Below, piece after piece: positions 1 to 64,000 of a stretch of 64,000 nt of DNA. Position 1 is the stretch's first letter. Each line of letters starts with the position of its first letter. The DNA is taken from NCBI RefSeq assembly GCF_032444005.1, contig NC_091283.1:322338001-322402000 (forward strand). The letters are read 5' to 3'. Origin of the DNA: Ranitomeya imitator. Its lineage: Eukaryota. The position numbers were made by a program, and so were the translations under genes. The notes beneath the pieces are model-generated. The model worked only from the letters and a program-made list of their open reading frames with translations. It was not told the DNA's origin and did not search any database.

Positions 1-3000
1 AATAATGGAGCCTCCAGCACCGACCTCCACCCGCAGAGCCACACTCCACATAGAAAATAATGGAGCCTCCAGCACCGACCTCCACCCGCAGAGCCGCACT
101 CCACATAGAGAATAATGGAGCCTCCAGCACCGACCTCCACCCGCAGAGCCGCACTCCACATAGAGAATAATGGGGCCTCCAGCACCGACCTCCACCCGCA
201 GAGCCGCACTCCACATAGAGAATAATGGAGCCTCCAGCACCGACCTCCACCCGCAGAGCCACACTCCACATAGAAAATAATGGAGCCTCCAGCACCGACC
301 TCCACCCGCAGAGCCGCACTCCACATAGAAAATAATGGAGCCCCCAGCACCGACCTCCACCCGCAGAGCCGCACTCCACATAGAGAATAATGGGGCCTCC
401 AGCACCGACCTCCACCCGCAGAGCCGCACTCCACATAGAGAATAATGGAGCCTCCAGCACCGACCTCCACCCACAGAGCCGCACTCCACATAGAGAATAA
501 TGGAGCCTCCAGCACCGACCTCCACCCGCAGAGCCGCACTCCACATAGAGAATAATGGAGCCTCCAGCACCGACCTCCACCCGCAGAGCCGCACTCCACA
601 TAGAGAATAATGGAGCCTCCAGCACCGACCTCCACCCGCAGAGCCGCACTCCACATAGAGAATAATGGAGCCTCCAGCACCGACCTCCACCCGCAGAGCC
701 GCACTCCACATAGAGAATAATCGAGCCTCCAGCACCGACCTCCACCCACAGAGCCGCACTCCACATAGAGAATAATGGAGCCTCCAGCACCGACCTCCAC
801 CCGCAGAGCCGCACTCCACATAGAGAATAATGGAGCCTCCAGCACCGACCTCCACCCGCAGAGCCGCACTCCACATAGAGAATAATGGAGCCTCCAGCAC
901 CGACCTCCACCCGCAGAGCCGCACTCCACATAGAGAATAATGGAGCCTCCAGCACTGACCTCCACCCGCAGAGCCGCACTCCACATAGAGAATAATGGGG
1001 CCTCCAGCACCGACCTCCACCCGCAGAGCCGCACCCCACATAGAGAATAATGGAGCCTCCAGCACCGACCTCCACCCGCAGAGCCGCACTCCACATAGAG
1101 AATAATGGGGCCTCCAGCACCGACCTCCACCCGCAGAGCCGCACTCCACATAGAGAATAATGGAGCCTCCAGCACCGACCTCCACCCACAGAGCCGCACT
1201 CTACATAGAGAATAATGGAGCCTCCAGCACCGACCTCCACCCACAGAGCCGCACTCCACATAGAGAATAATGGAGCCTCCAGCACCGACCTCCACCCTCA
1301 CTCCACATAGAGAATAATGAAGCCTCCAGCACCGACCTCCACCCGCAGAGCCGCACTCCACATAGAGAATAATGGAGCCTCAAGCGCCGACCTCCACCCG
1401 CAGAGCCGCACCCCACATAGAGAATAATGGAGCCTCAAGCGCCGACCTCCACCCGCAGAGCCGCACTCCACATAGAGAATAATGGAGCCTCAAGCGCCGA
1501 CCTCCACCCGCAGAGCCGCACTCCACATAGAGAATAATGGAGCCTCCAGCACCGACCTCCACCCACAGAGCCGCACTCCACATAGAGAATAATGGAGCCT
1601 CCAGCACCGACCTCCACCCGCAGAGCCGCACTCCACATAGAGAATAATGGAGCCTCCAGCACCGACCTCCACCCGCAGAGCCGCACTCCACATAGAGAAT
1701 AATGGAGCCTCCAGCACTGACCTCCACCCGCAGAGCCGCACTCCACATAGAGAATAATGGGGCCTCCAGCACCGACCTCCACCCGCAGAGCCGCACCCCA
1801 CATAGAGAATAATGGAGCCTCCAGCACCGACCTCCACCCGCAGAGCCGCACTCCACATAGAGAATAATGGAGCCTCCAACACCGACCTCCACCCGCAGAG
1901 CCACACTCCACATAGAAAATAATGGAGCCTCCAGCACCGACCTCCACCCGCAGAGCCGCACTCCACATAGAGAATAATGGAGCCTCCAGCACCGACCTCC
2001 ACCCGCAGAGCCGCACTCCACATAGAGAATAATGGGGCCTCCAGCACCGACCTCCACCCGCAGAGCCGCACTCCACATAGAGAATAATGGAGCCTCCAGC
2101 ACCGACCTCCACCCGCAGAGCCACACTCCACATAGAAAATAATGGAGCCTCCAGCACCGACCTCCACCCGCAGAGCCGCACTCCACATAGAGAATAATGG
2201 AGCCTCCAGCACCGACCTCCACCCGCAGAGCCACACTCCACATAGAAAATAATGGAGCCTCCAGCACCGACCTCCACCCGCAGAGCCGCACTCCACATAG
2301 AAAATAATGGAGCCTCCAGCACCGACCTCCACCCGCAGAGCCGCACTCCACATAGAGAATAATGGGGCCTCCAGCACCGACCTCCACCCGCAGAGCCGCA
2401 CTCCACATAGAGAATAATGGAGCCTCCAGCACCGACCTCCACCCACAGAGCCGCACTCCACATAGAGAATAATGGAGCCTCCAGCACCGACCTCCACCCG
2501 CAGAGCCGCACTCCACATAGAGAATAATGGAGCCTCCAGCACCGACCTCCACCCGCAGAGCCGCACTCCACATAGAGAATAATGGAGCCTCCAGCACCGA
2601 CCTCCACCCGCAGAGCCGCACTCCACATAGAGAATAATGGAGCCTCCAGCACCGACCTCCACCCGCAGAGCCGCACTCCACATAGAGAATAATGGAGCCT
2701 CCAGCACCGATCTCCACCCGCAGAGCCGCACTCCACATAGAGAATAATGGAGCCTCCAGCACCGACCTCCACCCGCAGAGCCACACTCCACATAGAGAAT
2801 AATGGAGCCTCCAGCACATACCTCCACCCGCAGAGCCGCACTCCACATAGAGAATAATGGAGCCTCCAGCACCGACCTCCACCCGCAGAGCCGCACTCCA
2901 CATAGAGAATAATGGAGCCTCCAGCACCGACCTCCACCCGCAGAGCCGCACTCCACATAGAGAATAATGGAGCCTCCAGCACCGACCTCCACCCGCAGAG

Positions 3001-6000
3001 CCGCACTCCACATAGAGAATAATGGAGCCTCCAGCACCGACCTCCACCCGCAGAGCCGCACTCCACATAGAGAATAATGGAGCCTCCAGCACCGACCTCC
3101 ACCCGCAGAGCCGCACTCCACATAGAGAATAATGGAGCCTCCAGCACCGACCTCCACCCGCAGAGCCGCACTCCACATAGAGAATAATGGGGCCTCCAGC
3201 ACCGACCTCCACCCGCAGAGCCGCACTCCACATAGAGAATAATGGAGCCTCCAGCACCGACCTCCACCCGCAGAGCCACACTCCACATAGAAAATAATGG
3301 AGCCTCCAGCACCGACCTCCACCCGCAGAGCCGCACTCCACATAGAAAATAATGGAGCCTCCAGCACCGACCTCCACCCGCAGAGCCGCACTCCACATAG
3401 AGAATAATGGGGCCTCCAGCACCGACCTCCACCCGCAGAGCCGCACTCCACATAGAGAATAATGGAGCCTCCAGCACCGACCTCCACCCACAGAGCCGCA
3501 CTCCACATAGAGAATAATGGAGCCTCCAGCACCGACCTCCACCCGCAGAGCCGCACTCCACATAGAGAATAATGGAGCCTCCAGCACCGACCTCCACCCG
3601 CAGAGCCGCACTCCACATAGAGAATAATGGAGCCTCCAGCACCGACCTCCACCCGCAGAGCCGCACTCCACATAGAGAATAATGGAGCCTCCAGCACCGA
3701 CCTCCACCCGCAGAGCCGCACTCCACATAGAGAATAATGGAGCCTCCAGCACCGACCTCCACCCACAGAGCCGCACTCCACATAGAGAATAATGGAGCCT
3801 CCAGCATCAACCTCCACCCGCAGAGCCGCACTCCACATAGAGAATAATGGAGCCTCCAGCACCGATCTCCACCCGCAGAGCCGCACTCCACATAGAGAAT
3901 AATGGGGCCTCCAGCACCGACCTCCACCCGCAGAGCCGCACTCCACATAGAGAATAATGGAGCCTCCAGCACCGACCTCCACCCGCAGAGCCGCACTCCA
4001 CATAGAGAATAATGGAGCCTCCAGCACCGACCTCCACCCGCAGAGCCACACTCCACATAGAGAATAATGGGGCCTCCAGCACCGACCTCCACCCGCAGAG
4101 CCGCACTCCACATAGAGAATAATGGGACCTCCAGCACCAACCTCCACCCGCAGAGCCGCACTCCACATAGAGAATAATGGAGCCTCCAGCACCGACCTCC
4201 ACCCGCAGAGCCGCACTCCACATAGAGAATAATGGAGCCCCCAGCACCGACCTCCACCCACAGAGCCACACTCCACATAGAGAATAATGGAGCCTCCAGC
4301 ACCGACCTCCACCCACACTCCACATAGAGAATAATGGGGAATCTCCAGCACCTACCTCCACCCGCAGAGCCGCACTCCACATAGAGAATAATGGAGCCTC
4401 CAGCACCGACCTCCACCCGCAGAGCCGCACTCCACATAGAGAATAATGGAGCCTCCAGCACCGACCTCCACCCGCAGAGCCGCACTCCACATAGAGAATA
4501 ATGGAGCCTCCAGCACCGACCTCCACCCGCAGAGCCGCACTCCACATAGAGAATAATGGGGCCTCCAGCACCGACCTCCACCCGCAGAGCCACACTCCAC
4601 ATAGAGAATAATGGAGCCTCCAGCACCTACCTCCACCCGCAGAGCCGCACTCCACATAGAGAATAATGGAGCCTCCAGCACCGACCTCCACCCGCAGAGC
4701 CGCACTCCACATAGAGAATAATGGAGCCTCCAGCACCGACCTCCACCCGCAGAGCCGCACTCCACATAGAGAATAATGGAGCCTCCAGCACCGACCTCCA
4801 CCCGCAGAGCCGCCCTCCACATAGAGAATAATGGAGCCTCCAGCACCTACCTCCACCCGCAGAGCCGCACTCCACATAGAGAATAATGGAGCCTCCAGCA
4901 CCGACCTCCACCCGCAGAGTCGCACTCCACATAGAGAATAATGGAGCCTCCAGCACCGACCTCCACCCGCAGAGCCGCACTCCACATAGAGAATAATGGA
5001 GCCTCCAGCACCGACCTCCACCCACAGAGCCACACTCCACATAGAGAATAATGGAGCCTCCAGCACCGACCTCCACCCACACTCCACATAGAGAATAATG
5101 GAGCCTCCAGCACCGACCTCCACCCGCAGAGCCGCCCTCCACATAGAGAATAATGGAGCCTCCAGCACCTACCTCCACCCGCAGAGCCGCACTCCACATA
5201 GAGAATAATGGAGCCTCCAGCACCGACCTCCACCCGCAGAGCCGCACTCCACATAGAGAATAATGGAGCCTCCAGCACCGACCTCCACCCACAGAGCCGC
5301 ACTCCACATAGAGAATAATGGAGCCTCCAGCACCGACCTCCACCCGCAGAGCCGCACTCCACATAGAGAATAATGGAGCCTCCAGCACCGACCTCCACCC
5401 GCAGAGCCGCCCTCCACATAGAGAATAATGGAGCCTCCAGCACCTACCTCCACCCGCAGAGCCGCACTCCACATAGAGAATAATGGAGCCTCCAGCACCG
5501 ACCTCCACCCGCAGAGTCGCACTCCACATAGAGAATAATGGAGCCTCCAGCACCGACCTCCACCCGCAGAGCCGCACTCCACATAGAGAATAATGGAGCC
5601 TCCAGCACCGACCTCCACCCACAGAGCCACACTCCACATAGAGAATAATGGAGCCTCCAGCACCGACCTCCACCCACACTCCACATAGAGAATAATGGAG
5701 CCTCCAGCACCGACCTCCACCCGCAGAGCCGCCCTCCACATAGAGAATAATGGAGCCTCCAGCACCTACCTCCACCCGCAGAGCCGCACTCCACATAGAG
5801 AATAATGGAGCCTCCAGCACCGACCTCCACCCGCAGAGCCGCACTCCACATAGAGAATAATGGAGCCTCCAGCACCGACCTCCACCCACACTCCACATAG
5901 AGAATAATGGAGCCTCCAGCACCGACCTCCACCCGCAGAGCCGCCCTCCACATAGAGAATAATGGAGCCTCCAGCACCTACCTCCACCCGCAGAGCCGCA

Positions 6001-7242
6001 CTCCACATAGAGAATAATGGAGCCTCCAGCACCGACCTCCACCCACAGAGCCACACTCCACATAGAGAATAATGGAGCCTCCAGCACCGACCTCCACCCA
6101 CACTCCATATAGAGAATAATGGAGCCTCCAGCACCGACCTCCACCCGCAGAGCCGCCCTCCACATAGAGAATAATGGAGCCTCCAGCACCTACCTCCACC
6201 CGCAGAGCCGCACTCCACATAGAGAATAATGGAGCCTCCAGCACCGACCTCCACCCGCAGAGCCGCACTCCACATAGAGAATAATGGAGCCTCCAGCACC
6301 GACCTCCACCCACAGAGCCACACTCCACATAGAGAATAATGGAGCCTCCAGCACGGACCTCCACCCACACTCCACATAGAGAATAATGGAGCCTCCAGCA
6401 CCGACCTCCACCCGCAGAGCCGCCCTCCACATAGAGAATAATGGAGCCTCCAGCACCTACCTCCACCCGCAGAGCCGCACTCCACATAGAGAATAATGGA
6501 GCCTCCAGCACCGACCTCCACCCGCAGAGCCGCACTCCACATAGAGAATAATGGAGCCTCCAGCACCGACCTCCACCCACAGAGCCACACTCCACATAGA
6601 GAATAATGGAGCCTCCAGCACCGACCTCCACCCACACTCCACATAGAGAATAATGGAGCCTCCAGCACCGACCTCCACCCGCAGAGCCGCCCTCCACATA
6701 GAGAATAATGGAGCCTCCAGCACCTACCTCCACCCGCAGAGCCGCACTCCACATAGAGAATAATGGAGCCTCCAGCACCGACCTCCACCCGCAGAGCCGC
6801 ACTCCACATAGAGAATAATGGAGCCTCCAGCACCGACCTCCACCCACAGAGCCACACTCCACATAGAGAATAATGGAGCCTCCAGCACCGACCTCCACCC
6901 GCAGAGCCGCACTCCACATAGAGAATAATGGAGCCTCCAGCACCGACCTCCACCCGCAGAGCCACACTCCACATAGAGAATAATGGAGCCTCCAGCACTG
7001 ACCTCCACCCGCAGAGCCGCACTCCACATAGAGAATAATGGAGCCTCCAGCACCGACCTCCACCCGCAGAGCCGCACTCCACATAGAGAATAATGGAGCC
7101 TCCAGCACCGACCTCCACCCGCAGAGCCACACTCCACATAGAGAATAATGGAGCCTCCAGCACCGACCTCCACCCACACTCCACATAGAGAATAATGGAG
7201 CCTCCAGCACCGACCTCCACCCGCAGAGCCGCACTCTACATA
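1..7242. repeat. 55-bp minisatellite array 1 (about 130 units, continues past window start)
   Basis: Tandem unit CTCCACATAGAGAATAATGGAGCCTCCAGCACCGACCTCCACCCGCAGAGCCGCA; 47-bp variant units lack GCAGAGCC; ends at CTCTACATA 7234-7242. Confidence 0.98.
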
Positions 7243-7289
7243 TATGGCTGCTCTGTGCATACAGGACCTGTGATGAGGTCACATGATGG

Positions 7290-7555
7290 GAGGAAAAGAG
7301 GTTGGAACCAGAGAAGATATTTTGCTCTTCCCAATATGACACATAGATGTTTGCAATGAACGGTGACAAGGCCGCCCCCACTGAGGTGCCCTGATTTGTA
7401 GATAATAAGAGCCATTAAAAGAAAAATAATTATTTTGCAGCAGGATGTTAATGACTATAGCTAAAAATTCCTGCATTTCTGCTGAATAATTGCTGTAGAC
7501 CTGCAAGTGATACCTCAAAATCGATGCTGGGGTAAAGACTAACTACATCGCAACA
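7290..7555 (-). mobile_element. Penelope-like element RT fragment (frameshifted), copy 1
   Basis: Minus strand reads CDVVSLYPSID, then LLQNNYFSFNGSYYLQIR and, after a 1-nt shift, (G)TSVGAALSPFIANIYVSYWEE. These match PLE RT motifs DVxSLYxSI and QxxGxxMGxxxSPxxANxY. Confidence 0.85.
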
Positions 7556-7558
7556 AAG

Positions 7559-8365
7559 TGTGACAGATAGAAGCTGCACTGTTGGTTTAGAATCATCCAG
7601 CAACTACAGGGGTTAACATGGTTATAGCAGAGGGAGTGGTTAGCTCAGCCCCAGTGGATTCTGGGAAGGTGTGGTTGTGTCTGGGACTTCCAAGAGTAAG
7701 GTGTGTGTTAGAGTCTCCTGTCTGTATAGACCAGTATTGAATGCTGTTTTCCACTCATCACCCTCTTTATCTTTATCATATCATTGAGATTATTCGCCCC
7801 CTGAGATCCCAGTTTAGAAAACCATTCTGCTCCTATAATCTGAATAAAGAAGTCCGGGATGAGAGGGAGCGGCTACGGATCCCAGAGCGTGATCAGATGG
7901 AGTATGAAACCAGGATATTTTACCTCCAGCACGCTAAGTGTTGGGATGGTTAAAGTAAGCTGCATATATGGGCTGGTTTTATGTGAAAACTCATGGAGTG
8001 GGAGGGAGAGTGCTCACCATATCTCTTCCTGCAGCTGACACCGGCAGGTGGACTGCGGTGATGTCATAGTCATGTGATCATCACATGGTCCTGGTTAAGT
8101 ACCTGGACATGTGATACAGTCTGGGTGGTGTCTTGGGAGAGGAGGTACTCCCATGTAGCTCCAAGGAGGAGCGGAGGAAATTGCCAGGTGCCTGTAGGTT
8201 GAGACCTTTATTTGTTTTATTTTTCCGTTAAGCCAGAAAGGCTCTGTTTTTGTTTTGTGAACCCTGCCTTGGTGTATGCTGACTCCAATGAACCAGCAGG
8301 TGCTTCACCACCAAAGTGTTCCTGTGTCTACCTGAGGAAGCGGCTAAGCGTGTCAATCCCTCACA
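7559..8365. mobile_element. LTR-like segment inside the spacer
   Basis: Starts TGTGACAG exactly where the PLE relic stops; candidate end CCCTCACA; internal AATAAA. No TSD found. Confidence 0.3.
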
Positions 8366-9660
8366 CTACAGAGGAGATATGTACACCCGGGTTGCTAACC
8401 TCCCCGCAACCTGAGCTACTTAGTTTTCAGGCGGCTGTTTACCGTGAGATAGGGAAGGACATGTGCCCATGAAATGGCCTTTTCTACCACAGTAAAAACA
8501 TACTCCCCTTTGTGTCAAACAACAGACTGCTTTCCAGAACCAGTTGCCCCACCCAACTGCACAGGTTCCTCAGATGACTCAGACTAGGTTTCCCTTGGCC
8601 CTGGACCTCCCGCACATTTGGGGTGTCTTTTTATGTCTTGTGGAGTGAAGGATGGGGTTAAATCATAGTAGTAGAAGAAGGGGAATTATCACACACTCTA
8701 AACCAAGCCACAGTCACAGATAAATCCACCAAACGCCTTCTCCATTAACAACCATCAACAACCTCCATCCATGTAACATAAGCTACTCTGACAATGAGTG
8801 CTAACTAGGGCCCAGATTATATAGGAGATGGGAGTGGCTAACAGTGCACAGCTGAGAGACTTAACACTCCAGGAGCTCTCAACTGAGCAGATTAACTCCT
8901 GCACTGCCAAAAAGAAATTTTAATATGAAGGTGAAGTGCTTCTAATCAGTGCAGAAGTAGGAGAAGTCAGACGCTGAGGTCTTCTGGCTCCTTTCTGTCG
9001 TGGTAAACATGTGACAACACTGACAAATGTGTCTCTCAGTGAGCGGGCCCCTCCTGAATCTTTTCCCGACACGCTGCACCGCTCCCTCGGACTGAGGCCT
9101 ATTTGGATGCTTAAAGCTGCGGTCTCTCTTGTGGGCCATGTACACCCGGTTCACGGCCCTTGCAGTATATATAGGAGCGACCAAATCGCTCCAAGATACA
9201 GACTGAAGGAACGAAATAGACGAGCGGAGACAGAGAGACAGAGAGCTGGCCAAGCTGGAGATACAAGCCTGACAGCACATACTTACCCACCGTGCGTCCT
9301 CCTGTGGCATAGGCTGGTCCCTGGGGGCTGTGGCGTGCCCTGTATTCTGCCGGTCTGCCTCTTCGGCCGTCGCAGTTGCCGGTGAATGACTGGATCAGCT
9401 GGGTTGCACCTCACATCCTATACCACTGCTTGCAGTGCGGGCGCTGTGGTTGGGGTTTCCCCTGTTGTTTGCAGGGTTCATCTGGCTGTCACCCAGACAC
9501 AGCGATGTTGCGGTCTGAGGTCCTGCAGCGATCAATCTTAGGAAGGCCTCTGCAGTGGTCCTGCTCCCTTTTCACCTGTGCTTCTCATCTAGGAAGCAGA
9601 ACACCCCTGAACAAAATACTCCTCAGCCTCCTTGGTACATAAGAGGGGTCAATTTCAGGG

Positions 9661-12600
9661 GCACTCCACATAGAGAATAATGGAGCCTCCAGCACCGACC
9701 TCCACCCGCAGAGCCACACTCCACATAGAGAATAATGGAGCCTCCAGCACCGACCTCCACCCACAGAGCCGCACTCCACATAGAGAATAATGGAGCCTCC
9801 AGCACCGACCTCCACCCGCACTCCACATAGAGAATAATGGAGCCTCCAGCACCTACCTCCACCCGCAGAGCCGCACTCCACATAGAGAATAATGGAGCCT
9901 CCAGCACCGACCTCCACCCGCACTCCACATAGAGAATAATGGAGCCTCCAGCACCTACCTCCACCCGCAGAGCCGCACTCCACATAGAGAATAATGGGGA
10001 ATCTCCAGCACCGACCTCCACTCGCAGAGCCGCACTCCACATAGAGAATAATGGAGCCTCCAGCACCGACCTCCACCCGCACTCCACATAGAGAATAATG
10101 GAGCCTCCAGCACCGACCTCCACCCGCAGAGCCACACTCCACATAGAGAATAATGGAGCCTCCAGCACATACCTCCACCCGCAGAGCCGCACTCCACATA
10201 GAGAATAATGGAGCCTCCAGCACCGACCTCCACCCGCAGAGCCGCACTCCACATAGAGAATAATGGAGCCTCCAGCACCGACCTCCACCCGCAGAGCCGC
10301 ACTCCACATAGAGAATAATGGAGCCTCCAGCACCGACCTCCACCCGCAGAGCCGCACTCCACATAGAGAATAATGGAGCCTCCAGCACCGACCTCCACCC
10401 GCAGAGCCGCACTCCACATAGAGAATAATGGAGCCTCCAGCACCGACCTCCACCCGCAGAGCCGCACTCCACATAGAGAATAATGGAGCCTCCAGCACCG
10501 ACCTCCACCCGCAGAGCCGCACTCCACATAGAGAATAATGGGGCCTCCAGCACCGACCTCCACCCGCAGAGCCGCACTCCACATAGAGAATAATGGAGCC
10601 TCCAGCACCGACCTCCACCCGCAGAGCCACACTCCACATAGAAAATAATGGAGCCTCCAGCACCGACCTCCACCCGCAGAGCCGCACTCCACATAGAAAA
10701 TAATGGAGCCTCCAGCACCGACCTCCACCCGCAGAGCCGCACTCCACATAGAGAATAATGGGGCCTCCAGCACCGACCTCCACCCGCAGAGCCGCACTCC
10801 ACATAGAGAATAATGGAGCCTCCAGCACCGACCTCCACCCACAGAGCCGCACTCCACATAGAGAATAATGGAGCCTCCAGCACCGACCTCCACCCGCAGA
10901 GCCGCACTCCACATAGAGAATAATGGAGCCTCCAGCACCGACCTCCACCCGCAGAGCCGCACTCCACATAGAGAATAATGGAGCCTCCAGCACCGACCTC
11001 CACCCGCAGAGCCGCACTCCACATAGAGAATAATGGAGCCTCCAGCACCGACCTCCACCCGCAGAGCCGCACTCCACATAGAGAATAATGGAGCCTCCAG
11101 CACCGACCTCCACCCACAGAGCCGCACTCCACATAGAGAATAATGGAGCCTCCAGCATCAACCTCCACCCGCAGAGCCGCACTCCACATAGAGAATAATG
11201 GAGCCTCCAGCACCGATCTCCACCCGCAGAGCCGCACTCCACATAGAGAATAATGGGGCCTCCAGCACCGACCTCCACCCGCAGAGCCGCACTCCACATA
11301 GAGAATAATGGAGCCTCCAGCACCGACCTCCACCCGCAGAGCCGCACTCCACATAGAGAATAATGGAGCCTCCAGCACCGACCTCCACCCGCAGAGCCAC
11401 ACTCCACATAGAGAATAATGGGGCCTCCAGCACCGACCTCCACCCGCAGAGCCGCACTCCACATAGAGAATAATGGGACCTCCAGCACCAACCTCCACCC
11501 GCAGAGCCGCACTCCACATAGAGAATAATGGAGCCTCCAGCACCGACCTCCACCCGCAGAGCCGCACTCCACATAGAGAATAATGGAGCCCCCAGCACCG
11601 ACCTCCACCCACAGAGCCACACTCCACATAGAGAATAATGGAGCCTCCAGCACCGACCTCCACCCACACTCCACATAGAGAATAATGGGGAATCTCCAGC
11701 ACCTACCTCCACCCGCAGAGCCGCACTCCACATAGAGAATAATGGAGCCTCCAGCACCGACCTCCACCCGCAGAGCCGCACTCCACATAGAGAATAATGG
11801 AGCCTCCAGCACCGACCTCCACCCGCAGAGCCGCACTCCACATAGAGAATAATGGAGCCTCCAGCACCGACCTCCACCCGCAGAGCCGCACTCCACATAG
11901 AGAATAATGGGGCCTCCAGCACCGACCTCCACCCGCAGAGCCACACTCCACATAGAGAATAATGGAGCCTCCAGCACCTACCTCCACCCGCAGAGCCGCA
12001 CTCCACATAGAGAATAATGGAGCCTCCAGCACCGACCTCCACCCGCAGAGCCGCACTCCACATAGAGAATAATGGAGCCTCCAGCACCGACCTCCACCCG
12101 CAGAGCCGCACTCCACATAGAGAATAATGGAGCCTCCAGCACCGACCTCCACCCGCAGAGCCGCCCTCCACATAGAGAATAATGGAGCCTCCAGCACCTA
12201 CCTCCACCCGCAGAGCCGCACTCCACATAGAGAATAATGGAGCCTCCAGCACCGACCTCCACCCGCAGAGTCGCACTCCACATAGAGAATAATGGAGCCT
12301 CCAGCACCGACCTCCACCCGCAGAGCCGCACTCCACATAGAGAATAATGGAGCCTCCAGCACCGACCTCCACCCACAGAGCCACACTCCACATAGAGAAT
12401 AATGGAGCCTCCAGCACCGACCTCCACCCACACTCCACATAGAGAATAATGGAGCCTCCAGCACCGACCTCCACCCGCAGAGCCGCCCTCCACATAGAGA
12501 ATAATGGAGCCTCCAGCACCTACCTCCACCCGCAGAGCCGCACTCCACATAGAGAATAATGGAGCCTCCAGCACCGACCTCCACCCGCAGAGCCGCACTC

Positions 12601-14962
12601 CACATAGAGAATAATGGAGCCTCCAGCACCGACCTCCACCCACAGAGCCGCACTCCACATAGAGAATAATGGAGCCTCCAGCACCGACCTCCACCCGCAG
12701 AGCCGCACTCCACATAGAGAATAATGGAGCCTCCAGCACCGACCTCCACCCGCAGAGCCGCCCTCCACATAGAGAATAATGGAGCCTCCAGCACCTACCT
12801 CCACCCGCAGAGCCGCACTCCACATAGAGAATAATGGAGCCTCCAGCACCGACCTCCACCCGCAGAGTCGCACTCCACATAGAGAATAATGGAGCCTCCA
12901 GCACCGACCTCCACCCGCAGAGCCGCACTCCACATAGAGAATAATGGAGCCTCCAGCACCGACCTCCACCCACAGAGCCACACTCCACATAGAGAATAAT
13001 GGAGCCTCCAGCACCGACCTCCACCCACACTCCACATAGAGAATAATGGAGCCTCCAGCACCGACCTCCACCCGCAGAGCCGCCCTCCACATAGAGAATA
13101 ATGGAGCCTCCAGCACCTACCTCCACCCGCAGAGCCGCACTCCACATAGAGAATAATGGAGCCTCCAGCACCGACCTCCACCCGCAGAGCCGCACTCCAC
13201 ATAGAGAATAATGGAGCCTCCAGCACCGACCTCCACCCACACTCCACATAGAGAATAATGGAGCCTCCAGCACCGACCTCCACCCGCAGAGCCGCCCTCC
13301 ACATAGAGAATAATGGAGCCTCCAGCACCTACCTCCACCCGCAGAGCCGCACTCCACATAGAGAATAATGGAGCCTCCAGCACCGACCTCCACCCACAGA
13401 GCCACACTCCACATAGAGAATAATGGAGCCTCCAGCACCGACCTCCACCCACACTCCACATAGAGAATAATGGAGCCTCCAGCACCGACCTCCACCCGCA
13501 GAGCCGCCCTCCACATAGAGAATAATGGAGCCTCCAGCACCTACCTCCACCCGCAGAGCCGCACTCCACATAGAGAATAATGGAGCCTCCAGCACCGACC
13601 TCCACCCGCAGAGCCGCACTCCACATAGAGAATAATGGAGCCTCCAGCACCGACCTCCACCCACAGAGCCACACTCCACATAGAGAATAATGGAGCCTCC
13701 AGCACGGACCTCCACCCACACTCCACATAGAGAATAATGGAGCCTCCAGCACCGACCTCCACCCGCAGAGCCGCCCTCCACATAGAGAATAATGGAGCCT
13801 CCAGCACCTACCTCCACCCGCAGAGCCGCACTCCACATAGAGAATAATGGAGCCTCCAGCACCGACCTCCACCCGCAGAGCCGCACTCCACATAGAGAAT
13901 AATGGAGCCTCCAGCACCGACCTCCACCCACAGAGCCACACTCCACATAGAGAATAATGGAGCCTCCAGCACCGACCTCCACCCACACTCCACATAGAGA
14001 ATAATGGAGCCTCCAGCACCGACCTCCACCCGCAGAGCCGCCCTCCACATAGAGAATAATGGAGCCTCCAGCACCTACCTCCACCCGCAGAGCCGCACTC
14101 CACATAGAGAATAATGGAGCCTCCAGCACCGACCTCCACCCGCAGAGCCGCACTCCACATAGAGAATAATGGAGCCTCCAGCACCGACCTCCACCCACAG
14201 AGCCACACTCCACATAGAGAATAATGGAGCCTCCAGCACCGACCTCCACCCACACTCCACATAGAGAATAATGGAGCCTCCAGCACCGACCTCCACCCGC
14301 AGAGCCGCACTCCACATAGAGAATAATGGAGCCTCCAGCACCGACCTCCACCCGCAGAGCCACACTCCACATAGAGAATAATGGAGCCTCCAGCACCGAC
14401 CTCCACCCGCAGAGCCGCACTCCACATAGAGAATAATGGAGCCTCCAGCACCGACCTCCACCCACAGAGCCACACTCCACATAGAGAATAATGGAGCCTC
14501 CAGCACCGACCTCCACCCACACTCCACATAGAGAATAATGGAGCCTCCAGCACCGACCTCCACCCGCAGAGCCGCCCTCCACATAGAGAATAATGGAGCC
14601 TCCAGCACCTACCTCCACCCGCAGAGCCGCACTCCACATAGAGAATAATGGAGCCTCCAGCACCGACCTCCACCCGCAGAGCCGCACTCCACATAGAGAA
14701 TAATGGAGCCTCCAGCACCGACCTCCACCCACAGAGCCACACTCCACATAGAGAATAATGGAGCCTCCAGCACCGACCTCCACCCACACTCCACATAGAG
14801 AATAATGGAGCCTCCAGCACCGACCTCCACCCGCAGAGCCGCACTCCACATAGAGAATAATGGAGCCTCCAGCACCGACCTCCACCCGCAGAGCCACACT
14901 CCACATAGAGAATAATGGAGCCTCCAGCACCGACCTCCACCCGCAGAGCCGCACTCTACATA
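9661..14962. repeat. 55-bp minisatellite array 2 (about 97 units)
   Basis: Same unit; about 10130-14074 matches array 1 at offset 7351. Confidence 0.98.
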
Positions 14963-17384
14963 TATGGCTGCTCTGTGCATACAGGACCTGTGATGAGGTC
15001 ACATGATGGGAGGAAAAGAGGTTGGAACCAGAGAAGATATTTTGCTCTTCCCAATATGACACATAGATGTTTGCAATGAACGGTGACAAGGCCGCCCCCA
15101 CTGAGGTGCCCTGATTTGTAGATAATAAGAGCCATTAAAAGAAAAATAATTATTTTGCAGCAGGATGTTAATGACTATAGCTAAAAATTCCTGCATTTCT
15201 GCTGAATAATTGCTGTAGACCTGCAAGTGATACCTCAAAATCGATGCTGGGGTAAAGACTAACTACATCGCAACAAAGTGTGACAGATAGAAGCTGCACT
15301 GTTGGTTTAGAATCATCCAGCAACTACAGGGGTTAACATGGTTATAGCAGAGGGAGTGGTTAGCTCAGCCCCAGTGGATTCTGGGAAGGTGTGGTTGTGT
15401 CTGGGACTTCCAAGAGTAAGGTGTGTGTTAGAGTCTCCTGTCTGTATAGACCAGTATTGAATGCTGTTTTCCACTCATCACCCTCTTTATCTTTATCATA
15501 TCATTGAGATTATTCGCCCCCTGAGATCCCAGTTTAGAAAACCATTCTGCTCCTATAATCTGAATAAAGAAGTCCGGGATGAGAGGGAGCGGCTACGGAT
15601 CCCAGAGCGTGATCAGATGGAGTATGAAACCAGGATATTTTACCTCCAGCACGCTAAGTGTTGGGATGGTTAAAGTAAGCTGCATATATGGGCTGGTTTT
15701 ATGTGAAAACTCATGGAGTGGGAGGGAGAGTGCTCACCATATCTCTTCCTGCAGCTGACACCGGCAGGTGGACTGCGGTGATGTCACAGTCATGTGATCA
15801 TCACATGGTCCTGGTTAAGTACCTGGACATGTGATACAGTCTGGGTGGTGTCTTGGGAGAGGAGGTACTCCCATGTAGCTCCAAGGAGGAGCGGAGGAAA
15901 TTGCCAGGTGCCTGTAGGTTGAGACCTTTATTTGTTTTATTTTTCCGTTAATCCAGAAAGGCTCTGTTTTTGTTTTGTGAACCCTGCCTTGGTGTATGCT
16001 GACTCCAATGAACCAGCAGGTGCTTCACCACCAAAGTGTTCCTGTGTCTACCTGAGGAAGCGGCTAAGCGTGTCAATCCCTCACACTACAGAGGAGATAT
16101 GTACACCCGGGTTGCTAACCTCCCCGCAACCTGAGCTACTTAGTTTTCAGGCGGCTGTTTACCGTGAGATAGGGAAGGACATGTGCCCATGAAATGGCCT
16201 TTTCTACCACAGTAAAAACATACTCCCCTTTGTGTCAAACAACAGACTGCTTTCCAGAACCAGTTGCCCCACCCAACTGCACAGGTTCCTCAGATGACTC
16301 AGACTAGGTTTCCCTTGGCCCTGGACCTCCCGCACATTTGGGGTGTCTTTTTATGTCTTGTGGAGTGAAGGATGGGGTTAAATCATAGTAGTAGAAGAAG
16401 GGGAATTATCACACACTCTAAACCAAGCCACAGTCACAGATAAATCCACCAAACGCCTTCTCCATTAACAACCATCAACAACCTCCATCCATGTAACATA
16501 AGCTACTCTGACAATGAGTGCTAACTAGGGCCCAGATTATATAGGAGATGGGAGTGGCTAACAGTGCACAGCTGAGAGACTTAACACTCCAGGAGCTCTC
16601 AACTGAGCAGATTAACTCCTGCACTGCCAAAAAGAAATTTTAATATGAAGGTGAAGTGCTTCTAATCAGTGCAGAAGTAGGAGAAGTCAGACGCTGAGGT
16701 CTTCTGGCTCCTTTCTGTCGTGGTAAACATGTGACAACACTGACAAATGTGTCTCTCAGTGAGCGGGCCCCTCCTGAATCTTTTCCCGACACGCTGCACC
16801 GCTCCCTCGGACTGAGGCCTATTTGGATGCTTAAAGCTGCGGTCTCTCTTGTGGGCCATGTACACCCGGTTCACGGCCCTTGCAGTATATATAGGAGCGA
16901 CCAAATCGCTCCAAGATACAGACTGAAGGAACGAAATAGACGAGCGGAGACAGAGAGACAGAGAGCTGGCCAAGCTGGAGATACAAGCCTGACAGCACAT
17001 ACTTACCCACCGTGCGTCCTCCTGTGGCATAGGCTGGTCCCTGGGGGCTGTGGCGTGCCCTGTATTCTGCCGGTCTGCCTCTTCGGCCGTCGCAGTTGCC
17101 GGTGAATGACTGGATCAGCTGGGTTGCACCTCACATCCTATACCACTGCTTGCAGTGCGGGCGCTGTGGTTGGGGTTTCCCCTGTTGTTTGCAGGGTTCA
17201 TCTGGCTGTCACCCAGACACAGCGATGTTGCGGTCTGAGGTCCTGCAGCGATCAATCTTAGGAAGGCCTCTGCAGTGGTCCTGCTCCCTTTTCACCTGTG
17301 CTTCTCATCTAGGAAGCAGAACACCCCTGAACAAAATACTCCTCAGCCTCCTTGGTACATAAGAGGGGTCAATTTCAGGGGCAC
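14963..17384. repeat. Spacer copy 2 (contains PLE RT relic at about 15010-15275)
   Basis: Only two substitutions noticed versus copy 1 (GTCACAGTC vs GTCATAGTC; TTAATCCAG vs TTAAGCCAG). Confidence 0.96.
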
Positions 17385-19084
17385 TCCACATAGAGAATAA
17401 TGGAGCCTCCAGCACCTACCTCCACCCGCAGAGCCGCACTCCACATAGAGAATAATGGAGCCTCCAGCACCGACCTCCACCCGCACTCCACATAGAGAAT
17501 AATGGAGCCTCCAGCACCTACCTCCACCCGCAGAGCCGCACTCCACATAGAGAATAATGGGGAATCTCCAGCACCGACCTCCACTCGCAGAGCCGCACTC
17601 CACATAGAGAATAATGGAGCCTCCAGCACCGACCTCCACCCGCACTCCACATAGAGAATAATGGAGCCGCCAGCACCGACCTCCACCCGCAGAGCCGCAC
17701 TTCACATAGAGAATAATGGAGCCTCCAGCACCTACCTCCACCCGCAGAGCCACACACCACATAGAGAATAATGGGGCCTACAGCACCGACCTCCACCCGC
17801 AGAGCCGCACTCCACATAGAGAATAATGGAGCCTCCAGCACCTACCTCCACTCGCAGAGCCGCACTCCACATAGAGAATAATGGGGAATCTCCAGCACCG
17901 ACCTCCACCCGCAGTGCCGCACTCCACATAGAGAATAATGGAGCCTCCAGCACCGACCTCCACCCGCAGAGCCGCACTCCACATAGAGAATAATGGAGCC
18001 TCCAGCACCGACCTCCACCCGCAGAGCCGGACTCCACATAGAGAATAATGGAGCCTCCAGCACCTACCTCCACCCGCAGAGCCACACTCCACATAGAGAA
18101 TAATGGAGCCTCTAGCACCGACCTCCACCCGCAGAGCCGCACTCCACATAGAGAATAATGGAGCCTCCAGCACCGACCTCCACCCGCAGAGCTGCACTCC
18201 ACATAGAGAATAATGGAGCCTCCAGCACCGACCTCCACCCACAGAGCCGCACTCCACATAGAGAATAATGGAGCCTCCAGCACCGACCTCCACCCACAGA
18301 GCCGCACTCCACATAGAGAATAATGGAGCCTCCAGCCCCGACCTCCACCCGCAGAGCCGGACTCCACATAGAGAATAATGGAGCCTCCAGCACCGACCTC
18401 CACCCTCAGAGCCGCACTCCACATAGAGAATAATGGAGCCTCCAGCACCGACCTCCACCCGCAGAGCCGCACTCCACATAGAGAATAATGGAGCCTCCAG
18501 CACCGACCTCCACCCGCAGAGCCACACTCCACATAGAGGATAATGGAGCCTCCAGCACCGACCTCCACCCGCAGAGCCACACTCCACATAGAGAATAATG
18601 GAGCCTCCAGCACCGACCTCCACCCGCAGAGCCGCACTCCACATAGAGAATAATGGAGCCTCCAGCACCGACCTCCACCGCAGAGCCGTACTCCACATAG
18701 AGAATAATGGAGCCTCCAGCACCGACCTCCACCCGCAGTGCCGCACTCCACATAGAGAATAATGGAGCCTCCAGCACCGACCTCCACCCGCAGAGCCGCA
18801 CTCCACATAGAGAATAATGGAGCCTCCAGCACCGACCTCCACCCGCAGAGCCGCACTCCACATAGAGAATAATGGAGCCTCCAGCACCGACCTCCACCCG
18901 CAGAGCCGCACTCCACATAGAGAATAATGGAGCCTCCAGCACCGACCTCCACCCCCAGAGCCGCACTCCACATAGAGAATAATGGAGCCTCCAGCACCGA
19001 CCTCCACCCACAGAGCCACACTCCACATAGAGAATAATGGGGCCTCCAGCACCGACCTCCACCCGCAGAGCCGCACTCTACATA
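17381..19084. repeat. 55-bp minisatellite array 3 (about 31 units, most diverged)
   Basis: Same unit with more private substitutions. Confidence 0.98.
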
Positions 19085-21088
19085 TATGGCTGCTCTGTGC
19101 ATACAGGACCTGTGATGAGGTCACATGATGGGAGGAAAAGAGGTTGGAACCAGAGAAGATATTTTGCTCTTCCCAATATGACACATAGATGTTTGCAATG
19201 AACGGTGACAAGGCCGCCCCCACTGAGGTGCCCTGATTTGTAGATAATAAGAGCCATTAAAAGAAAAATAATTATTTTGCAGCAGGATGTTAATGACTAT
19301 AGCTAAAAATTCCTGCATTTCTGCTGAATAATTGCTGTAGACCTGCAAGTGATACCTCAAAATCGATGCTGGGGTAAAGACTAACTACATCGCAACAAAG
19401 TGTGACAGATAGAAGCTGCACTGTTGGTTTAGAATCATCCAGCAACTACAGGGGTTAACATGGTTATAGCAGAGGGAGTGGTTAGCTCAGCCCCAGTGGA
19501 TTCTGGGAAGGTGTGGTTGTGTCTGGGACTTCCAAGAGTAAGGTGTGTGTTAGAGTCTCCTGTCTGTATAGACCAGTATTGAATGCTGTTTTCCACTCAT
19601 CACCCTCTTTATCTTTATCATATCATTGAGATTATTCGCCCCCTGAGATCCCAGTTTAGAAAACCATTCTGCTCCTATAATCTGAATAAAGAAGTCCGGG
19701 ATGAGAGGGAGCGGCTACGGATCCCAGAGCGTGATCAGATGGAGTATGAAACCAGGATATTTTACCTCCAGCACGCTAAGTGTTGGGATGGTTAAAGTAA
19801 GCTGCATATATGGGCTGGTTTTATGTGAAAACTCATGGAGTGGGAGGGAGAGTGCTCACCATATCTCTTCCTGCAGCTGACACCGGCAGGTGGACTGCGG
19901 TGATGTCACAGTCATGTGATCATCACATGGTCCTGGTTAAGTACCTGGACATGTGATACAGTCTGGGTGGTGTCTTGGGAGAGGAGGTACTCCCATGTAG
20001 CTCCAAGGAGGAGCGGAGGAAATTGCCAGGTGCCTGTAGGTTGAGACCTTTATTTGTTTTATTTTTCCGTTAAGCCAGAAAGGCTCTGTTTTTGTTTTGT
20101 GAACCCTGCCTTGGTGTATGCTGACTCCAATGAACCAGCAGGTGCTTCACCACCAAAGTGTTCCTGTGTCTACCTGAGGAAGCGGCTAAGCGTGTCAATC
20201 CCTCACACTACAGAGGAGATATGTACACCCGGGTTGCTAACCTCCCCGCAACCTGAGCTACTTAGTTTTCAGGCGGCTGTTTACCGTGAGATAGGGAAGG
20301 ACATGTGCCCATGAAATGGCCTTTTCTACCACAGTATAAACATACTCCCCTTTGTGTCAAACAACAGACTGCTTTCCAGAACCAGTTGCCCCACCCAACT
20401 GCACAGGTTCCTCAGATGACTCAGACTAGGTTTCCCTTGGCCCTGGACCTCCCGCACATTTGGGGTGTCTTTTTATGTCTTGTGGAGTGAAGGATGGGGT
20501 TAAATCATAGTAGTAGAAGAAGGGGAATTATCACACACTCCAAACCAAGCCACAGTCACAGATAAATCCACCAAACGCCTTCTCCATTAACAACCATCAA
20601 CAACCTCCATCCATGTAACATAAGCTACTCTGACAATGAGTGCTAACTAGGGCCCAGATTATATAGGAGATGGGAGTGGCTAACAGTGCACAGCTGAGAG
20701 ACTTAACACTCCAGGAGCTCTCAACTGAGCAGATTAACTCCTGCACTGCCAAAAAGAAATTTTAATATGAAGGTGAAGTGCTTCTAATCAGTGCAGAGGA
20801 GAAGTCAGACGCTGAGGTCTTCTGGCTCCTTTCTGTCGTGGTAAACCTGTGACAACACTGACAAATGTGTCTCTCAGTGAGCGGGCCCCTGTTTGCAGGG
20901 TTCATCTGGCTGTCACCCAGACACAGCGATGTTGCGGTCTGAGGGCCTGCAGCGATCAATCTTAGGAAGGCCTCTGCAGTGGTCCTGCTCCCTTTTCACC
21001 TGTGCTTCTTATCTAGGAAGCAGAACACCCCTGAACAAAATACTCCTCAGCCTCCTAGGTACATAAGAGGGGTCAATTTCAGGGGCAC
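19085..21088. repeat. Spacer copy 3 (414-bp and 4-bp deletions; continues into unique flank)
   Basis: Lacks the equivalent of 9053-9466; after AGGGGCAC it continues CAACACCGG rather than re-entering the array. Confidence 0.95.
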
Positions 21089-21375
21089 CAACACCGGCTC
21101 CATGGCCTCTACCCTACCCCAACCCACGCACCCACTCTACATTGGACATCTTTTGCAACAACAAGCATGAGAAGCTAATTCTAGCAAAAAGCGCAAGAGA
21201 AATGGGGAAATTCGTCAAGAAAACAAATATCTCTCAGCGCAATAGGTACGAGAGTGGAAAATCTAGAACAAAAACCGTGACTCCCTCTGCAACTTCTCAC
21301 TATATGACGTCTTGTTTTTGTGTGAGAGGAGCTGTAGTTTTTTTTTAAAGGTCATTTTGACAAAAACGACTGTAA

Positions 21376-22098
21376 AGGTACCGTCACACTTAGCGACGCT
21401 GCAGCGATACCGACAACGATCCGGATCGCTGCAGCGTCGCTGTTTGGTCGCTGGAGAGCTGTCACACAGACAGCTCTCCAGCGACCAACGATGCCGGTAA
21501 CCAGGGTAAACATCGGGTAACTAAGCGCAGGGCCGCGCTTAGTAACCCGATGTTTACCCTGGTTACCATCCTAAAAGTAAAAAAAACAAACAGTACATAC
21601 TTACCTACAGCCGTCTGTCCTCCAGCGCTGTGCTCTGCTCTCCTCCTGTACTGTCTGTGTGAGCACAGCGGCCGGAAAGCAGAGCGGTGACGTCACCGCT
21701 CTGCTTTCCGGCTGACCGACGCTCACAGACAGTACAGGAGGAGAGCAGAGCACAGCGCTGGAGGACAGACGGCTGTAGGTAAGTATGTACTGTTTGTTTT
21801 TTTTACTTTTAGGATGGTAACCAGGGTAAACATCGGGTTACTAAGCGCGGCCCTGCGCTTAGTTACCCGATGTTTACCCTGGTTACCAGTGAAGACATCG
21901 CTGAATCGGTGTCACACACCGATTCAGCGATGTCTGCGGGGAGTCCAGCGACGAAATAAAGTTCTGGACTTTCTTCCCCGACCAGCGACAGCACAGCAGG
22001 GGCCTGATCGCTGCTGCCTGTCACACTGGACGATATCGCTAGCCAGGACGCTGCAACGTCACGGATCGCTAGCGATATCGTCTAGTGTGACGGTACCT
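21376..22098. mobile_element. Palindromic MITE, PIF/Harbinger-like
   Basis: TIR AGGTACCGTCACACT...AGTGTGACGGTACCT flanked by TAA on both sides; no coding capacity; 392-bp internal palindrome. Confidence 0.85.
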
Positions 22099-22199
22099 TA
22101 AGACCGTGTTCAAACGTAGCAGGTTTTCACGCACTTGTTTTATACAGACATGGGAAGGATGCCTGAGGTAAATGTTATTTTTTTTTAACCATTTTGTGT

Positions 22200-22630
22200 T
22201 GTATGACTACCTGGATTAAAAGGTATAATTATTCACAGTTTGATTATTCTTAACTTTGGATGGAGAGTTTCAAAAGTACAATAGGATTGCACGCACCTAT
22301 TTATTATAGAAAACCACATAACTCAGAGTTTTCACAGCTGACGCAGATACACTAGGTCAGCTCATGAGCAAGTCAGGGTAATCAATCTGGAAGTTAGTGG
22401 TTAGTATCTGCGCTGCTGTAAAGATGAATGTCCGGACGTATTGAAGACAAAGATGATGATTTATTCTCGACGCGTTTCGAAGTCACTAGGACTTCTTCCT
22501 CAGGAGATGCTTTGAACTTACAATGTCGTTACATGCTGTTCAAATATATTACACATTCAACTCTGGCATCAGAAAAAAATCACATGTCAAACGATGTCAA
22601 AGTTCATATGATAGACACATGGTATAGTAC
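22200..22630 (-). mobile_element. Penelope-like terminal repeat (pLTR) remnant
   Basis: Contains a minimal hammerhead immediately followed by AATAAA on the minus strand; boundaries approximate. Confidence 0.6.
22465..22507 (-). ncRNA. Type I minimal hammerhead ribozyme
   Basis: Minus strand TCTC-CTGAGGA-A-GAAGTC-ctagt-GACTTC-GAAAC-GC-GTC-GAGA: 4-bp stem I, perfect 6-bp stem II, conserved core, palindromic ACGCGT stem III, GUC cleavage triplet. Confidence 0.85.
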
Positions 22631-23329
22631 ATGACAATTAATAATAATAATAATAATTTTCATTTATATAGCGCCAACATATTCCGCAGCACTTTACAAT
22701 TAAGAGGGAAAAATGCATAGACAATAAATTCAATACAAGTTAAGACAATTTAAAAAGTGACATTAGGGGTTAGGTCCCTGCTCGCAAGCTAACAATCTAC
22801 AAGAAAATGGGGGGACACAATAGGTGAAAAGTGCTTGATGTTTCAGGTCTGGCAATTATAGTAAACTAGATGGTGGCCCGATTCTAACGCATCAGGTATT
22901 CTAGAATATGTATGTATGTATGTACGGCGCGCTGTAAGTGGGGGCTAAATTCCGCACCAATATCGCTGATTGGTCGCGCCCGGCTGGCCGATCAGCGAAG
23001 CGTGGTTCAAATCTGGCACCAATTCGCTGCCGGACTCCGTCTGTCGCTGATTGGTCGCAGCCGGCCGGGCTCGACCAATGACCGAAGCGGTGTTTAAATA
23101 CTGCGCCAATATCACTGATTGGTCGCGGCCGGCCGTGCGCGACCAATCACTGAAGCGGTGTTTAAATCCCGTGCCAATATCGCTGATTGGTCGCGGCCGG
23201 CCGGGCCCCTAATCAGCGAAGCGTGGTTTAAATCCCGCGTCACTTCGCAGCTGGACTGTGTCTGTCGCTGATTGGTCACAGGATGTCGGGGGTTCGAGGC
23301 GCTGGATGTCGGGGGTCCGGGGTGCAGGA

Positions 23330-23875
23330 TATAGTACAGCCACGTAGTATATAACACAGCCACATAGCATATAGCACAGCCACGTAGTATGTAGTATATA
23401 ACACAGTCACGTAGTATATAGCACAGCCATGTAGTATATAGCACAGCCACGTAGTATATAGCAGCCACATAGTATATAGCACAGCCATGTGTAATATAGC
23501 AGCCACGTAGTATATAGAAGCCACGTAGTATATAACACAGCCCATGTACTATATAACACAGACAGCCACGTAGTATATAGCAGAGCCACGTAGTATATAG
23601 CAAAGCCACGTAGTATATAGCAGAGCAACGTATATAGCACAGCCACGTAGTATATAGCACAGCCATGTAGTATATAGCAGCCACATAGTATGTAGCTGCC
23701 ACATAGTATATAGCACAGCCACATGGTATATAGCAGCCACGTAGTATATAGCAGCCACGTAGTATATAACACAGCACACGCAGTAAATAACACAGCACAT
23801 GCAGTATATAACACTGCCCACGTAGTATATATCAGTCACGCAGTATATAACACAGCCCACTTAGTATATAGCAGT
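23330..23875. repeat. 20-22 bp minisatellite inside the Helitron
   Basis: Repeats of GCACAGCCACGTAGTATATA. Confidence 0.9.
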
Positions 23876-24173
23876 GTGGGCACCATATCTCTGTTAAAAA
23901 AAAAAGAATGAAAATAAAAAATAGTTATATACTCACCCTCCGGCGGCCACCGAACTTGTCCCAATGCGTGCGAGGCTGCCGCCAGCTTCCATTTCCAGTG
24001 TTGGATTGTGAAATTACATAGATGACTTAGCAGTCTCGCGAGAACGCTAAGTCATCTGGGTAATTTCGCAATGCATCTCTGGGAACGGAAGCTGGTGGCA
24101 TCCTCGCCGCTCGCGCGCATCGGTGGACGGCGGAAGGTGAGAATAGCACCATTTTTTTTTTAATTAGTTTTAA

Positions 24174-25130
24174 CCCCTTAGTGACGGAGCCAAATTTTTG
24201 AAATCTGACCAGTGTCACTTTATGTGGTAATAACTCTGCAACGCTTCAACAAATCACAGTGATTTTGAGACTGTTTTTTCGTGACACATTATACTTTACG
24301 ATAATGGTAAATTTAGGTCAATATGTTTTGTGTTTATTTATAAAAAATATCAAAAATTTGAGAAAAATGTTAAAAAATTAGCAATTTTCAAAGTTTGAAT
24401 GATTATCCCTTTAATCCAGATGGTCATACCACAGCTAACCATTAATAAATAACTTTTCCCACATGTCTGCTTTACATCAGCAACATTTGTAAAATGTTCT
24501 TTTATTTTGTTAGCATTTTAGGAGGTTCAAAAATGTAGCAGCAATTTTTCATTTTTTCAAGGAAATTTACAATATTTATTTTTTTAGGGACCTATCCATG
24601 TTTGAATTGACTTTAGGGGTCTCATATATTGGGAAACCCCAAACGTGATACTTTAAAAACAGCACACCCTGACATATTGAAAACTGCTGTCAGGTAGTTT
24701 ATTAACCCTTCAGGTGCTTTACAGGAATTAATGCAAAGTGGTATGACAGAAATGAAAATGTGTATTTTTACGACCTAAATGTCGGTAACTTCTGAACAGG
24801 TTACAACAGCCGACAGACTCTAAGGCCGCTATTTGTTCGTGAATTGCCATCGCAAACATCAGGACCACAAAATCATGATCTGAGGGCACCAATTGGGATA
24901 AAGAGGAAGCCCCCACGCTCTGTTAACCATTTATAATGATGTAGTCACTATTGACAGCAGCATCTAAGGGGGTTAAACAGATATGTACGGTGACAACACT
25001 GATCGTGGCTGATACAGCAAGTTGTCAGCTATAGTGTACAGCCGACAGCTGCTGGATTGTCACCTGTATGGGGAGGCTATTCTCCTTAATCTCAGGTCAG
25101 TTAAAAGATGTATTGGCTGTCATTAAGGGG
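24174..25130. mobile_element. TTAA-flanked piggyBac-like MITE nested in the Helitron
   Basis: TTAA|CCCCTTAGTGAC...GTCATTAAGGGG|TTAA; second copy at 30338-32828. Confidence 0.85.
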
Positions 25131-26679
25131 TTAACATTATATCTTTTTACTATTGATGCTGCATAGGCAGCATCAATAGTAAAAAGTTAATCACACAGTG
25201 TTAATAGCAGCGTTAACAGACTGCGTTACACCGCGTTATGCCGTAGTGTAACGCAGTCGGTTTAACGGACTGCTAAAACGCTATGTGGGCGGCGGGCGCT
25301 GACTGGGGGGGGAGTATGGAGGGGGCACTTACTGCAGAGGAGTAGGGAGCGGCCATTTCACAGCCTGACTGTGCTCGTCACTGACCAATCAGCGACATGG
25401 GATTTCCGTGACAGACAAAGAGACAGACAAACAGACGGAAGTGCCCCTTAGACGATTATATATATAGATAGGGATTTTCATATAAGGCTGCATGATCTGG
25501 TCATCAGCCAGTGTGTATAAGTGCAATAGTCAAGCATCAAGCTCAGTTATCGTGTGCATAGAGGGTGTGGAGACAGATGGATAGTAGGGTGCAGATTCAG
25601 AATAATATTTGGAAGGAGGGAACAGGACATAGTTAGTTTACTGAGTAGTTTATGTGGTAGGCTTGTTTGAAGAGATGGGTTTTCAAAGCACGCTTGAATA
25701 GGTCGGGGCTAGGTATCAACCTAATCATCTGAGGAAGTGTATTCCAGAGAGCTGGCGCAGCATGAGAGAAGTCTTGGAGATGGAGGTGCGAGGTTAGGAT
25801 TACGGGGGATGTTAGTCTTAGGTCATTTGTAGAACGGAGCTTTGTGGGTGTGGGAGATGAGTTTATACTGGGCCCTGTAGTGAATGGGTAGCCAGTATAA
25901 TGACAGGCACAAGATGGAGGCATCGGTGAAGCGGCTGGACAGAAATATGACTCTGGCTGCCGCATTCAAAAATGTATTGGAGAGGAGAAAATTAGATAAG
26001 AGGGAGACCGATCAGAAGAGAGTTTCAGTAGTCCAGACGAGAATGAATAAGAGCGACAGTAAGAGTCTTAGCAGTTTCAAAGGAGAGAAAAGTTCGGATT
26101 CTGGAGATGTTTTTAAGATGCAGGTGACAAGAGTGAGTGAGTGATCGGATATAGGGAGTAAAAGAAAGTTCAGTGTCGAATATGACCCCAAGACAGCGGG
26201 CATGCTGCTTGGGAGTTATGGTTGAACCCTCCAGGGTTATTTCGATGTTGGGTAGAATGAGGTTAGTAGAAGGGAGAAACACAAGAAGTTCAGTTTTGGA
26301 GAGCTTTAGTTTCAGATAGAGGGAGGACATGATGTTAGAGACAGCAGACAGACAATCCTTGGTATTTTGAATTAGAGTGGGGGTGATGTCAGGGGAAGAA
26401 GTGTATAATTGGGTCTCGTCAGCATAGAGATGGTACTGGAACCCAAATCTGCTGATTGTTTGTCCAACAGGGGCAGTGTATAGAGAGAAGAGGAGGAGGC
26501 CTAGGACTGAGCCCTGCAGAACCCCGATAGTAAGGGGACGAGGAGAGGGAGAGGAGCCGGCAAAAGATACAGTGGAAGAGCGGTCAGAAAGGTAGGAGGA
26601 GAACCAGGAGAGGGCTGTGTCCATGAGGCCTATAGAGTGGAGGATAGTGAGGAGGAGCTAGTGATCCACGGTGTCAAAT

Positions 26680-29024
26680 CTAATCTACTATCTAATAGAC
26701 CTGACAGAATAACAAATCTGCAGGTGGTTGGGCATTTAGGAAATAGCGACCACAATATTGTGCAGTTTCACCTGTCTTTCACTAGGGGGACTTGTCAGGG
26801 AGTCACAAAAACATTGAACTTTAGGAAGGCAAAGTTTGAACAGCTTAGAGATGCCCTTAATCTGGTAGACTGGGACAATATCCTCAGAAATGAGAATACA
26901 GATAATAAATGGGAAATGTTTAAGAACATCCTAAATAGGCAGTGTAAGCGGTTTATACCTTGTGGGAATAAAAGGACTAGAAATAGGAAAAACCCAATGT
27001 GGCTAAACAAAGAAGTAAGACAGGCAATTAACAGTAAAAAGAAAGCATTTGCACTACTAAAGCAGGATGGCACCATTGAAGCTCTAAAAAACTATAGGGA
27101 GAAAAATACTTTATCTAAAAAACTAATTAAAGCTGCCAAAAAGGAAACAGAGAAGCACATTGCTAAGGAGAGTAAAACTAATCCCAAACTGTTCTTCAAC
27201 TATATCAATAGTAAAAGAATAAAAACTGAAAATGTAGGCCCCTTAAAAAATAGTGAGGAAAGAATGGTTGTAGATGACGAGGAAAAAGCTAACATATTAA
27301 ACACCTTCTTCTCCACGGTATTCACGGTGGAAAATGAAATGCTAGGTGAAATCCCAAGAAACAATGAAAACCCTATATTAAGGGTCACCAATCTAACCCA
27401 AGAAGAGGTGCGAAACCGGCTAAATAAGATTAAAATAGATAAATCTCCGGGTCCGGATGGCATACACCCACGAGTACTAAGAGAACTAAGTAATGTAATA
27501 GATAAACCATTATTTCTTATTTTTAGTGACTCTATAGCGACAGGGTCTGTTCCGCAGGACTGGCGCATAGCAAATGTGGTGCCAATATTCAAAAAGGGCT
27601 CTAAAAGTGAACCTGGAAATTATAGGCCAGTAAGTCTAACCTCTATTGTTGGTAAAATATTTGAAGGGTTTCTGAGGGATGTTATTCTGGATTATCTCAA
27701 TGAGAATAACTGTTTAACTCCATATCAGCATGGGTTTATGAGAAATCGCTCCTGTCAAACCAATCTAATCAGTTTTTATGAAGAGGTAAGCTATAGACTG
27801 GACCACGGTGAGTCATTGGACGTGGTATATCTCGATTTTTCCAAAGCGTTTGATACCGTGCCGCACAAGAGGTTGGTACACAAAATGAGAATGCTTGGTC
27901 TGGGGGAAAATGTGTGTAAATGGGTTAGTAACTGGCTTAGTGATAGAAAGCAGAGGGTGGTTATAAATGGTATAGTCTCTAACTGGGTCGCTGTGACCAG
28001 TGGGGTACCGCAGGGGTCAGTATTGGGACCTGTTCTCTTCAACATATTCATTAATGATCTGGTAGAAGGTTTACACAGTAAAATATCGATATTTGCAGAT
28101 GATACAAAACTATGTAAAGCAGTTAATACAAGAGAAGATAGTATTCTGCTACAGATGGATCTGGATAAGTTGGAAACTTGGGCTGAAAGGTGGCAGATGA
28201 GGTTTAACAATGATAAATGTAAGGTTATACACATGGGAAGAGGGAATCAATATCACCATTACACACTGAACGGGAAACCACTGGGTAAATCTGACAGGGA
28301 GAAGGACTTGGGGATCCTAGTTAATGATAAACTTACCTGGAGCAGCCAGTGCCAGGCAGCAGCTGCCAAGGCAAACAGGATCATGGGGTGCATTAAAAGA
28401 GGTCTGGATACACATGATGAGAGCATTATACTGCCTCTGTACAAATCCCTAGTTAGACCGCACATGGAGTACTGTGTCCAGTTTTGGGCACCGGTGCTCA
28501 GGAAGGATATAATGGAACTAGAGAGAGTACAAAGGAGGGCAACAAAATTAATAAAGGGGATGGGAGAACTACAATACCCAGATAGATTAGCGAAATTAGG
28601 ATTATTTAGTCTAGAAAAAAGACGACTGAGGGGCGATCTAATAACCATGTATAAGTATATAAGGGGACAATACAAATATCTCGCTGAGGATCTGTTTATA
28701 CCAAGGAAGGTGACGGGCACAAGGGGGCATTCTTTGCGTCTGGAGGAGAGAAGGTTTTTCCACCAACATAGAAGAGGATTCTTTACTGTTAGGGCAGTGA
28801 GAATCTGGAATTGCTTGCCTGAGGAGGTGGTGATGGCAAACTCAGTCGAGGGGTTCAAGAGAGGCCTGGATGTCTTCCTGGAGCAGAACAATATTGTATC
28901 ATACAATTATTAGGTTCTGTAGAAGGACGTAGATCTGGGGATTTATTATGATGGAATATAGGCTGAACTGGATGGACAAATGTCTTTTTTCGGCCTTACT
29001 AACTATGTTACTATGTTACTATGT
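26680..29024 (+). mobile_element. 5'-truncated CR1 LINE, copy 1
   Basis: (CTATGTTA)n tail; AAAT duplicated at 26676-26679 and 29025-29028; inserted in L2 RT. Confidence 0.95.
26682..28913 (+). CDS. CR1 ORF2 (end of APE endonuclease + RT + C-terminus), uninterrupted but 5'-truncated
   Basis: GHLGNSDHN, KSPGPDG, NYRPVSLTS, YLDFSKAFD, GVPQGSVLGP, FADD motifs; no internal stops. Confidence 0.9.
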   Translation, partial: NLLSNRPDRITNLQVVGHLGNSDHNIVQFHLSFTRGTCQGVTKTLNFRKAKFEQLRDALNLVDWDNILRNENTDNKWEMFKNILNRQCKRFIPCGNKRTRNRKNPMWLNKEVRQAINSKKKAFALLKQDGTIEALKNYREKNTLSKKLIKAAKKETEKHIAKESKTNPKLFFNYINSKRIKTENVGPLKNSEERMVVDDEEKANILNTFFSTVFTVENEMLGEIPRNNENPILRVTNLTQEEVRNRLNKIKIDKSPGPDGIHPRVLRELSNVIDKPLFLIFSDSIATGSVPQDWRIANVVPIFKKGSKSEPGNYRPVSLTSIVGKIFEGFLRDVILDYLNENNCLTPYQHGFMRNRSCQTNLISFYEEVSYRLDHGESLDVVYLDFSKAFDTVPHKRLVHKMRMLGLGENVCKWVSNWLSDRKQRVVINGIVSNWVAVTSGVPQGSVLGPVLFNIFINDLVEGLHSKISIFADDTKLCKAVNTREDSILLQMDLDKLETWAERWQMRFNNDKCKVIHMGRGNQYHHYTLNGKPLGKSDREKDLGILVNDKLTWSSQCQAAAAKANRIMGCIKRGLDTHDESIILPLYKSLVRPHMEYCVQFWAPVLRKDIMELERVQRRATKLIKGMGELQYPDRLAKLGLFSLEKRRLRGDLITMYKYIRGQYKYLAEDLFIPRKVTGTRGHSLRLEERRFFHQHRRGFFTVRAVRIWNCLPEEVVMANSVEGFKRGLDVFLEQNNIVSYNY

Positions 29025-30500
29025 AAATGCGGCAGAGAGATCCAGGAGAATCAGCAGGGAGCAATGACCTTTGGATTTAGCTGTTATTAGATCATCAGAT
29101 ACTTTAGTGAGGGCAGGTTCAGTGGAGTGTAAAGAGCGGAAACCAGATTGTAAGGGGTCAAGAAGAGAGTTATCTGAGAGACAGCGGATTAGATGGGAGT
29201 GGACCAAGTGTTCCATGAGTTTAGAGATGAAGGAAAGGTTAGAGACAGGTCTGTAGTTAGCAGTGAAGTTCTGGTCTAGGGATGGCTTTTTAAGTAAAGG
29301 GGTTATGATGGCATGTTTAAATGAGGAGGGAAAGAGAGAGGTTAAGTGAGAGAGGTGAGTGGTGACCGCTGGTGAGAGAGACTGCAGGAGATGTGAAGGA
29401 ATGGGGTCACTGTTGCAGGTTGTAGGCCGAGCAGAATCGAGGAGCTTGGAAACTTCTTCTTCTGAAACAGGCTCAAAGATGTCTAGTGAGCTTGAGGTGC
29501 GGCAGGGAAGGGTGATCCAGGCACTGAGGAGATTGGGCTGAGATATCCTGATGGATGTTGTTGATTTTTTCTAGGAAATAAGTGACCAGATCCTCACTGC
29601 TGAGGTTGGTGATGGGGGCCTGTAGTTTAGGTTTCAGGAGGGAGTTTAAGGTTTCAAAAAGTCATTTTGGGTTGTTGGATAGTGAGGTGATGAGTGTGGT
29701 GAAGTACGATTGTTTGGCCAGATGAAGGGCAGAGTTATAGGCTTTGAGCATGAACTTGAGCAGCGCTGAAGAAAGCGTGTTTGCATTGTGTGCCACGGCT
29801 GCCTTTGCCTGTGTCAGGTCTTTCTGCGTGTAGAAGGTGCTGCTTCATCCAGGGCATTCTTCAGTGTATTATTGAAGTGTGACAATGCTAAGTCTGGACA
29901 GGAGAGGGAGGAGATTGTCAATCAGCTCCTGGATATTAATGGTACGGGTATTCCAATAAGTGTGGTAAGTGGGGGTGTCCCGGGTGAGGAGACAATTCTT
30001 GACAGAGAAAGAAAGAAGGTTGTGGTCTGAAAGCGGGAGACGGGAGTTAGTATACTAATATATTTTCTTTTTCTTTTATAGGTTCGTTCAGGAAAGTAAA
30101 AAGAAAAAAAATGTTTTTATAAAAATAACGAACAAAGAAAAACAAATTGGGGATACGAACTTGCTTCAAAAGGTATAAACCAGGATTTGATCCACTCATT
30201 ACCCTCTCATGCCACTATTCCAGCCAGAGAAAACTCAATCAAAAACAAGGAGGAAGAAATAAAATGATGTATAATCAGAATTAAACAAGGAAAATAATAT
30301 TGCCAACATCTATTAAAAGACTTCTTTATTAGTTTAACCCCTTAGTGACGGAGCCAAAATTTTGAAATCTGACCAGTGTCACTTTATGTGGTAATAACTC
30401 TGCAACGCTTCAACAAATCACAGTGATTTTGAAACTGTTTTTTCGTGACACATTACACTTTATGATAATGGTAAATTTAGGTCACTATGTTTTGTGTTTA

Positions 30501-32029
30501 CCGTATATACTCGAGTATAAGCCGAGATTTTCAGCCCAAATTTTAGGGCTGAAAGTGCCCCCCTCGGCTTATACTCGAGTCACGGTAGCGGTGGGGTCGG
30601 CAGGTGAGGGGCTGAGGGCGCTGGGGTATACTTACCTAGTCCCAGCGATCCTCGCGCTGTCCCTGCCGTCCCACGGGCTTCGGCGCTGCAGCTTCTTCCT
30701 CTCTTCAGCGGTCACGTGGGACCGCTCATTTCAGAAATGAATAAGCGGCTCCACCTCCCATAGGGGCGGAGCCGCTTATTCATTTCTCTAATCAGCGGTG
30801 CCGGTGACCGCTGATAGAGAAAGAAGCTGCAGCGCCGAAGACAGGAGGGGACAGCGCGAGGATCGCCAGGACTAGGTAAGTATAGCATATTCACCTGTCC
30901 TCGTTCCAGCCGCCGAGCGTCGCTCCATCTTCCCGGCCGGCGCCTCCATCTTCCCGGCGTCTGCGCTCTCTGACTGATCAGGCAGAGGGCGCGATGACGC
31001 ATATAGTGTGCGCGGCGCCCTCTGCCTGATCAGTCAGAGCAGAGACGCCGGGAAGATGGAGGCGCCGGAACGAGACGCTGGGAGCTGCAATCAAGGGAGG
31101 TGAGTATGTGGTTTTTTTTTTTTATTGCAGCAGTAGCAGCGGCAGCACAGATTAATGTGGAGCATCTATGGGGCACAGTGAACGGTGCAGGGCACCGTAT
31201 AAGGCACAGCTAGGGGGCACAATGAACGGTGCAGAGCACCGTATAAGGCACAGCTAGGGGGCACAATGAACGGTGCAGAGCACCGTATAAGGCACAGCTA
31301 GGGGGCACAATGAACGGTGCAGAGCACCGTATAAGGCACAGCTAGGGGGCACAATGAACGGTGCAGAGCACCGTATAAGGCACAGCTAGGGGGCACAATG
31401 AACGGTGCAGAGCACCGTATAAGGCACAGCTAGGGGGCACAATGAACGGTGCAGAGCACCGTATAAGGCACAGCTAGGGGGCACAGTGAACGGTGCAGAG
31501 CACCGTATATGGCACAGCTATGGGGCACAATGAACGGTGCAGAGCACCGTATAAGGCACAGCTAGGGGGCACAATGAACGGTGCAGAGCACCGTATAAGG
31601 CACAGCTAGGGGGCACAGTGAACGGTGCAGAGCACCGTATAAGGCACAGCTAGGGGGCACAATGAACTGTGCAGAGCACCGTATAAGGCACAGCTAGGGG
31701 GCACAATGAACGGTGCAGAGCACCGTATAAGGCACAGCTATGGGGCACAGTGAACGGTGCAGAGCACTGTATATGGCACAGCTAGGGGGCACAGTGAACG
31801 TTGCAGAGCACTATATGGGGCACAGCTATGGGGAAATATGAATGGTGTAGAGCACTATATGGCACAGCTATGGGGAAATAATGATCTATTTTTATTTTTG
31901 AAATTCACCGGTAAATGCTGCATTTCTACCCTAGGCTTATACTCGAGTCAATAAGTTTTCCCAGTTTTTTGTGGCAAAATTAGGGGGGTCGGCTTATACT
32001 CGGGTCGGCTTATACTCGAGTATATACGG
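30501..32029. mobile_element. Tc1/mariner-superfamily (pogo/Tigger-like) MITE
   Basis: 25-bp TIR CCGTATATACTCGAGTATAAGCCGA; TA duplication confirmed by the empty site GTGTT-TA-TTTATAAAA in the paralogue near 24330. Confidence 0.9.
31170..31860. repeat. 44-bp minisatellite inside the MITE
   Basis: About 15 copies of GGGCACAATGAACGGTGCAGAGCACCGTATAAGGCACAGCTAGG. Confidence 0.95.
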
Positions 32030-33541
32030 TATTTATAAAAAATATCAAAAATTTGATAATAATGTTAAAAAATTAGCAATTTTCAAAATTTGAATGATTA
32101 TCCCTTTAATCCAGATAGTCATACCTCAGCAAACCATTAATAAATAACATTTTCCACATGTCGGCTTTACATCAGCACCATTTGTAAAATGTTTTTTTAT
32201 TTTGTTAGCATTTTAGGAGGTTTAAAAATGTAGCAGCAATTTTTAATTTTTTCAAGGAAATTTACAAAATTTATTTTTTTAGGGACTTATCCATGTTTGA
32301 AGTGACTTTAGGGGTCCCATATATTGGGAAACCCACAAACGTGATACCATTTTAAAAACAGCACCCCCTGACATATCGAAAACTGCTGTCACGTAGTTTA
32401 TTAACCCATCAGGTGCTTTACAGGAATTAATGCAAAGTGGTATGACAGAAGTAAAAATGTGTATTTTTATTACCTAAATGCCTCTAACTTCTGAACAGAT
32501 TACTACAGCCGTCAGACTCTATGGCCGCTATTTGGTCAAGAATTGCCACGGCAAACATCAGGACCACAAAATCATGATCTGAGGGCACCAATTGGGATAA
32601 AGAGGAAGCCCCCACACTGTGTTAACCATTTATAATGATGTAGTCACTATTGACAGCAGCATCTAAGGGGTTAAACAGATTTGGACTGTGCAAACACTGA
32701 TCGTGGCTGATACAGCAAGTTGTCAGCTATAGTGTACAGCCGACAGCTGCTGGATGGTTAACTGTATGGGGAGGATATTCTCTTATATGTCAGGTCAGTT
32801 AAAAGACGTATTGGCTGTCATTAAGGGGTTAAAATAAAAATTATGTATTGAAGGTATATGTATAAAAATCGTGATTTCATATTTGCATAAAAATGGTTAC
32901 TTCATGTATATAGAAAAATTGTAAATATATCTATTTATTATAAAAATGTTTTAAAAAACATTTCAAGAAAAAATATATGCAAAAAAAAGTATGTATTAGT
33001 TCGCATGATAATGATAAGGTTAATCTTCATATTACTAGTAGTTATTACATTTAGAAAAACAGGGAACAGGAGAGGGGTATTCAAGTAGCAGGGTCAATTA
33101 CCTCCATTGAACAATCCAGTAGCAGGTTCACGCTGTAATCACAGCGGGGAAGGCAATTTTCCACCTCCCAGAAAAAAGACAAACCAAATGCAGTCACGAT
33201 CAGATACAGTCAGTGACAGCAAATCATCACCAGGCAGGATAGCCGGGTATAGCACAGCGGAGAAACACAATCCACCGGGAAACAAAGAGGAAACCTAAAG
33301 ACACGATCAAACACCAACCATGGACCGCAAATTCATCGCAAACAGGATTCTCCGGTATTACAACATTTCACATCAATGCCATCCATACTAGGCAATTAAT
33401 TGAAGAAGAACAAATATATAGCAAAATTTACACTGCAATTTAGAGTTACTATAATAACATACGGAGGGTAACAAAAGGGGTCCCAGTAATTACCACAATG
33501 GCACTTCAGTAATATATTCTCACAAAAAGACCTACTATTAA

Positions 33542-34666
33542 AGGGGTTGTCCACTACTTTCAATTAACCCCCCAATGTATCCCCTAATAAATTGTGCAAA
33601 TACCTTCTGTTGCCGTTTTCGCCTGTGAGCGGCGCTATTCCGGCGGCTGAGTCTGGGTCACGTGACCCCAAGGCTGCAGCTGCCGCTTATTTCCACCGAC
33701 GTCACGTCAATTTCCAGACTCTGGACATGCACCATGCGATGACATGCACCATGCGACGACATGCAACATGCGACGACATGCACCATGCGACATGCATCAT
33801 GCGACGACATGCACCATGCGACATACAGTACATACATACATACAGACATACAGTACATATAACATAGAGTACATACTCACCATCACTTGACACTTTGTTC
33901 CCCGAAGCCATTGTCACCTGTAAAAAATATTAAAATAATAAACAAACACTATACTCCCTGATCCGCAGAAATCCAATTAAAGCGAGTGTCCCACGATGAT
34001 CTCCCGTGGAGAGCAGGAGCATCAGCTGATGCGACCGCTCTCCAGGGGCTCCAGGAACACAATGATGGAAGGTATCCTTCCATAATGTATTCCTCACAAT
34101 GTATTCCTACGCCCCTGTGAGAAAATAGTCTCTAGTCTCACTTTTGGCATTGCTGGGTGAGACATTTTCCCACGCAGCAAATACCATAAAGTGAGACTAG
34201 TGAACTTTACTAACCTCAGTGATGCACTGCAGGAGCCATTGTCTCCTGTCAGTGTGTCACTGAGGGTCCTATAGAGCAGTGACATCACCCAATGTCACTG
34301 TTCTATAGGGGAGATCGTCGTTGGACACTCGATATTAATTGGACTACGGCGGACAGGTAGTATACGGTTTATTATTTTATGTTTTTTGCAGGCGCTGAAG
34401 TATGGTTAGTATGGTTAAATGAAGATTATTAAAATACTTTTTTCCGAATGTGTGCGTGTTTTATTAACCCTTTCTTACTATTGGATTTATAATGGATAGG
34501 CGTCTTATTGACGCCTCTCTGTTATTAACCCGGCTTAATGTCACCTTACAATAGCAAGGTGACATTAACCCCTTATTACCCCATATCCCACCGCTACACG
34601 GGAGTGGGAAGAGAGGGGTTAAGTACCGGAATTTCTGGAGTGGCTGCGGCCTGGTATTTGTAGCCA
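33542..34666. mobile_element. Left part of a TTAA-AGGGGTTGTCC (T2/Kolobok-like) non-autonomous element
   Basis: TTAA|AGGGGTTGTCCACTAC, the same terminus type as 58775-60375; right end not found. Confidence 0.5.
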
Positions 34667-35345
34667 ACTTTAAGTCCTAATGGTCTCAATGAGAGTCTTG
34701 GTTTTTCAGCGTTTTTGTAGATAGTATAATATATATATATTTCTTTGAGAGGTATTTTTTAAGGGCAAGGGTGATTTTAATGAGTATTTGTATGTGTTGT
34801 AACTATATGTTAATTATGTGTATTTTTATCTACTTATAGTATATATTTATGGTCCTCCTTCTGCCGCGGTGTCATGAAGAATGTGAGGTTGCCTCTGCGC
34901 CGGTCTTCGTGAATGGATTGCCTCCAAGAATTAAGAACAGATGCTGTTTGTTAATTTTGTCATTAATATCATATAATTAGAATATATTTCTGTATTTGTA
35001 TATATATGGACTAAATTAGGTATAGATATGATATGTGGATATTTTGAGAGAACATTTTATATATGGGGTGTTTTTTACATATATTGTTATATACATGTTT
35101 ATATTTTCATAATAGGGACTTATTACTGCATATTCATATCTATATGGGATTTCATGGAAGTAGACAAGCCTGTTATTTAATTGTGCACTTTCCACTTTAA
35201 AGAAATTTTACATGGGTTGGATTTAAATATATAATACTGTATTAAATTTAATTAATAAATATTTCGCATTTATAGATTATTCATCACTTTTCACTGTATT
35301 ATTTTATTATTAGTATGCACTTTATGCACTGCACTGTTGTGGGTA

Positions 35346-36239
35346 ACATAGTAACATAGTAACATAGTTAGTAAGGCCGAAAAAAGACATTTGTCCATCC
35401 AGTTCAGCCTATATTCCATCATAATAAATCCCCAGATCTACGTCCTTCTACAGAACCTAATAATTGTATGATACAATATTGTTCTGCTCTAGGAAGACAT
35501 CCAGGCCTCTCTTGAACCCCTCGACTGAGTTCGCCATCACCACCTCCTCAGGCAAGCAATTCCAGATTCTCACTGCCCTAACAGTAAAGAATCCTCTTCT
35601 ATGTTGGTGGAAAAACCTTCTCTCCTCCAGACGCAAAGAATGCCCCCTTGTGCCCGTCACCTTCCTTGGTATAAACAGATCCTCAGCGAGATATTTGTAT
35701 TGTCCCCTTATATACTTATACATGGTTATTAGATCGCCCCTCAGTCGTCTTTTTTCTAGACTAAATAATCCTAATTTCGCTAATCTATCTGAGTATTGTA
35801 GTTCTCCCATCCCCTTTATTAATTTTGTTGCCCTCCTTTGTACTCTCTCTAGTTCCATTATATCCTTCCTGAGCACCGGTGCCCAAAACTGGACACAGTA
35901 CTCCATGTGCGGTCTAACTAGGGATTTGTACAGAGGCAGTATAATGCTCTCATCATGTGTATCCAGACCTCTTTTAATGCACCCCATGATCCTGTTTGCC
36001 TTGGCAGCTGCTGCCTGGCACTGGCTGCTCCGGGTAAGTTTATCATTAACTAGGATCCCCAAGTCCTTCTCCCTGTCAGATTTACCCAGTGGTTTCCCAT
36101 TCAGTGTGTAATGGTGATATTGATTCCTTCTTCCCATGTGTATAACCTTACATTTATCATTGTTAAACCTCATCTGCCACCTTTCAGCCCAAGTTTCCAA
36201 CTTATCCAGATCCATCTGTAGCAGAATACTATCTTCTCT
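35346..36239 (-). mobile_element. 5'-truncated CR1, copy 2
   Basis: Nearly identical to the 3' part of copy 1; (CTATGTTA)n tail; TGGGTA duplicated at 35340-35345 and 36239-36244. Confidence 0.95.
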
Positions 36240-36839
36240 GGGTATTGGGTATTGATCCCATCACTGCACACTTTTTTGATCCATCAAAATTAGGTTTATG
36301 TCTATGTGGATTTTTATTTCACTTATGGATATTTTAAATTTAAATATTGAGTATATATGGATCATGTATTGAATGCACTTTATTGTTATTATCAGGGTAT
36401 TGAGCCTTTTACTGTGCACTTTATTAATTCATTCATTTATTGAGTCCATCTGTTCTTCTGTATGGACTCTTATCGTATTCATTCATTCTTCACTAAGCTT
36501 TTCCACTGTTTGTAATATCGGCACTATGGCACATTTCAATATATACGGTAAGTCCTTCCGTGGTTCTCCCTTTCAAGCCTGTCTTCTGGATGATTGTGCG
36601 CATGCGTGGATCTCCTTCTCCGTACTCTTCAGACAGCGTCACTGGTGGTATCGGCTTGCGTTGCTGCTTGTGGTCCACCCGGCGGATGTCATGAAGGGTT
36701 ATTCCATCCGGAGTAGAGTGGATTTGCGCATGCGCCACTAGGTCATTCACGGAGTCTGGCGGCAATACTTTAGATAACAGCGGCATGGGATTGGACCAGG
36801 GGTACTATATATACACGTCACTTTGCCTGGGTATAGACA

Positions 36840-36879
36840 CGCCCCCGGAAGAAGCAATGGCGAAACGCGCATCGGGGCG
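36840..36879 (+). ncRNA. Degenerate minimal hammerhead motif
   Basis: CGCCCC-CGGAAGA-A-GC-aatg-GC-GAAAC-GCGC-ATC-GGGGCG: perfect 6-bp stem I; core has U4>G and GTC>ATC. Confidence 0.6.
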
Positions 36880-37299
36880 CTGGGAAGGGCCGTGGGAGGA
36901 TGCACAAGACCTAGATCTTACTTGGGTAACCGCATAGGTACCTACTTACTTACCTTACATTGTCATACGTTATATGGTTAGTTTATGGTGGTATGGTAGG
37001 GTAGTATGGTCTTAATGGCTGCTTCTATATATGAGACACTGATATTAAGAAGGGATGCAGATAGCACCTTATATTTTCTATGTGTTTGTTAAGAAGCATA
37101 GGCGGTTTGTGATATATGCACCTTATTTTTCTGGAGATAGTATTTAGTGTGCTTCTCACGGCTTTCCCATGGGGTACTACCCGGAAAGAAGGAAGTAGCT
37201 TTTTAATATGTATATGTATTGTCTTTACTATTTTTTCTGTAATAAAATTTATTGAAGTTTTTATCTATGGTTGGCTTCTTTAGATGACAGGGATTTGAC

Positions 37300-37694
37300 T
37301 GCCATCTTGTGGTTGTTCAAATGTCTTAGCTCAACCAGGGAGGCCTGGGTGATAATCTCAGGTTTAAGCAGAGCAGAAACAGCTTACATGTCCAGCAAAA
37401 GCAGATGGAAACAAACACAAGCAGCCAGATGGAGGAGGATTACTGGAAACCGATGTATGCAGCAGAAGCTCAGAGCTGAGTAGCAGGATCTCCACACAGG
37501 TTCACAGGAGCAGGTGCAAAGCCAGGGAGTCACCAGGGTAAGAAGCTGGATGCAAGGCAGAATACTCTAGCACAGACTGAAGGCTGGGGTGGAGTCTTAT
37601 AGCAGGAAGACACAGTGCACATGAGATCAAAAACGCCATCTTGGAAAAGGGCAGTAATGCACAAAAGGTAATCAAAATGTTCAGAGTCCTGACA
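37300..37694 (-). mobile_element. Partial LTR
   Basis: Minus strand begins TGTCAGGACTCTGAAC, has a TATAA-like box and a pyrimidine-rich body; other end absent. Confidence 0.4.
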
Positions 37695-40061
37695 GGGCCA
37701 TTCTATATATAGGCAAATTGGTTGCTATATATTACCCCTTGGGAATGGACTAAGATACAAATGATGTTATGGGGTATTTATGTCATGTCAGACTATGGTG
37801 GAGCTGTATACTTACCATCTCTGATTAAGTTTATTGCCGTATGTTGCCGTATGTTACGCCATCTTATACTTACCTTTCCGGCCGGCGCGCTCCCGACGCT
37901 CCTCCTCGCTCCTCTGCCTCTGCTTTCCTGGGTGCTCATCCCTTTGCCAGTCCGCGCATGCGCAGACGGGCTTCTCTTACCACTGGGGCTTCTGGGAGGT
38001 CGTGACCCGTTGGCTCCGCCCCCAATATGGTGGCGCCCATCGGGTATTTCACTCCCGCATTTGTCCTGGTTGGACACCTTTGCGTCTATCATGTTTGTCG
38101 GCTTCTAGCCGGCATCCCTTTAGTTTCCTTGGCTCCACTAGCGTTTACTGTCTTGGTTTCTGTCTCATTGTCGCCTTCCTTGCCAGTCCTGTGTTCCTGC
38201 CGTCTTGCCAGTCCTGTGTTCCTGCCGTCTTGCAAGTCCTGTGTTCCTGCCTTCTTTCCTGCCATCTTGCCAGTCCTGTGCTCCAGCCATCCCTGCCGGT
38301 CCTGTGTTCCTGACGTTCCCCACTTATCGTGTGTCTCCTTCATAGCGGTCAGTACATTTTCTCTGCAGACTCTGCCCGTCCTGTGACTCTTCTGATCTGT
38401 TTGCCTCAGTGACACCACCTCTCTCTTATCCTCTGACCCATCTCTGGTTCTTACTTCAGTCGTCCCTTTGGCTCCGTCAGTTGCGGCTTCACCCTCCTTG
38501 GGCCTGTCCCAAACACTCCCTGTATAGGGGGTGGCTCCATCTGGTCCGCTCGCCTTTGGGGGCTCTGTAACCGTGACCCAGAGGGTCCACTTCTCGGGTC
38601 GTAATAGTACGCAAAGGCCATGGATCCCGCTGGAGCTGCGGTTGCTCAGAAGGAACTAGTTTTCCTTCGGCAGAATCAGAGTCGGATGATGTCCTTCATG
38701 AAATCCATGGACTCCCAACTTTCTGCCCTTCAGACCTCTGACCTGGGGAATGCCTCCCAGTTAGCCAGTCTGCAACAAGAGCTGGTACAGCAGCGGGACA
38801 CTCAGTCCCATATTCTGGGTTATATGGCATCTGTTGATACTCGACTTCTTTCCTTACAGACTGCGGCGTCTGCACCTACTCCTGCTCCTCATCCCGTTTG
38901 GCTAAACCTCCCCGTTTTAATGGTGATCCCAAATTATTCCGGGGATTTCTAAATCAGTGCCGTCTTCATTTCGAGCTCCTTCCCCTGAAATACCCTTCAG
39001 ACCGGGCCAAGATAGCCTTTATTATTTCTCATTTGGAGGGTGATGCGCTAGCATGGATTAACCCTCTCTGGGAGCGCGATGATCCTGTGGTCAATCAATT
39101 AACATCTTTTTTGGAGACGTTTTGTCGAGTGTTCAATGAACCAGGTCATTTGGCTTCTACCACTGAGGCAGGGTCTCTGCTTCAGTTTCTGCCCCCAAAC
39201 CGATGTAAGTTGATCGTGTTAAACTCTCCGAACAACGTCGCAAGGAGAGGTGTACCCAGGGTCTCTGTTTTTACTGTGGAAGTCCCTCACACCTTCTTCG
39301 AGCCTGCCCTGACCGTCCGGAAAACTCCTCCACCTAGGTCAGGTAAGAGAGGTCTCCCTAGGTGCATGTGAAACATCTCAACCCCTCATTTTGCCCGTTT
39401 TATTGCACATTCACGACAAACGTTTCTCTCTTGAGGCTTATCTAGACTCGGGTGCAGCAGGAAATTTTATTAGGTTAGAGGAGGTAATTAAATTCTCAGT
39501 CCCTGTTAGACCTTTAGAGAATCCTCTTCTTCCCGCTTCTGTTGATGGGAGACCCCTGCAGGAAACTATTACTCAAGTCACGCACTTGGTGGAGCTTCAG
39601 GTCGGGGCTCTTCATAGGCAGAGAATTTCATTTTTAGTTTTAGCCAACATCTATCATTCTATTCTTCTCGGTCTCCCGTGGTTGCCTCTCCACGAACCTT
39701 TCTTGGACTGGCGTGGGGGCAATATTCTTCGTTGGGGAGATTCCTGTCAGTCTCGTTGTCTGCTGCCGGTGCCTTCTGCTTATTCTTCTTTTTCTGATGT
39801 TTTTGACAAAAAGGAGGCTGAGTCTCTTCCGCCGCACCAACCTTACGATTGTCCCATAGATCTTGTTCCTGGTACCACGCCTCCTAGGGGAAGAATTTAT
39901 CCTTTCTCGCCTGCAGAAACACAAGCTATGTCGGACTATGTTCAAGAGAATCTTGCTAGAGGCTTTATTCGGAAATCTTCTTCTCCAGCTGGAGCAGGTT
40001 TCTTTTTCGTGAAAAAGGATGGTTCCCTTCGCCCGTGTATTGATTAAAGAGGGTTAAATAA

Positions 40062-40436
40062 TGTGGAGACCAGACTGAACCAAAGGATCCATTTTGTCTC
40101 CCAGATGAAATCTGCTTCTGCACAGCAAACTTGACATTTCCTTTTATAGAAGTAATCACGCGCGCATTTCTCCTTGATATTGTAGCCTTTCACCCACATA
40201 CCAGATATTGTAACTTTTCACTAGTATAGATTTGCTTTGTAAGTGATTATGAAATATGAGCGCTTGTGCGCATGTCTGTAAATGCCTAACTTCTTACTAT
40301 ATAAAGAAGGGGCAGCGCCCAGTGAGGCAGGCGTGCTCCGGGGCTACCCCTGTTTATGAACACACAACCTTTGTGCTGCGTGTCATTTACTTGGATTCCT
40401 CAATCCAGGAAGCCAGGGACGGAAGAGGACTCAACA
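40062..40436 (+). repeat. ERV 5' LTR (375 bp)
   Basis: TG...CA ends; TATATAAA box; matches 47206-47580 with one C/T difference seen. Confidence 0.97.
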
Positions 40437-40441
40437 TTTCT

Positions 40442-40460
40442 TGGCACCCGAAACAGGGAC
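40442..40460 (+). promoter_or_regulatory. Primer-binding site, tRNA-Lys(UUU)-like
   Basis: TGGCACCCGAAACAGGGAC vs canonical TGGCGCCCGAACAGGGAC; a splice donor CAG|GTAAGA follows at 40554/40555. Confidence 0.8.
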
Positions 40461-41141
40461 CCGAGGCGAGAGTGTCTACTCGAGATTCACCTACAGATAC
40501 GGACAACGGAGATCTGGGATAATGGACGGCAAATGAATTGAAAAACCTGGCCAGGTAAGAGACATTATTAGTTCTCTTTTATCTGCCCTGTATTATCCGA
40601 AAGATCTCTACGAGCCATGTCACGCTGGGTTAGTCTAGTAGTGAGTAGATACCTATAAAACTCGGGTTACCATATTGTATAGATTTATGAGTCCTGTCCC
40701 TGGCAGTGTGTGAACAAGTGTGAAGGTTGTGGCATGTTATGAAAGAAGGATAAAAGTACGTAGAACAATAAGCCGAAATTGCTAGGACAAGTCTTATTAG
40801 TGAAGTCAGCCTAACTGGGTCATGTGGTTGCGTCCTTTCGGGGAGACCTCCGCCCATGCTTGACTCTCTTTGAGAAACTTGTTCCTTCATTTTTGGATAA
40901 GAGTTTGATAGAATGAGCCCAGGACACGAGTCCATGAGCCTGGGACAAGTATGATAACAGAGACGGAAAGTTTGGTGATCTGTTTGGTGTTGCTGATCCT
41001 GTTTGCGTGCATTGTAGGAATCAAGTTTATTCTGCACATTAGAAAGAACGGAGCAGATCAGCCCTTCAATATCTTAGCTCCCTAAGGAGGTGATTGTCCA
41101 AACGTCACCTAGGATAAGTGTAGCTATTATTGAAAAGAAAA

Positions 41142-42536
41142 ATGGGAAATAAACAGACAAAATCCGTCTTAGGACAAGTAGAAGCAAAAGATATCATACA
41201 GGAAAGATGTGGAAAGACAGTCAGAAGGCAGATCAGAAGGGTAAGAGAAAAATTGGGAATTTCAGAAGCACTTATGTTTAGCACTGAATGGGAAAGACTG
41301 AGTAAAGAACGAGGTGGAATTATCAAAGACAATGGGTGGGAAGAAATCATACACTGTATGATAAAGGTCTCAAAAACAGCTAAAGAGGAGAATTGGAAGT
41401 ATGATCCAGACACTTCCAAATGGAGTATGGGTACGGGAAAATGTTGTGCCACGACTCATTCAGTTCCTCCTCCTTACCTAGATCCGAATGTTCAACCATT
41501 TGTACCTTCTGAAGGAGGACAAACCAAACCAAATTTATATCCTGGGTTAAATGGGGTGGAAGGATGGGTGTGCAAAAATTGTGGCCAGCAGAATCCAGAC
41601 TGGAGAACTGAATGTTCTGCCTGTGGGGCCCCCAGAGGTCATCAATTGTTAGCTCCTGTTAGGATAGTACCGAAACCCTTCAGAGAAACTGGTGTAGATG
41701 GAGCAATGGCAACTAGATATCACCAAACCCGACAATACTTCCCTTGGTCCCCCGCTGAAGGAATGTCTCTTCTACATAATGCACCAGATCCTACCCAGTA
41801 CCCAGTTAGATTCGCACAGTATATACAGCAAATTATGCAGACTCATGCAGGAGTCTGGGCAGATGGAGAGGAATTATGTAGAATGAAAATGACTCCTGGT
41901 CTCTTCCAGGAACTGCTAACACATCTACAGGGACACAGGCCACAGGTGGGACAGGAGCTACAAGAGGGACAAGCGGGACAAGGTGCCTTACAAACGATAG
42001 AATCAGGAACACAATTTGTAGACCATTTAATAGTTTTCATGAGGCAGAAACAGAGGCAGAGAGGAACAACGGGAGTGGTGGCTCAGAGACCTGGACAATC
42101 GGTAGATGAATATTATCTAGGGGTAGAGAATAATTTTAGAGATGAAGGAATAGATCTAACCGCTCCAGGAATGATGAGGTTAATTACAAAAACCTTTATA
42201 GATGGATTGTCTCCAAAAGTAAAGGAAAAACTTAAGGCTGCAACTCCTGATTGGAGAACCTTGGAAGACCCACACTTGGCCAGGCAAAAAGCCGTAGGGA
42301 TAGAGTTGGATTTAAGAGAAAATCATAAGCCTGTCAGAATAGCGCAAGCAAACACAACAGGTGGAAGGGCAAGACATAATTTTCCCTGTCATTACTGCAA
42401 GAAACCAGGACATTTCCAGAAAGAATGTAGAAAGAAGCAGGCAGACATAAAATCAGGAAAATTTGTACCAAAGAATAAGCCCTCAGACATCCAACAGACA
42501 TCCATAGTGGATGGTCCCATACCAGACTCAGATTGA
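41142..42536 (+). CDS. gag: Retroviral Gag (465 aa from MGNKQ)
   Basis: MG myristoylation start, PPPY late domain, RanBP2-type finger, MHR-like QRPGQSVDEYY, single CCHC CHYCKKPGHFQKEC. Confidence 0.9.
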   Translation: MGNKQTKSVLGQVEAKDIIQERCGKTVRRQIRRVREKLGISEALMFSTEWERLSKERGGIIKDNGWEEIIHCMIKVSKTAKEENWKYDPDTSKWSMGTGKCCATTHSVPPPYLDPNVQPFVPSEGGQTKPNLYPGLNGVEGWVCKNCGQQNPDWRTECSACGAPRGHQLLAPVRIVPKPFRETGVDGAMATRYHQTRQYFPWSPAEGMSLLHNAPDPTQYPVRFAQYIQQIMQTHAGVWADGEELCRMKMTPGLFQELLTHLQGHRPQVGQELQEGQAGQGALQTIESGTQFVDHLIVFMRQKQRQRGTTGVVAQRPGQSVDEYYLGVENNFRDEGIDLTAPGMMRLITKTFIDGLSPKVKEKLKAATPDWRTLEDPHLARQKAVGIELDLRENHKPVRIAQANTTGGRARHNFPCHYCKKPGHFQKECRKKQADIKSGKFVPKNKPSDIQQTSIVDGPIPDSD

Positions 42537-45500
42537 CTCAATGTGTTACAAACTTCCCTACCAGCTAGAAGACCTATAATACAGGTGAATGTGGGGGGAA
42601 GAGAGATTCCATTTTTAATAGATACAGGTGCAACTTCCTCAATTTTGAATCAAGATTTTCTTCCAAACCCGGAAGATATTTCACAACAAACAACTTTTGC
42701 TGAGGGTTATGATGGGGTAATTCAAACACTACCATACACTGTGCCCCTAGAGGTCTCCTTAGGACCTAAATGTTTTGCATCCAGATTTTTGTATGCCAGA
42801 GGTGCCCCAACATGTTTGTTGGGAACTGATGTCTTGAAGAAATTAGAAGCTAACATCAATTTTAGGGAAGATGGCACAGTCATGCTGACTATCCCTGATG
42901 ATGCAGAAACATTAGAACAATATGTCAGAATTCAGGCTTTTGAGGATTATACTGAAGAAAAAGAGTACACCACAGATCTAGACCTCTCAACAGTCCCAGA
43001 AACACTGTGGGCACAGGGTGACACTGATGTGGGATTATTGCATATCTCTCCTGTAAAACTATCTGTGCAACCAGGAACTGTTCTCCCACAGCTCAGACAA
43101 TACCCTGTGAGTGCCCAGCAGGAACTAGCGATTACAAAACAGATAGAGGGATATAGAGAGAAAGGAGTTTTGGTAGAGATACAATCACCTGCTAACACTC
43201 CTCTGTATCCAGTCAAGAAGAGAACTCTTGATAAGGGTTCTATGCCCAAATATCGTATGGTACATGATCTAAGAGAAATAAACAAAGTTCTAGATCCAAT
43301 CACCCCAGTTGTACCCAATCCTCATACGTTACTATCACAGATACCAGCCAGTTCTCAAGTGTTTACTGTAATAGATCTTTCAAATGCATTTTTCTCGGTT
43401 CCTTTACACCAAGACAGTTGGCATTTGTTTGCATTTACATTTAAGGGCAAACAGTTGGCGTGGACACGCCTTCCACAGGGAATGATACACTCCCCTACTC
43501 TTTATTCAAATGCCCTACAAACAGTCCTTCAGAGGTTTGAACCCGAACCACAGGTAGTAATTTTGCAGTATGTGGATGACCTACTACTTTGCTGCCCAGA
43601 TCTAGAAACTGCAGAAAGGTCCACTGTGAGTTTACTATGTTTTCTAGAAAAAGAAGGGTGTAAAGTGAATAGACAAAAGCTACAAGTTTGTCAGACCAAA
43701 GTGGTCTTTCTAGGTCATTGCATTTCTCAAGGTAAAAAGCATCTTACACCTCAAAGAATTGAAGCAATAAGACAGATGAATGAGCCTAGAAATCATAAAC
43801 AGCTACGAGCATTTTTAGGAATAGTGTCTCATTGTAGACAATAGATTATACATGCCAGTCAACTAATGCAACCACTGTATGACTGTGTAAAAAGTGAACC
43901 TTATTTGTTGACAAAAGAAGGTCAGATTTCGTTCCAACAATTAAAAGATGCCCTTGTTTCAGCTCCAGCGTTAGGGCTACCAGACTACACCAAACTATTT
44001 CAGCTTATGGCTGCAGAAGTTGATTCCCATGCTACAGGAGTTCTTACCCAGAAGCATGCAGGGAAACAAAGACCAATTGCATATCTTTCAGCAAGGTTAG
44101 ATCCCGTAGCTAGAGCAGCGCCAACCTGTGTACGTGTAGTTGTTGCTGTCTCACTATTGTTGGACAAAGCATCAGAAATTGTCCTAGAGTATCCACTCAC
44201 AGTTCAAACTACACATGATGTTTATGGGATATTAAACCAGGTCCAACCAAAACACATTTCCATGGCCAGACATTTGCGGCTACAGTGTTCTTTGCTGCTA
44301 CCCTCCACTATCACATTTGCAAGGCTTCAGACTCTCAATTTAGCTACACTGCTACCTCTCGAGTCTGAAGGGGGGAATAAGGACACTGATACACACACAA
44401 ATGTTTTCCCTACAGACACACATGATTGTACAGAGCTCATTTTACAAGAAACGGTAGGCTTACCCAATGTATCCGAAACACCACTTCAAAATCCAGATTT
44501 AGAGCTGTTTATAGATGGTAGTAGGTTTGCAGATGACACAGGTAACTTCCATACAGGGTATGCAGTTGTGTCAGGATCTGAAACTCTCAAAGCAGAACCG
44601 CTTCCACCGAAACAATCTGCACAAGAAGCAGAACTAACAGCATTGATTGAAGCTCTAAAAATAGCTGAGAATCAGACAGCTAATATATACACTGATTCTA
44701 GGTATGCACATGGTATTGTGTTTGATTTTGGAGTAATCTGGAGAGCTAGAGGTTACATGACAGCGTCAGGACAACCTGTAAAACATGCTTCTCTGATCAA
44801 ACAGATCTTAGAGGCTGCACAAGAAACAAAAGAAGTAGCAGTAATCAAGGTAGCTGCACATGTGAGACTCGACACTAGGGAATCTAGGGGAAATGATAGG
44901 GCTGATAAAGCAGCCAAAGCAGCAGCAGTCAAACCCTTACAACAGGTCCATACTGTAAACCTCACAGAAAATACTGAAGATAGACTGAGACAAGCACAGG
45001 AAGATGCAGGAGAAGAGGAGAGGGACAGGTGGAAAAAGGAAGGGGCAGAAGAACAAGAGGGAATTTGGAAGAAAAATGGACTAATATGTCTACCTAGAGC
45101 CTGGTACCCGATAGTAGTTGGTGGATTACATCACCCTACGCATGTGTCTGCAAATGCAATGACACTACTGGCAAAGCAAGTCTGGTTGGCTCCAGGTTTT
45201 GGCAACTACGCAAGAGACTATTGTGCTGCATGCGCTATATGCCTGACACATAATCCCGGACAGACAGCAAAGACCCCTATGAAGCACCACGTCCGACCTC
45301 TCTACCCGTTTCAACGGTTGCAGATAGACTTTATCCAGCTGCCAAAGAGTAATGGGTATGAGTATGTGTTGGTGTGTGTGGACATGTTCTCGGGGTGGCC
45401 AGAGGCCTATCCAGTTCGGAAGGCTTCAGCTAAAAACACTGCTGTAAAGCTAGTTACCGAACTGGTGCCCCGTTATGGTCTCCCTGAAGTGATCGAGTCA

Positions 45501-46082
45501 GATAGGGGTACTCATTTCACTGGAGAAATATTTCAAAATGTACTAAAAATGTTGGGTGTTGAAAGTCAGTTACACACTCCGTATCATCCTCAAAGTTCTG
45601 GTAAGGTAGAACGCATGAATGGAACTTTAAAATTAAAAATACAGAAAGCCATGGCTGAAACAGGAAAGCCTTGGACAGAATGCCTTTCACTGGCCCTTTA
45701 CTCAATACGCAATACCCCAAGGGGTAAGACTAAACTGTCTCCATATGAAATTTTGTTTGGCAGGACTGCCAATTTAGGATGTTATTTTCCACAGCAACTT
45801 GTGTTAAATATTAAATCACTGACTTCCTATGTGCAAAATCTTCAGAAACAATTAACTAAGGTGCATGCACAAGTTTTTGCTTCCCTTCCAGATCCTGACA
45901 ACACTGAAGGAAGTCACAAGTTGGAACCAGGTGATCAAGTCTATATAAAAAGACACACCAGAAAGGCTCTTGAACCAAGATTTGACGGACCCTTCCAAGT
46001 CCTGTTGACAACACCTACATCAGTCAAGCTTGAAGGAAAGGCATCATGGATACATGCAAGCCATTGCAAAAAAGCAGTATAA
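42537..46082 (+). pseudogene. pol: Retroviral pro-pol (PR-RT-RNaseH-IN), in frame with gag, one nonsense codon (TAG 43842-43844)
   Basis: FLIDTGA, LPQG, YVDDLL, DGS...SAQEAEL...YTDSRY, HHCC, QIDF...ESDRGTHF...VERMNG, GPF motifs; the frame is continuous across RQ*II. Confidence 0.93.
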
Positions 46083-47081
46083 AACTCATGATATTGATGT
46101 TAATAATGTTAACCACAACGAAGGCATGGGAAAGACTAAATTCTTTAGCCCCTTTGAACAATAGATTCGTACAACATCATAGAAAATTAGTGCACGACTT
46201 GTTAAACAATACACAAACCCTGACAGATTGTTGGATCTGTACCCATTCACCAGTATCAGCCACAAGTATACCTTTTCTAGCAGTTCCCGTGTCAGCTGAA
46301 GAGATATTCAGCTTTGTGGGATCTGCCTGAGGGTACATTTTGGATATGCGGAGAAGGAGCATATAAATGGCTTCCCGTAGGTATAAAGGGTACTTGTACA
46401 TTAGGACGCCTAACCCCAGCTACTTTCATAATTTCAAATAAACAAGTGAATATGCAAGCCGTACCCAAGCACACACTATATAAAAGAGCTGCAGATAACT
46501 CACCACGTCCCTCAGGGAGGCCACATATAGTACAAATGGGAATTCCCAACAAAATTGCTAGTACCATTTTTATTTATCCTATGTTAACACAAATGTGGGA
46601 TAAATTAGTTAGAGCCACGGATTATCTAGATGATCAGATCTGGGATATATTGGATATACTAAACACTAGTGTAGCTGTACAGAATCAGCTTATAATAGTC
46701 GTCAACCAACATACCCTGGTATTGGATTACCTAACTGCCTCACAAGGGGGTATGTGTCAAATCATTGGACCCACCTGCTGTCATTATATAGACCCGAATA
46801 GTACTATGAGTATGACATTTAAATTAAAGGACGTACAACGACTCAGAGATCAGTATGACAAAGACAATGACCAGAATAAGGATAGCTGGTGGTCAGATAC
46901 CTTTTCTTTTCTTAACCCAGCCAACTGGTTCAGAGGGATCGGTGGGTGGGTTGCCGGGATTATGCAGAGCATAATACATATAGTTATGATTATTGTAATC
47001 ATATATGTGTTATTCAAGATTGTACTCAAGGGTATCTCAGTATGCACAAATAAATTTTGTGTAATAGATGCAAGAGTATAA
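46046..47081 (+). pseudogene. env: Gamma-type env with internal SU deletion and frameshift near 46310
   Basis: Signal peptide, CWIC, furin site LYKR, ISD-like NQHTLVLDYLTASQGGMC, CX6CC and TM helix; two overlapping ORFs. Confidence 0.88.
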
Positions 47082-47193
47082 AGTTTATTATTGCCGTACT
47101 AATTTTCTTTTATATTTTAGTATACTGCCGCATAAAGAAGAAAATGCACAAGCTTCATGCAAAAATTTATGACAAATAATAAAAGAATATGTC

Positions 47194-47204
47194 AAAGGGG
47201 GGAA
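47194..47204 (+). promoter_or_regulatory. Polypurine tract
   Basis: AAAGGGGGGAA immediately 5' of the 3' LTR. Confidence 0.9.
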
Positions 47205-47205
47205 T

Positions 47206-47580
47206 TGTGGAGACCAGACTGAACCAAAGGATCCATTTTGTCTCCCAGATGAAATCTGCTTCTGCACAGCAAACTTGACATTTCCTTTTATAGAAGTAAT
47301 CACGCGCGCATTTCTCCTTGATATTGTAGCCTTTCACCCACATACCAGATATTGTAACTTTTCACTAGTATAGATTTGCTTTGTAAGTGATTATGAAATA
47401 TGAGCGCTTGTGCGCATGTCTGTAAATGCCTAACTTCTTACTATATAAAGAAGGGGCAGCGCCCAGTGAGGTAGGCGTGCTCCGGGGCTACCCCTGTTTA
47501 TGAACACACAACCTTTGTGCTGCGTGTCATTTACTTGGATTCCTCAATCCAGGAAGCCAGGGACGGAAGAGGACTCAACA
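47206..47580 (+). repeat. ERV 3' LTR
   Basis: Direct repeat of 40062-40436 (offset 7144). Confidence 0.97.
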
Positions 47581-47682
47581 ATAACATCACTGTGAAGAAC
47601 AAATACTCTTTATCTGTTATCTCTGAACTTTTCGACCGACTGAGAGGAGCACGAATTTTCACCAAACTTGATTTTCGGGGAG

Positions 47683-47983
47683 CATCTATGGGAACTCCAT
47701 CAAGATTATTGGAAGACCATTCCCAGTGACAACCTCTTGAAGCTCATCAAGAGAATGCCAAGAGTGTGCAAAGCAGTCATGAAAGCAAAAGGTGGCTACT
47801 TTGAAGAACCTAGAATATAAGACATAATTTCAGTTGTTTCACACTTTTTTGTTAAGTATATAATTCCGCATGTATTAATTCATAGTTTTGATGCCTTCAG
47901 TATGAATGTACAATTTTCATAGTCATGAAAATACAGAAAAATCTTTAAATGAGAAGGTGTGTCCAATCTTTTGGTCTGTACTG
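47683..47983 (+). mobile_element. Tc1 transposon 3' fragment
   Basis: HLWELHQDYWKTIPSDNLLKLIKRMPRVCKAVMKAKGGYFEE; ends TTTGGTCTGTACTG|TA. Confidence 0.85.
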
Positions 47984-47989
47984 TATGTG

Positions 47990-48285
47990 TAAGTTTTAAG
48001 ATGTGCGGTGGCAAACTATATATTCAAGTAAAAGGACCTAGAGATAGACAATCATGTGATCAAAATGTGTACTATGATTGGTCCGTAGTAAGTATAAGAC
48101 CTATGCACTTACCTAATTATATCAGCTGTGATAAAGATCGTGACAGATCGAAACGCGTTGCTGGACTATTGGCATGCTAAGCGCACCGTCACAGAATGAT
48201 GATTGAGCCGCTCTTGTAATTTTAAATTGTGTCTTCAATAAAGAAAACTCATTTAAGGAGCTGGGACAATACTATCTTTTCTACA
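47990..48285 (+). mobile_element. Penelope pLTR remnant with damaged hammerhead (48123-48163)
   Basis: GATTGG and GTATAAG boxes, then CAGC-[damaged core]-GATC-gtgaca-GATC-GAAAC-GC-GTT-GCTG, then AATAAA. Confidence 0.6.
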
Positions 48286-48530
48286 ATAGTAAAATGCCTG
48301 GAAAGTCCATGTAAAAGAAACCCCTTATGTTATGTATATTATGTCTGTGGGAGTTTAATCTGAAGTGTAGTGGTTGTATAGACCTCCCCACATACTGTTT
48401 TTTACATTTACACTCAATCATATAAATTACAAAATCTGTAGCACAATTTAGATGTTGATTAATAGAAAATACTTCTTTTGTAACAGAGGAAATTATATTA
48501 ATAGTAATAGGTTCCCCTTTGTCAGACCAC
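48286..48530 (-). mobile_element. Penelope GIY-YIG endonuclease fragment
   Basis: LNCATDFVIYMIECKCKKQYVGRSIQPLHFRLNSHRHNI, then SRHF in another frame. Confidence 0.85.
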
Positions 48531-48689
48531 CCCCATGCCCGGCGGTCAGTATGACTTTGCGATTCCCTTGGCCCCATACCTTCTGTCTGGTCTGACTCTC
48601 TGTCACCACGTCTGCTACAGTGTCTCCTCCTAGGCCACTCAGCACTGAGCTAACAGAGGAGTCACAAATTCTAACTCTTCTATTACTGA

Positions 48690-49860
48690 ACTGTTAGTCT
48701 CTCCAGACCTTGAGTTGAAAGTGGCCACCATCTACTTAGCATTTCCTGCAGCTATCTATTGATCTGTACCCTCTCAAGCATTAGCTGCTCTACCTCTCTT
48801 AGGTACGCCATGCAATATTCCAGGAGTAGTTGAATATTTTTAAGGCTCTCCCTTGCTCCGACCACAAAGAATGGAACCATCTCATCTTCACCAGCTACCG
48901 GGAACCTCACACTCACCACACCGGACTTATTCACAATTTCCTGCATCACTTTTCCAAGTCTCCCAAGATTTCTAGACACTTGAACGATGTCTTCCACAAA
49001 CTCCGTCCGACTTTGAGCTTTCCTTGCATGCTCCAGACATCAAGCAGCTTCCTTATTCCTCAACAGGATTATCTGTTTTGTGCGATGACAGTGTAGGTGC
49101 ATGTCACTCAGGTTAGCCACCCGATTCACTGTGACAGTATAACTAACTGGAGTCTGGCGCCCAGTTCGCACTACACGCTTCCAACGCCTTTCTAAATGCC
49201 TCATGCATAGCCTCACTGGCACAAGTTTCTCGCACGTCCTCGGGTACCTCTGCCACACACTGGGAAAGCAAAGTCTCATCTTCTTGGACAAAGTGTTTGA
49301 TCTTCTTGTCCTATGAGTCAGAGCTGTTTTTCAAGACGTTGACATCCCTTGTGAGGCCGTCTGCTTGGCACTTCCCCTGCTGGATTTCTTCCTCCCTGTA
49401 GACTACTTCTTTGGTCAGACTCTCCAGCTTACTCTCCTTCTTTGCCATTAGAACGAGAGAGCACGACAGTTTGTTCCGTAGAGCGAAGAGCTCGTTTTTT
49501 TGGTCATCCATGTGATTGTGGAGCTGGGCATTAGCCTCCTTCTCGATCTTGAGCTCTCGGAGAACTTTATCCCGCTCCCATGCCAGGCAGCGATTCTTGT
49601 CCTCTCTCCAGAGAAGCTCCTGCTGATGCTTCTCATGGGCCTCTCTGATGTATGCGTTCTTCTCCTCCAAGTCTGAGGACAGTTGGAACTGAGTTCCAGA
49701 TGGAACTTATTTTTGACTCCAATGCTGGGATTTTCTCAGATTTCTGTTCTTCCAGATGCTTTAGTTCAGCCTGTAAATCTGCCACTTTTTGCTTCCCATG
49801 AGAAAACTCTTTGGCCAGCTCCTGCACTTTGTTGCAGCAGGTCATTTCCAGCTGAGACAC
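48690..49860 (-). pseudogene. FXR1: Intronless coiled-coil / FXR1-like fusion pseudogene
   Basis: Minus strand: coiled coil, then in the same frame (through one stop) QCVAEVPEDVRETCASEAMHEAFRKALEAC; after a frameshift TVNRVANLSDMHL...LLRNKEAA*CLEH|[20 protein letters not shown]...[16 protein letters not shown]...[40 protein letters not shown]. Collinear with recalled FXR1 sequence. Confidence 0.85.
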
Positions 49861-51040
49861 GTGTTTGATACCGTGCCGCACAAGAGGTTGGTACACAAAA
49901 TGAGAATGCTTGGTCTGGGGGAAAATGTGTGTAAATGGGTTAGTAACTGGCTTAGTGATAGAAAGCAGAGGGTGGTTATAAATGGTATAGTCTCTAACTG
50001 GGTCGCTGTGACCAGTGGGGTACCGCAGGGGTCAGTATTGGGACCTGTTCTCTTCAACATATTCATTAATGATCTGGTAGAAGGTTTACACAGTAAAATA
50101 TCGATATTTGCAGATGATACAAAACTATGTAAAGCAGTTAATACAAGAGAAGATAGTATTCTGCTACAGATGGATCTGGATAAGTTGGAAACTTGGGCTG
50201 AAAGGTGGCAGATGAGGTTTAACAATGATAAATGTAAGGTTATACACATGGGAAGAAGGAATCAATATCACCATTACACACTGAACGGGAAACCACTGGG
50301 TAAATCTGACAGGGAGAAGGACTTGGGGATCCTAGTTAATGATAAACTTACCTGGAGCAGCCAGTGCCAGGCAGCAGCTGCCAAGGCAAACAGGATCATG
50401 GGGTGCATTAAAAGAGGTCTGGATACACATGATGAGAGCATTATACTGCCTCTGTACAAATCCCTAGTTAGACCGCACATGGAGTACTGTGTCCAGTTTT
50501 GGGCACCGGTGCTCAGGAAGGATATAATGGAACTAGAGAGAGTACAAAGGAGGGCAACAAAATTAATAAAGGGGATTGGAGAACTACAATACCCAGATAG
50601 ATTAGCGAAATTAGGATTATTTAGTCTAGAAAAAAGACGACTGAGGGGCGATCTAATAACCATGTATAAGTATATAAGGGGACAATACAAATATCTAGCT
50701 GAGGATCTGTTTATACCAAGGAAGGTGACGGGCACAAGGGGGCATTCTTTGCGCCTGGAGGAGAGAAGGTTTTTCCACCAACATAGAAGAGGATTCTTTA
50801 CTGTTAGGGCAGTGAGAATCTGGAATTGCTTGCCTGAGGAGGTGGTGATGGCGAACTCAGTCGAGGGGTTCAAGAGAGGCCTGGATGTCTTCCTGGAGCA
50901 GAACAATATTGTATCATACAATTATTAGGTTCTGTAGAAGGACGTAGATCTGGGGATTTATTATGATGGAATATAGGCTGAACTGGATGGACAAATGTCT
51001 TTTTTCGGCCTTACTAACTATGTTACTATGTTACTATGTT
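49861..51040 (+). mobile_element. 5'-truncated CR1, copy 3
   Basis: Nearly identical to copy 1 from FDTVPH onward; (CTATGTTA)n tail; no TSD found. Confidence 0.95.
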
Positions 51041-51504
51041 CTGCATCCTCCTGTCGAGCAGAGGGCAGCTTCTCCCTAGTGGAGCGGATAGTATGAAGCA
51101 GCTTTGCTCCTGAGCTTCCTTCTCTCCAAGCCAGGGCCGGACTGGCCATCGGGCAGTTCTGGCAAATGCCAGAAGGGCCAGTGGCAGTCGTGGGCCACTC
51201 GTCAGCGCAGACTCACCCCGCCAGCGGCGCCGCATTCAACTATACTGGCATCTATGACGCCGGTACAGTTGTATGCAATGATGGAGGAGAGAGTGTCTGC
51301 TGACGCTCCGTCTCCCATCATTCCCCGCTCTGCCTGGCGCTGATTCTGCGGGTGTGTGGTGACATCATATCATCGCGCACCTGCTGTATGTCAGGCAGGC
51401 AGACTGTAGCTGCTGAGACCGGAGCCAGGAGCAGCGCTGGGCAGGAGGAGAGGTGAGTGTTTTTTTTTTAAATATATCACTGAGTGATAACTGGATTGTG
51501 GGGC

Positions 51505-52200
51505 TATTGGGGGGCTGCATTACATTCTATGGGGGCTGTGCTGCATTACATTCTATGGGGGCTGTGCTGCATTACATTCTATGGGGGCTGGCTGCATTAC
51601 ATTCTATGGGGGCTGTGGTGCATTACATTCTATGGGGGGCTGCATTACATTCTATGGTGGGGTTGCATTACATTCTATGGGGGCTGTGCTGTATTACATT
51701 CTATGGGGGCTGTGCTGCATTACATTCTATGAGGGCTGTGCTGCATTACATTCTATGGGGGCTGTGCTGTATTACATTCTATGGGGGCTGTGCTGTATTA
51801 CATTCTATGGGGGGCTGTGCTGTATTACATTCTATGGGGGGCTGTGCTGTATTACATTCTATGGGGGCTGTGCTGCATTACATTCTATGGGTGGCTGGCT
51901 GCATTACATTCTATAGGGGCTGTGCTGTATTACATTCTATGGGGGCTGGCTGCATTACATTCTATGGGGGCTGGCTGCATTACATTCTATGGGGGCTGGC
52001 TGCATTACATTCTATGGGGGGCTGGCTGCATTGCATTTTATGGGGGAGGGCTGTATTACATTCTATGGGGTGCTGTATTATATTCTATGGAGGGGCTACA
52101 TTATATTCTATGGGGGGGCTGCATTATGCTCTATGAGGGGCCTACCATATACAGTATTATATATGCAGGGGCTGCATTATACTATATGAGGGAGCTACAT
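51505..52200. repeat. 24-27 bp minisatellite within a non-autonomous repeat
   Basis: Repeats of GGGGGCTGTGCTGCATTACATTCTAT. Confidence 0.9.
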
Positions 52201-52399
52201 TATATTCTCTGCCGGGTTACATGATACTCGAGGCTACAATATATTCTGTGGGGTGGCTGCATTATACGCTGGAGTGGCATCACTATACTATATGTTGGCT
52301 GCATTATACTGTATCGAGGACCATGGGGAATACATTATACTATATGAAGAACTGTGGGGTGCATTATACTATGGGAAGTGAATTGTACTACATGGATGA

Positions 52400-52800
52400 C
52401 AATGGTGGGGCATTATACTATATGGAGCACTATGAGGAATGTATTATGCTATTTGGAGGACTGAGGATTGTATTATACTATTTGGAGGACTGAGGAATGT
52501 ATTATACTATATGGAGGAATTGCAGTGTATTTTAATATAAAGGTCTATGAGGAGTGTATTATACTATATGGAGGACTATGTGGAGTATGTAATACTATAT
52601 TGAGGACTGAGGAGTGTATTTTAATATATTGAGGACTATGAGGAGTGTATAATACTATATGGAGGACTGAGGAGTGTATTATAATATATGGAGGACTGAG
52701 GAGTGTATTATACTATATGGAGGACTGAGGAGTGTATTATACTATATGGAGGACTGAGGTTCACATTATAAGGAGGACTATGGGGTGTATTATACTATAC
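52400..52800. repeat. About 29-bp degenerate minisatellite
   Basis: Repeats of GGAGGACTGAGGAGTGTATTATACTATAT. Confidence 0.85.
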
Positions 52801-53229
52801 AAGCAAAATGCTGCCTATTCATCGAGTGATTGGATTGTTTATGTGGGAACAGAAATCCTTGTTCTCAGCAGCACATCGCCAGTGTAAACTGTAGTTGTGC
52901 TGCTGATAACATGATACTGTATGGGGACAGATTGATCTAATAGTGATTGTTCTGATTCCTTCATTCTTTCTCAGTTGGTGTAAAGAGGCAGGGAAAGAAG
53001 CGAACGACTTCACTATTGTCGATCACACTCGTTTAGTGGCCTGAGATCAGCGCATGTAAATACAGCAGAAATGCTGTCGGCTCGCACATTTTCTTTGTCA
53101 TTTTGTTGATTTGATCCTCTCATTGTTGGGTGGCAGCAGTCGATTCGGACAGCTTCTCCTGCAGGCTCTCTGTTTTTTTCTCAGAGTTCTTCTCCAACTT
53201 CAATTTTAGCTGTTGGATCCCTACCACCA

Positions 53230-55080
53230 CCCTGGGTCAGTTTTCTTTTCTCCACGTCATCGACTACCTCTGTGTTGGGGGTTGTCAGTGGTAAAGTGAC
53301 CTCCTTATAAAATACATTAACCTGGTTTGCCGCTGACCCTGTCTCTTCTCCATCCCTCTTCTCCCAGGGTGTAGCCTTTCCTGCCTTTCAGCGACCGCCA
53401 TGTCCCCAGCGACAAAAAGACCTGCCATTTGTACACCTTACCGCATTCTTTTTCTCTTGTGTCATAGTCTGAATGGGAGTCACCACTACTCACCCTGTAA
53501 CCCTGGAACAACAAGTACCCACTTAAACGTGTGTCGGACCCCTTTCCTAGAGCTATCCTGTTTTTAACGGTCACACTCTTGGTCTCCTCTGCTAAGTCCC
53601 CAAAATGGTCAAACCCACACTTTTCCCCGGTCACCCCTAACTCTGGGACATAGACCTTAGGGGGTTCTACCTCCTCCTCATTATGCATCACATTAACAGG
53701 AACCCCTTTAGCCGCCTGCTGTGGTGGGGCTCCTTTAAAGTCATTCCGGCTTCCCTCTAAGCAATCAGACGCTCCCCTTTCCTCCCAAAAACAATTCAAA
53801 GTCCTGACCAATTACAATAGGGTATGGCAAGCCCAGGACTACAGGGACGTCATGGCTGTTAAGAATCGTGAGTGTCTCAATGATTACCCTGGACACCGAA
53901 TAATCCATAGGGACCCCGTGGATGCAGTAGACATCCATCTTCCTTCCGGGGACCAGATAAATAGGGAGTGTGGTGCTCACCATGGTCAGCGGGCTCCCTG
54001 GGTCCAGAATTCCAGTCACGCACTCTACATTCACTTCCCCAGTACAGCTCTGCGACATCTTGTCAGATGGAAAGTCAGTACATAATCCATGTTCGAACAC
54101 TGATCCCACCAACAGTGCCTCGGTGCATACACCGCTGCCCTTTTTGGACCACCACCCCCTTTTGGTACTCCACCACCCCCTTTTGTCACCACCCCCTTTT
54201 GGGACTCCACCCCCTTTGGGGTTCCACCCTTTTTGGGTTACCACCCCTTTTGGGACTCCACCACCATGGGGGCAACCACCATTCTTTGGGGTGTACGCCG
54301 CGGAATCTCCATGGCCCTCTCAGGCCTCCCACACCTATGCACGGCAGTCTACCTGCCCCAAGAGTTCCACACAGTGCGGCTCCGCTCTTCTCTGCAAGGC
54401 TTTGCACCGCTCCACAAGGCTCTGCATGGCTCCGCAAAGCGAGGCTCTGCACTGCTCTGTAAAGCTCTGCACCTCTCTGCACTGCTCTGCAAGGCTCTGC
54501 ATGGTTCCACAAGGCTCCGCACCTCTCTGCACAGCTCTGCCCGGTTCTGTTTTGCAAATTTCATGGACCCCCCAATCCACAGCAAGCCGCCCGAGGTTCA
54601 TGGACCCACCGATCCACAACAAGCAGCCTCGAGTTCGTGGACCCACCGATCCACAGCAAGCACCTGCTGAAATCCTCCCAGGTACCTCCTGGACCGATGT
54701 CCGCAGTTTAGCAGCAATTGTAGGGATCGTAGCTACTCAGATGTAGCAGGATGAAGACAGGAGATACGTTTCTTTAAAAGAAAATCCGTGCGGGATCATT
54801 CGCTCCATGAACCCCTAAGCACAACAAAAGGTAAACGGCCTTCAGAGCATGCAAAACAACACAAAATGTCCTTAGCCGGGCTCTCTGATCCCTCAGGCCT
54901 GTGGTCACACAGGCTGGTGTAATGTCCAGCAGGCAGGCTCGGTCTGGAGCCACACACACAGGAGGCCTTCCATCTCCCAAGACACAGACCATGTGCAAAC
55001 AACAGCCTTCATTATGTAAGCTGTAACCATACCCATAGGTGAGATATGTGGGTAGCTAGACCCGCCTATCTCTCACAGCT
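53230..55080 (-). mobile_element. Decayed Gypsy (Gmr1-like) remnant: LTR-like segment, gag relic, protease
   Basis: VTGILDPGSPLTMV...VYCIHG...LPYPIVIGQDF protease-like peptide; LTR-like end TGCTACA near 54742; internal short tandem repeats at 54170-54550. Confidence 0.6.
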
Positions 55081-55087
55081 ACCCGAG

Positions 55088-56402
55088 CGGAGATTTTCAG
55101 CCCAAATTTTTGGGCTGAAAGTGCCCCTCTCGGCTTATACTCGAGTCATGGTTGGTGGCAGGGTCGGCGGGTGAGGGGGAGAGAGGACTGTCGCATACTC
55201 ACCTGCTCCTGGCGCAGTCCCTGCCTGTCCCATGGTCTTTGGGTGCCGCAGATCTTCCTCTGTTCAGCAGTCATGTGGTACCGCTCATTAAAGTAATGAA
55301 TATGGACTCCACTCCCATAGGGGTGGAGCAGCATATTCATTCCTGTAATGAGCGGTACCAGTGACCGCTGACAGAGGAAGAAGATGCAGTGCCCGGAGAC
55401 CATCTGTCCAGGAGAAGGAGCCAGGGACCGCGCCGGAGCAGGTGAGTATTTCATATTTACTTGTCCGCGTTCCACCCGCCGGGTGCCGCTCCGTCTTCCC
55501 GTCCTCTTGCTGTGACTGTTCAGGTCAGAGGGCACGATGACATATTAGTGTGCGCGCCGCCCTCTGCCTGAACAGTCAGTGCGGAGAGACGGGACGCTGA
55601 GGAGCAGCGATGAGAGGGGATTTTTTTTTATTGCAGCAGCATTATATGTGGCACAGCTTTATATGGAGCATCTATGGGGCAATAATGAACGGTATGGAGC
55701 ATTATATGTGGCACAGCTTTATATGGAGCATCTATGGGGCAATAATGAACGGTATGGAGCATTATATGTGGCACAGCTTTATATGGAGCATCTATGGGGC
55801 AATAATGAACGGTATGGAGCATTATATGTGGCACAGTTTTATATGGTGCATCTATGGGGCATGTATGGGGCCATAAAGAACTGTATGGAGCATTATATGG
55901 GGCATCTATGGGGCCATAATGAACTGTATGGGGCATTATATGGGGCATCTATGGGGCCATAAAGAACTGCACGGAGCATTATATGGGGCATCTATGGGGC
56001 CATAAAGAACTGCATGGAGCATTATATGGGGCATCTATGGGGCCATAAAGAAGTGCATGGGGCATTATATGGGGCATATTTGTATATGGAGCATCTTATG
56101 GGGCCATAAAGAACTGAATGGAGCATTATATGGGGCATATTTTAATATGGAGCCATAATGAACTGTATGGAGCATTATATGGGGCTCCTGATTCAATATG
56201 GATATTCAAAAACACTTAACCTACTGATGTCTCACTTAATTTTACTCTTATTGTTATGTATTTCTATTTTTGGCATTTACCGGTAGCTGCTGCATTTTTG
56301 CACCCTAAGCTTATACTCGAGTTAATAAGTTTTCCCAGTTTTTTGTTGCAAAATTAAGGGGTCGGCTTATACTCGGGTCGGCTTATACTCGAGTATATAC
56401 GG
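55088..56402. mobile_element. Second pogo/Tigger-like MITE, left TIR lost, with about 60-bp and 40-bp minisatellites
   Basis: Shares GAGATTTTCAGCCCAAA...GGCTTATACTCGAGTC and the right TIR with 30501-32029. Confidence 0.85.
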
Positions 56403-56699
56403 TATCTGAACCACTAATAACAATTATATTCAATGCATACCTATTTAAAAAAAAAATTTATAAAAGGTTTCTCCAGAATTGTTGGTCCGACCCCCCCAGT
56501 TTTTGGTGAACCTAGAGGGCAACCGAGTTTTTGAGCCAGGGATCAAGGCGCTAGCACTGGGAGAAATGGGTATCTTGCCGCCATCCCATTTCAGATTCTT
56601 AATAATCTCCATCCGCCTTTCCTAAAAGTATTAACATGGGGAGGTATCAAATCAGAACATGAATCCCACCCCTTCACTATACACTGCTGGCTAATATAT

Positions 56700-57300
56700 T
56701 CAGGGGAGGTAAAACATCTTTTAGTTAACCAGTTTATTAACATTTCAACAAGTCGATGTATGAATAAACCACCCGGTGTGTCCTCTCCACCCCATATGCA
56801 GCTGAGAAGGTGGCTCCCAGAAATAGATCACGTATCCATTTTTCCACAAAGTCATAATTTTGTTGTAAGCACATTTCCATTTTATGTTCTGTCACTCGGA
56901 TACGTTCTGGCCAGAGCACCATTTGGTCCTCCAGACTCGAGATTCTGTACTCCACCTATCTTTCCCAGATTTGACATGTCATTGCGGAGGAGTCCCAAAT
57001 CAGTTTTAACCTCTTAAACCTCTTCAATTTTCCCAGTCAGGGAAGCTGTGCTGCTTTGAATGTCAGTTAGCAGTTGTGTGGATACCTGTTTCAGAGTGGG
57101 TTCTGAATCCATATCCTTTGGTTCTTGTGACATTGATGTCTCTCCTTGAGACAATTTGTTTAAGGGTTTCTGAATTGTCATCAAATTCTTTCCCCTGGCG
57201 TAGCTCCTCAGCTTGTCAGCTGCAGATTGTGATTTATTAGGACTCAATGCTTTCCCCAAATTAAGTATGCAATATGAGAGTAAGTCTTATGACTGGTTAT
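56700..57300 (-). mobile_element. L1-type LINE ORF1 relic
   Basis: MGK...LTGKIEEV, RISSLED, FVEKWIRDL...VERTHR; frameshifted. Confidence 0.7.
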
Positions 57301-57525
57301 TCAGTATGAATTGATAGGATAGCGTTAGAGGTTCGGATATTAATAGTAAGAGGGTTACAAAGTCATGTCCCTACTCAATTTTGCTGCATAATTATGTGCA
57401 ACGGGCACAATTCTCAAAAAGAGCACTAGATGGCATCAGCGCCCTGGAGCCTGCAAGTGCATAGAGTTTAATCACTCCAAACAATGAGGGGAGGGGGGAA
57501 GAGGGGAAGTTGTTTCCCTTCCTTA

Positions 57526-58189
57526 AGGTACCTTCACACTGAGCAACTTTAGAACGATAATGATAGCGATCCGTGACGTTGCAGCGTCCTGGATAGCGAT
57601 ATCGTTGTGTTTGACACGCAGCAGCGAACAGGATCCTGCTGTGACATCGCTGGTCGGAGCTAGAAGGCCAGAACTTTATTTCGTCGCTGGATCACCCGCT
57701 GACATCGCTGAATCAGCATGTGTGACACCGATCCAGCGATGTGTTCACTTGTAACCAGGGTAAACATCGGGTTACTAAGCGCAGGTCCGCGCTTAGTAAC
57801 CTGATATTTACCCTGGTTACCATTGTAAATGTAAAAAAAAAAAAAAACACTACATACTTACATTCCAGTGTCTATCGCGTCCCCCGGCGTCAGCTTCCCT
57901 GCACTGTGTCAGCGCCGGCCGTTAAACAGGCTGTGCTCTGCTTTACGGCCGGCCGGCGCTGACACAGTGCAGGGAAGCTGATGCCGGGGGATGCGACAGA
58001 CACCGGCGCGGCCCTGTGCTTAGTAACCCGATGTTTACCCTGGTTACCCGGGGACTTCAGCATCGTTGGTCGCTGGAGAGCTGTCTGTGTGACAGCTCTC
58101 CAGCGACCACACAACGACTAAACAGTGACGCTGCAGCGATCGGCATCGTTGTCTATATCGCTGCAGTGTCACTTAATGTGACAGTACCT
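57526..58189. mobile_element. Second palindromic AGGTACC MITE, inverted relative to 21376-22098
   Basis: TTA|AGGTACCTTCACAC...GTGACAGTACCT|TAA; shares the GGTAACCAGGGTAAACATCGGG hairpins. Confidence 0.8.
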
Positions 58190-58774
58190 TAAGTCTGTAA
58201 ACCCCCATACCTCTGCTGCAGCTAGCCAGCTATCTTCTCCAGCTGTTTCAGGATCTCCTGCCTGCCTCATGGTGTCTCTCCCCCATCTCCAATGTCTTCT
58301 CCACGTACCAGGGAAATCCCAAGATGGCCGCTGCACCTCAGGTCTGTTCCCGCCATCAGCGGTCCCGTGTCTCCAGGGGACTCAGGCCTCAGCACCCAGC
58401 CCACAGGCGCTCTCCTCAGCCCTCTCGATGTCTGCATAGCAGATGCCTGTCGACTCCAAGTGCATTCAGCGCGCCGCTGCCTCAGCTCTGCACGTGTGCA
58501 GATTTCCGTGACAAGTGCTGACTCAAATCCTTCCTTTCAGCTCCCTGGTGTCTCCTCCAGCCGGACTGAGACAACAACCTGCCGTTTACTAGGCAGGAAC
58601 TCGACGTTTGTGAAAATGATGGGGAGAGCTCAGTGCTGGACGTCTGCTCTCTTCAGTGTCTTAGCCACGCCCCATCTGAGTTATTTTTGATGGTCAACAA
58701 AATATGATTTTCTAGTAATTTATTTTTCATACTCTACTGTAGGTTTCTCTCTGTGTGAGATTTTTGATGTTTAA

Positions 58775-60375
58775 AGGGGATATCCACTTCTTGGGCAACC
58801 CCTTCTAACTGGAAATGGAAAAGATTTATCCAGCTTCTACTCTACAATTCCAAGACATGTTTAAAGTTATGAATTCTTTATTTTTTCAAAGTTAAAATAT
58901 ATATTCTTTTTTTTCTTCTTGAATTGAAATATGCAGGGAAAATGTATTTAAAGATCATAGAAATCAGGGAAAAGACTAGTAGAATTCCAAATGCTTTTTG
59001 AAAGCAAGTGCGTTCTTAAACTTGGTTCACTGTCTTCACTTTTTGGACACATCAAACATGACTTTTGGATATGGGATGGACCCCACTCCTTCTTAAAACT
59101 ACCATAACTAATGTAAACCTAGGTACTAAAATAAATACACAAAACACATTATTTTGGTTGTCAAAATGGCCACAGCTTTTATTCAAATCACAGGAATAAA
59201 TAATCACAGTAGGAGTCAGGTGGAGTGCTAGTACATTGGGATTCACAAGTACTGCGATATCCCCAGCTGTCTGACATACAGCACCAGGACAGACAGCCAA
59301 AAAGGGGCGGCACGCACTGGCTTGCCATTCAAGCAGAGCCAGTAAACTTTCAGGGCACCAATGACCCTATTATCGTCACTCCTGTGCTTAACCACTGTGC
59401 CCGCCCCTGATTGATGTTACCATTACAACGTCCTTGAGGCTGGCCACCAAAGCCGAGCCTGCTCACCACCATGAGGTTTAACATTCTCTATTAGTTAAAA
59501 TGAGTCCACCTTAACTTGTCTGCAACTCCCACCAGACTCCTAAACCGCAAAGCCGTGACGGGTTATAAATTCCAAGTCTCATTTGACACTTTTTTTTTTT
59601 AATAATTAAATCATTTTTGTAAACTTAAAAACTGGAAGTCCCTGCAAAAGCATTAATGGGACTAAACTTGGCAAACCCCCGACTCACAAAGAGTCATCCT
59701 ACAGCGCTCAGGAGAGGATAAACCCCCTGTGGAGGAAACCTCCTCACAGTAATACACCAGGCACAAACATCTAAACTTCCTCTTAAAGCAACATCTCTCG
59801 TTTAAAATCTACACCGCAATACAAACAAAAGCTGCAGGAGTTCTCGGTCCACCCATCCCCAAGTCATGTCCACCTCCGCCTAGTCTCCGGTGGTTCCTAT
59901 GAGAGTAAGCCAGAGAGCAGCTGCAGCCTTGGATTCCTGTTGATGTTCAATATATCCGAAGTCAGGAACAGTGAATCAATCAGCATGGGAAAATGGGAAA
60001 AAGTATTTTCACAGTGCTCACGAGAGTATCACAGGACCACGGGTGCCAGGTTCAATGTCGCTGAAGTCCACTTGTAAATGCAGGCAAAATAGAAAAGAAG
60101 AGCACCAGGTGATTTCCATAAAAATTCTAATTTTGTCTGATTTAATCCATTGTTTGTAAAAAGTTAAAAACATACATGTTGCCTGCAGGAACAGTGAAGC
60201 CAGTGCTGATTCCGCGCTGGGCTTGTGTTATGTAACAACCTCACATGAGCCCCGGGAACGTGACTGCTAAGACCCTTGAACAGCGCAGGCATGCAAAATG
60301 AGTATTAGCGTTTTTATTTGAAAGAGGACAAACATCAGGAATGACAAGGTGTTGTCCTAGTAATGGACAACCCCT
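58775..60375. mobile_element. TTAA-flanked (T2/Kolobok-like) non-autonomous element inserted in a relic zinc finger
   Basis: TTAA|AGGGGATATCCA...TGGACAACCCCT|TTAA; the flanks rejoin as finger sequence NRKLYF..KHQKSHTE. Confidence 0.8.
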
Positions 60376-60493
60376 TTAAGAAATACAATTTTCGGTTAAA
60401 ACATTTCCAACATTCTTAACATGAAAAACGTTTCTCCCCTTTGCGACTTCTCTGATGTTAAAGAGATGATTTTAGTGTAAAACATTTCACACA

Positions 60494-61683
60494 TTATGAA
60501 CATGAAAAAGACTTCTCCCCTGTGTGCGTTTTTTGGTGTATAACAAAATTACATTTCTTTTTAAAACATTTCCCACATTCTGGGCAGGAAAAAGGCTTCT
60601 CTTCTGTGTGACTTCTCTTGTGGTTAAACAAAGCTGATTTCTCATTAAAACATTTGCCACATTCTGAACATGAAAAAGGTTTCACCCCTGTGTGGGTTCT
60701 CTGGTGCTTAACCAAAGCCGATTTCTGTTTAAAACATTTCTCACATTCTGCACAAGAAAAAGGTTTCACCCCTGTGTGAGTTCTCTGGTGTGCAACCAAA
60801 GCTGATTTCTGTATAAAACATTTCCCACATTCTGAACAGGAAAAATGCTTCTCCCCTGTGTGGGTTCTTTGGTGCTTAACCAAAACTGATTTCTCATTAA
60901 AACATTTGCCACATTCTGAACATGAAAAAGGTTTCAACCCTGTGTGGGTTCTCTGGTGTATAACAAGCTTGTCTTTCCGGTTAAAACATTTCCCACATTC
61001 TGAACAGGAAAAAGGCTTCTCCCCTGTGTGGGTTCTCTGGTGCTTAACCAAAGCTGATTTCTCATTAAAACATTTGCCACATTCTAAACATGAAAAAGGT
61101 TTCACCCCTGTGTGGGTTCTGTGGTGCGTAACCAAAGCCGATATCTGATTAAAACATTTTCCACATTCTGAACAGGAAAAAGGCTTCTCCCCTGAGTGGG
61201 TTCTCTGGTGCTTAACCAAATCTGATTTATCATTAAAACACTTCCCACATTCTGAACAGGAAAAAGGCTTCTCCCCTGTGTGTCTTCTTTGGTGTCTAAC
61301 AAGATAAGATTTATGTTTAAAGCATTTTCCACACTTGGAACAAGAAAATCTTTTCTCCACTGTGTGAATTTTTGGATGTTTAAGAAAAGACTTTTCGATG
61401 GGAAAACTGTTTCCATATTCTGGACATGAAAATGGCTTCTTTGATTTAGAAGTATTTCCGTTTTTAATGTTTATTTTGTGACCCTGATTTTCCTTAGTTG
61501 TCGCCAATGAATCAGAAGACAGGACCTGTTTCAAAGGATCAGTTGATAGGTCTTTGCTGTGAAGGGATGATGGTATAGCTGGAGTAATGGCATTCACTTC
61601 AATTGTATCCAGTGGGATCTCAATATCATCCGATCTAAAAATTAAAGATGTCAGCTGTTTCTCTGATCTCCCGATACAGTCAT
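60494..61683 (-). CDS. Terminal exon of a C2H2 zinc-finger gene (amphibian oocyte/gastrula ZNF type); upstream exons lie beyond the window
   Basis: Acceptor TTGGCAG|ATGACTG at 61684/61683; spacer domain, one degenerate and 10 intact CxxC-x12-HxxxH fingers with TGEKPF linkers; TAA at 60494-60496. Confidence 0.93.
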
Positions 61684-64000
61684 CTGCCAAGATATAAAAC
61701 AGTTTTTTTTAATAAAATATCTTGAATGTCATTTACCATTTCTACTTCAACTGTCTGTAAAAATAGGAAGTTATGTAAAAACATTGAATTCTTCACCAAG
61801 ACAATGACAGCTCACAGTCTAATAGAAAATCTCATAGGATGAACCAGTGGAGTGTGGTGTTCAACTGTTTGTTCATTCTGTCTCCCAAATATGAAACAAA
61901 AGCCACACAGAAACATTATGTTGATGAACCTAATACCAATAAAAACTTCTATTCATCTAACAAAAAACAAGTCCCCACTTAGGTCCATAATCTGTCAGTG
62001 GAAAAACAGGAGGTTTCCATATTATTAGTGGCTCAAAGGCTCTTGAAAATTAACATGGCTTCCATTAACCAATCCAGCAATAACCACTCTCCCAAAGTCA
62101 AATTTACCCCTCGCCTCTGAGCCTTTCAGTATGCCCAAACCACATGTATTTGGCATTACTCTAGTGAGAACCCACTTAAATTACGGTGTGTGTGACTCCT
62201 GGAGCACAATCAGTGCACTATGAGTTGAGTAATAAAATGGCATATTTGTCATTTGTTTTCTCCTACATCCACTGTGTGCTAATTTCCGGAAATTGCCTAT
62301 GGAATCAAAAATTGCAACTATTCCAATAGATTATAATTTCCAAAATGGAGTCATTTTATGGGGATTCCTACATCTGATTTTCTGAAATTTTGTCATATTA
62401 GGGTTTCTGCAGATGGTGTGTCACATCTCTTCTAGGATCTTCCCCTATGATGTCAGCAGGCATGTCCTTATTCATATGGCTGGCCAGGCTAGAAACGGAG
62501 TAGACGTTGGTACCAGAAGCTCTGGACGACATAGGCTCGATTCAGCCACTAAGATTAGGGTGCCTGGGACAAGTAGTACCTTCCAGTCTGGCAGTATGGG
62601 TGTATGTGTTGTCCAGCTGAAGTAATCTGCTCCCATATATAGCCAATTGAATAGCACCATATTCTACAAAAGCTGGAAGCATATTGAAGGAAGCTGCCAG
62701 ATACAGCCTTGTTCTTCTCTGGTTCGGTCCTCTATGTTCAGTTCACGGCTTGTGTATTTGTTTCCTGTTGTGATCCCGGCCTGTTTGCCGACTACTCTTA
62801 TGTCTTCTGATTTTGTATTTTCTCTGCCTTACAGGTTCTGACCCGGCTACCTGAGTATTGTTCTTCCCATTTCACACCACCGAACAGCAGGCAACACTGT
62901 TGGCCAAGCCAGGTGGGTCTCTATGTAAGTCCAGATCCATGTAGAGGTGTTAAAGGGTAATGAGCAAGACAATCCCTGGGATCAGGAAGATGGAGTAGAT
63001 AGCGCCAAGCCTGTTCGTGGTGGCCATCTTTTGAGCTGATAGGTGGCCACAAACACTGCTCCTAATACTTTGTGTCTGCAAGCTATTCCAGCAAGATCTG
63101 GATTCAAATAGCTAAATGGCGCTCTTTCCCTTCTCAACCCTGAAATGTGCCCAGACAGTAATGTACAACCATATATAGGGAATTGTTGGATACAAGAGAA
63201 GATGTAAAATAATGTGTGAGGTCTATCTGTTTGATATTACCATTTGTGAAAGTGAAAAAAATTGGGCTTATATTTTCTGAAGAATTCTAAAATTATCACC
63301 ACATGAAGTGACACACGTTAGATTTGAAAAATGGACCCTGATTCGGAACATAAAACTGGCTGCAGGAACTGGTTACCAGAGTATTTTGGGAACTAACTAC
63401 TGTAGTCAAAATCTGTGACTATAGACAATAACACATCTACTGAAATGATCAAACTCAACAAACTTCATTAGTAAACAATGAGTGATCAGAGGTGAAACCT
63501 CTCTGGAGCAGTTACAGTATGGGGATTGGTCGTTCTTGGCAATCTAAATTATCATAATTTTCTGTCAGATGAGTTTCAAGAAAAAAGATAGATATTAGAT
63601 AGTCAAAGATAAGAGAAGAGAAAGTATTAGTGCTCCCCATTTCAGGAGAGATTGTGCAGTAATCTCATTTCTTTTGGATTGAAAACTAATTGAAATTTAT
63701 GACGTGAAGTGAATCCATGAAACCAAGGCTCGAGCCATGCCATCATCTTCTGCAGGCATAAATAAATGTATTCTACAGCCATCAGCCATGCACAGCTTAG
63801 AGATATATCATGGGACAGGTGTAATATTTTGTGTGCTGTTTATCATAATCCTCCTTGAAGTTAGTTGGATTTAAAGAAATTGAAAAGTCATGATAAAGGG
63901 AAACTCTGCTGTTATTGTACAGAAATTCACACTTGGCCTCACTGCACATTTAATGTTGTTGATCATAAAAGCAAAGTTTGGCCAGAAAAACAGGACCTGG

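What the first reader, a model, noticed from the sequence alone, without database searches (positions are those of the whole stretch)
48690..49860. Chimeric coiled-coil + Fragile-X-family (FXR1-like) gene, intronless and decayed
At least 180 codons of heptad-rich coiled coil run in frame into sequence collinear with FXR1/FMR1 from the KH0 region through KH2 and the NES helix. The Agenet/Tudor domains are replaced by the coiled coil. No introns occur across a region that is multi-exon in FXR1, so it is a retrocopy-derived fusion. Differences from recalled FXR1 are mostly conservative (D>N, K>R, V>I, I>V), suggesting a period of coding constraint as a distinct gene before this copy acquired stops and a CR1 hit. 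This points to a possibly undescribed lineage-specific, perhaps multicopy or TE-borne, FXR-derived family. Best candidate for a novel system in the window.
Basis: partly seen in the sequence, partly recalled or inferred. Interest (0 to 1): 0.8.

Follow-up and report, generated by a model that had tools for sequence, protein, structure and literature searches.

The report
Dead copy of frog FXR1-capturing element
This is a broken copy of a many-copy, poison-frog-specific gene that joins a retrovirus-type protease remnant and a coiled coil to an RNA-binding piece copied from the host gene FXR1; this copy is dead, but its intact relatives look like an undescribed case of a mobile element keeping a captured host gene.

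Summary
On the minus strand a decayed open reading frame runs from about 54,700 to 48,546. It is collinear with whole RefSeq proteins of Ranitomeya imitator, R. variabilis and Dendrobates tinctorius. Those proteins share one architecture:
- a leader with short repeats
- a retropepsin-like domain
- a Ser/acidic linker
- a coiled coil
- FXR1-type KH0
- KH2, with KH1 absent
- a C-terminal helix and tail

The window copy is dead. It has four in-frame stops, at least five frameshifts, three small deletions (one removes the KH2 GxxG loop) and about 3.4 kb of inserted transposons, including a very young CR1.

In a tree the family, including this copy, forms one clade (100/100) inside FXR1, probably anuran FXR1, on a long stem. 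DNA runs of two frog species hold dozens of diverged copies. D. tinctorius has at least 11 near-identical intact ORFs on different scaffolds.

The best reading is a non-autonomous retroelement that captured a spliced FXR1 mRNA. I could not show LTRs at this copy or fetch DNA of intact copies. The scan found this family before on other DNA of this genome (s1-292462). No paper found describes it.

The parts
54335..54700 (-). Start of the decayed ORF: the leader, whose first about 37 nt are triplicated in tandem, followed by short peptide repeats of the QKGAV type read in shifted frames.
   Evidence: The leader resembles the N-terminus of P0370 (GALLW...VD..VHE). Direct repeats D5 lie at 54,380-54,558. 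P0004 residues 2-200 align to 54,316-53,789.
53768..54244 (-). Retropepsin-like domain. It is still an open 159-codon ORF, with the motifs ILDPGSP ... IVIGQD.
   Evidence: tblastn to P0150 residues 8-82: 40% identity, E 1e-13. ESM Atlas: first hit scores 0.96 with 180 shared features, and every family listed is of the retroviral aspartyl protease type (RVP, RVP_2, Asp_protease_2, gag-asp_proteas). The same result came from relative P0150. There was no Pfam hit, and the AlphaFold2 model was of low confidence.
53295..53736 (-). Ser/acidic linker (GDSHSD...KEC motif), read in two frames.
   Evidence: Collinear tblastn pieces to P0150 residues 88-306 in frames -2 and -3.
51041..53100 (.). Inserted, highly repeated element with 26- and 29-nt minisatellites. 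It interrupts the ORF. The right boundary is approximate.
   Evidence: Repeat families D1-D3. Summed word depth is 1e4-1e5 or more, against 1e2-1e3 for the gene. It falls between P0150 residue 306 (53,295) and residue about 320 (49,862).
49863..51040 (+). 5'-truncated CR1-type LINE (C-terminal half of the RT plus 3' end) inserted into the ORF.
   Evidence: Pfam RVT_1, E 2e-21. It is 99.6% and 99.2% identical to 27,848-29,024 and 35,345-36,239. Word depth is about 1e6.
49314..49862 (-). Coiled-coil region in two pieces, with a frameshift near 49,700. It ends at the stop at 49,311-13.
   Evidence: P0150 residues 337-393 align at 47%, E 7e-9. P0004 residues 353-527 align to 49,682-49,122. The homologous stretch of P0150 is predicted as one 95-residue helix with pLDDT above 90.
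49043..49310 (-). FXR1-type KH0 domain in two pieces: a stop at 49,143-45, a frameshift, and about 8 residues deleted.
   Evidence: Pfam KH_9 (PF17904), E 5e-6 and 9e-4. Alignment.
48755..49039 (-). KH1-less junction, KH2 (GxxG loop shortened by 5 residues) and the C-terminal helix (LMLERVQIN). Stops lie at 49,040-42 and 48,752-54.
   Evidence: PDB 2qnd FMR1, E 2e-14. Representative search: best hits are family proteins at 60-67% identity. Weak Pfam FXMRP1_C_core match.
48546..48751 (-). Decayed tail in several frames, ending at the family's natural stop (...RRYGAKGIAKSY*, stop codon at 48,546-48).
   Evidence: Matches the C-terminus of P0370 and its relatives (...DKRYGGKGVATPY). Tail pieces of P0007 and P0002 align to 48,693-48,536.
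48284..48520 (-). GIY-YIG endonuclease fragment (Penelope-like). It is adjacent to the copy but not part of it.
   Evidence: Pfam GIY-YIG, E 6e-4. None of the family tails matches it.

Best explanation
Window 54,700-48,546 (minus strand) is a dead, transposon-riddled copy of a dendrobatid-specific, intronless, multicopy chimeric gene. Intact members encode leader/repeats, a retropepsin-like domain, a linker, a coiled coil, FXR1-derived KH0 and KH2 (KH1 missing), a C-terminal helix and a basic tail.

Most likely origin (inferred): a spliced FXR1 mRNA, taken from the start of KH0 onward, was captured behind the protease of an LTR-type retroelement in place of pol. This gave a non-autonomous element that then amplified and diversified in poison frogs.

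The window copy does nothing now.

Most likely function of intact copies (inferred): the protein oligomerises through its coiled coil and binds RNA through KH2. This layout resembles LINE-1 ORF1p or a Gag nucleocapsid. It would serve the element's own RNA or hijack host FXR-type RNP granules.

Shown: membership of the family, FXR1 ancestry of the module, multicopy status, decay of this copy, and uneven conservation that favours KH0-KH2.

Inferred: carriage by an LTR-type element, the capture mechanism, and the function.
For: Collinearity with whole family proteins.

Shared derived features:
- the KH1-less junction
- homologous coiled coil
- the same natural stop motif
- 5 of 8 family-specific fixed residues present, and none in the FXR1 state

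Tree: the family plus the window copy is one clade (100/100). FXR1 plus the family scores 95/94. The family nests in neobatrachian FXR1 at 96/97. The stem is 0.71-0.75 substitutions per site, against about 0.01 for host FXR1 branches.

Fold: the model of an intact core matches FMRP KH0 (rmsd 1.2-1.5 A) and KH1-KH2 (E 1e-12).

Mobile-element signs:
- retropepsin-like N-terminal domain
- single-exon genes
- 11 ORFs at 90% identity or more on 11 or more scaffolds of D. tinctorius
- 40-60 distinct contig variants per site in DNA runs of two organisms
- no pol-type gene called within 10 kb of three intact copies

Constraint: mean pairwise identity is 71% in KH0 and 67% in KH2 with no indels. The linker and tail are 34% identical with about half their columns gapped.

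Decay of this copy.
Against: - No LTR pair, primer-binding site, polypurine tract or target-site duplication could be shown around this copy. The stretch upstream of the ORF start that I first considered as an LTR is a MITE-like DNA transposon.
- No gag-like ORF was found upstream.
- The retropepsin call has no Pfam or profile support, and the AlphaFold2 model was poor.
- DNA of intact copies could not be fetched, so there is no dN/dS and no view of element ends.
- The AU test does not reject the family lying outside all FXR1 rows (p 0.117).
- RNA evidence is one contig in a run whose RNA label is a guess.
Confidence: 0.72

Rival explanations
1. A host gene family, not a mobile element. One ancient chimeric retrogene (domesticated protease remnant, coiled coil and FXR1 module) was expanded by segmental or L1-mediated duplication. 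The window copy is a pseudogenised paralogue.
For: RefSeq models them as ordinary protein-coding genes. No LTRs were seen here. The core domains are conserved. No gag or pol neighbours are called.
Against: At least 11 near-identical intronless copies lie on different scaffolds in one species. There are dozens of diverged copies per genome. Clusters are species-specific, as in transposon turnover. There is a retropepsin remnant at the N-terminus. No poly(A) tail follows the stop in this copy. An earlier scan note reports LTRs on a young copy; I did not check that.
Confidence: 0.2
2. An ordinary processed pseudogene of FXR1 that landed by chance next to unrelated coiled-coil-coding DNA.
For: It is intronless and decayed.
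Against: The coiled coil, the KH1-less junction and the N-terminal domain are shared with intact proteins of three other species. The copy groups with them at 100/100 and is only 54% identical to host FXR1.
Confidence: 0.02
3. The family is carried by some other class of mobile element, for example a Penelope-like element, given the GIY-YIG fragment 25 nt downstream of the stop.
For: A GIY-YIG fragment lies in the same orientation directly after the ORF.
Against: No family protein tail matches the GIY-YIG stretch. Penelope-like elements have no retropepsin (established knowledge). The window holds many unrelated transposon fragments.
Confidence: 0.05

Closest known systems
Vertebrate FXR1 (FMR1/FXR1/FXR2 family of RNA-binding proteins)
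   Same: KH0, KH2, the helix that follows (the nuclear export signal region of FMRP) and the start of the C-terminal core are homologous. The module groups with FXR1 rather than FMR1 or FXR2.
   Different: No Agenet/Tudor domains and no KH1. Only 50-54% identical to host FXR1, while frog and mouse FXR1 are 90% identical over the same columns. Intronless, multicopy, and fused to a coiled coil and a retropepsin-like domain.
RefSeq models of dendrobatid frogs, for example XP_069584836.1 and XP_069605559.1 ('restin homolog') in R. imitator, XP_077155914.1 in R. variabilis, and XP_073403172.1 and XP_073425164.1 in D. tinctorius
   Same: Same architecture and the same derived features. The window copy is collinear with them from the leader to the stop.
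   Different: Those are intact ORFs. The window copy is 59-66% identical to the members compared over the KH0-KH2 module, apart from the divergent P0152/P0015 lineage (48-49%). It forms its own old lineage and is broken by stops, frameshifts and insertions.
Host-mRNA capture by endogenous retroviruses, as with KIT-ligand and nectin3 in crocodilian ERVs (PMC4299795)
   Same: An intronless host coding sequence sits inside a retroelement, replaces element genes, is amplified as a lineage and keeps open reading frames.
   Different: The cargo here is a truncated intracellular RNA-binding module fused in frame behind a protease remnant and a coiled coil. The family is more diverged and more numerous.
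LINE-1 ORF1p (coiled coil plus RNA-binding domain). This is an analogy from my own knowledge, not homology.
   Same: An N-terminal coiled coil followed by RNA-binding domains, in a protein encoded by a retroelement.
   Different: No sequence relationship. Here the RNA-binding part is host-derived KH domains. No function has been tested.

Membership tests
FMR1/FXR protein family | Two N-terminal Agenet/Tudor domains | tested here: not met
   No Agenet Pfam hit in the window pieces or in any family protein. The coiled coil and linker precede KH0.
FMR1/FXR protein family | KH0 domain | tested here: met
   PF17904, E 5e-6 and 9e-4 in the window; 1e-15 to 1e-25 in relatives. The model matches 4qvz at rmsd 1.2 A.
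FMR1/FXR protein family | KH1 domain | tested here: not met
   A 60-residue gap between ...HLECTK and KARSFLEF... in every family row and in the window.
FMR1/FXR protein family | KH2 with intact GxxG loop | tested here: not met
   The window copy lacks 5 residues of the loop. Most intact relatives keep a G-x-x-G (GRFG or GRLG).
Dendrobatid retropepsin / coiled-coil / KH0-KH2 family | Collinear architecture with the KH1-less junction, grouping inside the family clade | tested here: met
   Clade support is 100/100 in two trees.
Dendrobatid retropepsin / coiled-coil / KH0-KH2 family | Intact open reading frame | tested here: not met
   Four stops, at least five frameshifts, three deletions and about 3.4 kb of insertions.
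Non-autonomous LTR retroelement carrying a captured gene | Pair of long terminal repeats flanking the ORF | tested here: not met
   No direct repeat links 54,700-58,500 with 47,580-48,700. This copy's 3' side is overrun by other transposons, so absence at this copy says little about the family.
Non-autonomous LTR retroelement carrying a captured gene | Retroelement-derived protein domain (retropepsin) | tested here: inconclusive
   The Atlas gives RVP-type families at 0.95-0.96 for two queries that are only 37% identical, plus the D(S/P)G and IIGxD motifs. There is no Pfam, hhalign or Foldseek significance.
Non-autonomous LTR retroelement carrying a captured gene | Dispersed, near-identical copies | tested here: met
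   11 proteins at 90% identity or more on 11 or more scaffolds. 40-60 contig variants per site in two species.
Non-autonomous LTR retroelement carrying a captured gene | Primer-binding site, polypurine tract, target-site duplication | not testable with these tools
   DNA of intact copies could not be fetched. Nothing convincing was seen by eye at this copy.
L1-type processed pseudogene of FXR1 | Direct descent from the host mRNA, with a poly(A) tail | tested here: not met
   54% identity to host FXR1; groups with the family. No poly(A) after the stop.

The most novel reading that the evidence does not exclude
Intact family members are a retroelement-encoded, selected mimic of host FXR1. The protein would be a coiled-coil oligomer with KH0 and KH2 that packages the element's RNA as an ORF1p- or Gag-like substitute, or that enters and subverts host FXR/FMRP granules in the germline. 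If so, a mobile element would have kept and diversified a stolen RNA-binding module for millions of years across poison frogs.
Probability: 0.3. Interest if true: 0.8.

Novelty: new variant of a known kind. Interest (0 to 1): 0.58.

Why it matters
Capture of host genes by retroelements is well known for acute retroviruses and for plants. Few cases are known in animal germlines where the cargo is amplified and kept open across species. Here the cargo is the RNA-binding core of FXR1, a slow-evolving regulator of translation and RNP granules. It evolves 50-100 times faster than its parent, yet its KH0 and KH2 domains are preferentially conserved. That offers a natural experiment on what a minimal FXR module can do. 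It may also be a case of a mobile element using a host RNA-binding domain for its own RNA. The locus in this window is only a fossil. Its value is that it shows the family is old, full-length at insertion, and present beyond the young copies.

Tried and rejected
- The word-indexed search with the 131-residue coiled-coil piece found nothing. Its length filter excludes full-length relatives.
- DNA of intact relatives: five look-ups all returned 'file too large'. So there is no dN/dS and no LTR, TSD or PBS check.
- LTR search within the window: only the unrelated provirus at 40,062-47,580 has LTRs.
- The repeat at 55,086-56,405, upstream of the ORF start, was considered as a possible LTR. It is a MITE-like DNA transposon with perfect terminal inverted repeats.
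- Gag search upstream: no Pfam hit.
- Origin of the coiled coil: only generic coiled-coil neighbours.
- Retropepsin by AlphaFold2 plus Foldseek: model pLDDT 50.6. The top hits are XMRV protease, but E is 0.4, so not significant. hhalign against the window's own ERV and gypsy proteases was not significant. Pfam at E up to 10 found nothing.
- GIY-YIG fragment as part of the family: rejected.
- Literature: no paper links FXR1 with retroelement capture or with dendrobatids.
- AU test of nesting inside FXR1: not decisive, p 0.117.

Full report
**What is at the coordinates.** The signal is on the minus strand. Translating 50,000-48,400 in three frames gives stop-free pieces that join into one decayed reading frame:
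- coiled-coil-type sequence at 49,862-49,699 and 49,706-49,314
- a piece at 49,310-49,146 and a piece at 49,150-49,043, both matching Pfam KH_9, the FMRP KH0 domain (E 5e-6 and 9e-4)
- a 95-residue piece at 49,039-48,755 that matches the crystal structure of FMR1 KH1-KH2 (2qnd) over KH2 and the helix after it (E 2e-14)

The frame is broken by stops at 49,311-13, 49,143-45, 49,040-42 and 48,752-54, and by frameshifts near 49,700 and 49,140. KH1 is absent. Five residues of the KH2 GxxG loop are missing. A + strand CR1-type reverse transcriptase fragment (RVT_1, E 2e-21) starts at 49,863. The window holds no second copy of the gene.

**It belongs to a family.** An exhaustive HMMER search with the KH2 piece found proteins of 367-895 residues at 60-67% identity. 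In these the match lies far from where KH2 sits in FXR proteins. They are RefSeq models from Ranitomeya imitator, R. variabilis and Dendrobates tinctorius, named 'restin homolog', 'fxr1-like' or 'uncharacterized'. Further searches added more members, all dendrobatid. Immediately after them come ordinary FXR1 proteins, then FMR1 and FXR2.

The genes I could look up are single exons, or nearly so. The shared layout is:
- a leader with short QKGAV-type repeats
- a domain with D(S/P)G and IIGxD motifs
- a Ser/acidic linker
- a coiled coil
- KH0
- a junction where KH1 should be
- KH2
- a long helix
- a basic tail

**The window copy is nearly full length.** P0150 residues 8-306 map to 54,013-53,295. 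Residues 337-712 map to 49,824-48,625. The leader is recognisable at about 54,700-54,560. The family's natural stop motif lies at 48,584-48,546.

About 3.4 kb stands in place of roughly 14 codons between 53,295 and 49,862:
- The CR1 fragment at 49,863-51,040 is 99.2-99.6% identical to two other copies in the window, so it is very recent.
- A highly repeated element carrying minisatellites lies at 51,041 to about 53,100.

Downstream of the stop there is a Penelope-like GIY-YIG fragment that no family tail matches, followed by a Tc1 end. About 390 nt upstream of the leader lies a MITE-like DNA transposon with perfect terminal inverted repeats.

**Ancestry of the RNA-binding module.** I aligned the KH0-to-helix columns of 9-12 family proteins, the window copy (pieces joined with X at each break) and 29 FXR1, FMR1 and FXR2 proteins. 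In two maximum-likelihood trees:
- the family plus the window copy is one clade (100/100)
- FXR1 plus the family scores 92/95 in one tree and 95/94 in the other
- the family sits inside neobatrachian FXR1 (96/93 and 96/97)
- the stem is 0.71-0.75 substitutions per site, while host FXR1 branches are about 0.01

An AU test does not reject the family lying outside all FXR1 rows (p 0.117). So 'FXR1-derived' is solid, and 'derived from an anuran FXR1' is probable.

The window copy is 54% identical to dendrobatid FXR1. It is 59-66% identical to the family members compared, apart from the divergent P0152/P0015 lineage (48-49%). It carries 5 of the 8 residues fixed in the family and none of the FXR1 states. 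It forms its own lineage in a basal polytomy of largely species-specific clusters.

**Domains.** AlphaFold2 on the coiled-coil-to-helix core of P0150, with a 32-row alignment, gave mean pLDDT 78.5. The model shows:
- one 95-residue helix with pLDDT above 90
- a disordered acidic linker
- confident KH0 and KH2 folds

Foldseek matched FMRP KH1-KH2 (E 1e-12) and the FMRP N-terminal domain over KH0 (rmsd 1.2-1.5 A, 48-50% identity).

The N-terminal domain is probably a retropepsin. The ESM Atlas returned retroviral aspartyl protease clusters for P0150 residues 1-110 (score 0.95, TM 0.65-0.73) and independently for the window's own open 111 codons (score 0.96, 180 shared features). Pfam, hhalign and an AlphaFold2/Foldseek attempt gave nothing significant. 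I therefore treat this call as likely, not shown. The D-S/T-G triad is altered in many members, including this copy (DPG or DSE). The coiled coil has no identifiable source.

**Copy number, dispersal, expression.** In D. tinctorius one cluster at 90% identity holds 11 proteins of 460-999 residues, encoded on 11 or more different scaffolds. I laid Logan contigs of four runs on 48,650-54,649. Both gene parts have summed word depths of 1e2-1e3 in DNA runs of two organisms. There are 40-60 distinct contigs per variant site, and the listed pieces are about 85% identical to the window. The inserted repeats reach 1e5-1e6. Runs under eight organism labels hold at least 5% of the sampled words.

One run labelled 'RNA?' has a 4,750-nt contig covering the coiled coil at about 80-85% identity. 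That is weak evidence that a relative is transcribed.

**Constraint.** Among five subfamily representatives, mean pairwise identity is 71% in KH0 and 67% in KH2 with no indels. The coiled coil is 56% identical. The first linker and the tail are 34% identical, with about half their columns gapped. Several lineages that differ by 35-50% in protein sequence still have open frames of 700-1,000 codons. Under neutral decay such frames would be closed many times over (inference), as this window's copy shows. dN/dS could not be computed because no DNA of intact copies was obtainable.

**Interpretation.** The chance-fusion and plain-pseudogene readings are excluded. The family is a lineage-specific chimeric gene whose FXR1 part came from a spliced transcript.

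Several signs point to a non-autonomous retroelement in which the coiled-coil-FXR1 segment stands where pol would be:
- dispersed near-identical intronless copies
- species-specific clusters
- a protease remnant upstream of the cargo
- no pol-type gene called within 10 kb of the three loci whose neighbours were listed

I could not check its LTRs. This copy shows none, although its flanks are overrun by other transposons. A host gene family expanded by duplication remains possible, at about 0.2.

The closest published parallel I found is capture of KIT-ligand and nectin3 mRNAs by crocodilian ERVs, with open frames under purifying selection (PMC4299795). No paper held in the library mentions this frog family.

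**Mechanism (inferred).** The intact protein has an oligomerising helix followed by RNA-binding KH domains and a basic tail. This layout is reminiscent of LINE-1 ORF1p (my own knowledge). It could bind the element's RNA for packaging by a helper element. It could also join host FXR-type granules through KH0 and the C-terminal helix. The window copy itself is non-functional.

Noticed in passing
window 40062-47580 (+): Full-length ERV-type provirus with 375-nt LTRs that are 100% identical and with long open gag, pro-pol and env frames. It sits inside a Ty3/gypsy-like pol fragment (39,391-40,047 and 47,517-47,729). I only observed it.
   Followed up: partly
window 27848-29024, 35345-36239 (reverse), 49863-51040: Three CR1-type LINE 3' fragments that are 99.2-99.6% identical to each other, which implies very recent CR1 activity.
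   Followed up: partly
window 30520-32032 and 55086-56405: MITE-like DNA transposon with perfect terminal inverted repeats of about 27 nt (TACCGTATATACTCGAGTATAAGCCGA...) and an internal 43/60-nt minisatellite that differs between the two copies.
   Followed up: partly
window 51041-~53100: Very abundant repeat (summed word depth 1e4-1e5 or more) carrying 26- and 29-nt minisatellites, inserted in the FXR-family ORF next to the CR1. Its class was not determined.
   Followed up: no
window 48284-48520 (-): GIY-YIG endonuclease fragment of Penelope-like type starting 25 nt after the family ORF's stop. It is not matched by any family protein tail.
   Followed up: yes
window 47668-47985 (+) and 56445-57259 (-): By eye, the 3' end of a Tc1/mariner transposase with its terminal repeat, and ORFs that look like LINE-1 ORF1. 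Pfam gave no hit for either.
   Followed up: no
relatives P0013 (R. imitator, older assembly): An annotated protein joins the last 74 residues of a family KH2/helix to a long-chain fatty-acid CoA ligase. This is either exonisation of a family copy or an annotation artefact.
   Followed up: no
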